NCBI RefSeq assembly: GCF_032444005.1
Contig: NC_091288.1
Span: 13,888,001 to 13,952,000, forward strand
Source of the DNA: Ranitomeya imitator
Taxonomy: Eukaryota
DNA length: 64,000 bases
Reading direction: 5' to 3'
Part shown: piece by piece, positions 1-64,000 of the stretch
How positions within the stretch are numbered: the stretch's first letter is position 1
Layout of the letters: every line of letters starts with the position of its first letter
The notes under the pieces: generated by a model
Seen by the model: the letters and a program-made list of their open reading frames with translations, nothing else
Database searches by the model: none
What the model was told of the DNA's origin: nothing
Translations under genes and position numbers: made by a program

Positions 1-746
1 TTTTAATATAACAATGGCGCGCCTGTCTGCAGGAGCCAGGAATTCTGCGTTATCAATCACCTGCGCATATTACTTCTGCAGGGACAGGTCCTGGAGAAGA
101 ATGCCGGGGTGCAGAGGGGACCCATAAATCAAACCCCGAAAAAAATCATTAATTATACAGACAGGTAGCAAAAGCGGAAAAAAAAAACCCTCGTGAATTT
201 CCAATGTGAATCCATCGTATGAGCGCCGGGCCGTCAGCACTATGGGGTCACAACAAGGTGAGAAACGCCGCTATGTCACCCAGAGACATCCAGTGTGCAG
301 ACCCCCCAACTAAAAAGGGGGTTTATATAGATGCCCGGGTAATAACAAGAGAAAAAAAACCCGCACGGCCGCGTGCACACGATCAGTATCTGCAGCACAT
401 CTTTCTGCACCAAAAACCAAAGTGTTGCCCGTAAAAAAAGCTTCGAGAAACATGTTTTTGATGAGATTTTCATGCATTTTATTTATGTGCTTTTTTCCCC
501 ATTTATTTGAATTGGTGGAAAACGCTGCAAAAACGCTGAAAGAATTGACGCTGCAGATAAAAAAAAAAAAATTCAAAAGAAAGTAAAAAATAAGAAGCGC
601 GAGCACGAGACTTCAGAAATCTCATTCACTTTGCTGGTGCTGGAAAGTGCAGCATTTTTTTACCCTGTGTGTGAACAAGTCCTTAGGTGTACAAAGAGGG
701 TTTTTATTTCGAGGAGCTTAGAGCAAACTCTCCGGATTCTGCCGTA

Positions 747-1708
747 TAGAAGGTTTACACAGTAAAATATCGATATTTGCAGATGATACAAAACTATGTA
801 AAGCAGTTAATACAAGAGAAGATAGTATTCTGCTACAGATGGATCTGGATAAGTTGGAAACTTGGGCTGAAAGGTGGCAGATGAGGTTTAACAATGATAA
901 ATGTAAGGTTATACACATGGGAAGAAGGAATCAATATCACCATTACACACTGAATGGGAAACCACTGGGTAAATCTGACAGGGAGAAGGACTTGGGGATC
1001 CTAGTTAATTATAAACTTACCTGGAGCAGCCAGTGCCAGGCAGCAGCTGCCAAGGCAAACAGGATCATGGGGTGCATTAAAAGAGGTCTGGATACACATG
1101 ATGAGAGCATTATACTGCCTCTGTACAAATCCCTAGTTAGACCGCACATGGAGTACTGTGTCCAGTTTTGGGCACCGGTGCTCAGGAAGGATATAATGGA
1201 ACTAGAGAGAGTACAAAGGAGGGCAACAAAATTAATAAAGGGGATGGGAGAACTACAATACCCAGATAGATTAGCGAAATTAGGATTATTTAGTCTAGAA
1301 AAAAGACGACTGAGGGGCGATCTAATAACCATGTAATAGTATATAAGGGGACAATACAAATATCTCGCTGAGGATCTGTTTATACCAAGGAAGGTGACGG
1401 GCACAAGGGGGCATTCTTTGCGTCTGGAGGAGAGAAGGTTTTTCCACCAACATAGAAGAGGATTCTTTACTGTTAGGGCAGTGAGAATCTGGAATTGCTT
1501 GCCTGAGGAGGTGGTGATGGCGAACTCAGTCGAGGGGTTCAAGAGAGGCCTGGATGTCTTCCTGGAGCAGAACAATATTGTATCATACAATTATTAGGTT
1601 CTGTAGAAGGACGTAGATCTGGGGATTTATTATGATGGAATACAGGCTGAACTGGATGGACAAATGTCTTTTTTCGGCCTTACTAACTATGTTACTATGT
1701 TACTATGT
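747..1708 (+). mobile_element. 5'-truncated CR1-type LINE (3' end of ORF2 reverse transcriptase plus 3' UTR and tail)
   Basis: The frame of ORF 839-1336 reads FADDTKL at 776-796 (RT catalytic motif) and continues through MDLDKLETWAERWQMRFNNDKCKV...LEKRRLRGDLITM. After in-frame TAA TAG at 1334-1339 it resumes in the same frame (TRGHSLRLEERRF...). Ends in a (TACTATGT)n tail at 1681-1708, typical of CR1. Confidence 0.93.
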
Positions 1709-2577
1709 ATACTGGGGTCTTCTCCGGGCATCGACGTTCAGCACGGGCAGTAACATTTGATAAAACCTGGAACGGAGGCTCCATTGGACATGTGCTCACA
1801 GCACAAGAGCCACGTTCCCATGAGTGCAGGCTGTGCTGCGGTTTTGTGTATTTTGTGCTCTGGGTTAGAGAGAACGGTATCTCTGAACCTGGTGCAGACC
1901 GAGCTGATGAGACGTATCTGGCGTATTATATGGATCTATAACTATGGCTGACTCTTCGCTATGTCTTATCTGACGCTGCAGTGTCCGGGCTGACAATCCC
2001 ACAGTCGTGTCCTGGACGTTCCCAGGCTCCCAGGTCCCGGCATCTCTTATCTTAGTGACTGCACAGCTGCATTGGCGCGGTGCCTCCCAGACCCCTCCCG
2101 CCGTCTCCCACCTGCAGCTGCACCTAGAGGTAAAGCCCCTGGTGAAGGAGGTCGCCGCTCCCTGATAGCGCTGCGGAGAAACAACAAGCCTTTGTTCATG
2201 AGGGGCCATCCTAAAAATATTAATGAGAAAATGTGTTATCACCGCAGCCTGAAATACCGCGACTATAAGCAACGAATGCTGCAAATTACAACCTGTGCTG
2301 ATCACTGCAAATGTGAGATCAGGATAATGGGAGGACGCAAAAGGAATTGTACTTGTTACAGGAGGACTTAAAGGGGTTGTCCAGGATCTTAAAAAATGGT
2401 GACTTCATCCAAAAACAGCACCACCCCTGTCCACAGGTTGTGTCTGGTATTGTAGGTAGCTCCACTCGCCATATTACAGCTTCAGACACAACCTGAGTGC
2501 AGCTACTGGCGAGGAAACCAAGAGGTAACGGTGCGAAACGTCACATGGGGAGACTGAGGTCTGAGCATCCTGACACA

Positions 2578-4050
2578 CGGCCGCTGTACAGACCCCCTCA
2601 CCTCACAGGGCCGCTGTACAGACCCCCTCACCTCACAGGGCCGCTGTACAGACCCCCTCACCTCACAGGGCTGCTGTACAGACCCCCTCACCTCACACGG
2701 CCGCTGTACAGACCCCCTCACCTCACAGGGCCGCTGTACAGACCCCCCTCACCTCACAGGGCCGCTGTACAGACCCCCTCACCTCACAGGGCCGCTGTAC
2801 AGACCCCCTCACCTCACAGGGCCGCTGTACAGACCCCCTCACCTCACCAGGCCGCTGTACAGACCCCCTCACCTCACAGGGCCACTGTACAGACCCCGTC
2901 ACCTCACAGAGCCGCTGTACAGACCCCCTCACCTCACAGGGCCGCTGTACAGACCCCCTCACCTCACAGGGCCGCTGTACAGACCCCCTCACCTCACAGG
3001 GCCGCTGTACAGACCCCCTCACCTCACAGGGCCACTGTACAGACCCCCTCACCTCACAGGGCCGCTGTACAGACCCCCTCACCTCACAGGGCCGCTGTAC
3101 AGACCCCCTTCACCTCACAGAGCCGCTGTACAGACCCCCTCACCTCACAGGGCCACTGTACAGACCCCCTCACCTCACAGGGCCACTGTACAGACCCCTC
3201 ACCTCACAGGGCCGCTGTACAGACCCCCTCACCTCACAGGGCCGCTGTACAGACCCCCTCACCTCACAGGGCCGCTGTACAGACCCCCTTCACCTCACAG
3301 AGCCGCTGTACAGACCCCCTCACCTCACAGGGTCGCTGTACAGACCCCCTCACCTCACAGGGCCACTGTACAGACCCCCTCACCTCACAGGGCCACTGTA
3401 CAGACCCCTCACCTCACAGGGCCGCTGTACAGACCCCCTCACCTCACAGGGCCGCTGTACAGACCCCCTTCACCTCACAGGGCCGCTGTACAGACCCCCT
3501 TCACCTCACAGAGCCGCTGTACAGACCCCCTCACCTCACAGGGCCACTGTACAGACCCCCTCACCTCACAGGGCCACTGTACAGACCCCTCACCTCACAG
3601 GGCCGCTGTACAGACCCCCTCACCTCACAGGGCCGCTGTACAGACCCCCTCACCTCACAGGGCCGCTGTACAGACCCCCTCACCTCACAGAGCCGCTGTA
3701 CAGACCCCCTCACCTCACAGGGCCGCTGTACAGACCCCCTCACCTCACAGGGCCGCTGTACAGACCCCCTTCACCTCACAGAGCCGCTGTACAGACCCCC
3801 TCACCTCACAGGGCCGCTGTACAGACCCCCTCACCTCACAGGGCCGCTGTACAGACCCCCTTCACCTCACAGAGCCGCTGTACAGACCCCCTCACCTCAC
3901 AGGGCCACTGTACAGACCCCCTCACCTCACAGGGCCACTGTACAGACCCCCTCACCTCACAGGGCCGCTGTACAGACCCCCTCACCTCACAGGGCCGCTG
4001 TACAGACCCCCTCACCTCACAGGGCCGCTGTACAGACCCCCCCTCACCTC
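2578..4050. repeat. 30-bp minisatellite (GGCCGCTGTACAGACCCCCTCACCTCACAG)n, about 49 copies
   Basis: Directly visible tandem unit with single-base C/T indels; explains ORF 2497-4104. Confidence 0.98.
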
Positions 4051-5804
4051 CTGTGGCTCAGCTGCAGTAAAGTGGTGCAATGTCACCCCCTTGTGTTCAT
4101 GTAGTAATGTTACATAGGTTGACGAATGATTCTGCTCCATCACATTTATTTATTTAAGTTCAACTTTTCTCCAAAGTTCATACTGTAATAATAAATATCA
4201 TCAGGAAAGAAACACGAAGCATCAAAATCCGGCACCGAACCACACAATGGTGAAAATGTTTTCAATTAGTAATTTTTTTACAGATTTGTGCCAAAATCAA
4301 AGGCAGAAAAAATCAGAGACTCTTTGATGAAGATGCATGAGAAAACCACCTGTCGCCATGAGCGCATGGCCCACAGGATCTGCCGTCCTTGTGGCCGAGG
4401 TCTCTGTACCAGCACCAGAGCCGTCATCGGGGCATTATTCCCACTCCGCAATAGTTAACAGCCACCACCAGCCAATCATAGGCCGGCATATGACGTCACT
4501 GCCATGAGCCAGCGCGTCCACGCCTCAAAATGCATGAGTGATAGGACCGCTGCTAGATCGTGGCCAGGTTAGGGGGCAGAATGGAGACACGTGGGGCAGA
4601 ATGGAGTCATGTGCGTCAGGATGGAGAGATATATGGGGCAGAGTGAAGACACATGGGGGCAAGACGGCAGAACATATGGAGCCAGGGATAAGACACAAGG
4701 TGGCCTGGATGTGGGACATCACCACTGTAGGGGCAAATTAAGGGACATTATTACTGCTGTGATGTGTGTTATTTCTTGAGGATACTGTTATCATCTCTGC
4801 AGGAAATAACTGTGTTATTTCCTGCAGAGGTGAGTCCTGGCTGGAAGAAGTGATGACGGTCTGTGCTGGATGAAGAAGAAAAGCGAAGATTAAGGTCTTT
4901 AACTAGAGTTGTCACTGTTAAGTCATGGTGTGAATAGGACAATTGGAGGATCATGAAAAATTTGGGTACCTGTCTCCTGATCTTCATAATCGGTGAGATT
5001 GTTCCAATATCTGATCTGTAATCTGGCTATAACGAATTTTCACCCTTGAATAGGAGAGTTATATCTCTTATATTATACCTGTCTCTCACAGTCAATATCT
5101 GATTTTAGGGATGGGAATTGTGCTTGCCACCAAGAAAATACTGCCAGGAAGTGTTACCTTCTATTTGATGGTCAGTGGAGGGACATAGACTTCCCATAGT
5201 GCTATCTGTGGGTGATTTATTGTTTGCACTGTCTTTGCCCTTTACGTCCGGCTGGACATCATTTATGGATTAAGATATATGCGGTTGCTTTATTGATAAT
5301 ATTAAAAGTTCTGTTTTATTTACCATGCATTGCTATATTATTTTAACCCCTTCATGACCGGAGATATTTTCGTTTTGTTTTTTTGCACCCCTTCTTCCCA
5401 GAGCCATAACTTTTTTATTTTTCCATCAATATGGCCATGTGAGTGCTTTTTTTTTTTTTTTTGCGGGCCGAGTTTTACTTTTGAACGACACCATTGGTTT
5501 TAACATATCGTGTATTGAAAAAAGGGAAAAAAATTCCAAATGCGGTGAAATTGCAAGAAAAGTGCAATCCCACCGTTGTTTTTTGTTTGGCTTTTTTGCT
5601 AGGTTCACTAAATGCTAAAACTAAGCTGACATTATGATTCTCCAGGTCATTACGAGTTCATATGCATGTAAAGAAGCTGCGGAGACACCATCACGTGTTT
5701 CTCGACGCAAGCAGTGAATAGCCAGGCCTTTCCCCGGGAAGGAACAACCACGGGAAGGGCAGCATCCTATGAAGGAAAGCCACCTATGCCAAGCATGGTA
5801 TCCA

Positions 5805-5849
5805 TCCACAGACAGCTGTTTCAAGGTATTTGCCCCTCATCAGTGTGGA
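5805..5849 (-). ncRNA. Type I hammerhead ribozyme motif (minus-strand copy)
   Basis: Minus strand reads TCCACA-CTGATGA-GGGG-CAAATA-CCTT-GAAA-CAGCTG-TC-TGTGGA: intact CUGAUGA/GAAA core, 6-bp stem I, stem II with two G-U wobbles, GUC cleavage triplet. Confidence 0.8.
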
Positions 5850-6130
5850 GTAGGAATCTGGCTATTAGGAGCAATGCCTAGTAAAATGTGGATGGATAGG
5901 CCTGGCTATTCACTGCTTGCGTTGAGAAACACGTGATGGTGTCTCCGCAGCTTCTTTACATGCATCTGCATATTTCCCATAAGGGATGGGGGTAGTGTTC
6001 TGGAATCACTGCGTTGAGAAACACGTGATGGTGTCTCCGTGGTGTTGGATGTTTTGGTCTCCCCGAGGCCAATCATCTGTGCCTTTATAGCCTTTTTACT
6101 AGGCACTGCTCCTAATAGCCAGATTCCTAC

Positions 6131-6175
6131 TCCACACTGATGAGGGGCAAAAACCCCGAAACAGCTGTCTGTGGA
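6131..6175 (+). ncRNA. Type I hammerhead ribozyme motif
   Basis: TCCACA(6131-36) CTGATGA(6137-43) GGGG-CAAAAA-CCCC(6144-57) GAAA(6158-61) CAGCTG(6162-67) TC(6168-69) TGTGGA(6170-75): all core nucleotides present, perfect stems I and II, short palindromic stem III as in Penelope/retrozyme minimal hammerheads. Confidence 0.88.
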
Positions 6176-7029
6176 TGGATACCATGCTTGGCATAGGTGG
6201 CTTTCCTTCATAGGATGCTGCCCTTCCCGTGGTTGTTCCTTCCCGGGGAAAGGCCTTGGCTATTCACTGCTTGCGTCGAGAAACACGTGATGGTGTCTCC
6301 GCAGCTTCTTTACATGCATCTGCATATTTCCCATAAGGGATGGGGGCAGTGTTCTGGAATCACTGCGTTGAGAAACACGTGATGGTGTCTCCGCGGTGTT
6401 GGATGTTTTGGTCTCCCCGAGGCGAATCATCTGTGCCTTATTACGAGTTCATAGACACCAAACATGTCTAGGTTGTTTTTTATCTAAGTGGTGAAAAATA
6501 ATTCCAAACTTTGTTAAAAAAAAAATTTGCGGCATCTTCCAAAACACGTAGCGTCTCCATTTTTCATGATCTGGGGCTTATTTTTTGCGCACAGAGCTGA
6601 CGTATTTAATGATACCATTTTGGTGCAGATACGATTTGTTGATCATCTGTTATTGCATTTTAATGTCACAGCGACCAAAAAACCGTAATTCTGGTGTTTT
6701 GACTTTTTTCTCGCTAAGCCGTTTAGCGATCAGGTTAATTCTTTTTTTTATTGATAGATCGGTCAATTCTGAACGTGGCGATACCAAATATGTGTAGGTT
6801 TAATTTTATTTTTATTGTTTTATTTTGAATGGGGCAAGAGGGGGTGATTTGAACTTTTTATATTTTTTTTTAATATTTTTAAAACCTTTTTTTTATTCTT
6901 GGTATGCTTCAATAGTCTCCATGGGAGACTAGAAGCTGCTGTAACCCGATCGGCTCTGCTACATACAGGTAATGCTCAGATCACCTACATGTAGCAGAAT
7001 ACCTCACTTGCCATGAGCGCCGACCAACG

Positions 7030-7565
7030 TGGTGGTATTATGTAGTCTGGTCACGGTGTGACGGTATTTTTCTCTTGTATGTGGTATAATTCCGTCACTA
7101 TGTGATGGTAATATGTGGTCCGGTCATGGTGTGGCGGTATTTGTCCCCTGTATATGGTATTCTTTGGTCACTATGTGGTGGTAATATGTGGTCTGGTCAT
7201 GGTGTGGCGGTGTTTGTCCCTTGTATGTGGTATTATTTGGTCACTATGTGGTGGTATTATGTGGTCTGGTCACGGTGTGATGGTATTTTTCTCTTGTATG
7301 TGGTATAATTCCATCACTATGTGGTGGTAATATGTGGTCCGGTCATGGTGTGGCGGTATTTGTCCTCTGTATGTGATATTATTTGGTCACTATGTGGTGG
7401 TAATATGTGGTCCGGTCATGGTGTGGCGGTGTTTGTCCCTTGTATGTGGTATTATTTGGTCACTATGTGTTGGTAATGTGATCTGGTCACGATGTGGCAG
7501 TATTTGTGTATTGTATGTGGTATTATTCGGTCACTAGGTGATGGTAATTTGTGGTCTGGTCATAA
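7030..7565. repeat. Degenerate ~72-bp tandem repeat (GTGGTGGTAATATGTGGTCTGGTCATGGTGTGGCGG...), about 7 copies
   Basis: Recurrent GTCACTATGTGGTGGTAATATGTGGTC at ~72-nt spacing. Confidence 0.85.
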
Positions 7566-8832
7566 TATTGCAGCATTTGTCCCTAGTATGTGATATTACT
7601 AGACATTTTAAAAAATGTATGCAACACATTCCCTTAAAGAGAAATAGATAAAAATATACCTAAAAAGAGTATTGGATATTAAGAAATGTTTGATAGGTTA
7701 GAGTAGAGTAGAGCTGGCCAGAGGAGTCTACCGTGTTGTGGTGGCGGCTTAAAAAATCTTTTGGCCAAAAAAAGCTGCTGGGAATGTATGTGATCTGGTG
7801 ATAGGAACTGGTAATGTGTGATTGATGAGGATGTGATGCATAAGTGGAGTTTTACAAATAGTGGGCGATGGGAATGTGGAAGATTCGAGGGGTGGAAGTG
7901 GAGCTGGGATGGAGCCTGGATGGAGTCCTAAGGGGGCCCGAATATTTTGCCAGTATGGGGCCCTGAATTTCCAGGTGGCAGCACAATCTGTGCAGGTGAT
8001 GTTCTTACAGATGGAAATGATCCACGCTGTAACTGCGCACTCTGCTGGACAAGAGCAAGAACTGCATGATGCAAACTTAAAAAGCTGTTCACACCTTTGA
8101 CATAGGAAAAAAAATATTTTTACATGTTAGTGGTTACCTTTAGTTAAAGGGGTTGTCTAGTATTGATCATTCTCTTATTAATGGGCTTGGGGGAAGTGAA
8201 AAAAAATTATGCTCACTTCCAAGACTGGCCGCACTCCTCCATATTCAGCGCTTCGACCTTCGCTGATCTGCTGGGATCCTGTGAATAGAGAATCACTTAG
8301 TAAAAGGGCACACATCCTTTAAAAATCTTTCAACCCCTTGATCATCACTATCCCTCTATAATTTTTCCGCTCTGTTGTTTTACTGTGCCAAGATTGTGAA
8401 CTTCAAAATAAAGGTTTTTCAATGCAAAGTACAAAAATAACAAGTTCCAATCAAATTTCTGTACAATGTTCTATAACAGAGGAACCGTAAATGCCACAGT
8501 GTGCAGTTCCTCTGTTGTTCCCCCTGGAAACGGGTGAATAATTCTACATTTGGGTGTAACCATTGTCGTGGGCCTGCAGTTCGACATTTCCACGCATCCA
8601 TAGACTAGAATGGACGAGTGTAGTCTGATTTATGTGTCAGTCCGCAACATGGTGACATCTTTTTCTCACGTTGAATCATTATGAGAAAAAAATAGCGGAT
8701 CAGCTCTGCCCCATAGTATAACACTGGTCCAATAATCAAATACAAAATCAGATATCACTGAACAGATTAATAAAGTCACGTCAGCGAGACCACATTGCAA
8801 TGTACATCAATAATTCACTTTATGGCACAATA

Positions 8833-11571
8833 CAGTGGGGGAAATAAGTATTTGATCCCTTGCTGATTTTGTAAGTTTGCCCACTGACAAAGATATGAGC
8901 AGTCTATAATTTTAAGGTCGGTTAATTTTAGCATTGAGACATAGAATATCAAATATAAAATCCAGAAAATCACATTGTATAAATTATATAAATTTCTTTG
9001 CATTTTGCAATGAGAAATAAGTATTTGATCCCTCTGGCAAACAAGATTTAATACTAGGTGGCAAAACCCTTGTTGGCAAGCCCAGCAGTCAGACGTTTCT
9101 TGTAGTTGATGATGAGGTTTGTGCACATGTCAGGAAGAATTTTGCTCCACTCCTCTTTGCAGATCATCTCTAAATCATTAAGATTTTGATGCTGTCACTT
9201 GGCAACTCGGAGCTTCAACTCCCTCCATAAATTTTCTGTGGGATGAAGGTCTGCAGACTGGCTAGGCCTCTCCATGACCTTAATGTGCTTCTTTTTGAGC
9301 CACTCCTTTGTTGCCTTGTCTCTATGTTTTGGGTCATTGTCTTGCTGGAAGACCCTGCCATGACCTATTTTTAATGTCCTGTCACTCAGGATTTTACAGT
9401 ACATGGCTCCATCCATTCGCCCATTGATGCGGTGATGTAGTCCTGTGCCCTTAGCAGAGAAACACCCCAAAACATAATGTTTCCACCACCATGCTTGACA
9501 GTGGGGATGGTGTTCTTTGGGTCATAGGCAGCATTTATAATAATAATAATATAATAATAATAATAATTTTTATTTATATAGCGCCAACATATTCCGCAGC
9601 GCTTTACAAATTATAGAGGGGACTTGTACAGACAATAGACATTACAGCATAACAGAAATACAGTTCAAAACAGATACCAGGAGGAGTGAGGGCCCTGCTG
9701 CTCGCAAGCTACAAACTATGAGGAAAAGGGGAGACACGAGAGGTGGATGGTAACAATTGCTTTAGTTATTCGGACCAGCTATAGTGTAAGGCTCGGGTGT
9801 TCATGTAAAGCTGCATGAGCCAGTTATCTGCCTAAGTATGTAGCAGTACAGACACAGAGGGCTAATAACTGCATAAAGTGTATGAGAACATGATGCGAGG
9901 AACCTGATTGTTTTTTTTTTTTATAAATAGGCCACACAGGGATCGTTAGGTTAATGCATTGAGGCGGTAGGCCAGTCTGAACAAATGAGTTTTTAGGGTA
10001 CGCTTAAAACTGTGGGGATTGGGGATTAATCGTATTAACCTAGGTAGTGCATTCCAAATAATCGGCGCAGCACGTGTAAAGTCTTGGAGACGGGAGTGGG
10101 AGGTTCTGATTACTGAGGATGCTAACCTGAGGTCATTAGCGGAGCGGAGGGCACGGGTAGGGTGGTAGACTGAGACCAGAGAGGAGATGTAGGGTGGTGC
10201 TGAGCCATGGAGTGCTTTGTGGATGAGGGTAGTAGTTTTGTACTGGATTCTGGAGTGGATGGGTAGCCAGTGTAATGACTGGCACAGGGTAGAGGCATCG
10301 GTGTAACGGTTGGTGAGGAATATGATCCTGGCTGCAGCATTCAGGACAGATTGGAGCGGGGAGAGTTTGGTAAGAGGGAGGCCGATTAGTAGAGAGTTAC
10401 AATAGTCCAGACGAGAATGAATAAGTGAAACAGTAAGAGTTTTTGCAGAGTCGAAATTAAGAAAAGGGCGAATTCTAGAAATGTTTTTGAGATGCAGGTA
10501 AGAAGAGCGAGCCAGTGATCGGATGTGGGGGGTGAATGAAAGGTCAGAATCAAGGATGACCCCAAGGCAGCGGGCATGTTGCTTTGGAGTAATGGTGGAA
10601 CCGCACACGGAGATGGCAATGTCAGGCAAAGGTAGGTTAGTAGAGGGAGAGAACACGAGGAGTTCAGTTTTTGACAGGTTTAGTTTCAGATAGAGGGAGG
10701 ACATGATGTTAGAGACAGCGGTAAGACAATCACTGGTGTTTTCTAAAAAGGTCGGTGTGATATCGGGAGCAGAAGTGTATAATTGGGTGTCGTCAGCATA
10801 GAGATGGTACTGGAAACCAAATCTACTGAAGAGCATTTCTCTTCCTCCAAACACGGCGAGTTGAGTTAATGCCAAAGACCTCAATTTTAGTCTCATCTGA
10901 TCACAGCACCTTCTCCCAATCACTCACAGAATCATCCAGGTGTTCATTGACAAACTTCAGACGGGCTGCACCTGTGTCTTCTTGAGCAGGGGGACCTTGC
11001 GGGCACTGCAGGATTTTAAACCTTTATGGTGTAATGTGTTACCAATGGTTTTCCTGGTGACTGTGGTCCCAGCTGCCTTACGATCATTAACAAGTTTCTC
11101 TGTGTAGTTTCAGGCTGATCTCTCACCTTCCTCATGATCAAGGATACCCCACGAGGTGAGATTTTGCACGGTGCCCCAGATCGATATCGATTGACAGTCG
11201 TTTTGTATTTCTTCCATTTTCTTACTATTGCACCAACTGTTGTCTCCTTCTCACCCAGCGTCTTACTTATGGTTCTGTAGCCCATTCCAGCTTTGTGCAG
11301 GTCTATGATCTTGACCCTGACATCCTTAGAAAGCTCTTGGGTCTTGCCCATGTTGTAGAGGTTAAAGTCTGACTGATTGAGTCTGTGGACAGGAGTCTTT
11401 TATAAAGGGGACTATGTAAGACAGCTGTCTTTAATGCAGGTAACGAGTTGATTAGTAGCGTCTAACTGGTCTGTAGGAGCCAGAACTGAATTTTATTTTT
11501 GATATTCTATCTCTCAATGTTAAACTTAACCTACCCTTAAAATTATAGACTGTTGAGGGATCTAATCATTA
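8833..11571 (-). mobile_element. Defective Tc1-family transposon split by an L2 insertion; one TIR truncated
   Basis: TA|CAGTGGGGGAAATAAGTATTTGATCC TIR at 8833. Transposase fragments [22 protein letters not shown] (11351-11016) and ...FQQDNDPKH...[11 protein letters not shown] (9470-9195). Tc1 sequence resumes at 10832 after the L2. Confidence 0.9.
9537..10831 (-). mobile_element. 5'-truncated L2 (CR1-clade) LINE with RT C-terminal half
   Basis: YHLYADDTQLY motif (YADD at 10789-10800) in ORF 9946-10923; 3' tail GCGCTATATAAATAAAAATT(ATT)n; flanked by AGCATTT at 9530-9536 and 10832-10838. Confidence 0.92.
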
Positions 11572-11598
11572 TTTACCCCAATGTTAGGATTCAATTAA

Positions 11599-11678
11599 CA
11601 CTAGAAGTCCCAGAGAGGGGTCATTAAACCTTTCTATCTTTGGAACCTTTGGAGTCGAAATTTCTGGGACTTCTAGTG
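11599..11678. mobile_element. 80-bp miniature TTAA-flanked inverted-repeat element (piggyBac-like MITE)
   Basis: TTAA(11595-98)|CACTAGAAGTCCCAGA ... TCTGGGACTTCTAGTG|TTAA(11679-82): perfect 16-bp TIRs. Confidence 0.8.
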
Positions 11679-12537
11679 TTAATGGATTAAGTGTGTAGAA
11701 CACCTGGAATAATTTATCCCTAATGACAAAGAATACAAAGGAAATTCTCAGGAACCGTTCACATTCTGAACATCAGGATGTATAAATAGGCAGCAATACG
11801 AGAAAAATGCAGAGTCGTTAATGACTCCGATGAAACTAAGAACTCGCTCTGATTTGTGCAAAGAACAAGCTGTACTGCCAAGATGCCTTGTCATTAAATC
11901 AGAACGTGCAGAAGCAGAAAAGTGACGAACGGAACCATCAGCCTCATCCCAGCAGGAAGATCTCTGCAGAGTGAATCTGTCCCCTCATGTCCCTACAGCA
12001 AACTGTTATCATAAAGATAAGTATATAACAATCCTGAATAGGTGATCACGGACACCCACATAAAGAACAAATCCTACAACTCAACATCTGCCCTCATATC
12101 TCCAAATGCTGCCCTTGATGTGATTGCTACATGTTTTAGTCTTTAATGGTATAGTTATTTCATATCGTATTGGTGACTCAGTCTGTCTATGTTTATATTG
12201 TTTTTGGTCACGCACTTCACTCTTGATGTGTTCTGTTATGATATGCCTTTGTATCCGTTACCTTATGGCCATATTCTCCCCTCTTACAAAGATACCTCGT
12301 TGGTGATTTAGTGGGTGTGCGCATGCGTGCCGCCACTCATGGTTCCTGGCATCGGCGCGTCTTTCTGCTTTTCTCGCACGCCTGGGAGCTCCCCCCCTCC
12401 CCAGCAATGCATGACTCTCCATTGTATCTGCCGGGACCTGGGATGAGCATTGCACACGCGCCGCATAAACCACTATCATTGGCTCCTTATGCATCACGTG
12501 TCGCCATAAAACGTCCTGTTTGCCAAACCTTAACATT

Positions 12538-12583
12538 CCCCTTGATAAAGCGGTGCATTTGACACGCGAAACGAGCGTCGGGG
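12538..12583 (+). ncRNA. Type I hammerhead variant with U3-A8 covariation
   Basis: CCCC-TTGATAA-A-GCGGTG-CATTTGA-CACGC-GAAA-CGAGCG-TC-GGGG: stem I CCCC/GGGG, stem II, GAAA, GUC triplet; core reads UUGAUAA instead of CUGAUGA. Confidence 0.6.
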
Positions 12584-12631
12584 TCTTCTACACATGGCCC
12601 AGGGTCGGTCCTACTATCTCTGCCCGCGGTA

Positions 12632-12948
12632 AGGGTACAGTCACACAGTGGCATTTTGATCGCTACGACGGCACGATCCGTGACGCTCCAGCATCGTAAC
12701 ATTATCACTCCAGCGTCGTAGACTGCTGTCACACTTTGCAATGTACGACGCTGGAGCGATAATTTCATGACGTATGTGCGATGTAGAAGCCGTTGGTTAC
12801 TATGCGCACATCGTATACAATATCGTGCACACAGCGTGGAGGAGCGTGTCAGACACTGCGAGATCGCTGGAACGTCACGGATATATCGCTGGAACGTCAC
12901 GGATCGTGCCGTCGTAGCGATCAAAATGCCACTGTGTGACGGTACCCT
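12632..12948. mobile_element. MITE with ~55-bp TIRs (superfamily uncertain: TA or TWA target)
   Basis: AGGGTACAGTCACACAGTGGCATTTTGATCGCTACGACGGCACGATCCGTGACG ... CGTCACGGATCGTGCCGTCGTAGCGATCAAAATGCCACTGTGTGACGGTACCCT, with TA on both flanks. Confidence 0.88.
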
Positions 12949-13349
12949 TAGTCTTGCCCCCTTTTGTGTTTACCCTTCGACTAATTCTATTTGATATCCT
13001 CTCTGATGGGTTCCCGTACCATTCTATGTACTATTGCACTGGCATTCTACATAGTAAAACTTTCCATGCACATTCGGGCAGTTGCAATTGTTAGCACCCT
13101 GTCTATTCTGCTTTCATCCTGCTGTTGTCTCATAATGTACAGTTTTGATTGTTATGTTAGATACATACGTTTTTTACTGAATCATTAATAAAATGTTTCT
13201 TACTAGTTACACCTGAGTGCTCCTTTCATGCATGTTTCTTGGAGTGGGTGTTTGCTCCTTTTTTCTTTGATGGGCTACGTATAGCCCTATTCTATGACAT
13301 TGAACACGTCAATGAGGTTTTTGTGTATACTAAATATCTCCAGATGGAA

Positions 13350-13915
13350 TATTATTATTTTTATTATTTATTTATTTATGTAGCACCATTAATTCCATGG
13401 TGCTGTACATGAGAAGGGGTTACAGAAAAGTTACAAATATCACATACAGTAAGCAAACTAACAATAACAGACTGATACAGAGGGGCGACGACCCTGCCCC
13501 TGCGGGCTTACATTCTACAGGATGGTGGGGAAGGAGACAGTAGGTCGAGGGTTGCAGTAGCTCCAATGGTGTTGAGGTGGCCGTGTGGTCATTACAGGTT
13601 GTAAGCTTCTTTGAAGAGGTGGGTTTTCAGGTTTCTTTTGAAGGATCCAAATGTGGTGGATAACCGGATGTGTTGGGGCAAAGAGTTCCAGAGGATGGGG
13701 GATATTCGGGAGAAGTCTTGGAGGCAGTTGGGTGAGGAGCGAATAAGCGTGGAGGAGAGAAGGAGGTCTTGGGAGGACCAGAGATTACGTGAGGGAAGAT
13801 ATCGGGAGATTAGTGTGGAAATATACGGAGGAGAAAGGTTATGGATGGCTTTGTAGGTCACTGTTAGTAGTTTAAACTGGATACGCTGAGGGAATGGGTG
13901 CCAGTGAAGAGATTC
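13350..13915 (-). mobile_element. L2-type LINE 3' fragment
   Basis: ORF 13592-13936 (LHWHPFPQRIQFKLL...FKRNLKTHLFKEAY) is homologous to the C-terminus of the 9946 L2 ORF; ends in an (ATT/AAT)n-rich tail. Confidence 0.85.
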
Positions 13916-14065
13916 TTGCAAAGAGAATACTGCCACCTATGTACAAAATTATAACTACTATAACACTGCCCCTATGTACAAGAATATAACTACTATAATA
14001 CTGCCCCTATGTACAAGAATATAACTACTATAATACTGCCCCTATGTACAAGAATATAACTACTA

Positions 14066-14525
14066 CTAGATTGTGGCCCGATTCTAACGCATCGGGTATT
14101 CTAGAATATGCATGTCCCCGTAGTATATGGACAATGATGATTCCAGAATTCGCGGCAGACTGTGTCCGTCGCTGATTGGTCAAAGCAACCTTTATGACAT
14201 CATCGTCGCCATGGCAACCATTATGACATCATCGTCGCTGTGCCCGTTGCTGATTGGTCGAGGCCTGGTGGCATCGACCAATCAGACGCGGGATGTCTAC
14301 ATCCTTTATGACATCATCGTCGCTGTGCCCATTGCTGATTGGTCGAGGCCTGGCGGCCTCGACCAATCAGAGACGCAGGATTTCTACGTCAATACTGTGC
14401 CGGTCTCTGATTGGTTGAGGCCTGGCGGCCTCGACCAATCAGAGAGCCGGGATTTCCAGGACAGACAGACAGACAGACAGAAAGACAGACAGACGGAAAA
14501 AGCCTTAGGCAATTATATATATAGA
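14066..14525 (-). mobile_element. Non-autonomous Helitron (460 bp)
   Basis: Minus strand: A|TCTATATATATAATT ... CCCGAT-GCGTTAGA-ATCGGG hairpin ... CTAG|T. Removing it restores TACTACTA+TAATACTG of the host minisatellite, with no TSD. Confidence 0.88.
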
Positions 14526-15863
14526 TAATACTGTCCCTATATACAAGAATATAACTACTATAATACTGTCCCTATGTACAGGAATGTAACTACTATAATA
14601 CTGCTCATATGTACAAGAATATAACTACTATAATACTGCCCCTATGTACAAGAATATAACTACTATAATACTGCCCCCTATGTACAAAAATATAACTACT
14701 ATAATACTGCCCCTATGTACAAGAATATAACTGCTATAATACTGCCCCTATATACAAGAATATAACTACTATAATACTGCCCCTATATACAAGAATATAA
14801 CTACTATAATACTGCCCCTATATACAAGAATATATCTACTATAATACTGCCCCTATGTACAAGAATATAACTACTATAATACTGCCCCTATATACAAGAA
14901 TATATCTACTATAATACTGCTCCTATGTACAAGAATATAACTAGTATAATACTGCTCCTATGTACAAGAATATAACTACTATAATACTGCCCCTATGTAC
15001 AAGAATATAACTACTATAATACTGCCCCCTATGTACAAAAATATAACTACTATAATACTGCCCCTATGTACAAGAATATAACTGCTATAATACTGCCCCT
15101 ATATACAAGAATATAACTACTATAATACTGCCCCTATATACAAGAATATAACTACTATAATACTGCCCCTATATACAAGAATATATCTACTATAATACTG
15201 CCCCTATGTACAAGAATATAACTACTATAATACTGCCCCCTATGTACAAAAATATAACTACTATAATACTGCCCCTATGTACAAGAATATAACTGCTATA
15301 ATACTGCCCCTATATACAAGAATATAACTACTATAATACTGCCCCTATATACAAGAATATAACTACTATAATACTGCCCCTATATACAAGAATATAACTA
15401 CTATAATACTGCCCCTATGTACAAGAATATAACTACTATAATACTGCCCCTATGTACAAGAATATAACTACTATAATACTGCTCCTATGTACAAGAATAT
15501 AACTACTATAGTACTGCCCCTATATACAAGAATATAACTACTATAATACTGCCCCTATGTACAAGAATATAACTACTATAGTACTGCCCCTATATACAAG
15601 AATATAACTACTATAATACTGCCCCTATGTACAAGAATATAACTACTATAATACTGCCCCTATATACAAGAATATAACTACTATAATACTGCCCCTATGT
15701 ACAAGAATATAACTACTATAGTACTGCCCCTATATACAAGAATATAACTACTATAATACTGCCCCTATGTACAAGAATATAACTACTATAATACTGCCCC
15801 TATGTACAAGAATATAACTACTATAATACTGCTCCTATGTACAAGAATATAACTACTATAAAA

Positions 15864-16752
15864 TGTGGCACCCCTAGGGAAATTTGCCACAAAAATAGTT
15901 ACTGACAGTAAGTACAAATACTAAAATAGCAAGACTGCACTACCACCTCCGGCCAGAAGGGGGAGCTCCAGAGACTCCCCTTGATCCATTCTGGTCTGAG
16001 AGAAGAAATGGCAGTTGGGCTAAGGAGCTGAAAGTGAGAGGTCATACAGTTGAATCTCTAACAGCCCTGTGACTGTTACCAGGTCTAAATCACCGGCCTG
16101 AGGAGAAGAGGGATAGAGAAAAAGGACATTGTGAGAACCGGGTAGCATTAATCACTACCCAGAACAGGCGCAAAGACGGATACCGGATCCGTGGCTGTAT
16201 TCATTACATATAATACAGCAACCGGAAAAACGTGAGGTGATATCAGCTTCACTAGGGTCGGACGCAGCAACAGACACAGAGTTCAGCGGTACTCCTGGAG
16301 GGGGTAAGCCGATAAAAGGACTCGGGTTGCCCGTCGAACCAGGACCCGGAGGGGACAGATTGGGCCGGCAGCCAGTTCACATACAGCAGCAGGGCCACAC
16401 AGAAATTGCGCACAATAAGAGGCGAAGACCCTGGCAGGGTCAAAGTAACTCAGAGTTCCCATACAGACTCCGGTGACAGGACTGGTTGTAAATCCTTTTA
16501 TGTTAAAGTAAACTGGTTAAACGTTTCAGTGCCTCAGTCTTTCATTTGGACAATAGCCATCTATCCAGGATCGGGATCATCACCGCTGGGAGAACCTGCT
16601 GCTGATCAAGTAAGTGCCTGTTCCCTCACGATACCCTTTACACTGTGCATTGCCTGAGGCCACAGCACCGGGTCAAGCCACCTGTGACATCCCCCTCAAG
16701 AGACAGACCCCATTGGTCCGGTGCTGGGTACCCCGGTCTCTTGGGCGTCACA
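15864..16752. mobile_element. Solo LTR (probably Gypsy/Ty3), 889 bp
   Basis: Termini TGTGGCACCCC ... GGGCGTCACA (TG...CA with short inverted ends). Flanks AAAA/AATA fit a 4-bp AATA TSD with one change; it sits inside the 35-bp array. Confidence 0.75.
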
Positions 16753-18818
16753 AATACTTCTCCTATATACAAGAATATAACTACCATAATACTGCCCCTA
16801 TATACAAGAATATAACTACTATAATACTGCCCCTATGTACAAGAATATAACTACTATAATACTGCCCCTATGTACAAGAATATAACTACTATAATACTGC
16901 CCCTATATACAAGAATATAACTACTATAATACTGCCCTTATGTACAAGAATATAACACATAGTGCTCCATACACTATAATGGTCCCATATAGTGCTCCAT
17001 ACAGTATAATGGTCCCACATAGTGATCCATACAGTATAATGGATGTTATACACCGGGGGCGAGGGGCTGGATGTTATACACTGGGGGATGAGGGGCTGGA
17101 TGTTATACCCAGGGGTGAGAGGCCGAATGGGGTGAGGGGCTGGATATTATACATCGGGGGCAAAAAGACTGAAGGAAAAACTTGAATTCAATACTTAAGA
17201 TGTCACAGTTGAGACACCAAATGTTTGGTCACCAGGTCTCCGGCTCAGCGGTGCCACCTCCAGCGATGATATGCGATGCATGCTCACCTTTAATGCGCAA
17301 AATACCAAGTTGCAGCCAAGTCGCTACAAAGCATCTAAGAAAAAACTAAAATATCAGATTGGCAGCTCCATGACATAGGTAATATGAATGACGGGGAGGA
17401 TCCACGCCGCCATCTGTCTGTCACACCTGAGGACACTGCTGCGGTGTAGGGATTAGGGGACTCGGGGGACATGAGGGAGCCCAGGAAAGAAGTGGGAAGG
17501 TGAAAGCGTCTTTATGGCAGCGATACGATGGACATGAAGACCCGCAGCAACATGTGAATCCAGGAGAGGGAAAAATGGCCGTATTATGGGAGGCTTGTGT
17601 CTGACATGGAGATTACGGCCGGCCATAGATACATTATCTCGGTACCTGTTACTTGCTGCGGGCACATTCTGCCCCATGGGTAACGTATATAATACAGGTG
17701 CATTCAGTGCCCCAATCCTGCATGGTCCCGGTGTGGGACTCACCATGCAATCTGCAGCTCTGCACTCAGTCCGAACACGCGCTGTCACCATGTCACTCTG
17801 GGGCGACTACGGGAACTAATTACCCCCTGGAGGGTCTGATATTCCGTTTTCTGGAGTCTGGCTGACATGACGTCTGCTATGCACAGCACACAGAGATGAG
17901 GGATTCCTGCTCTCCTGTCTATGCAGCACACGTTTAATACACATATTAGTCCATACGACAACCTTGGCAACACAGGTTACAGTCCGTAGCACGAGATACT
18001 AGCCGAACTCAGAAAAATGATAAACAAGGAGTATGTAGAATAATAAGGGAGATTTTATTAATACAACTAAAACTGATTAAAATGGATGTCAGACAAAAAA
18101 GAAGCAGCAAGGATTGGGAAGACAATCAAGGTGATGTACTGAATTATATTTAACAAAGTGGTCAAGTTAATCCCATGCACAATAACTGTATAAACCAAGT
18201 AGGGATTAATTATATGGCATTGTAAAGAGAAACACTGACAATAGTGCTCGGCGCAGTGCCGCCTTTCAGGCTACACAGGTAAAAGTGCAGTGAAAACGAA
18301 GCCATCTGGTACAGTCAGGGCAGCCACAGACAGCTTGCGGCCCCTGTGCAGGAAATGTGTCTGGGGGCCCCCCTCCTTTTAGGGCGACAAAGATACATAC
18401 ATACATAAATTATATTATATATATCTCCACACACACACATGTATATATTGCATAGTCTCCTTTATTATGAATATTGCCATTATTATACAGTGCCCTCCCT
18501 TGTTATGTACAGCACTGTCCCTTACATACTGGATTATATAGAGCCCTGTTTATTACATACCGTCCTATCTTGTTAGCTGTATAATTCAATGATGGCTGAT
18601 GGAGCATGGGAATGCTTCTTTTCTGAAGGAGGAGCTGATGAACTAGTCGTCGGGTCACCGGCTCCTCCATCAGCAGTCATTTTATATCTAACAAGAGAGG
18701 GGACTATGTAATAAAAGAGGGCGCTGTGAATAACAAAAATAACAAGAATAAACTATGTAAGAGACAGCGCTGTACATAACAGCAGAGGAAGCTATATAAT
18801 AAGGGACGGCACCATATA

Positions 18819-20447
18819 CAGTTAGGTCCATATATATTTGGACAGCAACAACATTTTTCTAATTTTGGTTATAGACATTACCACAATGAATTTTAAACAA
18901 ACCAATTCAGATGCAGTTGAAGTTCAGACTTTCAGCTTTCATTTGAGGGTATCCACATTAAAATTGGATGAAGGGTTTAGGAGTTTGAGCTCCTTAACAT
19001 GTGCCACCCTGTTTTTAAAGGGACCAAAAGTAATTGGACAGATTCAATAATTTTAAATAAAATGTTCATTTTTAGTACTTGGTTGAAAACCCTTTGTTGG
19101 CAATGACTGCCTGAAGTCTTGAACTCATGGACATCACCAAACGCTGTGTTTCCTCCTTTTTGATGATCTGCCAGGCCTTCACTGCGGTGGTTTTCAGTTG
19201 TTGTTTGTTTGTGGCCTTTCTGTCTGAAGTTTAGTCTTTATCAAGTGAAATGCTGCTCAATTGGGTTGAGATCAGGTGACTGACTTGGCCATTCAAGAAT
19301 ATTCCACTTCTTTGCTTTAATAATCTCCTGGGTTGCTTTGGCTTTATGTTTTGGGTCATGGTCCATCTGTAGTATGAAACGAGGACCAATCAGTTTGCTG
19401 CGTTTGGCTGGATCTGAGCACACAGTATGGCGGCTCTGAAGACCTCAGAATTCATTCGGCTGCTTCTGTCCTGTGTCACATCATCAATAAACACTAGTGA
19501 CCCAGTGCCACTGGCAGCCATGCATGCCCGCGCCATCACACTGCCTCCGCCGGGTCTTACAGATGATGTGGGATGCTTTGGATCATGAGCTGTACCACGC
19601 CTTCACCATACTTTTCTCTTTCCATCATTCTGGTAGAGGTTGATCTTGGTTTCATCTGTCCATACAATGTTCTTCCAGAACTGTGCGGCTTTTTTAGATG
19701 TTTTTAGCCTTTTTATTCTTGATGCTTATGAGTGGCTGCACCGTGCAGTGAACCCTCTGTAGTTACTTTCATGCAGTCTTCTCTTTATGGTAGATTTGGA
19801 TATTGATACGCCGACCTCCTGGAGAATGTTGGTCACTTGGTCGGCTGTTGTGAAGGGGTTTCTCTTCATCATGGAGATTATTCTGCGATCATCCACCACT
19901 GTTGTCTTCCGTGGGCGCCCAGGTCTTTTTGCATTGATGAGTTCACCAGTGCTTTCTTTTTTTCTCAGGATGGACCAAACTGTAGATTTTGCCTCTCCTA
20001 ATATTGTAGCAATTTCTCGGATGGGTTTTTTCTGTTTTCGCAGCTTAAGGATGGCTTGTTTCACCAGCATGGAGAGCTCCTTTCACCGCATGTTTACTTC
20101 ACAGCAAAACCTTCCAAATGCAGCACCACACCTCAAATCAACTCCAGGCCTTTTATCTGCTTAATTGAGAATGACATAACGAAGGGATTGCCCACACCTG
20201 TCCATGAAATGGCCCTGGAGTCAATTGTCCAATTACTTTTGGTCCATTTAAAAACAGGGTGGCACATGTTAAGGAGCTGAAACTCCTAAACCCTTCATCC
20301 AATTTTAATGTGGATACCCTCAAATGAAAGCTGAAAGTCTGAACTTCAACTGCATCTGAATTGTTTTGTTTAAAATTCATTGTGTTAATGTCTATACCCA
20401 AAATTAGAAAAATGTTGTCTTTGTCCAAATATATATGGACCTAACTG
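18819..20447 (-). mobile_element. Full-length but inactivated Tc1-family transposon (1629 bp, ~222-bp TIRs)
   Basis: TA|CAGTTAGGTCCATATATATTTGGAC ... GTCCAAATATATATGGACCTAACTG|TA. Transposase frame runs from ATG 20091 to TAA 19072 (1020 nt), with TGA at codon 3 and frameshifts; fragments MLVKQAILKLRKQKK... and LQMDHDPKH...WPSQSPDLNPIE. Confidence 0.95.
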
Positions 20448-20924
20448 TATAACTAGAGAGGATGGTATGTAATAAGGGACGATGTTATACATAACAAAAG
20501 AGGAATCTATGTAACTAAGGATGGTGTTATACATAATAAGTGAGTACACTATACACGAAGGGACTGTGTTAGTATTTGCGTATTGGACTAAAATGTAACC
20601 TTTATTCAAATCCTTAAAAAGTTATAAATGCAATAAGCAAAAAGAAAAACAAATGTGCAAGGTGCATACGCAAACAACATTAAAAACTTTAGGGATTGCA
20701 CATGATACTATGGGGCACTCATAGATAAACCCCTATATTTTCAATAGTCTGACCCTGTATTACTTCACCAGTCCACAACCCTTTATCTTGTTGGTACAAG
20801 GTCTGTGAATCTACTCTCTTCGGATAAGACTTATTTGACAGAGCCAATGCTGTGGTCATGCCCGATCAGTGCATAGGGACTGTCTTAGACATAATAATCG
20901 ATAATAACGTCTTCCTCCTCCTCC

Positions 20925-21470
20925 TCCCCCTGTTCCTAAATCCATTATAAATCCCCCTTACTCCATCTCAATTTCCCACACCCCTCATTGTCCTCCTCCC
21001 TCCCCACATCCCATTATTGCCCTCTCCCCCACCCCCATGATTGCCCTCTTCACCACCTCCTTCATTGCTTTCTCCCCACCACCCCATTATTGCCCATTCC
21101 ACCACCTTCATCATTCCTCCTCCCCATCATTGCCCTTTCCACAACCACTATCATTGTCTTTTCCCCCCCATCATTACCCATTCCACGACCTCCATCATTT
21201 CCTCCTCCCCACCATCCCCATCATTACCCTTTCCACTACCACCATCATTGTATTTTCCCCCACCACCCCATGATTGCCCATTCCACCGCCTCCATCATTT
21301 CCTTCTCCCTCCACCCCCATTATTGCCCATTCACCACCTCCATCATTTCCCCCTCCCCCACCACCCCATCATTGCCCTCTCCGTCAACCCAATCATTGCC
21401 TTCCGCCCCATCCCTCCATCATTACCCTCCTCCACCTACACTCACAGCACCACTCACATCTGCATGCACA
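20925..21470. repeat. Degenerate C-rich low-complexity repeat (CCACCACCCCATCATTGCCC-like)
   Basis: Recurrent CCCATCATT/CCCATTATT cores with very few G on the + strand; explains the Pro/His-rich ORFs. Confidence 0.8.
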
Positions 21471-23565
21471 CACACCTCACCTCTGCGCACGGTATCCTGA
21501 AGCCGCACCATCGCCGACAGCATCCTGTTTCGCACAGCTGCGGCGCTGAATGATGATGTAATTCAGCCGCTGCTGTGTGAGATAGGAAGCGCGGGCAGGA
21601 AGCAGGACGGATCCATTCCCTGCAGTTCTGCTCCGTTGCCATTTTCTCTTGAAACCAGCGGAGCTGCCGGGATTGCTCCCTGCCTGCCGCACATGAGGAC
21701 AATCTGGCCAGAGGCCCCCCGGAGCCTCGGGCCGGATAAACTGGCCAGATAGCCCTCATTATTAGCCGCCCTGCAGGGCTCCCCCCCCGGAGTCTCTGGG
21801 CCCCAATGCAGCCGCACTGGTTGAACAGGCGATATATCCGCCCATGGCTACAGTATAATATTTAGGTACAAATATAGTTGTATCTCTGTTACTATAGACG
21901 AGAATCAACTGGTCACAGTTAGCATAAAGTGCCCCTGTGCATATAGATTAAGATGTTGCTGAAGTTTTCAGGCCAATGATGAAAATAAATAAGGCAGACT
22001 CCACACCATACCAACACACATTGTGTGCTCCAAATAGACTATCAGTATGAATTAGAACCACATTGCAAAAAAGTGCAAATGCATTTGTGTTACCTAAGTT
22101 GCAGGCCACGTAAAAGCAAGAAGCAGCTGCGTCTCCCACCTCAACGCGCGTTTCGCGTAACTGCACCAATAGTCAGGATGTTCACTGACCAGTTGGTTCT
22201 CATCTATAGTAACACAGATACAACTATATTTGTACCTAAATATTATACTGTAACCTCCTCTTTACCAGATAGCATCTTTTTCTCTTGTACTTTTAATTGT
22301 GTAGACTGAAAGGCGACACTGCGCCAAGCACTATTGTCAATGTTTCTCTTTACAATGCCATATACCATAATTAATCCTTTTAGAAAGGTATTGCCTACTT
22401 GATGCATACAGTTATTGTACATCGGATTAACTTGACCACTTTGTTAAATATAATTCAGCATATCACCTTGATTGTGTTCCCAATCGTTAATGCGTCTTTT
22501 TTGTCTGACATGAGGCATCCATTTTAATCAGTTTTCACTGTATTATTCTACATACTCCTTGTTGCTCGGTTTTCTGAGCTCGACTAGTATCACGTGTTTA
22601 AAGTAGCAGCAAAATGGAGGACATTATACCGCAACACTGAGCAGTGTAGCTGTGCCTTCAGCTCCGGGGAGAGATAAACTCTTACTATAAAGCATAAGTG
22701 TTGTGGAAGACATTATATCGCAGTAATGAGCAGTGTAGCTATGATTTACAACACTTGTGCCTCAGTTACTTTGCTTCCCCCACACACTCATCTCCATAGA
22801 CTGCAGTAGGCAGCTGTAATCTGATTCCTCAGTGAGCTTGCAGTGCATAACAAGGTACATTTTGCCTCTGTTTTGAAATGAAGAATGCTCTCAGGAGGCA
22901 GGAGAATGAAGACTAGAGGCTCATAAGAGATAGATGATTTATCTGATACATTACAAAGTTTCTTATAAAAATGATTTATATAACTTTTTTGGAACAACAG
23001 TGGCCATTTCTGGCTGCGCTCACACACATCTTTTTTTTTTCTATTGGTGCCTGTAAAAAATACCGGGAATTTCAATTATTTATTTTTTCAGAGCATTTTT
23101 GAGCCTTTTTTCAGCTCTATCATACAAAAATATTAACAAACACATATCCTAAAATAGTTTTTGGTGATTTAAGTCTTAAAGAAAAAGCTTCCTTTGTCGC
23201 ATACAGTGAGCGATCACCACGCAGCTTTCATTTCTCTTTTTTTCTGGACCGTCGCATTAGTTACAATGTTTCCTCTGATGTTGGTATTTCTTGATAATTT
23301 TTTCTTCCCTAACTCCTCTCACCGCTGATCCTCTCGGATGACAGGCGCCCGTGCAGAGGTTTAGGACCACCAGCAGCATATTTATTCCATCTGCCTCTAA
23401 ATTTGCTTTGACAGCTGAAATAAAAAGAGATGGACGCTCTTAAAGTGATCAGTCACCTCCGCGGACAGAAGACACAGCACCCACAGAGGATCTCCAAATC
23501 ACCAGACACAAAGGGAATCTGGGAAATGACGGCTACATATTTTACCTTCTGTGTTAGAAGACATA

Positions 23566-25034
23566 CAGGCACTTCTCATAATATTAGAATATCATCAAAA
23601 AGTGAATTTATTTCAGTTCTTCAACGCAATAAGTGAATCTCCTATATTATACAGAGCCATTACACACAGAGTGATCGATTTCACATGGTTATTTCTGTTA
23701 ATGTTGATGATTATGGCTTACAGACAATGAAATCCCAAAAGTCATTATCTCAGTAAATTAGAATAATTTATAACACCAGCTTGAAAATTTATTTTAAAAT
23801 CCGAAATGTCGTCCTACTGAAATGTACGATCAGTAAATGCACTCAGTACTTGGTCAGGAATCATTTTCCATCAGTAACTGCATCAATGCAGCGTGGCATG
23901 GAGGCGATCAGCCTGTGGCACTGCTGAGGGGTTATGGAAGCCCAGGTTGCTTTGATAGCAGCCTTCAGCTCGTCTGCATTGTTGGGTCTGGTGTCTCATC
24001 TTCCTCTTGACAATACTCCGTAGATTCTCTATGGGGTTAAAGTCAGGCGAGTTTGCTGCCAATAAAGCCCACTGATACTGTTGTTTTTACACCAGGTATT
24101 GGTACTTTTGGCAGTGTGGACAGGGGCCAAGTCCTGCTGGAGAATGACATTTCCATCTCCAGAAAGCTTGTTGGCAGAGGGAAGCATGAAGTGCTCTAAA
24201 ATGTCCTGGTAGACGGCTGCGCTGACTTTAGTCTTGATAAAACACAGTGGACCTACCCCAGCAGATGACATGGCTCCCAAACAATCACTGATTGTGGAGA
24301 CTTCACACCAGACCTCCAGCAGCTTGGATTGTGGCCTCCACTCTTCCTCCAGACTCTGGGACCTGGATTTCAAAATAAAATGCTAAATTTCCTTTCATCT
24401 GAACACAACACCTTGGACCACTGACAACAGTCCGGTTCTTCTCCTCCTTGGCCCAGGTAAGACGCTTCTGGCGTTGTCTATTGGTCATGAGTGGCCGGAC
24501 ACAAGGAATGTGACACTTGTCGCCCATGTCCTGGAGACATCTGTGTGTGGTGGATCTTGAAGCAATGACTCCAGCAGCAGTCCACTCCTTGTGCACCTTT
24601 TTCTACCACACTTTTCCTTCCACTCCACTTTCCATTAATATCGTTGGATACAGCACTCTGTGAACAGTCGGCTTCTTTAGCAATGACCTTTTGCAGCTTC
24701 CCCTCCTTGTGGAGTGTGTCAGTGACGCCTTCTGGACATCTGTCAGGTCAGGAGTCTTCCCCATGATTGTGGAGCTACTGAAACAGACTAAGGGGCCTTT
24801 ATAAACGCTTAGGAGCCTTTGCAGTTGTTTATTGTTAATTATTCTAATTTACTGAGATAATGACTTCTGGGTTTTCATTGGCTGTAAGAAATAATCATCA
24901 ACATTAACAGAAATAAAACCGTAAAATAGATCACTCTGTGTGTAATGACTCTACATATGAGATTCACTTTTTGTATTGAAGAAATGAAACAAATTCACTT
25001 TTTGATGATTTTCTAATTTTGTGAGAAGCACCTG
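23566..25034 (-). mobile_element. Degenerate Tc1-family transposon with long TIRs
   Basis: TA|CAGGCACTTCTCATAATATTAGAATATCATCAAAAAG ... TTTTGATGATTTTCTAATTTTGTGAGAAGCACCTG; transposase fragments (ASRSTTHRCLQDMG; ILQQDLAPVHTAKST). Confidence 0.88.
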
Positions 25035-25749
25035 CATGTGCACTGAACGAGCGCATAAATATGACATGATTGAAGACTTAGTAGGGGAAAATCTGCACCA
25101 AAACGCACGGAAAAGATGCACAAAAAAACTGGCAAAGAGTCGCCTATTTCATGCAGCGTTTTACTGCTAAAAGATGCAGAAATTTCTTAATGTGTGCACA
25201 TACCCCTACAGGGGATGGCCAGGCACAATCATATTGATGGTTAGTATACATCTGGTTAGTGGGGGTCCGCTATCCGACACCACAACTGATCAGCTGTTAT
25301 TTCCTCTGACAGCCACTGGAGCAAGGAACAGATTATTAGTGGGGATGCCGGGTGTCAGACCACCAGTGATCTGATATAGATGACCTGTCCAATATTTCCT
25401 CTTTGGACAATCCCTTTAATCACACATTTAAAGTGTATGTAGACTTTTAAAATATTTTTGTCTCAATGCATTTAAAATGAACAGTGAAGTAACCTTGCAA
25501 ATAGTCTTGGTTATATATCACCTACCGTTTTATGTATGCAGCTCCAATGCAGAGATGTGTTACAGCCTAGGAATAAACTGTGTAGTCTGAATTTGTGGTC
25601 TGTTTCTCCACCCTCCTTTAGCGACCTACAAGATGCAGAACAGCAGGTTCTGTTTACTCACAGGTGTTTTAGTTACATTACTGAAAGGAACAATATAAAA
25701 AGTATCCACAATATACAATCTATTTTGTAAAAAAAAAAAAAGTTATTTC

Positions 25750-26350
25750 ACTTGAGCCCTCTTCTTGATATGGCCCTTTCTTAGTATAGGTTCCTCCTTG
25801 GGATGGCCTCTCTTTAGTATGGCCTCCCCCTTGGTATGACCCATTCCTCGATATGGCTGCCTGCTTGGTATGGCCCTTTCCATGATATGGCCCTTTATTT
25901 TGTATGTTTTTTTCCGTGGTATGGCTCTTCCCTCGGTATGGCCCCCTTCCTTGGCATGGCCCCTTCTTTGATACAGACCTCTGCATGTTATAAACTCTTA
26001 ATTGGTATGGCCTCTCCGGGTTTGTTTCCCTCTTTTGTACGACGTCCTTCTTGGTATGGCCCCCTCCTTACTTCAGACCTCTTCTCGGTATAGCCCCTTG
26101 CTTGGTATAACACCTTGTTTGGTTTGTCCCCCTGCTTGGTATGTCGTCCTTCTTGGTATGGCCCCCTCCTTAGTATGGCCCCCTCCTTAGTATGGACCCC
26201 TCCATAGTATATTTCCCTCCTTGGTATATTATCCTTTTGGTACAGCCCCCTCCTAGTACGGACCTGTCCTTAGTACAGACCCCTCTTTGGTATGGCCCCT
26301 TCTTTGGCATGGCCCCTTCTTTGGTATGGCCCTTTCTTAGAATGCCCCCT
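25750..26350. repeat. Degenerate low-complexity repeat built on TGGTATGGCCCC(T/C)CTT
   Basis: Many GGTATGGCCC cores at ~17-20-nt spacing. Confidence 0.7.
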
Positions 26351-26462
26351 TGGAATGTTTTCTGAATCCTTCTTAAGCCTTTTATCCCTTTTGGACCCCA
26401 GCTCCCCCGTCCGTCCTGGAGACCCTATGTCTCCCCTTATGATCACCTTTCATCATCCAACA

Positions 26463-26590
26463 TTCCAAAGACATACTGATAGGGAATTTATATTGTGAGC
26501 CCCATTGGGGACAGCAATGATAATGTGTGCAAACTGTAAAGCGCTGCGTAATATGTTAGCGCTATATAAAAATAAAGATTATTATTATTA
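26463..26590 (+). mobile_element. 3' half of a V-type SINE with L2-like tail
   Basis: TCCAAAGACATACTGATAGGGAATT...GTAAAGCGCTGCG...GCGCTATATAAAATAAAGATTATTATT; homologous to the 3' part of the SINE at 59385-59654. Confidence 0.7.
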
Positions 26591-26812
26591 TCCTGCGCCC
26601 GTACTCTCCAATATGTACACAGATAATGCTGATGTCGCATCCTCACTAGTGCGCTTGCTCTACTCCATCCCGATGATCCCTCGTCTGCGGCCGGGTTACA
26701 TCAGCCCTGATACCGGCAACACTTGTAATGTCACTTACTATAAGCATCAGTATCACTTCTGCCTCCTGACTATTGGTGCAGCTATGCTGACGAATATTGT
26801 GACCATTTCCCG

Positions 26813-26866
26813 ATAATAATAATCTTTATTTATATAGCGCCAACATATTCCGCAGCGCTTTACATT
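26813..26866 (-). mobile_element. Isolated L2/SINE 3' tail
   Basis: ATAATAATAATCTTTATTTATATAGCGCCAACATATTCCGCAGCGCTTTAC, nearly identical to the tail at 9560-9607. Confidence 0.75.
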
Positions 26867-27169
26867 TTAACACGCAGTATGAACAGGTCGACGATCATCA
26901 AACAAACCAGAAAAATGCTCGTTCGTTGGGTGAAATTATCTTTTTATCTGGTATAAAAGTCTTCATTCTTGGCAGCACATCGTCCTGTACTGCCAGTATG
27001 TGCTGTCGAGAACAATGCTGCATTCTCCTGTCTGATCAGGTTATTGAGCACACGTAGCATCATTCTCGGCTCGTGTCGTGTCCATCCAGCCCCCACTTCT
27101 TGAGGCCTGTGCACAATATGGGGCACACAGATGTCATACACTATAGTCCATGAATGATCCAATGTTGTC

Positions 27170-29982
27170 CTAAATGCCTAATGATGATAAATATAATCCA
27201 CCTGTGTGTAATCAAGTCTCCGTATAAATTCACCTGCTCTGTGATAGTCTCAGGGTTCTGTTTGAAGCACAGAGAGCATCATGAAGACCAAGGAACACAA
27301 CAGGCAGGTCCGTGATACTGTTGTGGAGAAGATTAAAGCCGGATTTGGATACAAAATAATTTCCAAAACTTTAAACATCCCAAAGAGCACTGTGCAAGCG
27401 ATCATATTGAAATGGAAGGAGTATCATACCACTGCAAATCTACCAAGACCCGGCCGTCCCTCTAAACTTTCATCTCAAACAAGGAGAAGACTGATCAGAG
27501 ATGCAGCCAAGAGGCCCATGATCACTCTGGATGAACTGCAGAGATCTACAGCTGAGGTGGGACAGTCTGTCCATAGGACAACGATCAGTCGTACACTGCA
27601 CAAATCTGGCCTTTATGGAAAAGTGGCAAGCAGAAAGGCATTTCTCAAAGATATCCATAAAAAGTGGCGTTTAAAGATTGCAACAAGCCACCTGGGAGAC
27701 ACCAAACATGTGGAAGAAGGTGCTCTGGTCAGATGAAACCAAAATCAAACTTTTTGGCAACAATGCCAAACGATATGTTTGGCGTAAAGGCAACACAGCT
27801 CATCACCCTGAACACACCATCCCCACTGTCAAACATGGCGGTGGCAGCATCATGGTTTGGGCCTGCTTTTCTTCAGCAGGGACAGGGAAGATGGTTAAAA
27901 TTGTTGGGAAGATGGATGGAGCCAAATACAGGACCATTCTTGAAGAAAACCTGTTGGAGTCTGCAACAGACCTGAGACTGGGATGGAGATTTGTCTTCCA
28001 ACAAGACAATGATCCCAAACATAAAGCAAAATCTACAATGGAATGGATCACAAATAAATGTATCCAGGTGTTAGAATAGCCAAGTCAGAGTCCAGACCTC
28101 AATCCAACCGAGAATCTGTGGAAAGAGCTGAAAACTGCTGTTCACAAATGACCTCCATCCAACCTCACTGAGCTCCAGCTGTTTGCCAAGGAAGAACGGG
28201 CAAGAATTTCAGTCTCTCCATGTACAAAACTGATAGAGACAGAACCCAAGCGACTTGTGTGAGGAACCTGTATAAAATAAGTAGTAGTTTCTCTGCCTGT
28301 TAGCACCATAGCTGAGGGATTTTTGGCACTCCTAACCATGGTGCTGAGAAACACATGGTTGCTGTAAAACCCCCTTCTTTTTCCCCTTCCCATTACTTCA
28401 GAGTTTAGCTTTCCTTCTCAGAGAGTGTGGGGGTTTTAGGAGAGCCAAAGGTATTTACGACTGGCATTTCCTGCCGTGTAAGCTCTTGTCCAGCTATAAG
28501 TGAACTAGAAACTTCTAGGATTCATGCAAGTCCTTTGTCTTGTTTTTGCAAGATATTACACAACCCGTTTACGTAAAAAACACGAAAATATATATTCTTT
28601 ACACCCCTCGGTGGATCTATTCACCACATAAAACCTGAGCTTCTAGCTCCATCTAGTAAAGTAGGTATTTCTCTGTAAATATGCATCACAGATAGTACAT
28701 ATTTGATCTCATTAGAATGCCCATGTTAATCAGAGATGAATGCTGGGTTCGTTATGACTATGACATGTTTGGTAGCGAAGTTATAGAAATTAGAGAAAAT
28801 AGTTTAAAGTTTACTCAGAATGTAGAGAGAGGAGGGTCTGGATAAACCAGCCTTTCTGTGATGTCACAGCCTTAAGGTTTTAAGTGTCTGGCAGGCTCTG
28901 AGGAGTCACTTCTGCTTGATTTCTTGTCTCCTCCTGAGGCCAACAGCACGTCCAATGAGCTGGGACGTATGGTTGCCTGCCATGCTTTGAACATGTGAGT
29001 GTTACCTTTTCTCATTTAATCCCTGTTTATTTCATAATTACCCTTGTACATATTTGCAATTGTCTCATTTGTAACATCTTTATAAAATATTTTTGATAAA
29101 GCACTGCCTAATTTTTATGGGATATAATATTTATATTAGTTCATTCTCCATGCTCTAAACGTACCCTAAGTCTTCTGAAGGGAAATACGCTACTGTTGTG
29201 TTGGGTTAGCTTCGGACCCATTTAATCGAAGCTGGTGGCAGCGATAGTGTGCTGACTTTTGGGATTATGTTGTAGCGACTGCGGCGTTGATAATTATTGT
29301 TCCTGCCTGAGTGGGAGTAGTTTATTGCGTCGCTGCAGCGTGCCCAATAGCCAGTACATAGCAGGCAGCCTTTCTGGCGACTAATTACCCAGGGTGCAGT
29401 ACCTAATCTGACCTGAGAGTAAGGGGGGCGCCAGAGAGCTGCAAGTGTTAAGTGGAACTGTAAGCGGGATATACATAAATCCCTGCAGTTTGTGGTATAT
29501 TGAAAAGCAGTGGGATACCTAAAATAAGCCCCTGCTGTAAACTAAGAGGTCAATAGCCTTGTGTGTTTTCTCATCACATTGTAGCAGTGGAGGGATAACT
29601 AAGATAAGCCCCCCTGCACAGGTGATAGCCGTCTGTTGGCCTAAAGTCACCCCAACCCGTGACGTAGGGGTGACGGTCACGGTGTGAATCGTGACAAATT
29701 GGTGGCAGCGTTCAGGGGAATCCTGACAACTTGTAATCGCAGCAAAAGGCGGCGCAACAAAGTATTAAGTTACAGGGGCCGAATAATATTGCACCCCCAC
29801 TTTGCAGGTTTTAAATTTCCACAAAAATGTAAAATAACCAATAAATTTCATTCAACTTCACAATTGTGTTCCACTTGTTGATTCTTCACCAAAAATTTAC
29901 ATTTAGTATCTTTATGTTTGAAGCACGATATGTGGGAAAAGGTTGAAAAGTTCCAGGGGCCGAATACTTTCACAAGGCACTG
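27170..29982 (+). mobile_element. Tc1-family transposon (5' end missing), frameshifted transposase, split by an LTR insertion
   Basis: ORFs 27281-27736 (MKTKEHNRQVRD...) and 27678-28079 (WSDETK...QQDNDPKH). Tc1 sequence resumes at 29734 and ends ...TTTCACAAGGCACTG|TA at 29982. Confidence 0.92.
28258..29728 (+). mobile_element. Solo-LTR-like insertion (Gypsy-like), 1471 bp
   Basis: TG...CA termini flanked by ACTTG at 28253-28257 and 29729-29733; internal TGACA-AAT-TGGTGGCAGCG (29692-29710) resembles an LTR end plus tRNA-Leu PBS. Confidence 0.75.
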
Positions 29983-29984
29983 TA

Positions 29985-30448
29985 TGACATCACCTGACAC
30001 ATGATGTCACAGAGCCGCCGCTCTGCAATAGGGTGGAATGATGACATCATCACAAGCCTTAGATCCCAGCACTATATGGTGATTTAGGGGGTGCGGGTTT
30101 AGGGGTGCGGACACCATTGGGGCTCATATCTAAAATCTCTGCCATCACAGGAGCCATGATGTGAGGTCAGTCTGACCCCCTGCACTACTGTAACCAGCGG
30201 GGGGATGATGACAGAATGGTCCACAGTTTTTAGCCTGCACTGTATGATGTCATACTCTGGCTCTAGGTTCACTAGTGACGTCACCCTACAAGGTCTGCAG
30301 AGAAAGCAGCTGTCTGGTGAGCAGTAGACTATGATGTCACTGATCTGAAAACCTGCAGCCAAATGACGTCACGGTGTATTACATCTCTCCTTTGCACTGC
30401 GATCTCAGTCTTTGGAGCGTTAGTGACGTCATGGTCGTTATGACGTCA
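29985..30448. promoter_or_regulatory. Cluster of CRE/ATF sites upstream of CDK5R2
   Basis: Perfect TGACGTCA at 30276, 30364, 30424 and 30441; one-mismatch TGACATCA/TGATGTCA at 29985, 30002, 30042, 30245 and 30332. Confidence 0.7.
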
Positions 30449-30629
30449 TAGCGCACCACAGTGTAACTACGGAGGTGTCGTGCTGTGTGGACGGTTACCT
30501 AACCGCACGGCGCCTCCATAACACGGGGATGAAGCTCCGGCCTCCACCCGAATGCAGTCCCCACACCCACCCGCAAACCTGCAGCCTGCAGCCCACACAC
30601 AGCCTCCCCTCACCGAACATCGGACTGTG

Positions 30630-30676
30630 ATTGGAGGAGCCGCCTGTCGCTCACATCAGTGCTCGCCCCTGATTGG
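30630..30676 (-). promoter_or_regulatory. Pair of inverted CCAAT (NF-Y-type) boxes in the CpG-rich proximal promoter
   Basis: GATTGG with ATTGG at 30630-30634 and 30672-30676, 42 bp apart, just upstream of the GC-rich 5' leader. Confidence 0.55.
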
Positions 30677-30994
30677 CCGGCGGCGGCTGCTGCTCCCTCC
30701 CCCGGTGTCGGAGCTGTGATCCTCGGCGGTGAATGCTGCAGAGCGCAGTGGGGAGCGGGAGGAGCGGCCGTCACCGCGCACATCGCCGGCAGCACGACCC
30801 CGCCGCCCCCGGGCACTGCACCAAGACCCCCGGCACCTCCAGGAGCTCACCGGCATCACACAGGCGTGTCCTGCCGCCCAGGATCCCGGGATCTGCAGAG
30901 CAGGGGTCCACCCGGAGCGTGCAGCACTGCAGCAGGTACCCTGTGCACCCCCCACAGCTCCAGGTCACCGCTGCGCCCCCCTGCCACCCCCACC

Positions 30995-31960
30995 ATGGGC
31001 ACCGTCCTCTCCCTGTCCCCTGTGCCTGGCAAGGCAGGACCCCTGGATGAGAAGAAGCCAGAGCCCCCTGGGGTGGGAGGCGGATACCTGGCCATCCCCA
31101 ACAGCAAAAATGGAGGCAGCAAAGCGGAGAAAAGCCTTAAGAGACACTCCGTGCTCATCTCCGCGCTCACCTGGAAGAGGCTGGTGGCGGCTTCCGCCAA
31201 GAAGAAGAACGCCAAGAAGATTAACCCCAACCCTGGACCCATCCACGGCCCGCTGCTGCCCAACAACAACCCGGTGGAGCAGCTCAATCACGAGAACCTG
31301 CGGAAATCTCAGGTCAGTCCGGGTCGTAGGGAACCCAAGCCTGTGCCCGTGCCCACCGTACCCATCAGCTCCATCGAAGGCCAGAAGATCCAGCAACAGC
31401 AGCTGGTGGCCGTGCAGAAGCAAGCGAGCGGCCGGTCCCTGTGCTCGCCCCGTCGGGTCATAGTCCAGGCCTCCACCGGAGAGCTCCTCCGATGTCTAGG
31501 AGAATTCGTGTGCCGTCGCTGCTATAAACTGAAGGAGTTAAGTCCGGGAGAACCCACCATGTGGTTCCGAAACGTCGACCGATCACTTCTCCTTCAAGGC
31601 TGGCAAGACCAAGGCTTCATCACGCCCGCCAACTTGGTGTTTGTCTACCTGCTCTGTAGAGAGGCCATTGGGGATGAACTGGCCACCGAGTACGAGCTCC
31701 AAGCCGCGTTCCTCACTTGCCTCTACTTGGCTTATTCCTATATGGGCAATGAAATTTCCTATCCGCTCAAGCCCTTCCTGGTGGAGACTGACAAGGAGGT
31801 CTTCTGGCAACGCTGCCTGAGCATCATTGACCGGATGAGTGCCAAAATGCTGCAGATCAACTCCGACCCCCACTTTTTCACACAGGTCTTCCAAGATCTG
31901 AAGAATGAAGGCGAAACCAGAGAATCCATTGGGCACTGGACTATAAATTTGGACCGTTAA
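30995..31960 (+). CDS. CDK5R2: Cyclin-dependent kinase 5 activator 2 (p39), single coding exon, 321 aa
   Basis: Kozak CACCATGG; MGTVLSLSP (Gly2 myristoylation). p39-type [22 protein letters not shown], rather than p35 RHSIISVLPWKRIV. CDK5-activator core [20 protein letters not shown]...[12 protein letters not shown]...[26 protein letters not shown]; C-terminus HWTINLDR. Confidence 0.96.
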
Positions 31961-32197
31961 GGGCAGAGGTTTGGGCGATGGGTAGGGTTTGGGTGAGGAC
32001 TCTAGGTATAACCAACAAAGTGTCCATGATCAACTTGAAGACTGGGGCGTAAGTCCAGGTCACCAGGCTGCGGACAGGAAATCGGGCTGTGGTCTACACG
32101 GGGCCACTGCTGCCCAAAAAGTTGGACCATTGCCTCATACGTTTACTGGAAAGGTTTGCAGCCTGCACACTGGTAGCAAAAGGGTTAAGAGAAACTC

Positions 32198-32270
32198 ATT
32201 GTTTTTGTTTTGTTTTTTCTTCTGGATTTGAAGGCTGACAGCGGTTTTATTTATTTTTGTATTTATTTTA
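32198..32270 (+). promoter_or_regulatory. U/AU-rich element in the presumed CDK5R2 3' UTR
   Basis: TTGTTTTTGTTTTGTTTTTTCT and TTTTATTTATTTTTGTATTTATTTTA, with ATTTA at 32249 and 32261. Confidence 0.4.
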
Positions 32271-33683
32271 GATTGTCTTATCAGTCGGTGGCTTGGAGGC
32301 CGCCCCTAGATCGTTCAGGGCCATCTCTAAGGCTTCTAGGTATTGGTGTTCTTCTTGCAGGATTTGGGCAGTGACCAGGTGGTTGTCAGAATTCATTTCT
32401 CCTCCAGGTCACCCGTCTTGTTTCCTAAGCTCTTCTATTTTATATTGTTTTCAGTGTCCTCGCTCCCCCACCCCCCATCATCAGAAGCTTGGAGGTCCCG
32501 TCCATCGCACACACAAGAACTAGGGACAGTAATGGTGGCTGTGGAGGGCGCACACTGCGGGGCACACTGAGCTGTTTTATAGGATACGGTGCTGCCCCCC
32601 GACCACCTGGGCATATACCATATGTGTTTCCTGCCGCAGGGGGTTTCTAGACCTCGTATCTGGGTCCGGACATTGCATATGTCAGATTTATCAAACATCT
32701 TATAGTATGTATGAATGTAACAAATACCGGAACACGAGAAATGCCGCAATCCGTCCGACACTGAAGCTGTTTAATGTGCCAACGGTGTTCAAATGTACAA
32801 AAAGCGTAATGTTTTATATTGTATAAAAGAAAAAAAAAGAACATAAAAGTGATTGGATCTCGTACGGAGTATGGCGCCTTCTTGGGTTCATAGACTCTGG
32901 TTATTGGCTTCTATCAGCAGATGGGTATATACCGGTGGTGTAAATGTATTCATACAGTGTCTGATCATAGTACTATTATCATGGGTGGATGGCATCTGGA
33001 TGAACGGTCACCAGATCTTACCCACATGGACCTTTTTCTTTTGGGGATTTATCAAAGATTTTGTATTTTCAAGAAAACCAAGGACAACGGCTGATAAGAT
33101 TATAATTCAGCTATTATTTACACTGTATCCTACTTCTGCTCCCCCGTATATGTGTAATCTATAAATATGAAGTATTAACAATAACAATCAGTGGACAGAT
33201 ACATAGATATCTGTAAATGTCCACTGATTCTTATTTTTCATACTTCATATTTACAAAACAGTAAATTGAAATGGTTACATTGTATCAATCTGTTTATCAT
33301 CTGCCAATATCTAGCTCATACTCATCTACTATCCTTCTCGCCATCAATCATGTACCTGTCTACTGTGTATATTTATCATATACCGATCTAGCTCATATGT
33401 CTCATCGATCTGCTTCATATCTATCTTTCATCTCTATTTATCTGTCTTTTATCCACCTCTTTCTTATCTATGTAATGATGTCATGTTTCCATGTCCAGGA
33501 GCAGTAACGTCAGGTGGTCGGTGACGCTTGCAGTGAATAGCGCTGCAGGATTTCCCACCCACACTGGAATTATCCATAATTTATATTCAGTATTTCATGG
33601 AAGCGAGAATGTCCTAGGAAACAAAGGCCGGAGCCGCTAATGCTCTTACCGGTGTCTGCACTGCTACGTTGTTGCACAGGACT

Positions 33684-33704
33684 GGTGCTGGCCTTGGTGC
33701 TGAA
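33684..33704 (-). promoter_or_regulatory. RE1/NRSE (REST-binding) element
   Basis: Minus strand TTCAGCACCAAGGCCAGCACC versus consensus TTCAGCACCACGGACAGCGCC (18/21); it fully matches the degenerate core NTYAGMRCCNNRGMSAG. Confidence 0.78.
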
Positions 33705-33888
33705 GCCTTAAGCCAATAATTCCTGCTCTGCTGTCAAGGTTTCATCTGCTGTTTTATAATGGGATTAGACTTTATCACTGCGCAGTTCAGACATTACCGA
33801 ATCCTGCCTCATTATTTCTATGGCTACAATGTATCGTGTTCCGTCACTACTGATAGGTTCTAATGGTAAAATGGCTGGGTGAGTTTAA

Positions 33889-34305
33889 AGGGAATCTGTC
33901 ATCGGGATTTTGCCACCTAATCTTAGAACAGCGTAACGTAGAGACTGACCCTGATTTCAGAGGTGTCACTTACTGGGCTGCTTGCTGTAGTTTTGATAAA
34001 ATCACCAGCAAGAGATTCACTAAAAGACTAGTAAACCTGCTGCCATGTGGTCCAACCCTGCCCCACCACTGATTGGCTGCTTTCTGCCTATGCAGAGTGT
34101 ATACAAAAAGCAGCCAATCAGTGATGTGGGTGGGATTATAGAGAGCTCAAATGCAGAGATTTGCTAGATCTGCAGCAGATAAAACTGTGATTTTATCAAA
34201 AGTCCAGCAATCAGCCCAGTAAGTGACATCACTGGAATTGGGGTCTCTGCTTCTACCCTATGCTGCTCTTCGATGGGGTAGCAAAAATCTGGTGACCGAT
34301 TCCCT
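33889..34305. mobile_element. TTAA-target MITE (Kolobok/T2-like)
   Basis: TTAA|AGGGAATCTGTCA ... TGACCGATTCCCT|TTAC. Confidence 0.7.
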
Positions 34306-36024
34306 TTACCCCTTTCATAACTGTTTGTTTTACAACATTGACAAGAAGCATCATGGCCGCCTCCAGACACCTTAAAGGGATGCTCTTATATGGCACAAAC
34401 TGCATAATAATCCGGTGCAAAGTACTTTTATAAATGTAAAATGCAACTTGCAGTGGAGTCAGATTGAGGGAGCCAGTTTGTGTTGCATTTTTACGTTGCA
34501 AAAAAAAACATTGCATAATGGTGAAAAATTGGAAATGACAAGCCACGCCCCCTATTGCAGCACAGCCCCGCCTACTCATGACCAATTCCCCCCCCCCCCC
34601 TCCGTGCCCTAAGGCTGTACATAAGGTGCACTCTGCCTCTAGTATGAGGGCAAAACAGTGATTGCTTCTTCTTTTTAGTTTTTATAGTTATTCTGCCATT
34701 TTGTTGCTAGATATAAGCGTCCTGCTGCTGCATGATTGCAGAAATCCGTCTGTCCGTGAGTAGATCTGCGATCCCAGTGTAAAGCTCCAGCTCCATTAGT
34801 AGAATACAATGTAATTGCCAGGCTGCAAATGAAACCTGTGAATTTCCAAAGCGCTTAACACAAAGAGATTCCTGCGCTCCTGAAATTCTCATTCACACGG
34901 AACTGCGTCCCACAATCTATATTTATATGGTCGGGGGACATTCTCCGCACCCGGCTTTGTGCACTTATTTTTAGATTGTTCTTATTTTTATGTACAATTT
35001 CTGATAATGGAAAGCGATTACCGTCCTACATTAGAATATCAGCTGTTTGACACCCACCATACTTTATACTGCAGCTGTTCCTAAATCTTTTACATGGGAC
35101 CACCGTATGGTTATAAATATGATTGACAGTTGTCATAGTCCCGCCCCTTGTTAGGGTAAAGCCACGTGTTATGTATTTTACCTGCAGATTTCTGCATTTC
35201 TTTACAGTACCAGGTATAAGGACGAGTCTTTACCTTTTGTCATCCTCATGATGCTAACATTATCTGCATGAGAAGTGACCAGCGGTGCTGTTTTTTTTAT
35301 ATTTGTTGCTTGTCATTTTCTGTTATGGAGACAGCACAGATTTATTGCAGATTTCCCATGGGAAGGAAGAATCTGCAATCAAGTTCTATTGTGAATCTTG
35401 CTGTGGATTCTTTGTGGATTGTGCAGCGAATTTACAAAACGATAAATATCAAAACAAAAAAAGTCAGCACTCTTCTGACCAGCCCCGTGGCTTCCTATGG
35501 TGACACTTTTCCTGATCCCCCTGAGTGTCTGTTTATTGGCCTCTGGGGGAAACAGGTTTTGACATAAGGCGACTGCAGCCATAACAGCACGGAGGTCACA
35601 GGCGGCTGCAATCTCCAGCTTGTAGCTCTACAGATGTTGCACAAATAAACTATCATCTCCTGCCAAATGAGCCTGTTATGGCTGGATGCAAGTTACAGAT
35701 TAGTAACAGCCGAGAGCCACAGATGGAGGAACCGCCATCATCCAATTGTCCCATCCAACTAATTAGATGCATTCAATACTGATGTATGTACACAGTGACT
35801 GCACCAGCAGAATAGTGAGTGCAGCTCTGGAGTATAATACAGGATGTAACTCAGGATCAGTAATGTATGTACACAGTGACGGCACCAGCAGAATAGTGAG
35901 TGCAGCTCTGGAGTATAATACTCAGGATCAGTAATGTATGTACACAGTGACTACACCAGCAGAATAGTGAGTGCAGCTCTGGAGTATAATACAGGATGTA
36001 ACTCAGGATCAGTAATGTAATGTA

Positions 36025-37014
36025 CCGTATTTTTCGGACTACAAGACGCACTTTTTCCCCCCCAAAAAAGGAGGGAAAATGGGGGGTGCGTCTAATAGTC
36101 GCAATGCAGGCTTACCGTGGCGGCAGAGGTCCGGTGGCAGAGGTGCGGCGGCAGAGGTGTGGGGGCAGAGGAGGCGCAGTAAGCGGGGTCCCTTTCTCCG
36201 GTGAGGTGATGCAGCAGCCCGGTATGCAGCAGAGCCGGGTGAATCCTGTTGTTATCGGTGGGCGCAGCCATTTTCCTGAGGCCGCGCGTGCGCAGATGAA
36301 GCGCTTTACTTCCCGGGGCTTCAGGAAAATGGCCGCGGGAGGCCGCGCGTGCGCAGATGGAGATCGCGGCGGCCATTTTCCTGAAGCCCCGGGAAGCAGA
36401 GCGCTCCATCTGCGCATGCGCGGCCTCAGGAAGATGGCCGCGCCCACCGATAACAACAGGATTCACCCGGCTCTGCTGCATACCGGGCTTCTGCATCACC
36501 ATACCGGGGAAAGGGACCCCGCTTACTGCGCCTCCTCTGCCGCTGCACCTCTGCCACCGGACCTCTGCCGCCACGGTAAGCCTGCATTGCCTGCACGTTA
36601 AGCACCTCTCACGCCATACCTCTCCCTGCACCTCCTGATCCCTGCACCTCCTGATCCCTGCACCTCCTGATCCCAGCACCTCCTGATCCCAGCACCTCCT
36701 GATCCCAGCACCTTCTCATCCCAGCACCTTCTCATCCCAGCACCTTCTCATCCCAGCACCTCCTCATCCCAGCACCTCCTCATCCCAGCACCTCCTCATC
36801 CCAGCACCTCCTCATCCCAGCATCACCCCACCTCTGCCGACACCTTGCCTCCTGTGACCCTGCTCTGCCACCGTCAGCCCTCAGGTAAGATACTGTAAAT
36901 TCGGACAATAAGACGGACCCCTATCTTATAAAAAATCTTTTTTTTCTGCAATTTTCACCCCAAATTTGGGGTGCGTCTTATGGTCCGGTGCGTCTTATAG
37001 TCCGAAAAATACGG
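36025..37014. mobile_element. Tc2/pogo-like non-autonomous element (990 bp) with internal palindrome and 16-bp microrepeat
   Basis: TA|CCGTATTTTTCGGACTACAAGACGCAC ... GTGCGTCTTATAGTCCGAAAAATACGG|TA; excision restores the satellite unit; (CACCTCCTGATCCCWG)n at about 36627-36820. Confidence 0.88.
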
Positions 37015-37052
37015 TATGTACACAGTGACTGCACCAGCAGAATAGTAAGTGC

Positions 37053-37517
37053 TAGGGTTGAGCGAAACGGATCGTTCATTTTCAAAAGTCGCCGACTTTT
37101 GGCAAAGTCGGGTTTCATGAAACCCGACCCGATCCCTGTGTGGGGTCGGCCATGCGGTACGCGACTTTCGCGCCAAAGTCGCGTTTCGTATGACGCGCTT
37201 GGCGCCATTTTTTTCAGCCAATGAAGGGGCGTGGGCAGAGTGATGACATAGGCGTCCACGCCCCTAAGACCTATCGCCATGTTGTCGCTTGTGCGCTGTA
37301 GCGATTTGCAATGTGTAACACCAGCTTTTCAGGACAGAGAGAGAGAGAGAGAGAAAAAAAAATAAAAAATCCCATTGGCTTTGCATTGGGTTTCGTGTTT
37401 CGGTCGATCCTCGACTTTTCGCCATAACCGGCCGATTTCACTCGACTCGACTTTTGAGATAGTCGGGTTTCGCGAAACTCGGCTCGACCCTAAAAAAGTC
37501 AAGGTCGCTCAACCCTA
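37053..37517. mobile_element. hAT-type MITE (465 bp)
   Basis: TIRs TAGGGTTGAGCGA...TCGCTCAACCCTA; exact 8-bp TSD GTAAGTGC at 37045-37052 and 37518-37525. Confidence 0.92.
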
Positions 37518-37689
37518 GTAAGTGCAGCTCTGGAGTATAATACAGGATGTAACTCAGGATCAGTAATGTAATGTATGTACACAGTGACTGCACCAGCAGA
37601 ATAGTGAGTGCAGCTCTGGAGTATAATACAGGATGTAACTCAGGATCAGTACAGGATAAAGAAATGGATATATTTGATAAGTTACAGTT

Positions 37690-39243
37690 GTCCTGGTTTC
37701 TTTTGCATGTTTCTGATGTTTCCAATCACCAGACAAGTTTAAATATTAGAGAAAGATAACGCAAATAACCACAAAATGCAGTTTTTAGATGAAGGTCTTT
37801 GTTATTAAGGGAAAAAGAAATCCAGACCTACAGGGCCCTGTGAGAAAAAGTGATAGCCCCCCTCAAAACCTAAATTATCTGCAGTTTATCACATCTTTGG
37901 GAACTTGGGTTCACATTCCATAGCCACATCCAGGCCTGATTACTGTCACACCTGTTCTCAATCAAGAATTCATTTAAATATGACCTGCCTAACAAAATGC
38001 AGTAGAACAAAAGAACCTCAAAAGCTAGACATGCTGCAACCCAAAGAAATTCTGAAACAAAGTAACTGAGCTCTATCAGTCTGGCAAATATTGTAAAGCC
38101 ATTTCTAAAGCTTTGGGACTCCAGTGGAACACAGGGAGAGCCATTATCCACAAATGGAGAAAACATGTAACAGTGGTGAATCTTCCCAGAAGTGACCGGC
38201 CGACCAAAATTACCCCAAGAGCGCAGTGACAACTCATCCAAGAGGTCACAAAAGACCCCACAACAACATCCATATAACTGCAGGCCTCATTTACCTCAGT
38301 TAAGGGCAGTGTTCATGACTCCACCATAAGAAAGAGACTGGTCAATAATGGCCTGCATGGCAGAGCTCCAAGATGAAAACCACTGCTAAGCAATAAGAAC
38401 ATAAAGGCTCATCTCAGTTTTGCCAGAAAACATCTTGATGATCCCCAAGACTTTTGGGAAAATACTCTGTGGACTGATGAGACAAAAGTTGAACGTTTTG
38501 GAAGGTCTATGTCCCATTACATCTGGCTTAGAAGGAACACAGCATTTCAGAAAAGGAACATCATACCAACAGTAACATATGGTGGTGGTAGTGTGATGGT
38601 ATGGGGCTGTTTTTATGCTTCAGGACCTGGAAGACTTGCTGTGGTAAATGGAACCAGAAATGTTACTGTCTACCAAAAAATCCTGAAGCAGAATGTGCGG
38701 CCATCTGTTCTTGACCTCAAGCTGAAGCGGACTTGTGTTATGCAACAGGACAATGATCCAAAACACACCAGCAAGTCCATCTCTGAATGGCTTCAGAAAA
38801 ACAAAATTTAGACTTTGGAGTGGCCTAGTCAAAGTCCTGACCTTAATCCGATTCAGGTGCTGTGGTATGACCTTAAAGAGGCGGTTCATGCTCAGAAACT
38901 CCCCCATGTGGCTCAATAACAGCAATTCTGCAAGGATGACGGCCGGAATTCCTCTGGAATGTAAAAGACTCATTGCCAGTTGTCACACACGCTTGATTAC
39001 AGTTGTTGCTGCTAATGGCGGCCCAACCAGTTATTGGATTTAGGGGGCAATCACTTTTTGGTACAGGCTCCTGTAGGTTTGGATTTCTTTTTCCCTAATA
39101 AAGACTTTCACTTATAAACTGCATGTCGTGATTACTTGTGTTATCTTTGTCTAATATTTACGTTTGGAGATCTGCAACATTTAAGTGTGACAAACATGCA
39201 AAAGAACAGGAATCAGGAAGGGGCAAACACTTTCACACAGCTG
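37690..39243 (+). mobile_element. Degenerate Tc1-family transposon
   Basis: Transposase remnants (WTDETKVE; YGGGSVMVWGCF; [13 protein letters not shown]; WPSQSPDLNPI); right end ...CACTTTCACACAGCTG|TA; left TIR eroded. Confidence 0.88.
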
Positions 39244-40384
39244 TATATGACCCCTCTGTCCATAAGAAGTCTGGGTGGGTTGATACATTCTGATGTCGCT
39301 CTCGGGTGACTTTTCTGCTGACAGGTTCCACATTGATAAGTCGCAGTACAGGCTGCGTCTGTGCATTGATCCTGCGTTATCCCGCTGTATCCTGTAACAT
39401 TCCCATAGTCTCTCATGGTCAATATGGAGGCCTGGTTCTCTTCTCTGCGCCTCCATCTTGCAGGTCCGTGTCTGAAGGAAAGCGCAGCAGACTGGCAACA
39501 ATGGACATCACATAGCTGACACAGCAGAAGTGGCCGCCAGCTGTTCGCTGCCAGTGATTTCCCCAGATTAGCAGTGATAACGACTATATCCAAATCTGCA
39601 TATAGGGCCCCCTACAAATGCCCGGGCAGCGCCTTCCTGAGGGTCTCCTGTGGACGATGCCGCTGCTGCATTTAGCTGTGATATTTCTAGCATCCATTGA
39701 TTATGACTCGTCCTTTCGGCCGCCATCAGGAAAATTAGTTTACGTGTAATTTGGTAAATGAAATATAAAGCGTTTCCTCAGCAGATCACAATTGTGACCT
39801 TCAATTCAACTGTTTCCTCCATCAATCATTGTTACGGAAGGAAATCCCCGGCCCTGACCTCAGAGCATGTGACTTATATCCAGGAAGACACCCCCCCCCC
39901 CCCCAAGCTTGTAGAATCGCCCCTTTAAATGCATATTTGCATAACCCCGTCCCTTTACGGTGTGGTCCATGTGAATGTCCTGTTCACCAGTCTTGAGACC
40001 GATTTCTGGACCCAGTGGCTTTTTGTTTAATACAGGAAATTATTCTTTAGTTTCTTGGCCAGTCTTCTTATTGGTTTGTGTCTGGTCTTGGAGAAATGCT
40101 GCAATACCACTCCCAGCCACACACAGGAGTGGTGCTGTTTTTAGACTAATAGACCATTACTTATATATTAAAAATCCCTTTTAACAAGGGGTTGCCCTAT
40201 AAACAACATTTATCACCTACCTTAAATGTATGACTCCTGGGGGTCTGACTGCTGGGAGCCACACAGAGCAGGGGTCCCCAAATCCCCCGTATGAATGGAG
40301 CAGTAGTGCAGATGCTTGACCACAGGTCTATCTTTTCTATGTAATACCAATTAAGACAAACAATACACAGGGTGAACCGGATTA

Positions 40385-40796
40385 CACCCTATGCCCGTCA
40401 GGGGATATACATATTTATATCGGCCCCGCACAATCCTTTTACAAATAGCCTACAATAAACTTGCACAGAGACCTCATCATACAAAAAATGGATATATTTT
40501 ATTAAACCACATAACAAAAAAATGTTTAAAACACAGTTGTGATGGCAAATGATACTACATAAAAACACCCCAGACCAGAGGCAAGCATATTACCTCCCAT
40601 ATAACCAACCGCCAGGAAAATATAAATGGCTCATGAAAGGGAAATCTCATATGCCTAAACGGCACAATCACCGTATGACTCCAAACTATAATCCACTCTG
40701 GCAGCACAGAAATCAAGTTACCCAAATTGTAGTGGTACTATACCTCCGGTCTGATGGTGCCACCCCTACGCGCGTTTCGGCTCGTATGCCTTCTTC
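40385..40796 (-). mobile_element. Probable Penelope-like pLTR / retrozyme remnant with a 5'-truncated hammerhead
   Basis: Minus strand 40796-40763 reads GAAGAA-GGC-ATACGA-GCC-GAAA-CGCGCG-TA-GGGG; AATAAA on the minus strand at about 40503-40498. Confidence 0.5.
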
Positions 40797-41090
40797 CACT
40801 ATTGGTAGATGACGATTGTTACGTATGGGCAGCACAAGACATAATAAATGGAAACTGCACCATAAAGAATAATAATACAGTGATAAGGAAAAGGACGGAG
40901 AAAAAAGAAAACACCGGCTGGGAGAAAGGAGAAAAGGCCAAGATGAAGTCCTAACCAGACCCTCCGTCCTCTACTCACAGGGGCCACAGACTTTCTCATC
41001 ATTTTCCAGGTCAGGGACAAACAAGTTAACGTGAAGAAAGTAAATGTAACAATTCTATAAATAGGTCCCAAGATTGACAGATATTCCATA

Positions 41091-43289
41091 CTAGATGGTG
41101 GCCCTATTCTAACGCATCGGGTATTCTAGAATATGTATGTCCACGTAGTATATTGCCCAGCCACGTAGTATATTGCACAGAGCCACATAGTATATTGCCC
41201 AGCCACGTAGTATATTGCACAGAGCCACGTAGTATACAGCACAGATACGTAGTATACTGCCCAGTCACATAGTATGTTGTCCAGTCACGTAGTATATTGC
41301 CCAGCCCACGTAGTATATTGCCCAGCCACGTAGTATATTGCCCAGCCACGTAGTATATTGCCCAGCCACGTAGTATATTGCACAGTGACGTAGTATATTG
41401 CCCAATCACATAGTATATTGCCCAGTGACGTAGTATACTGCCCAGCCACGTAGTATATTATCCAGTCACGTAGTATAGTGCCCAGCCACGTAGTATATTG
41501 CCCAGTCACGTAGTATATTGCCCAGCCACGTAGTATATTGCTCAGTCACGTAGTATAGTGCCCAGCCACGTAATATATTGCCCAGTCACGTAGTATATTG
41601 CCCAGCCACGTAGTATATTGCTCAGTCACGTAGTATATTGCCCAGCCACGTAGTATATTGCTCAGTCACGTAGTATATTGCCCGTCCACGTAGTATATTG
41701 CTCAGTCACGTAGTATATTGCCCAGTCACATAGTATATTGCCCAGCCACATAGTATATTGCTCAGTCACGTAGTATATTGCCCAGTCACGTAGTATATTG
41801 CCCAGCCACGTAGTATATTGCCCAACCACGTAGTATATTGCCCAGTCACGTAGTATATTGCCCAACCACGTAGTATATTGCCCAGTCACGTAGTATATTG
41901 CCCAACCACGTAGTATATTGCCCAGTCACGTAGTATATTGCCCAACCACGTAGTATATTGCTCAGTCACGTAGTATATTGCCCAGTCACGTAGTATATTG
42001 CCCAGCTACGTAGTATATTGCCCAGCCACGTAGTATATTGCCCAGCCACGCAGTATATTGCACAGCCCTCGTAGTATATTGCCCAGCCCACGTAGTATAT
42101 TGCCCAGTTACGTAGTATATTGCTCAGTCACGTAGTATATTGCCCAGCCACGTAGTATATTGCCCAGCCACGCAGTATATTGCACAGCCCTCGTAGTATA
42201 TTGCCCAGCCCATGTAGTATACTGCCCAGTCACGTAGTATATTGCCCAACCACGTAGTATATTGCCCAGTCACGTAGTATATTGCCCAACCACGTAGTAT
42301 ATTGCTCAGTCACGTAGTATATTGCCCAGTCACGTAGTATAATGCCCAGCTACGTAGTATATTGCCCAGCCACGTAGTATATTGCCCAGCCACGCAGTAT
42401 ATTGCACAGCCCTCGTAGTATATTGCCCAGCCCACGTAGTATATTGCCCAGCTACGTAGTATATTGCCCAGCCACGTAGTATATTGCCCAGCCACGCAGT
42501 ATATTGCACAGCCCTCGTAGTATATTGCCCAGCCCATGTAGTATATTGCCCAGTTACGTAGTATATTGCTCAGTCACGTAGTATATTGCCCAGTCACGTA
42601 GTATATTGCCCAGTCCGCGTAGTGTATAATACAGCCCACATACGGTAATATATTGCACAGCCCACGTATTATATAGCAATGTGGGTACCATATCCCTGTT
42701 AAAAAAAAAGAAAATAAATAATCGTTATATACTCACCCTCCGCTGGCCCCTGGATCCAGGAAGCGTTTACCGACGCTCCTCGCGCGCTCCGGTCTGAAGA
42801 GTGCATTGCGATCTCGCGAGATGATGACGTGCGGTCTCGCGATGCATGGAGCGGTCACCGGGGCGTCGCGAGGAGCGGGAAAGGCCTGTTCCTGATCCGA
42901 CGGACGGTGAGTATATAACTATTTTTTATTTTTAACATTAGATCTTTTTACTATTCATGCTGCATAAGCAGCATGAATAGTAAAAAGTTGGTCGCACAGG
43001 GTTAATAGCAGCATTAACCGAGTGCGTTACACCGCGGTCAACGCTGCCATTAACCCTGTGTGAGCGCTGACTGGAGGGGAGTACGTAGCGGGCACTGACT
43101 GCGGGGAGGAAGGAGCGACCATTTTTCCGCCGGACTGTGCCCGTCGCTGATCAATCGTGGCTGTTTTGTCACGACCAATCAGCGACTTGGATTTCCATGA
43201 CAGACAGAGGCCGCGACCAATGAATATCCGTGACAGACAGAAAGACAGACAGACAGACGGAAGTGACCCTTGGACAATTATATAGTAGA
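41091..43289 (-). mobile_element. Non-autonomous Helitron (2.2 kb) related to 14066-14525, carrying an internal minisatellite
   Basis: Minus strand A|TCTACTATATAATTGTCC ... GATGCGTTAGAATAGGGCCACCATCTAG|T; shares both terminal regions and the (GACA)n tract with the 14066 copy. Confidence 0.87.
41145..42680. repeat. 20-bp minisatellite (GTAGTATATTGCCCAGCCAC)n, about 75 copies, inside the Helitron
   Basis: Visible tandem unit. Confidence 0.97.
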
Positions 43290-43877
43290 TGCAAAGGATA
43301 GGGGAAAGCTGGCAATCAGTGGGGGTCCCGACTGCTGAGCCCCACTGCGATCCGGAGAGCAGGACTTTGCTGAGCTCTGTCTTGCGTGGAGTGGGGGTCC
43401 GTAATGTGCTGCTCTGCTCCATTCACTGTCTATAGGACTGAAGGGGAAAGTACAGTGCCCAGCTATTTCACAGAGCTGCAAAGAAGACGGAGATGGGTCC
43501 TCAGCTGCACAGAGTATTTCAGCACAAAAGCAAGTTAATCTTGAGGGTGGCAAAGACTTTTAATGTCAGGATCATGAGGGTCTCAGTGCCCAGACCCTCA
43601 ACGATCCTTATGTGATGGCATATCCTGGCAATTAGCCATCACTTACTAAAATGGAAGCAACACTTTACCATAAATATGTTAATTAATTCCCGGGACCCAG
43701 GTCCAGCGTCAGGACAGCGTTCAGTTACTGCAGGATGGGAGTCCTGTGATCCACCTTCTACCTGGCCGGCGAACAAAATAAAGTCACCGATGTCATCAGA
43801 AGGAGGTCCACAGAGCTACCATTCTCAGCCACATAATACGGACCTGACGCTACACCTGGGTCCTACAGTATTATTAG

Positions 43878-46800
43878 CCATGGTGGAGAGAATGTGCAGC
43901 ACCTGTCCATGGTCGGAGAGAATGTGCAGCACCTGTCCATGGTGGAGAGAATGTGCAGCACCTGTCCATGGTGGGAGAGAATGTGCAGCACCTGTCGATG
44001 GCGGGAGAGAATGTGCAGCATCTGTCCATGGCGGAGAGAATGTGCAGCACCTGTCCATGGTCGGAGAGAATGTGCAGCATCTGTCCATGGCGGAGAGAAT
44101 GTGCAGCACCTGTCCATGGTGGGAGAGAATGTGCAGCACCTGTCGATGGCGGGAGAGAATGTGCAGCACCTGTCCATGGTGGGAGAGAATGTGCAGCACC
44201 TGTCCATGGTCGGAGAGAATGTGCAGCATCTGTCCATGGCGGAGAGAATGTGCAGCACCTGTCCATGGTGGGAGAGAATGTGCAGCACCTGTCCATGGCG
44301 GAGAGAATGTGCAGCACCTGTCCATGGCGGAGAGAATGTGCAGCACCTGTCCATGGCGGGAGAGAATGTGCAGCACCTGTCCATGGTGGGAGAGAATGTG
44401 CAGCACCTGTCCATGGCGGGAGAGAATGTGCAGCACCTGTCCATGGCGGGAGAGACTCTGCAGCACCTGTCCATGGCGGAGAGAATGTGCAGCACCTGTC
44501 CATGGCGGAGAGAATGTGCAGCACCTGTCCATGGTGGGAGAGAATGTGCAGCACCTGTCCATGGTGGAGAGAATGTGCAGCACCTGTCCATGGTGGAATG
44601 TACAGCATCTGTCCATGGTGGGAGAGAATGTGCAGCACCTGTCCATGGTGGGAGAGAATGTGCAGCACCTGTCCATGGTGGGATAGAATGTGCAGCACCT
44701 GTCCATGGTGGGAGAGAATGAGCAGCATCTGTCCATGTTGGGGAGAATGTGCAGCACCTGTCCATGGTGGGAGAGAATGTGCAGCACCTGTCCATGTTGG
44801 GGAGAATGTGCAGCACCTGTCCATGGCGGGAGAGAATGTGCAGCACCTGTCCATGGCGGGAGAGAATGTGCAGCACCTGTCCATGGCGGGAGAGAATGTG
44901 CAGCACCTGTCCATGGTGGGCAAGAATGTGCAGCACCTGTCCATGGTGGGAGAGAATGTGCAGCGCCTGTCCATGGTGGGCAAGAATGTGCAGCACCTGT
45001 CCATGGTGGGAGAGAATGTTCAGCATCTGTCCATGGTGGGAGAGAATGTGCAGCACCTGTCCATGTTGGGGAGAATGTGCAGCACCTGTCCATGGCGGGA
45101 GAGAATGAGCAGCATCTGTCCATGGTTTTAGAGGAAGTGCAGCACCTGTCCATGGTGGGAGAGAATGTACAGCATCTGTCCATGTTGGGGAGAATGTGCA
45201 GCACCTATCCATGGTGGGAGAGAATGTGCAGCACTTGTCCATGTTGGGGAGAATGTGCAGCACCTGTCCATGGTGGGAGAGAATGTACAGCATCTGTCCA
45301 TGTTGGGGACAATGTGCAGCACCCGTCCATGGTGGGAGAGAATGTGCAGCACTTGTCCATGGTGGGAGAGAATGTGCAGCATCTGTCCATGGTGGGAGAG
45401 AATGTGCAGCACCTGTCCATGGAGGGAGAGAATGTGCAGCACCTGTCCATGGTGGGAGAGAATGTGCAGCACCTGTCCATGGTGGGAGAGAACGTGCAGC
45501 ACCTGTCCATGGTGGGAGAGAATGTGCAGCACCTGTTCCTGGTGGGAGAGAATGTGCAGCACCTGTCCATGGTGGGAGAGAATGTGCAGCACCTGTCCAT
45601 GGTGGGAGAGAATGTGCAGCACCTGTTCCTGGTGGGAGAGAATGTGCAGCACCTGTCCATGGTGGGAGAGAATGTGCAGCACCTGTCCATGGTGGGAGAG
45701 AATGTGCAGCACCTGTCCATGGTGGGAGAGAATGTGCAGCACCTGTCCATGTTGGGGAGAATGTGCAGCACCTGTCCATGGCGGGAGAGAATGTGCAGCA
45801 CCTGTCCATGGTGGGAGAGAATGTACAGCACCTGTCCATGGTGGGAGAGAATGTGCAGCACCTGTCCATGTTGGGGAGAATGTGCAGCACCTGTCCATGG
45901 TGGGAGAGAATGTGCAGCACCTGTCCATGGTGGGGAGAATGTGCAGCACCTGTCCATGGCGGGAGAGAATGTGCAGCACCTGTCCATGGTGGGAGAGAAT
46001 GTGCAGCACCTGTCCATGGCGGGAGAGAATGTGCAGCACCTGTCCATGGCGGGAGAGAATGTGCAGCACCTGTCCATGGCGGGAGAGAATGTGCAGCACC
46101 TGTCCATGGTGGGAGAGAATGTGCAGCACCTGTCCATGGTGGGAGAGAATGTGCAGCACCTGTCCATGGTGGGAGAGAATGTGCAGCACCTGTCCATGGT
46201 GGGAGAGAATGTGCAGCACCTGTCCATGTTGGGGAGAATGTGCAGCACCTGTCCATGGTGGGAGAGAATGTGCAGCACCTGTCCATGGGGGGAGAGAATG
46301 TGCAGCACCTGTCCATGGCGGGAGAGAATGTGCAGCACCTGTCCATGGCAGGAGAGAATGTGCAGCACCTGTCCATGGCGGGGGAGAATGTGCAGCATCT
46401 GTCCATGGCGGGAGAGAATGTGCAGCACCTGTCCATGGTGGGAGAGAATGTGCAGCACCTGTCCATGGTGTTAGAGGAAGTGCAGCACCTGTCCATGGTG
46501 GGAGAGAATGTGCAGCACCTGTCCATGGCGGGAGAGAATGTGCAGCACCTGTCCATGGCGGGGGAGAATGTGCAGCACCTGTCCATGGCGGGGGAGAATG
46601 TGCAGCATCTGTGAATGGCGGGAGAGAATGTGCAGCACCTGTCCATGGTGGGAGAGAATGTGCAGCACCTGTCCATGGTGTTAGAGGAAGTGCAGCACCT
46701 GTCCATGGTGGGAGAGAATGTGCAGCACCTGTCCATGGCGGGAGAGAATGTGCAGCACCTGTCCATGGCGGGGGAGAATGTGCAGCATCTGTCCATGGCG

Positions 46801-48195
46801 GGAGAGAATGTGCAGCACCTGTCCATGGTGGGAGAGAATGTGCAGCACCTGTCCATGGTGTTAGAGGAAGTGCAGCACCTGTCCATGGTGGGAGAGAATG
46901 TGCAGCACCTGTCCATGGTGGGAGAGAATGTGCAGCACCTGTCCATGGCGGGAGAGAATGTGCAGCACCTGTCCATGGCGGGGGAGAATGTGCAGCATCT
47001 GTCCATGGCGGGAGAGAATGTGCAGCACCTGTCCATGGTGGGAGAGAATGTGCAGCACCTGTCCATGGTGTTAGAGGAAGTGCAGCACCCGTCCATGGTG
47101 GGAGAGAATGTGCAGCACCTGTCCATGGCGGGAGAGAATGTGCAGCACCTGTCCATGGTGGGAGAGAATGTGCAGCACCTGTCCATGTTGGGGAGAATGT
47201 GCAGCACCTGTCCATGGTGGGAGAGAATGTGCAGCACCTGTCCATAGGGGGAGAGAATGTGCAGCACCTGTCCATGGCGGGAGAGAATGTGCAGCACCTG
47301 TCCATGGCAGGAGAGAATGTGCAGCACCTGTCCATGGCGGGGGAGAATGTGCAGCATCTGTCCATGGCGGGAGAGAATGTGCAGCACCTGTCCATGGTGG
47401 GAGAGAATGTGCAGCACCTGTCCATGGTGTTAGAGGAAGTGCAGCACCTGTCCATGGTGGGAGAGAATGTGCAGCACCTGTCCATGGTGGGAGAGAATGT
47501 GCAGCACCTGTCCATGGCGGGAGAGAATGTGCAGCACCTGTCCATGGCGGGGGAGAATGTGCAGCATCTGTCCATGGTGGGAGAGAATGTGCAGCACCTG
47601 TCCATGGTGGAGAGAATGTGCAGCATCTGTCCATGGCGGGAGAGAATGTGCAGCACCTGTCCATGGTGGGAGAGAATGTGCAGCACCTGTCCATGGTGTT
47701 AGAGGAAGTGCAGCACCTGTCCATGGTGGGAGAGAATGTGCAGCACCTGTCCATGGCGGGAGAGAATGTGCAGCACCTGTCCATGGCGGGGGAGAATGTG
47801 CAGCATCTGTCCATGGCGGGAGAGAATGTGCAGCACCTGTCCATGGTGGGAGAGAATGTGCAGCACCTGTCCATGGTGTTAGAGGAAGTGCAGCACCTGT
47901 CCATGGTGGGAGAGAATGTGCAGCACCTGTCCATGGTGGGAGAGAATGTGCAGCACCTGTCCATGGCGGGAGAGAATGTGCAGCACCTGTCCATGGCGGG
48001 GGAGAATGTGCAGCATCTGTCCATGGCGGGAGAGAATGTGCAGCACCTGTCCATGGTGGGAGAGAATGTGCAGCACCTGTCCATGGTGTTAGAGGAAGTG
48101 CAGCACCCGTCCATGGTGGGAGAGAATGTGCAGCACCTGTCCATGGTGTTAGAGGAAGTGCAGCACCTGTCCATGGTGTTAGAGGAAGTGCAGCA
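43878..48195. repeat. 30-bp minisatellite (CCATGGTGGGAGAGAATGTGCAGCACCTGT)n, about 144 copies
   Basis: Visible tandem unit with 29/30-bp variants; source of all long ORFs at 43.7-48.3 kb. Confidence 0.99.
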
Positions 48196-49927
48196 ATACT
48201 TGTGTTTGGCAGGAGAGGACCATGTAGCAGCACCTGTCCATGGCGGTCCTGCTAGGAGACAGCAGCACGTGTAATTGGGCTTCTAGAGTGCAGCAGGCTT
48301 GACGCCCACTCATTGATTGAGAACAGTGGGTTCTGGCTTCATGGCAGCGAGGCGTGCGCTGACTCACAGTAACAGCGTGCCCAGCTCTGAATGAGGGCAC
48401 ACATACGCTGTGGAGGAGACATCCTGGTAGCCTACATTTGATACTTTGATTTCTCAAGCAAACGCTGAACATATGGACTCATATGTGGGGCAGGGGGAGG
48501 CGAATTGTAGAAACTCATATTTGGAAGGATTAGTGAGACGCGCGGCTCATGAAATAGTGGGACAAACATGAGAAATTCGTATCTGGGCCATACCAGGATC
48601 CTGCCAGCCTGTGCCCCACATTGGGGGCTCACATTGCTGCTTGTGACCCAATGCCAGTGGATCCAAGTGACGGCTGAAGACAGAGGAGCTGGACGGAGTC
48701 TGTATATTGTCCGTTATGAGGTTCATACCCATGATATTATGGTATTCTGACCCCCTCCTTATGACTGCAAGGTCAGGAAGCTATTTGGAGGTCCGGGGGA
48801 CCGAGTCTCTTCCATTTACCGTTCCCTTTACAGCCCCTTGTGTGGTTTGTAGAGGATAATGGAGGATTGACCCTGTCACCCATCACAGGAGATGCTGGAA
48901 GTAAAAATGGCGTCCACCAGTATATGCAGTAGCCGTGCGCTTCCGATTATCACCCCGCTGTAACCCTTGCACTGCTGGCGCTCGGTGACGTGACAGTTGT
49001 GCTGTTGGGATCATCTACACTTCAATCTCCGGGGGCTTCTTATAATCTTCTGGACGTCGGTAACGATAATGGGAGTCCGAACACGTCTATTTTTCGCGGC
49101 ATCATCCTTGGGTCCTGGGTTATGTCACTATTGCACCAAACCATATATATACTGGTTCTGACTGGATCGGGAAGGAGCGGACATTGCCCTGCAGGACAGT
49201 TGTGTGTGTCTGTGACTGGTCCTGTGCGGACATCACCCCCACTATCACAATGTGGCATCAGCAGAGCAATGTCCCCCATTACCCACCACTGTGCCGTCCA
49301 TGTTGGTGCCGCAGCTCCGGAGCAATGTTGTGAGCAGCAGTACCAGCTGTGCCTGCCTGGTGAAGAGTGGTGCCCCCAGTGTACCCCAAATACTTACTGC
49401 GCCCGGCACTCTGCATTGGGTTACATATGTGGCTCCTCATACAACCCATGGACTTTGCCTTGGATATCACCTCCGCGTTACCTCCGTGCCACATACGTCT
49501 TCCCTCGTGCACAGCATAATGACACAGGACTCGCCTTGCTTTTGTGATCTTTCAGCCTCCACAATAGTCTGGATTTTGCGCCATGATTCTTCCCCGGGCA
49601 AATAAAACACAGGTGTTCACCTCATCCTAAGGGCTGGTGCCATGTTCTCCATACAAATAGGCTCATTAGCTAAGTGCTGAGGCGCTGGCAAGGCCCCGAC
49701 TACATGACGGGCAGTCATTACCGCACAGAGGCACATTGTGATCAGCACGTGGGCTACAGACGTCCTCTCCTGCCAAGAATGAGGACACAACATCGCAACA
49801 GACTGACAAAGCTGAATATCACACTGAGGAACGCGAACAGGCTGCGACGTGCATGGTGATAATAGGCGCTGACAATAGGATCCCAGATCTGCACCATAAA
49901 TGCAGTGAAAATGAGATATGGTCGACC

Positions 49928-52900
49928 GCAGTCACTGTGTACATACATTACATTACTGATCCTGAGTTACATCCTGTATTATACTCCAGAGCTGCACTCA
50001 CTATTCTGCTGGTGCAGTCACTGTGTACATACATTACATTACTGATCCTGAGTTACATCCTGTATTATACTCCAGAGCTGCACTCACTATTCTGCTGGTG
50101 CAGTCACTGTGTACATACATTACATTACTGATCCTGAGTTACATCCTATATTATACTCCAGAGCTGCACTCACTATTCTGCTGGTGCAGTCACTGTGTAC
50201 ATACATTACATTACTGATCCTGAGTTACATCCTGTATTATACTCCAGAGCTGCACTCACTATTCTGCTGGTGCAGTCACTGTGCTCATACATTACATTAC
50301 TGATCCTGAGTTACATCCTGTATTATACTCCAGAGCTGCACTCACTATTCTGCTGGTGCAGTCACTGTGTACATACATTACATTACTGATCCTGAGTTAC
50401 ATCCTGTATTATACCCCAGAGCTGCACTCACTATTCTGCTGGTGCAGTCACTGTGTACATACATTACATTACTAATCCTGAGTTACATCCTGTATTATAC
50501 TCCAGAGCTGCACTCACTATTCTGCTGGTGCAGTCACTGTGTACATACATTACATTACTGATCCTGAGTTACATCCTGTACGGTATACCCTAGAGCTGCA
50601 CTCACTATTCTGCTGGTGCAGTCACTGTGTACATACATTACATTACTGATCCTGAGTTACATCCTGTATTATACCCCAGAGCTGCACTCACTATTCTGCT
50701 GGTGCAGTCACTGTGTACATACATTACATTACTAATCCTGAGTTACATCCTGTATTATACCCCAGAGCTGCACTCACTATTCTGCTGGTGCAGTCACTGT
50801 GTACATACATTACATTACTGATCCTGAGTTACATCCTGTATTATACTCCAGAGCTGCACTCACTATTCTGCTGGTGCAGTCACTGTGTACATACATTACA
50901 TTACTAATCCTGAGTTACATCCTGTATTATACTCCAGAGCTGCACTCACTATTCTGCTGGTGCAGTCACTGTGTACATACATTACATTACTGATCCTGAG
51001 TTATATCCTGTATTATACTCCAGAGCTGCACTCACTATTCTGCTGGTGCAGTCACTGTGTACATACATTACATTACTGATCCTGAGTTACATCCTGTATT
51101 ATACCCCAGAGCTGCGCTCACTATTCTGCTGGTGCAGTCACTGTGTACATACATTACATTACTGATCCTGAGTTACATCCTGTATTATACCCCAGAGCTG
51201 CACTCACTATTCTGCTGGTGCAGTCACTGTGTACATACATTACATTACTGATCCTGAGTTACATCCTGTATTATACTCCAGAGCTGCACTCACTATTCTG
51301 CTGGTGCAGTCACTGTGTACATACATTACATTACTAATCCTGAGTTACATCTTGTATTATACTCCAGAGCTGCACTCACTATTCTGCTGGTGCAGTCACT
51401 GTGTACATACATTACATTACTGATCCTGAGTTACATTCTGTATTATACTCCAGAGCTGCACTCACTATTCTGCTGGTGCAGTCACTGTGTACATACATTA
51501 CATTACTGATCCTGAGTTACATCCTGTATTATACCCCAGAGCTGCGCTCACTATTCTGCTGGTGCAGTCACTGTGTACATACATTACATTACTGATCCTG
51601 AGTTACATCCTGTATTATACCCCAGAGCTGCACTCACTATTCTGCTGGTGCAGTCACTGTGTACATACATTACATTACTGATCCTGAGTTACATCCTGTA
51701 TTATACTTCAGAGCTGCACTCACTATTCTGCTGGTGCAGTGACTGTGTACATACACTACATTACTGATCCTGAGTTACATCCTGTATTATACTCCAGAGC
51801 TGCACTCACTATTCTGCTGGTGCGGTCACTGTGTACATACACTACATTACTGATCCTGAGTTACATCATGTATTATACTCCAGAGCTGCACTCACTATTC
51901 TGCTGGTGCAGTCACAGTGTACATACATTACATTACTGATCCTGAGTTACATCCTGTATTATACCCCAGAGCTGCACTCACTATTCTGCTGGTGTAGTCA
52001 CTGTGTACATACATTACATTACTGATCCTGAGTTACCTCCTGTATTATACTCCAGAGCTGCACTCACTATTCTGCTGGTGCAGTGACTGTGTACATACAT
52101 TACATTACTGATCCTGAGTTACATCCTGTATTATACTCCAGAGCTGCATTCACTATTCTGCTGGTGCAGTCACTGTGTACATACATTACATCACTGATCC
52201 TGAGTTACATCCTGTATTATACTCCAGAGCTGCACTCACTATTCTGCTGGTGCAGTCACTGTGTACATACATTACATTACTGATCCTGAGTTACCTCCTG
52301 TATTATACTCCAGAGCTGCACTCCCTATTCTGCGGGTCACTGTGTACATACATTACATTACTGATCCTGAGTTACATCCTGTATTATACCCCAGAGCTGC
52401 ACTCACTATTCTGCTGGTGCAGTCACTGTGTACATACATTACATTACTGATCCTGAGTTACATCCTGTATTATACCCCAGAGCTGCACTCACTATTCTGC
52501 TGGTGCAGTCACTGTGTACATACATTACATTACTGATCCTCAGTTACATCCTGTATTATACTCCAGAGCTGCACTCACTATTCTGCTGGTGCAGTCACTG
52601 TGTACATACATTACATTACTAATCCTGAGTTACATCCTGTATTATACTCCAGAGCTGCACTCACTATTCTGCTGGTGCAGTCACTGTGTACATACATTAC
52701 ATTACTGATCCTGAGTTACATTCTGTATTATACTTCAGAGCTGCACTCACTATTCTGCTGGTGCAGTCACTGTGTACATACATTACATTACTGATCCTGA
52801 GTTACATCCTGTATTATACCCCAGAGCTGCGCTCACTATTCTGCTGGTGCAGTCACTGTGTACATACATTACATTACTGATCCTGAGTTACATCCTGTAT

Positions 52901-54338
52901 TATACCCCAGAGCTGCACTCACTATTCTGCTGGTGCAGTCACTGTGTACATACATTACATTACTGATCCTGAGTTACATCCTGTATTATACTCCAGAGCT
53001 GCACTCACTATTCACTATTCTGCTGGTGCAGTCACTGTGTACATACATTACATTACTAATCCTGAGTTACATCCTGTATTATACTCCAGAGCTGCACTCA
53101 CTATTCTGCTGGTGCAGTCACTGTGTACATACATTACATTACTGATCCTGAGTTACATCCTGTATTATACCCCAGAGCTGCGCTCACTATTCTGCTGGTG
53201 CAGTCACTGTGTACATACATTACATTACTGATCCTGAGTTACATCCTGTATTATACCCCAGAGCTGCACTCACTATTCTGCTGGTGCAGTCACTGTGTAC
53301 ATACATTACATTACTGATCCTGAGTTACATCCTGTATTATACTCCAGAGCTGCACTCACTATTCTGCTGGTGCAGTCACTGTGTACATACACTACATTAC
53401 TGATCCTGAGTTACATCCTGTATTATACTCCAGAGCTGCACTCACTATTCTGCTGGTGCGGTCACTGTGTACATACACTACATTACTGATCCTGAGTTAC
53501 ATCATGTATTATACTCCAGAGCTGCACTCACTATTCTGCTGGTGCAGTCACAGTGTAGATACATTACATTACTGATCCTGAGTTACATCCTGTATTATAC
53601 CCCAGAGCTGCACTCACTATTCTGCTGGTGTAGTCACTGTGTACATACATTACATTACTGATCCTGAGTTACCTCCTGTATTATACTCCAGAGCTGCACT
53701 CACTATTCTGCTGGTGCAGTGACTGTGTACATACATTACATTACTGATCCTGAGTTACATCCTGTATTATACTCCAGAGCTGCACTCACTATTCTGCTGG
53801 TGCAGTCACAGTGTACATACATTACATTACTGATCCTGAGTTACATCCTGTATTATACCCCAGAGCTGCGCTCACTATTCTGCTGGTGCAGTCACTGTGT
53901 ACATACATTACATTACTGATCCTGAGTTACCGCCTGTATTATACTCCAGAGCTGCACTCACTATTCTGCTGGTGCAGTCACTGTGTACATACATTACATT
54001 ACTGATCCTGAGTTACATCCTGTATTATACTCCAGAGCTGCATTCACTATTCTGCTGGTGCAGTCACTGTGTACATACATTACATCACTGATCCTGAGTT
54101 ACATCCTGTATTATACTCCAGAGCTGCGCTCACTATTCTGCTGGTGCAGTCACTGTGTACATATATTACATTACTGATCCTGAGTTACATCCTGTCTTAT
54201 ACTCCAGAGCTGCGCTCACTATTCTGCTGGTGCAGTCACTGTGTACATACATTACATTACTGATCCTGAGTTACATCCTGTATTATACTCCAGAGCTGCA
54301 CTCACTATTCTGCTGGTGCAGTCACTGTGTACGTACAT
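49928..54338 (+). repeat. 86-bp satellite array, about 51 copies
   Basis: Unit GTCACTGTGTACATACATTACATTACTGATCCTGAGTTACATCCTGTATTATACTCCAGAGCTGCACTCACTATTCTGCTGGTGCA; the ORF track repeats every 86 nt. Confidence 0.99.
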
Positions 54339-54508
54339 TTCTTACACTGTAACAAGTTTGATTTGCTATGAAACAATGATCTTTTGAGTTGAGTGTTCGC
54401 TGCGTCTATTTTGGTGAAGTAGAGGGAGAACTCTGTTACATTTCAGGACCATGGAGAGCATTAAGAAGCATTTGTTATTTGCACAGAGACTGAATGCCTC
54501 CCAGTATA

Positions 54509-54925
54509 CAGTGGTGTGGGAAAGTATTTGCCCTCTTCCTTATAGAGGCGGTTCATGCTCGGAGACCCTCCAATGTGGCTGATTTACAACAATTCTGCAC
54601 AGATGAGTGGCCAGAATTCCTCCAGAGCGTTGTATGAGACTCATTACCAGTTATCACAAACACTTGATTTCAGTTGTTCCTGCTAATGGCGGCCCAACCA
54701 GTTATTAGGTTTAGGGGGCAATCGCTTTCTCACACAGGACCCTGTAGGTTTGGATTTCTTTTCCCCTTAATAATAAAGACCTTCATCTATAAACTTCATG
54801 TCGTGATTACTTGTGTTATATTTGTCTAATATTTACATTTGTTTGGTGATCAGAAACATTAAGTGTGACAAACATGCAAAAGAATAGGAAATTAGGAAGG
54901 GGGTGAACACTTTTGCACAGCACTG
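54509..54925 (+). mobile_element. Internally deleted Tc1 copy (417 bp), same family as 37690-39243
   Basis: TA|CAGTGGTGTGGGAAAGTATTTGCCC ... GAACACTTTTGCACAGCACTG|TA; 54546-54925 is homologous to 38880-39243. Confidence 0.85.
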
Positions 54926-57900
54926 TAACTATATGAGACAGAATCCGGGGGTGAAAGATGCCGCCGGTGTCAGAATGTATTCCCCATTTCTGATGGCTAA
55001 GTTCTGGCAGATACAAAGTGTCCGCTCGCCTTTCCGGAGTCTCTCCGCTCAGCCCATTATTATGCATCAGACGATGTCGGATCCTAAGTGCGCTGTCTGC
55101 CCACTTAGCAATATGATGTGAATCTGCAGCTCGTGATGCCAGCTGGCACAAGCCTGGCACTGTCAGTCTGGCTGAAGCAGGACTGGGGCTACTTAATATA
55201 CACCGCGAGCTGCCATCACGCAGAAAGAGCACTCTCATCAATAAGAAAAAACAAATCTTATATGAAAGGATGTAATAGAATACAATGTTCCACCAGGCAG
55301 GACCCCTCCCCCACCCTCCATGATATGGGGTCATTAGCATTCTGCGCCTCCGACCAGACATGGATATGATTGGAGTTATTATAAATCAGTGATGCAAATA
55401 TGGAGGATTTGACCCTCAAGTGACGGCTCCTTATGTAATACTCGTCTTCCTGTTTTTCCAATTAAAACTGATTGATTAATTGCTCGGGCTAACAGCCCCG
55501 TGATAAAAAACAGAGACTTGGTCTGTTTTTAAAGAAAAGACTTTTCAGCAAATGTTCCATAAATCAGTAGTACAAGTGAATAAGAACATTTGTAATGTGT
55601 CTTATCAGAGAAATCTGCATTTTCTTACATTTATAACCTACTTCTTTCCTCTTTCCTGCCTCCTGAACTCATCATTCATTCTGACAAACTGCTAAAATAC
55701 ATCATACTTAAGACAACATTTTTTGACTGTTCACTGAGGTGTCAGGTTACAGCTGCCTATTGAATTTTATGGGGAAGGAGAGTAGCAGAATGAGAAAACG
55801 GCTCTAACAAACTCATATCTTGTGCTCCCCAGTGTTTTACCTTACCTCAGAGCTGGATGCACATCTACACTGCTCATTACAATAGATGCAAAGAAGGAAA
55901 AAAAAAGATGATTGCAAAAGGATCTATTCCCTTTAAGACCCTAATAAACTTCAAAGGGGTACTTATATTTTATAAAGTGATGACTCTGACATTACTTTAA
56001 TGGTTAGGCCTCTGTGCACCCACTGAACCTGAGAATACAGTGACCACAATATCATATTTTTCTAGTTAGGTGAGGAGAGTGAGTCAATAGGTGTTCTAAC
56101 TATTCAGGTTCCCCGCCAGTGAGTGCGCCGGCGGGCTGAAAGGATTTTCTGTTATTTGGCCAATTACAGTGTGCCCTGCTACAATTATCCAAATGATTAG
56201 TTGTAATCTGCAAATAATCTGGCAGTGAGCCTACAGTTTCCATAGAGCGCCTCCACAGGAAACATGAAGGATTACATGGCGCACAATTAAATAGTGAAAG
56301 CCTATGATGCCAATTATCACTGTGGTTAATAGATAAAAGTTTTTTTTTTAAAAAAAGAGATCCTCATCTCTCCTTATTTTCCCTGATAGGATATTTAAAG
56401 TCATCATTACTATAAATAATAGGAAGGGGGCGCTGTTTTAAATTTAGCATTGGGACTGAGGGCTGAGATCGTTTCAACAAACTTTGCTTAAATCAGTAGT
56501 ACAAGTGACTGCAAGAAGCTTTGTAATGTATCTTATCAGAAATGTTTTCTTCTTCACTTATGAGCACTTTTCTTCTGTTTCTTTAACTAATCAGTCTCTG
56601 ATAAACTGTTAAAATCTGTATTACTCAAAACAAAATGGCTTACCTGCTCACTGAGGGATCAATTTACAGCTGCACATGCAGTTCTAATGAGAGGAGAGAA
56701 AGGGAAAAGAAAGGTGAGAGAGATGGAGAGACAGATAGTCACACAAATAGCGTTGCCGCTTTCTAGTAGGTGTTTTATGTTATTTCAGTGCTGGATTCAC
56801 AGCTACACTGCTTAGTACTGCTGTTGATTGTCCTCCATGCAGTTGCTGCTTCTGAACATGTGCTACATAGAGACATGAGAGCAGGAATCCCTCATCTCTG
56901 TGTGTAGCAGAGATAGCAGCTCATCTACACCCACTAGCTCAGAGACAACTAAAATTAAAGATAGAGCTTGCAGAGATAAAACTGGGGAGTAATGCAGGAT
57001 ACAAGTCATTAGTGTTATTCTTCATGTACACATATGGGTATTTATTCTGGAAAGTCACTTCAAACAGGCTCTAACTATGGAAGTATCTCAGGGATTTTTT
57101 TTCTACGTGGGCGACCTCTTAGCTAGATGCTGATCTGCTGACAATCTCATTGTAGCTACAGCTCCCAGGAGAAAAGTGGAATTACGTGGTTCCTAATTTA
57201 ATGCAGCAAGAACTGCTATATGCAATCGATTTCTAACGTTGCTAAAATAGGGAACATTAGCGGGGGATCCCAATGTGATGTCCATATGCCCCAATTTAAC
57301 ATCTGATGTACAGTTGTTTTAAACCCTTTAACTACACATATCAATCAAACCTCTGAAACTTGCATTTTTGTCCAAGCAGATTCTGCATAAATGTGTAATA
57401 AACATCATGTCGTCTGCATCACTAAGCATAGCACATACATATAGCCCAATAATACAGCACAAGCTAGAATGTCACATTTATAGGGCAGCTGTGTTAAAAA
57501 TAACAGATTGACAAAATAACACAATGATGGAGGATGAAGTTGCAGAACTGAGTCCTGATCTTTGTGATACAATGTCACTGCGAGCCTCTGTAATAGCATT
57601 TTGTCAGGTCACAACATGGGATTAAGGATCCAGGCGGGGATTAGCAATTACTGCAGATTTATTCTAAGGACTGTTATTTATAAGGCAGCAGAGAACAAGC
57701 AATAGAGACGCAGACTGTTCCTAGAAGAGGCGCAATACGTGGATTCTGTGGAAGCTTTAGAAATGTGACGCATTCAAGAATAATCACAATAAAGAGAAAG
57801 ACAATAATAAAGGCTTAAAAAGAATTAACAGACATAGAAGCTAAACAAAGAGGCTGATGCCATGCTGCAGAAAACATGAGAGTGACTGATAAATCACTAA

Positions 57901-58074
57901 TCCCCTTATCAATACTACATAGGAATGTTCAGTTACCAAGGTGAGGAGATCAAGGGAAGGGACAACTGCACTACGTCCATTGCTCGTTTCAGAAGGTAAT
58001 CATTGCTCATATGTCCCAACAATCTGATTTGTAGATAGACTACACCAGCAGAAAGAAAATACTTCTCTGTTTAA

Positions 58075-58220
58075 ACAATGCAAAATGCAAATACATTTGT
58101 ACAATGTGATTTTCTGGATTTTATTTTTGATATTCTATCTCTCAATGTTAAAATTAACCTACCCTTAAAATTATAGACTTACAAAATCAGCAAGGGATCA
58201 AATACTTATTTCCCCCACTG
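58075..58220. mobile_element. Isolated Tc1 terminal inverted repeat (family of the 8833 element)
   Basis: ...CAGCAAGGGATCAAATACTTATTTCCCCCACTG|TA is the reverse complement of the 8833 TIR. Confidence 0.85.
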
Positions 58221-59384
58221 TAACGGTATTTTACAATTGATTGGGTTGTCATAGAAACTGTGTTTATATGTACAGCTCCCCCTAGAGGTGGCTGCAGGCA
58301 GCTGGAATTTTAACATTTTAAGGGGCAGTTAGACAACAAAACAAGTGCTTGTAAATTAATGAAACTTACTAATAGCTTCTAATTGTCTAACTTCACCAAT
58401 GGCCCTGACGTGTGATCCTGGAGGAAGGACAAGACCTGCGCTCCCTCTTTATGTGTTGGTGAGAACCTCTTTGCCTCAATGGGAGCGTCAGATCCGGCTC
58501 CTGAGACCACTCAATGGGATCCAAGAATCAGATCGTTGGCAAAATTTAGAAAATCAATGCACATCAGAAAGTTTTATTGATTTGCAAGAACTTCTTATGT
58601 TGTCAGCTATCCCCTTTAATTCTTTATCATAAAGCAAAGAATTTAAAACATTTCATGAAAAGATTTATGCGGTGGCCCCCATAATACTCACCCAATTGTT
58701 CAAATGGTCAGTCCACTAATAGGGTCTTGTAGGAGCTGACGGCCCCCTGTGCAGTTACGGGGTCCATGGGAAGGGGAACAGTAGCACAGTTTGCTGGTCA
58801 CCCCTTATTAAAGTTTATTTAGTGACATGTCAAGGTTTGATCAGTGTCAGACCTCATCCTCCAGCACAAAGTTGGCTCAGATACAAAGTACATACAAATA
58901 TTCAAGATGCAAAAATATTGGAAGAACTTTAACCCAATAAGCCTTAATCCTCAGCAACATTTGGAAATGACTAAACAATATCCCATATATCACCGAGAGT
59001 GGAGTCTTCATCTGAATTCCTCGTCGTGTCCTCTGATCTTCACAACTGATGTCTCTATGGTAACGGCTAATATCGGAATCAGAAAGGGGAAATTCTGTAT
59101 GTAAACAAGAATGCAACAATGTATCTGAGGACCTGAAGTAGAAAATGCTGCTACAGTCCGACCCCCAGAAATCTGGATCTATAGACCTCAATGCAAGACA
59201 ACAGCTGCAAAATTGGCTACACTGAGATACATCGCTGCCATTAACCTCTTTATGGACATTTGTTCTCACTTTGTCATCAAATCCAATGCTTTATTCCCAC
59301 TGTTATAGACGTAAAATGTCTAATAGAGGTTGTAGAAACGAGCACTTTAATTTACTACTTATTAAAATTTGCAGCCGTTCTTGA

Positions 59385-59654
59385 GATATTATTTTCCTTA
59401 CTTATATAGCACCATCATATTCCGCAGGGCTGTACAAACCTCATCATCACTGTCTCCATTCGGGTTCACAGTCTAAATTCCCAATCACTATCTCTTTGGA
59501 GTGTGGGAGGAAACCAGAAAACCTGGAGAAAACCCACGCAACACGGGGAGAACAACATACAGACTCCTTGTAGATATTGTTCTTGATGAGATTTGATCCC
59601 AGTACCCCAATTCTGTAAAGGAATGGTGCTAACCACTGAGCCACTGTGCTGCCC
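59385..59654 (-). mobile_element. tRNA-derived V-type SINE with L2-like tail
   Basis: Minus strand GGGCAGCACAGTGGCTCAGTGGTTAGCAC (box A), degenerate box B GGGATCAAATC, V-domain-like TCTCCCCGTGTTGCGTGGGTTTTCTCCAGG...TTTCCTCCCACACTCCAAAG, tail GCGGAATATGATGGTGCTATATAA. Confidence 0.8.
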
Positions 59655-59984
59655 TATATATAGTACAGTGATAACCAAAGAGCCACTATGCTGACCTATA
59701 TATATGTAGTATAGTGTTATCCACTGATACCTAAGGTCCTGCAATGCCCGGACCTGAGGAAAGAGACAGAGCGAATCAGAAGAACTATTTCTAATTGGAG
59801 GCATTTGTTAATATTATTATTACACCTACTACATACTGGGATAGGATCCTGGAGATGGGAATACGCCTTTCATATTCCTAAGTGAAAGACAAGATATCTG
59901 CGTCACATATATTAAAGGGGTGTCCAATGCCAAAAAGATGCTCCGATCTCCAGCTATCAGCTCAGTCTCAGGAGCTCGGGAACA

Positions 59985-60150
59985 GATGAGGGGAAGAGGA
60001 GAAGAAGGGAAAAGAGAAGAAAAGAGAAGAGGGGAAAAGAGAAGGGAAAAGATGGAAAGAGGGAATAAGGGAATTATCTGGGGGGAGAAATTATTATTAT
60101 TATTTATTGTTATAGCGCCATTTATTCCATGGCGCTTTACATGTGAGATA
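59985..60150. repeat. Homopurine (GA-rich) tract followed by a short L2-type tail
   Basis: GGGAAGAGGAGAAGAAGGGAAAAGAGAAG... then (ATT)n TTTATTGTTATAGCGCCATTTATTCCATGGCGCTTTAC. Confidence 0.65.
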
Positions 60151-60595
60151 TTGGTGTATTATCTTTCTATCTATATCTGTTTTTCTATCTCATATTTATC
60201 TGTCTCCAGGGGCACAATAGGTGCAGGGCTTACAACTACCCCCAGCCCCTGGAGTTTTTGGGGTCCAAAAAGTCCCTTTGGCCTATATAAAACGACCAAT
60301 GCTATTAAAGACTTGCAATAATTGGTGGCCCCATTGGAGCTTTTGCATTGGGGCCCAAAGTTACGCCAGTGTCTATCACTCTGATTTTGGTGGCACATCG
60401 TCATGGCTGATCTGTATATGCAGTGTATGCTGAGCAGAGCAGTGCGCGGGTTACAGACAGGGTTGTGCACGTGTTTGTTCTATGCCCTCATGTTGGCATT
60501 TTTTTGGACATCCCTGGGGCGCTGCGTTCATCGATTCTCCTGCTCGCTGGTACCAGAACTTCACCTGAACTTCAACCAGATCCCGAACCCCATTG

Positions 60596-60898
60596 NNNNN
60601 NNNNNNNNNNNNNNNNNNNNNNNNNNNNNNNNNNNNNNNNNNNNNNNNNNNNNNNNNNNNNNNNNNNNNNNNNNNNNNNNNNNNNNNNNNNNNNNNNNNN
60701 NNNNNNNNNNNNNNNNNNNNNNNNNNNNNNNNNNNNNNNNNNNNNNNNNNNNNNNNNNNNNNNNNNNNNNNNNNNNNNNNNNNNNNNNNNNNNNNNNNNN
60801 NNNNNNNNNNNNNNNNNNNNNNNNNNNNNNNNNNNNNNNNNNNNNNNNNNNNNNNNNNNNNNNNNNNNNNNNNNNNNNNNNNNNNNNNNNNNNNNNNN
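60596..60898. other. Assembly gap (303 N)
   Basis: Run of N. Confidence 1.
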
Positions 60899-62687
60899 CC
60901 CCTTCTCCCCGAGAACTTTTAACATTGCAACAAACTTGTGGGAGAAGTCCATGTTTGGCATCTAGCAACAGACACTAACTGTCCGATACAAAACCACAAA
61001 CTGTTACATTCGGGTTCTCTCATCTCTACTTATAGAGGAAAAGTCAGATTAAACAATTCCTATCCAGTAGGTGGTGAAGTAAAAAAAATGAGAAAGACAG
61101 CTGTAAACAGAAGTGTTTTATGTAAAAAGGTGGCCGCATGTATCAAACATTGTGCGACACTTTCATAAATTAGATGTAATTGCAATATGACCACAAGGAA
61201 AACTGACCTCAAAGTTTCCCCTCGTGATAAATTTCTCGCAATAAAAGAAAAGTGCAAACCAAAAGAAAATGGCGCAAATGAATAATGAAGGCGACAGAAA
61301 GGAAAAAAAAAATACTCTAATGCTTGCATAACACTGGGAAAAAAAATCAGCAAACATTTTCAGATGGTGAAGACACACACAAGAAGAGAATAAAAAATGT
61401 GGCATAAAAGGAATAAAAAGGAACAATGGACCCCATAACTGTTATCACCACCTTCCATTGTTCTCTGCTATCCCCGTCAGATCTTGTTCACACCAGATGC
61501 TCTGATAAGGATTTTCTGGAAAGGTGTCCATGAATTCTGCATTTTAAGCAGCTCAGTTGTCACAATACAGATGGGATGTAAATGGGAATTATCACCTCAT
61601 TTGCAGAATGGGGGCTGCGGGGAGGGGGCTCATTCTTTGCCTTATATCAGGCCATTGCAGATCTGCGACCCTTGTGCTCAGCAATCGCAGAGACATTCCT
61701 AGACGCAACATGTACTACAGAGACCGCCGGGAGACATGAGGCATCTGCGCCCACAGCTGGGGAGGCCTCCGCTGACTCACAATACACCCCCAGCTGCGGA
61801 GGAGACCCCACTAATGATGGAAAACATTCATCACAGGCACTTTCTATGTAAATATCATGTACACATCGGGCAGCCGTGTCCCTGACACTTAATCACGGGC
61901 TAATTAATTCATCAGCGGCTCCCTCTGCTGTAATTAGCTCCAGATTTTAGGAAATAGAAGCAGCGCATGAATGAATCTGACTAAATGCGGCAGAAAAGTG
62001 GGAGATGAATTCGGGGGGGTTTAAAGGGGAAACGTGTAGCAGCAGGGGGATAGAACGGGGAGATAGGCCTTATTCACACTACAGTTTTTCTCACATCTGA
62101 TTATTTTGATCAGACTCTAATCAGATGCGCCTTTTCTGGGCAGGTACAGGCTGCTTTTTTAGGTTGGGGGGCACATATCCACGGCCGCTAACAAGCCTGA
62201 GAATAGCAGCCCACACCTGTGAGTTTTGCCGGGTTGGTTTAAAAATATTGAGGGCTCCCCACCAGGGGCGCGCCTACCATGTGGCAAGTTGAGTACTTTG
62301 CCTCAGCGGCAATGCCTTCAATGAAGAGAGGGGGCGGCAGATTCTGCCGATGTAGTAACTGAATTTGTATTGAAGGCTTCCAACCATCCCGAATGGCCGA
62401 ATCCCCTCATCCAGCCCTCCCCAGCTCATGTGACCGGTCACATGATCATGACATCATCACAGGTCCTCAACCTGAAGTCACTCCTCTCCTGCATCTGCTG
62501 GGGCTGCTCATAGAAGGCTGTTCTGTGCGCACAGGACCTGTGACGATGTCACCGGATGGGAGGAGTCAGGGGTCACATGATCAGTGACCTCAGTGTATGC
62601 AGGACTCTGCTGTTCTAATTGTCATGGTGCTGGAAGAGGGTAAGCTTATGCGTGGGGTCAGGAGGGGTTTACAGTGTGGATGTAGCA

Positions 62688-63245
62688 GAGCCGTGTGTGC
62701 GCGAGGTGTGCGGAGCTGAGCCGTGTGTGTACGAGGTGTACGGAGCGGAGCCGCGTGTGTGCGAGGTGTGTGGAGCGGAGCCGCGTGTGTACGAGGTGTG
62801 CGGAGCTGAGCCGCGTGTGTACGAGGTGTGCGGAGCTGAGCCGCGTGTGTGCGAGGTGTGCGGAGCTGAGCCGCGTGTGTGCGAGGTGTGTGGAGCTGAG
62901 CCGCGTGTGTGCGAGGTGTGCGGAGCTGAGCCGCGTGTGTGCGAGGTGTGCGGAGCTGAGCCGCGTGTGTGCGAGGTGTGCAGAGCTGAGCCGCGTGTGT
63001 GCGAGGTGTGTGGAGCTGAGCCTCATGTGTGCGAGGTTTGCGGAGCTGAGCCGCGTGTGTGCGAGGTGTGTGGAGCTGAGCCTCATGTGTGCGAGGTTTG
63101 CGGAGCTGAGCCGCGTGTGTGCGAGGTATGTGGAGCTGAGCCGCGTGTGTACGGGGTGTACAGAGCTGAGCCCTGTGTGTACCAAGTGTATGAAGCTGAC
63201 CCGTGTATGTGTACGGAGCGGAGCCGTATGTGTACGGGGTGTATG
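62688..63245. repeat. 30-bp minisatellite (GAGCCGCGTGTGTGCGAGGTGTGCGGAGCT)n, about 18 copies
   Basis: Visible tandem unit; explains the AEPRVCEVCG ORFs. Confidence 0.96.
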
Positions 63246-63594
63246 GGGAGGCGCCATTTTGCAGTTTGCCTCAGGCAGCAGAGAGGCTAGGTTCACCCCT
63301 GCTCCCCACGTCATTTTTTTCTTTCATTCATTCTCCTCTGCTCGCCGGCCGAGCAGGGGAGAACGGATGTCAGCATCATACACAGAGAAACAATGCTTAC
63401 TGTAGCGCTGCTTCCCCGGCGGCCGTCCATGTGGTACTGATGCGGCACTCGGGCGGCACACGGTTGCCCACATGTGTGCCGCATGTAGTACACACAGACA
63501 TCTCCGGTATCATGTTTACCTGTACCGGAAATATCAGGACATGTGAAACTGGCCTTATTCCTAACCGTGGCACATGTGAATTTGTGGATCCACT

Positions 63595-64000
63595 GTAAGA
63601 TGCCTAAGCGAGGTAATCGTGAGCGAGCTTCAGTCCCCACTTGCTCTGGCATCCTACAGACAAGGTGAGTCCCAGTCCCGGTGTGCTGCGGAGTATGTGG
63701 TGCTTCCCACTTCTGGCCGCAGGACTCTTCTGACTCCAGGAATCCCTCTTCTGGAACCAGGGCAGCAAACAATCCAGGAGACACGTGGTTAATAAAAAAA
63801 CAAACTTTTCTTAGAGAATGGCAGTCTGTACAGTATTTACAAACAGGTTTAAAAGATTAGGCCCAACGGTTGTCATCTTTCCCACAAGTACAGGATACAA
63901 CTTTATCCCTGGTTCTCGGGATAGGTGGCATATCCCCCTCTCTGGCTTTCCTAGCCCTTGAGGATCTTCCTCATCTCTAGCAGTATATCTGGATTACGAT
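63595..64000. mobile_element. Possible start of an LTR running off the window
   Basis: Begins TGTAAG..., abrupt change of composition; other end not visible. Confidence 0.25.

Follow-up and report, generated by a model that had tools for sequence, protein, structure and literature searches.

What is the 777-bp segment with a hammerhead ribozyme that the poison frog Ranitomeya imitator (assembly GCA_032444005.1) carries between two identical 14-bp repeats, and does its layout still tell how it was copied into that place? One of the junctions inside the segment bears on two questions that concern Penelope-like elements (PLEs) and retrozymes: whether the ribozyme cleaves its RNA before reverse transcription, and whether the RNA template is linear or circular. 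The R. imitator genome is large (6-7 Gb) and rich in repeats; we analysed one stretch of 64 kb, called the window below, and all positions refer to it.

The limits of the segment are sharp. As the first-pass annotation had proposed, an exact 14-bp repeat, ATTACGAGTTCATA, stands at both sides of a 777-bp non-coding insert (5663-6439): the window contains two exact copies of this 14-mer and no more (5649-5662 and 6440-6453), and homology to a 354-nt repeat unit ends directly at both copies. The 3′ end of the insert adjoins the right copy directly, and reading of the sequence between 6439 and 6440 revealed no poly(A), no A-rich tail and no 3′ microsatellite. Apart from the 354-nt unit itself the insert contains no terminal direct repeats, and, like elements classed as retrozymes, it combines the lack of an LTR, PBS and PPT with a duplication of more than 4 bp. 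The earlier description of the insert as young holds only in a relative sense: its internal copies are ~2% apart, and a perfect 14-bp duplication is a poor clock. No further copy of the 354-nt unit or of the flanks was found within the window, and a paralogous empty site is therefore not to be had there. The features are as follows, with the unit numbered m1-354 from 6086 to 6439.

5649-5662, no strand: target-site duplication, left copy, ATTACGAGTTCATA, 14 bp, an exact match to 6440-6453
5663-5886, minus strand: inverted, 5′-truncated unit copy, the reverse complement of m9-233; 224 nt aligned, with 4 substitutions and 1 indel relative to 6094-6318
5887-5898, plus strand: start of the direct part, TGTGGATGGATA, equal to m85-96; 12 nt with which the predicted 3′ cleavage product starts
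5899-6085, plus strand: partial direct copy, m167-354; 187 nt aligned, with 4 substitutions and 1 indel relative to 6252-6439
6086-6439, plus strand: full 354-nt unit, m1-354, non-coding, 51% G+C
6131-6175, plus strand: type I hammerhead, predicted to cleave between 6169 and 6170
6272-6302, plus strand: 31-nt internal repeat with CACGTG, whose second copy in the full unit is at 6364-6394
6440-6453, no strand: target-site duplication, right copy, ATTACGAGTTCATA, 14 bp

The internal anatomy comprises all three parts that had been annotated, the monomer, a deleted partial copy and an inverted arm. The period of 354 nt is borne out by a 98% match between 5903-6085 and 6257-6439 at exactly that spacing; the full unit was set at 6086-6439, a refinement of the annotated 6084-6437. 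The partial direct copy has lost m97-166 (70 nt), so that m96 is joined to m167; together with the full unit it forms a partial tandem of 1.5 units, the direct part amounting to 553 nt in all. In addition, the 31-nt CACGTG repeat has further direct copies (5918-5948, 6010-6039) and an inverted one (5679-5709), and the insert as a whole contains a long inverted repeat whose arms measure 163 and 80 nt. The inverted arm could not have been copied from the partial direct copy, because the latter is without m97-166, and the indel at m171 sets it apart from the full unit; other variants within the unit lie at m192, m262, m309 and m339. Being distinct from both, the arm fits a second cDNA that was primed separately. 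No part of the insert appears to encode protein, in agreement with the earlier view of the element as protein-free: no ORF in the insert has relatives, the longest ORF of the unit (101 aa) found none in the protein collection, and exact look-ups of the unit's spurious ORFs gave no match. A non-coding unit of this length that holds a type I hammerhead falls inside the range described for retrozymes (about 170-400 nt, up to 972). When the unit was modelled as a circle, its predicted fold reached -121.9 kcal/mol with 67% of bases paired, which is more stable than that of shuffled sequences (z = -2.3).

The ribozyme can be read base by base. Its core consists of CUGAUGA (6137-6143) and GAA (6158-6160), followed by the GUC at 6167-6169 whose last base, C6169, is C17. 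Helix I, which is open-ended and has an internal loop, pairs 6131-6136 with 6170-6175; helix II pairs 6144-6147 with 6154-6157 over 4 bp and is closed by the 6-nt loop CAAAAA; and helix III, within 6161-6168, comprises the 2 bp AC/GU under a palindromic AGCU tetraloop cap. The pairs that belong to the conserved core are present, A6161 with U6168 (A15.1-U16.1) and G6144 with C6157 (G10.1-C11.1), and C6169 occupies position H17. A descriptor built from the core and the three helices matched 6131-6175 as the sole site in the window and matched in 0 of 300 dinucleotide shuffles. The type I hammerhead with its GUC and palindromic helix III stands as first annotated. Its designation as a minimal, PLE-type hammerhead has to be dropped, since the 4-bp helix II, the 6-nt loop and the internal loop of helix I are instead those of a canonical, retrozyme-type ribozyme.

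To this we can add comparative data from 17 natural hammerheads, loci of other animals in metagenome contigs that were fetched with the core pattern of this very ribozyme. Because that pattern fixes the core and helix III, helices I and II alone count as independent evidence. Across these two helices 88.7% of cells are paired in the 18 sequences (the window's ribozyme and the 17 others), as against 25-41% when the partners are slid, and compensatory changes occur in all six helix I pairs, in three of the four helix II pairs and in 9/12 pairs overall. The 17 loci have only the ribozyme core in common with the unit and are not members of its family; their repeat structure yielded no useful junctions. 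The Rfam hammerhead models, which had been suggested as a check, were less responsive. Over the whole window no hammerhead family reached its gathering threshold, and the best match, to HH9 (RF02275) in a permissive search of 1.1 kb, scored 24.3 bits against a threshold of 52, with an E-value of 0.0022 that becomes only about 0.1 when scaled to the whole window. A literature search for the ribozyme sequence found no paper.

The predicted energetics of the ribozyme favour a dimer. Cofolding of two copies gives an 8-bp intermolecular helix III at -43.5 kcal/mol, compared with -38.0 for a pair of monomers, and for the monomer the predicted minimum-energy fold (-19.0) is another than the active one (-11.3). 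In amphibian retrozymes, too, cleavage by the ribozyme is poor in the monomer and good in the dimer (PMC7229834). The insert contains traces of two more ribozymes. A degraded hammerhead lies in the inverted arm (5805-5849, minus strand), with CCUU rather than CCCC as the 3′ strand of helix II and an A-to-U change in loop 2; it fails the G10.1-C11.1 test of the descriptor and is absent from the Rfam matches at E-values up to 10. The partial direct copy retains just 12 nt of its ribozyme.

Taken together, the duplication, the layout, the hammerhead and the lack of both coding capacity and poly(A) agree with the original reading, and they support the classification of the insert as a hammerhead-bearing, non-coding retroelement of the retrozyme or Penelope-related kind with a 14-bp target-site duplication. 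Metazoan non-LTR retrozymes, such as Rtz331 and Rtz353 of the axolotl (Cervera and de la Pena 2020, PMC7229834), resemble it in several ways. For example, they share with it a small non-coding unit arranged head to tail (354 nt here; the amphibian mean is 316 bp), a type I hammerhead of canonical form whose helix III is palindromic and weak, so that activity as a dimer would be expected, a duplication of more than 4 bp, the lack of LTR, PBS and PPT, and a predicted circle that is well paired. The differences are that the unit has no sequence similarity to the axolotl units (PMC7229834 supplement) beyond the ribozyme core and that its G+C content is 51%, against a reported value of below 50% for non-LTR retrozymes. 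Such retrozymes have been found in all seven amphibian genomes sampled (7/7), and those of Xenopus, whose families have been described by Li, Clavereau and Pollet (2026, bioRxiv 10.64898/2026.07.22.740005), are related to PLE pseudo-LTRs. Since every amphibian genome examined contains them, the class is already catalogued in amphibians, and the element by itself adds a new family in a dendrobatid frog and nothing more. The value of this copy lies elsewhere: it is intact enough for its integration event to be read, and it displays a full PLE-type layout on a passenger of 354 nt.

That layout is the second likeness. PLE insertions are 5′-truncated partial tandems, often with an inverted, 5′-truncated copy at the 5′ side and a duplication of variable length (Craig et al. 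2021, PMC8557442), and here we likewise find an inverted 5′-truncated copy, a partial tandem, a full unit and a duplication, with no poly(A) (PMC8557442, PMC11167929). Moreover, the purified PLE protein of the anole can nick either DNA strand and extend it, and its reverse transcription needs no homology to the target in order to start (Frangieh et al. 2024, PMC11167929). The element is unlike a PLE in that it has no RT/GIY-YIG ORF, has a period of 354 nt instead of several kb and carries a canonical rather than a minimal hammerhead; a 30-40-bp 'tail' is not recognisable from one copy. The first three bases of the duplication are ATT, which is also the trinucleotide that the anole PLE enzyme prefers, a single case that carries no weight.

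The junction between the inverted arm and the direct part (5886/5887) is where the layout and the ribozyme meet. It is blunt, with neither microhomology nor filler at either side, and the direct part starts at 5887, which is m85, the base equivalent to 6170 and thus the first after the GUC of 6167-6169. The 12-mer TGTGGATGGATA is found in the window only at 5887 (plus strand), 6170 (plus strand) and 5799 (minus strand), where 0.03 occurrences are expected by chance. A junction would fall on this position with a prior chance of about 1 in 354, for a single event that was noticed post hoc. That the junction coincides exactly with the predicted cleavage site suggests, from the letters of one locus, that the reverse-transcribed RNA had a 5′ end made by the ribozyme.

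A route that would produce all these parts runs as follows. A transcript of more than unit length from a tandem source array would have been cut by its own hammerhead, probably as a dimer, which would leave a 5′ end at m85. The reverse transcriptase/GIY-YIG endonuclease of a PLE, acting in trans, would then have made staggered nicks 14 bp apart, and the nick in the bottom strand would have primed a cDNA that started at m354, without poly(A), and reached the 5′ end left by the ribozyme, reading through one uncut ribozyme site and skipping 70 nt on the way. A second cDNA, running from m233 to m9, would have been primed by the top-strand nick on another unit. Finally, the polymerase would have run off the 5′ end of the RNA and jumped to the end of the other cDNA, giving a blunt inversion junction at the cleavage site. 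The distance of 121 nt between the putative starts of the two cDNAs, m354 and m233, counts against this scheme, since the anole PLE uses the same start sites on both strands (PMC11167929). We nevertheless consider a retrozyme-kind insertion in R. imitator, integrated by such a PLE-type process, to be the best explanation overall, with a probability of roughly 0.8. The narrower proposition, that the junction is a fossil of a hammerhead cut made in vivo before reverse transcription of a linear RNA of more than unit length, with both target strands primed, is put forward tentatively and at somewhat less than even odds.

The alternative that comes closest keeps the class of element and changes the template, which would be a unit-length circular RNA copied for about 1.5 rolling-circle rounds until the hammerhead cut the circle again. 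This is the published model for retrozymes, in which circular RNA gives rise to tandem cDNA; the stability of the predicted circle relative to shuffles and a direct part of 553 nt that exceeds the unit and ends at the cleavage site both fit. Yet the same RNA would have been copied twice, while the partial copy is set apart from the full one by 4 substitutions, 1 indel and the 70-nt deletion; the polymerase would have to pass the site between m84 and m85 uncut in one round and find it cut in the next; and the inverted arm requires another template. Mutation after insertion could explain the differences between the copies, so that the circular template retains some likelihood, and we regard it as unlikely but worth keeping in view. 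Somewhat further off is the idea that there is no separate family at all and that the insert is a severely 5′-truncated autonomous PLE of which the pseudo-LTR sequence alone was copied. PLE insertions are indeed heavily 5′-truncated and carry hammerheads in their pseudo-LTRs (PMC8557442), and the Xenopus retrozymes are sister to PLE pseudo-LTRs. Such a remnant is nonetheless hard to reconcile with a tandem period of 354 nt, the PLE unit being 3-4 kb, with a ribozyme that has a canonical loop 2 and helix I internal loop where those of PLE pseudo-LTRs are usually minimal, and with the absence of RT or GIY-YIG coding sequence next to the insert, and this makes the truncated PLE improbable.

Two other sources are less likely still. 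L1 twin priming is called to mind by a 14-bp duplication combined with an inverted 5′ part, and LINE-like RT fragments are present in the window, as one would want if an L1-type LINE enzyme had moved the RNA and inverted its 5′ part by classical twin priming. The lack of poly(A), A-rich tail or 3′ microsatellite at the 3′ end speaks against this, as does the fact that twin-primed cDNAs cover different parts of the RNA, whereas the arm (m9-233) overlaps the region of the direct copy; we judge LINE mobilization highly improbable. We rate as scarcely credible an event at the DNA level, in which a fragment of a hammerhead satellite was caught in break repair or a foldback or MITE-type DNA transposon inserted. 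The long inverted repeat could be cited in its favour, but the insert has no terminal inverted repeats, because the inverted arm pairs with internal sequence and not with the other terminus. Duplications made by cut-and-paste transposons are usually 2-10 bp, shorter than the 14 bp here, and a DNA-level event gives no account of a junction at an RNA cleavage site.

The PLE-type integration that we prefer calls for an enzyme supplied in trans. Penelope elements have been reported in anuran genomes generally (PMC12822217); the 64-kb window contains no PLE gene. The RT fragment at 9946-10923 was considered as a partner and rejected, as it looks LINE-like, has Tc1 transposase fragments on both sides and falls beyond the limits that the duplication sets to the insert; it has no PDB relative. 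A 23-mer specific for the family gave 0 matches in collections of genome contigs and viral contigs, which contain no frog DNA. At the locus itself, two or more consecutive units with complete hammerheads, the mark of an active retrozyme, are lacking, since there are 1.5 direct units, the partial copy keeps a 12-nt ribozyme remnant and the ribozyme of the inverted arm is degraded; this says nothing of the family. With only one intact plus-strand ribozyme no unit-length circle can be released, and the copy is a dead end.

If the junction reading is right, the hammerhead would work like the HDV-like ribozymes with which the non-LTR retrotransposons R2, RTE and L1Tc begin, in that self-cleavage sets where the reverse-transcribed RNA starts; the class of ribozyme and the class of retroelement are both different. 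A role of this kind for PLE and retrozyme hammerheads has been proposed in the literature, without in vivo evidence there, and for the anole PLE ribozyme cleavage proved dispensable in vitro and none of the RNA-seq reads had its end at the cleavage site (PMC11167929). A genome-wide excess of the family's 5′ ends and inversion junctions at m85 would provide in vivo evidence, for the first time, of what the hammerhead does in the retrozyme/PLE life cycle.

Two further hammerhead systems resemble the element in part. Satellite 2 of newts and salamanders (Epstein and Gall 1987; Forster et al. 1988) is reported to be an amphibian repeat of ~330 bp with a type I hammerhead that owes most of its activity to dimers, in which helix III is extended. 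It forms long arrays in caudates, in contrast to the dispersed single insertion with a duplication in this anuran, and its unit sequence is unrelated. The amniote intronic Hammerhead_HH9 of Rfam differs in that its model scores the ribozyme well below threshold, in its longer helix III and in being intronic and conserved, where the present ribozyme is in a mobile repeat. The two have loop 2 (CAAAAA) and the core in common, and in both helix I has an internal loop of the UAC type; the literature notes that amniote intronic hammerheads resemble those of amphibian retroelements.

The insert at 5663-6439 is bounded by a 14-bp duplication, ATTACGAGTTCATA, which has exactly two exact copies (5649-5662 and 6440-6453) in the whole 64-kb window. 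Both directly adjoin the limits of unit homology, left and right, and at the right boundary ATTACGA is found where the tandem register would give TATAGCC. Repeat finding and self-BLAST detected a long inverted arm and a 354-nt period (98% match between 5903-6085 and 6257-6439), and local alignment to a dimer of the unit (m1-354 = 6086-6439) resolved the 777 bp into the parts listed below, confirming the bounded insert, the monomer of about 354 nt, the deleted partial copy and the inverted arm described in the first-pass annotation. Direct reading of the region found no poly(A) at the insert, and self-BLAST found no further copies of the unit or its flanks elsewhere within the 64-kb window. Searches of the covered sequence collections, by DNA and through spurious ORFs of the unit, likewise turned up no frog copies.

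Parts of the insert, with differences from the full unit
5663-5886: inverted copy, reverse complement of m9-233; 4 substitutions, 1 indel
5887-5898: start of the direct part, m85-96; no differences
absent from the insert: m97-166, a 70-nt deletion
5899-6085: partial direct copy, m167-354; 4 substitutions, 1 indel
6086-6439: full unit, m1-354; reference

All invariant core bases are present in the hammerhead at 6131-6175, whose elements were read directly.

Elements of the hammerhead
6131-6136 (UCCACA) with 6170-6175 (UGUGGA), + strand: helix I
6137-6143, + strand: core CUGAUGA
+ strand: helix II, GGGG/CCCC, with loop CAAAAA
+ strand: GAA, then helix III (A-U and C-G) capped by AGCU
6169, + strand: C17

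A purpose-written descriptor, which demanded the core, G10.1-C11.1 and minimum lengths of 5, 3 and 2 bp for helices I, II and III respectively, had a single match in the window, at this site, and no match in any of 300 dinucleotide-preserving shuffles, bearing out the type I assignment. Helix III with its loop, ACAGCUGU, is a perfect palindrome. The typical hammerhead of Penelope-like element (PLE) pseudo-LTRs is a minimal variant without helix III and loop contacts; judged by its sequence, the frog motif is instead a canonical retrozyme-type hammerhead with helix III and loop 2, and the earlier label "minimal" does not hold. The suggested Rfam comparison yielded no family at gathering score; the best match in a permissive search of 1.1 kb was sub-threshold (Hammerhead_HH9, 24.3 bits against a threshold of 52, E = 0.0022). 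Loop 2 of this match reads CAAAAA and its helix I holds a UAC internal loop, as in the frog ribozyme. In a cofolded dimer the two ribozymes form an intermolecular helix III of 8 bp (-43.5 kcal/mol, compared with -38.0 for two separate monomers), and the active fold of a single ribozyme (-11.3) is not the minimum-energy fold (-19.0). These predicted folds agree with the dimer-favoured behaviour of amphibian retrozyme hammerheads, whose cleavage is poor in the monomer but efficient in the dimer (PMC7229834), and of newt satellite hammerheads, which behave likewise. The inverted arm's copy of the ribozyme (5805-5849, - strand) is degraded, with CCUU as the helix II 3' strand and one altered loop 2 base; it has lost G10.1-C11.1 and fails the descriptor.

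For covariation, metagenome contigs were scanned with a core pattern that placed no constraint on helix II, which returned 17 loci from other animals that have only the ribozyme in common with the frog unit, their flanks being unrelated. Across the 18-sequence alignment the proposed helices were paired in 88.7% of cells, as against 25-41% with partners slid by 1-3 columns, and compensatory changes were seen in 6 of 6 helix I pairs and 3 of 4 helix II pairs; the search pattern itself dictated core, loop 2 and helix III, and these carry no weight here. These loci come from environmental or host-associated metagenomes and match the frog element in the core, in loop 2 (CAAAAA) and in the palindromic helix III; presumably they represent copies of retrozymes or PLEs in the DNA of invertebrate hosts. 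One of them (L015:534-909) has a 390-nt self-complementary stretch surrounding the ribozyme.

Non-LTR retrozymes, defined in 2020, consist of small non-coding units in tandem that carry type I hammerheads, have duplications of >4 bp and are expressed as RNA circles 170-400 nt in size; axolotl units measure 331 and 353 nt (PMC7229834). They were found in 7 of 7 amphibian genomes sampled (mean consensus 316 bp), with Xenopus families placed beside PLE pseudo-LTRs (bioRxiv 10.64898/2026.07.22.740005). PLE insertions are 5'-truncated partial tandems with variable-length duplications, often preceded by an inverted 5'-truncated copy (PMC8557442); the frog insert has exactly this layout, with a unit of 354 nt. 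The purified PLE enzyme of an anole nicks both strands of its target and extends them, prefers ATT, and starts reverse transcription at sites without homology to the nicked DNA (PMC11167929), and priming of both strands gives the oppositely oriented copies a natural origin. Therefore, from the retrozyme features of the unit, the PLE layout and the both-strand priming, we class the insert among the non-LTR retrozymes, with PLE-type target-primed reverse transcription as its probable route of insertion, which supports the original retrozyme/PLE-type interpretation. Both the 354-nt period and the canonical ribozyme make a truncated autonomous PLE an unlikely reading. L1-type twin priming was rejected because poly(A) is absent and the two cDNAs overlap in unit coordinates, as was a DNA transposon or break-repair capture, for which terminal inverted repeats are absent and the RNA-level junction is left unexplained. 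The frog ribozyme sequence had no match in the searchable literature, 8.4 million papers, and the axolotl units are unrelated; as far as that literature goes, the unit is a new family of a known kind.

At 5887 the direct part opens with TGTGGATGGATA, which repeats the 12 nt right after GUC 6167-6169; this sequence occurs in the window in the three expected places only (0.03 occurrences expected by chance). The inversion junction is blunt and can be placed nowhere else: position 5886 carries A, not the C of m84, and 5887 carries T, not the A that a continued arm (complement of m8) would give. Given a junction somewhere in the 354-nt unit, the chance of starting at the ribozyme-defined position is ~0.3%. 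As the simplest reading, we suggest that the first cDNA extended as far as a 5' end created by hammerhead cleavage and that the polymerase next jumped onto the end of a second, oppositely primed cDNA. Reverse transcription would have started at m354, not at a cleaved 3' end, and the template would have retained one uncut ribozyme site (6169|6170); from that start and that site, its length would have exceeded one unit and its 5' end would have been linear. We give this reading of a single junction, recognised post hoc, a probability of about 60%. Rolling-circle copying of circular RNA, the published model, could likewise produce an end at the cleavage site if the circle were re-cut, but it needs post-insertion change to account for differences between two passes, and we consider it rather improbable. 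The inverted arm crosses a ribozyme site with damaged helix II, departs from the full unit in the indel at m171, and cannot derive from the partial copy because that copy lacks m97-166, which favours a separate template for the arm. In vitro, the anole PLE inserts without need for hammerhead cleavage, and no RNA-seq reads end at its cleavage site (PMC11167929); reviews still call the role of PLE and retrozyme hammerheads unknown. It is against this background that the junction under the cleavage reading matters, and it raises interest by making an open mechanistic question testable.

The unit holds two copies of a 31-nt repeat, spaced by 92 nt (6272-6302 and 6364-6394), that contains the palindrome CACGTG; the repeat is also present at 5918-5948, 6010-6039 and 5679-5709. 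The putative reverse-transcription starts m233 and m354 lie 16 and 45 nt downstream of the two copies in the unit; speculatively, the 29-nt difference is close to the 30-40-nt PLE "tail".

Internal copies differ by ~2%. Had they been identical at insertion, the rates of 1-3 x 10^-9 per site per year given for anurans in PMC12822217 would make the insertion at most roughly 3-11 million years old; it would be more recent if the differences came with the template. The description "young" holds in relative terms only; the perfect 14-bp duplication constrains age little. With one intact plus-strand ribozyme, the locus cannot yield a unit-length RNA by double cleavage, which makes this copy a dead end. 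A transcript of it could fold into a long hairpin through the inverted arms, each of 229 nt and separated by 207 nt. In element sense orientation, all six transitions among the three copies (m21, m71, m72, m192, m262, m309) are C in the full unit and T in the other copy, with no G/A differences. Because the arm has the opposite orientation on the chromosome to the partial copy, this bias follows the element and not the chromosome, a weak hint (n = 6, p ~0.03) that the changes may have arisen before or during integration.

The rest of the window is rich in tandem arrays and transposon fragments and holds an intact CDK5 activator gene. The exact protein of that gene is recorded in NCBI assembly GCA_032444005.1, named in a preprint as aRanImi1, Ranitomeya imitator, which bears out the frog source.

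Other features of the window
30995-31957, + strand: CDK5 activator gene, intact, single-exon, 321 aa, starting MGTVLSLSP (Pfam CDK5_activator E = 4e-97 for the enclosing ORF 30659-31960)
9946-10923, - strand: reverse transcriptase fragment (RVT_1 E = 4e-5; YADD and LDYCNSLL motifs)
9195-9470 and 11016-11351, - strand: Tc1/mariner transposase fragments flanking the reverse transcriptase fragment
27281-27736, + strand: transposon remnant with Tc1/Sleeping Beauty-type N-terminal HTH domains (HTH_Tnp_Tc3_2 E = 1.5e-20, HTH_SB E = 8e-18)
2574-4050: tandem array, 30 bp x 49
14525-15861: tandem array, 35 bp x 38
41141-42627: tandem array, 20 bp x 74
43878-48195: tandem array, 30 bp x 145
49928-54339: tandem array, 86 bp x 51

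The window holds no PLE gene. Its only reverse transcriptase fragment, without relatives in the PDB, was rejected as a PLE partner, since it looks LINE-like and lies outside the insert; with its flanking transposase fragments it forms a nested transposon insertion (9195-11351). Long ORFs overlapping the tandem arrays are probably repeat artefacts, and a run of 303 N at 60596-60898 marks an assembly gap or masked stretch. Compared by eye as consensus units, a 71-bp repeat at 35849-35992 resembles part of the 86-bp unit in reverse complement.
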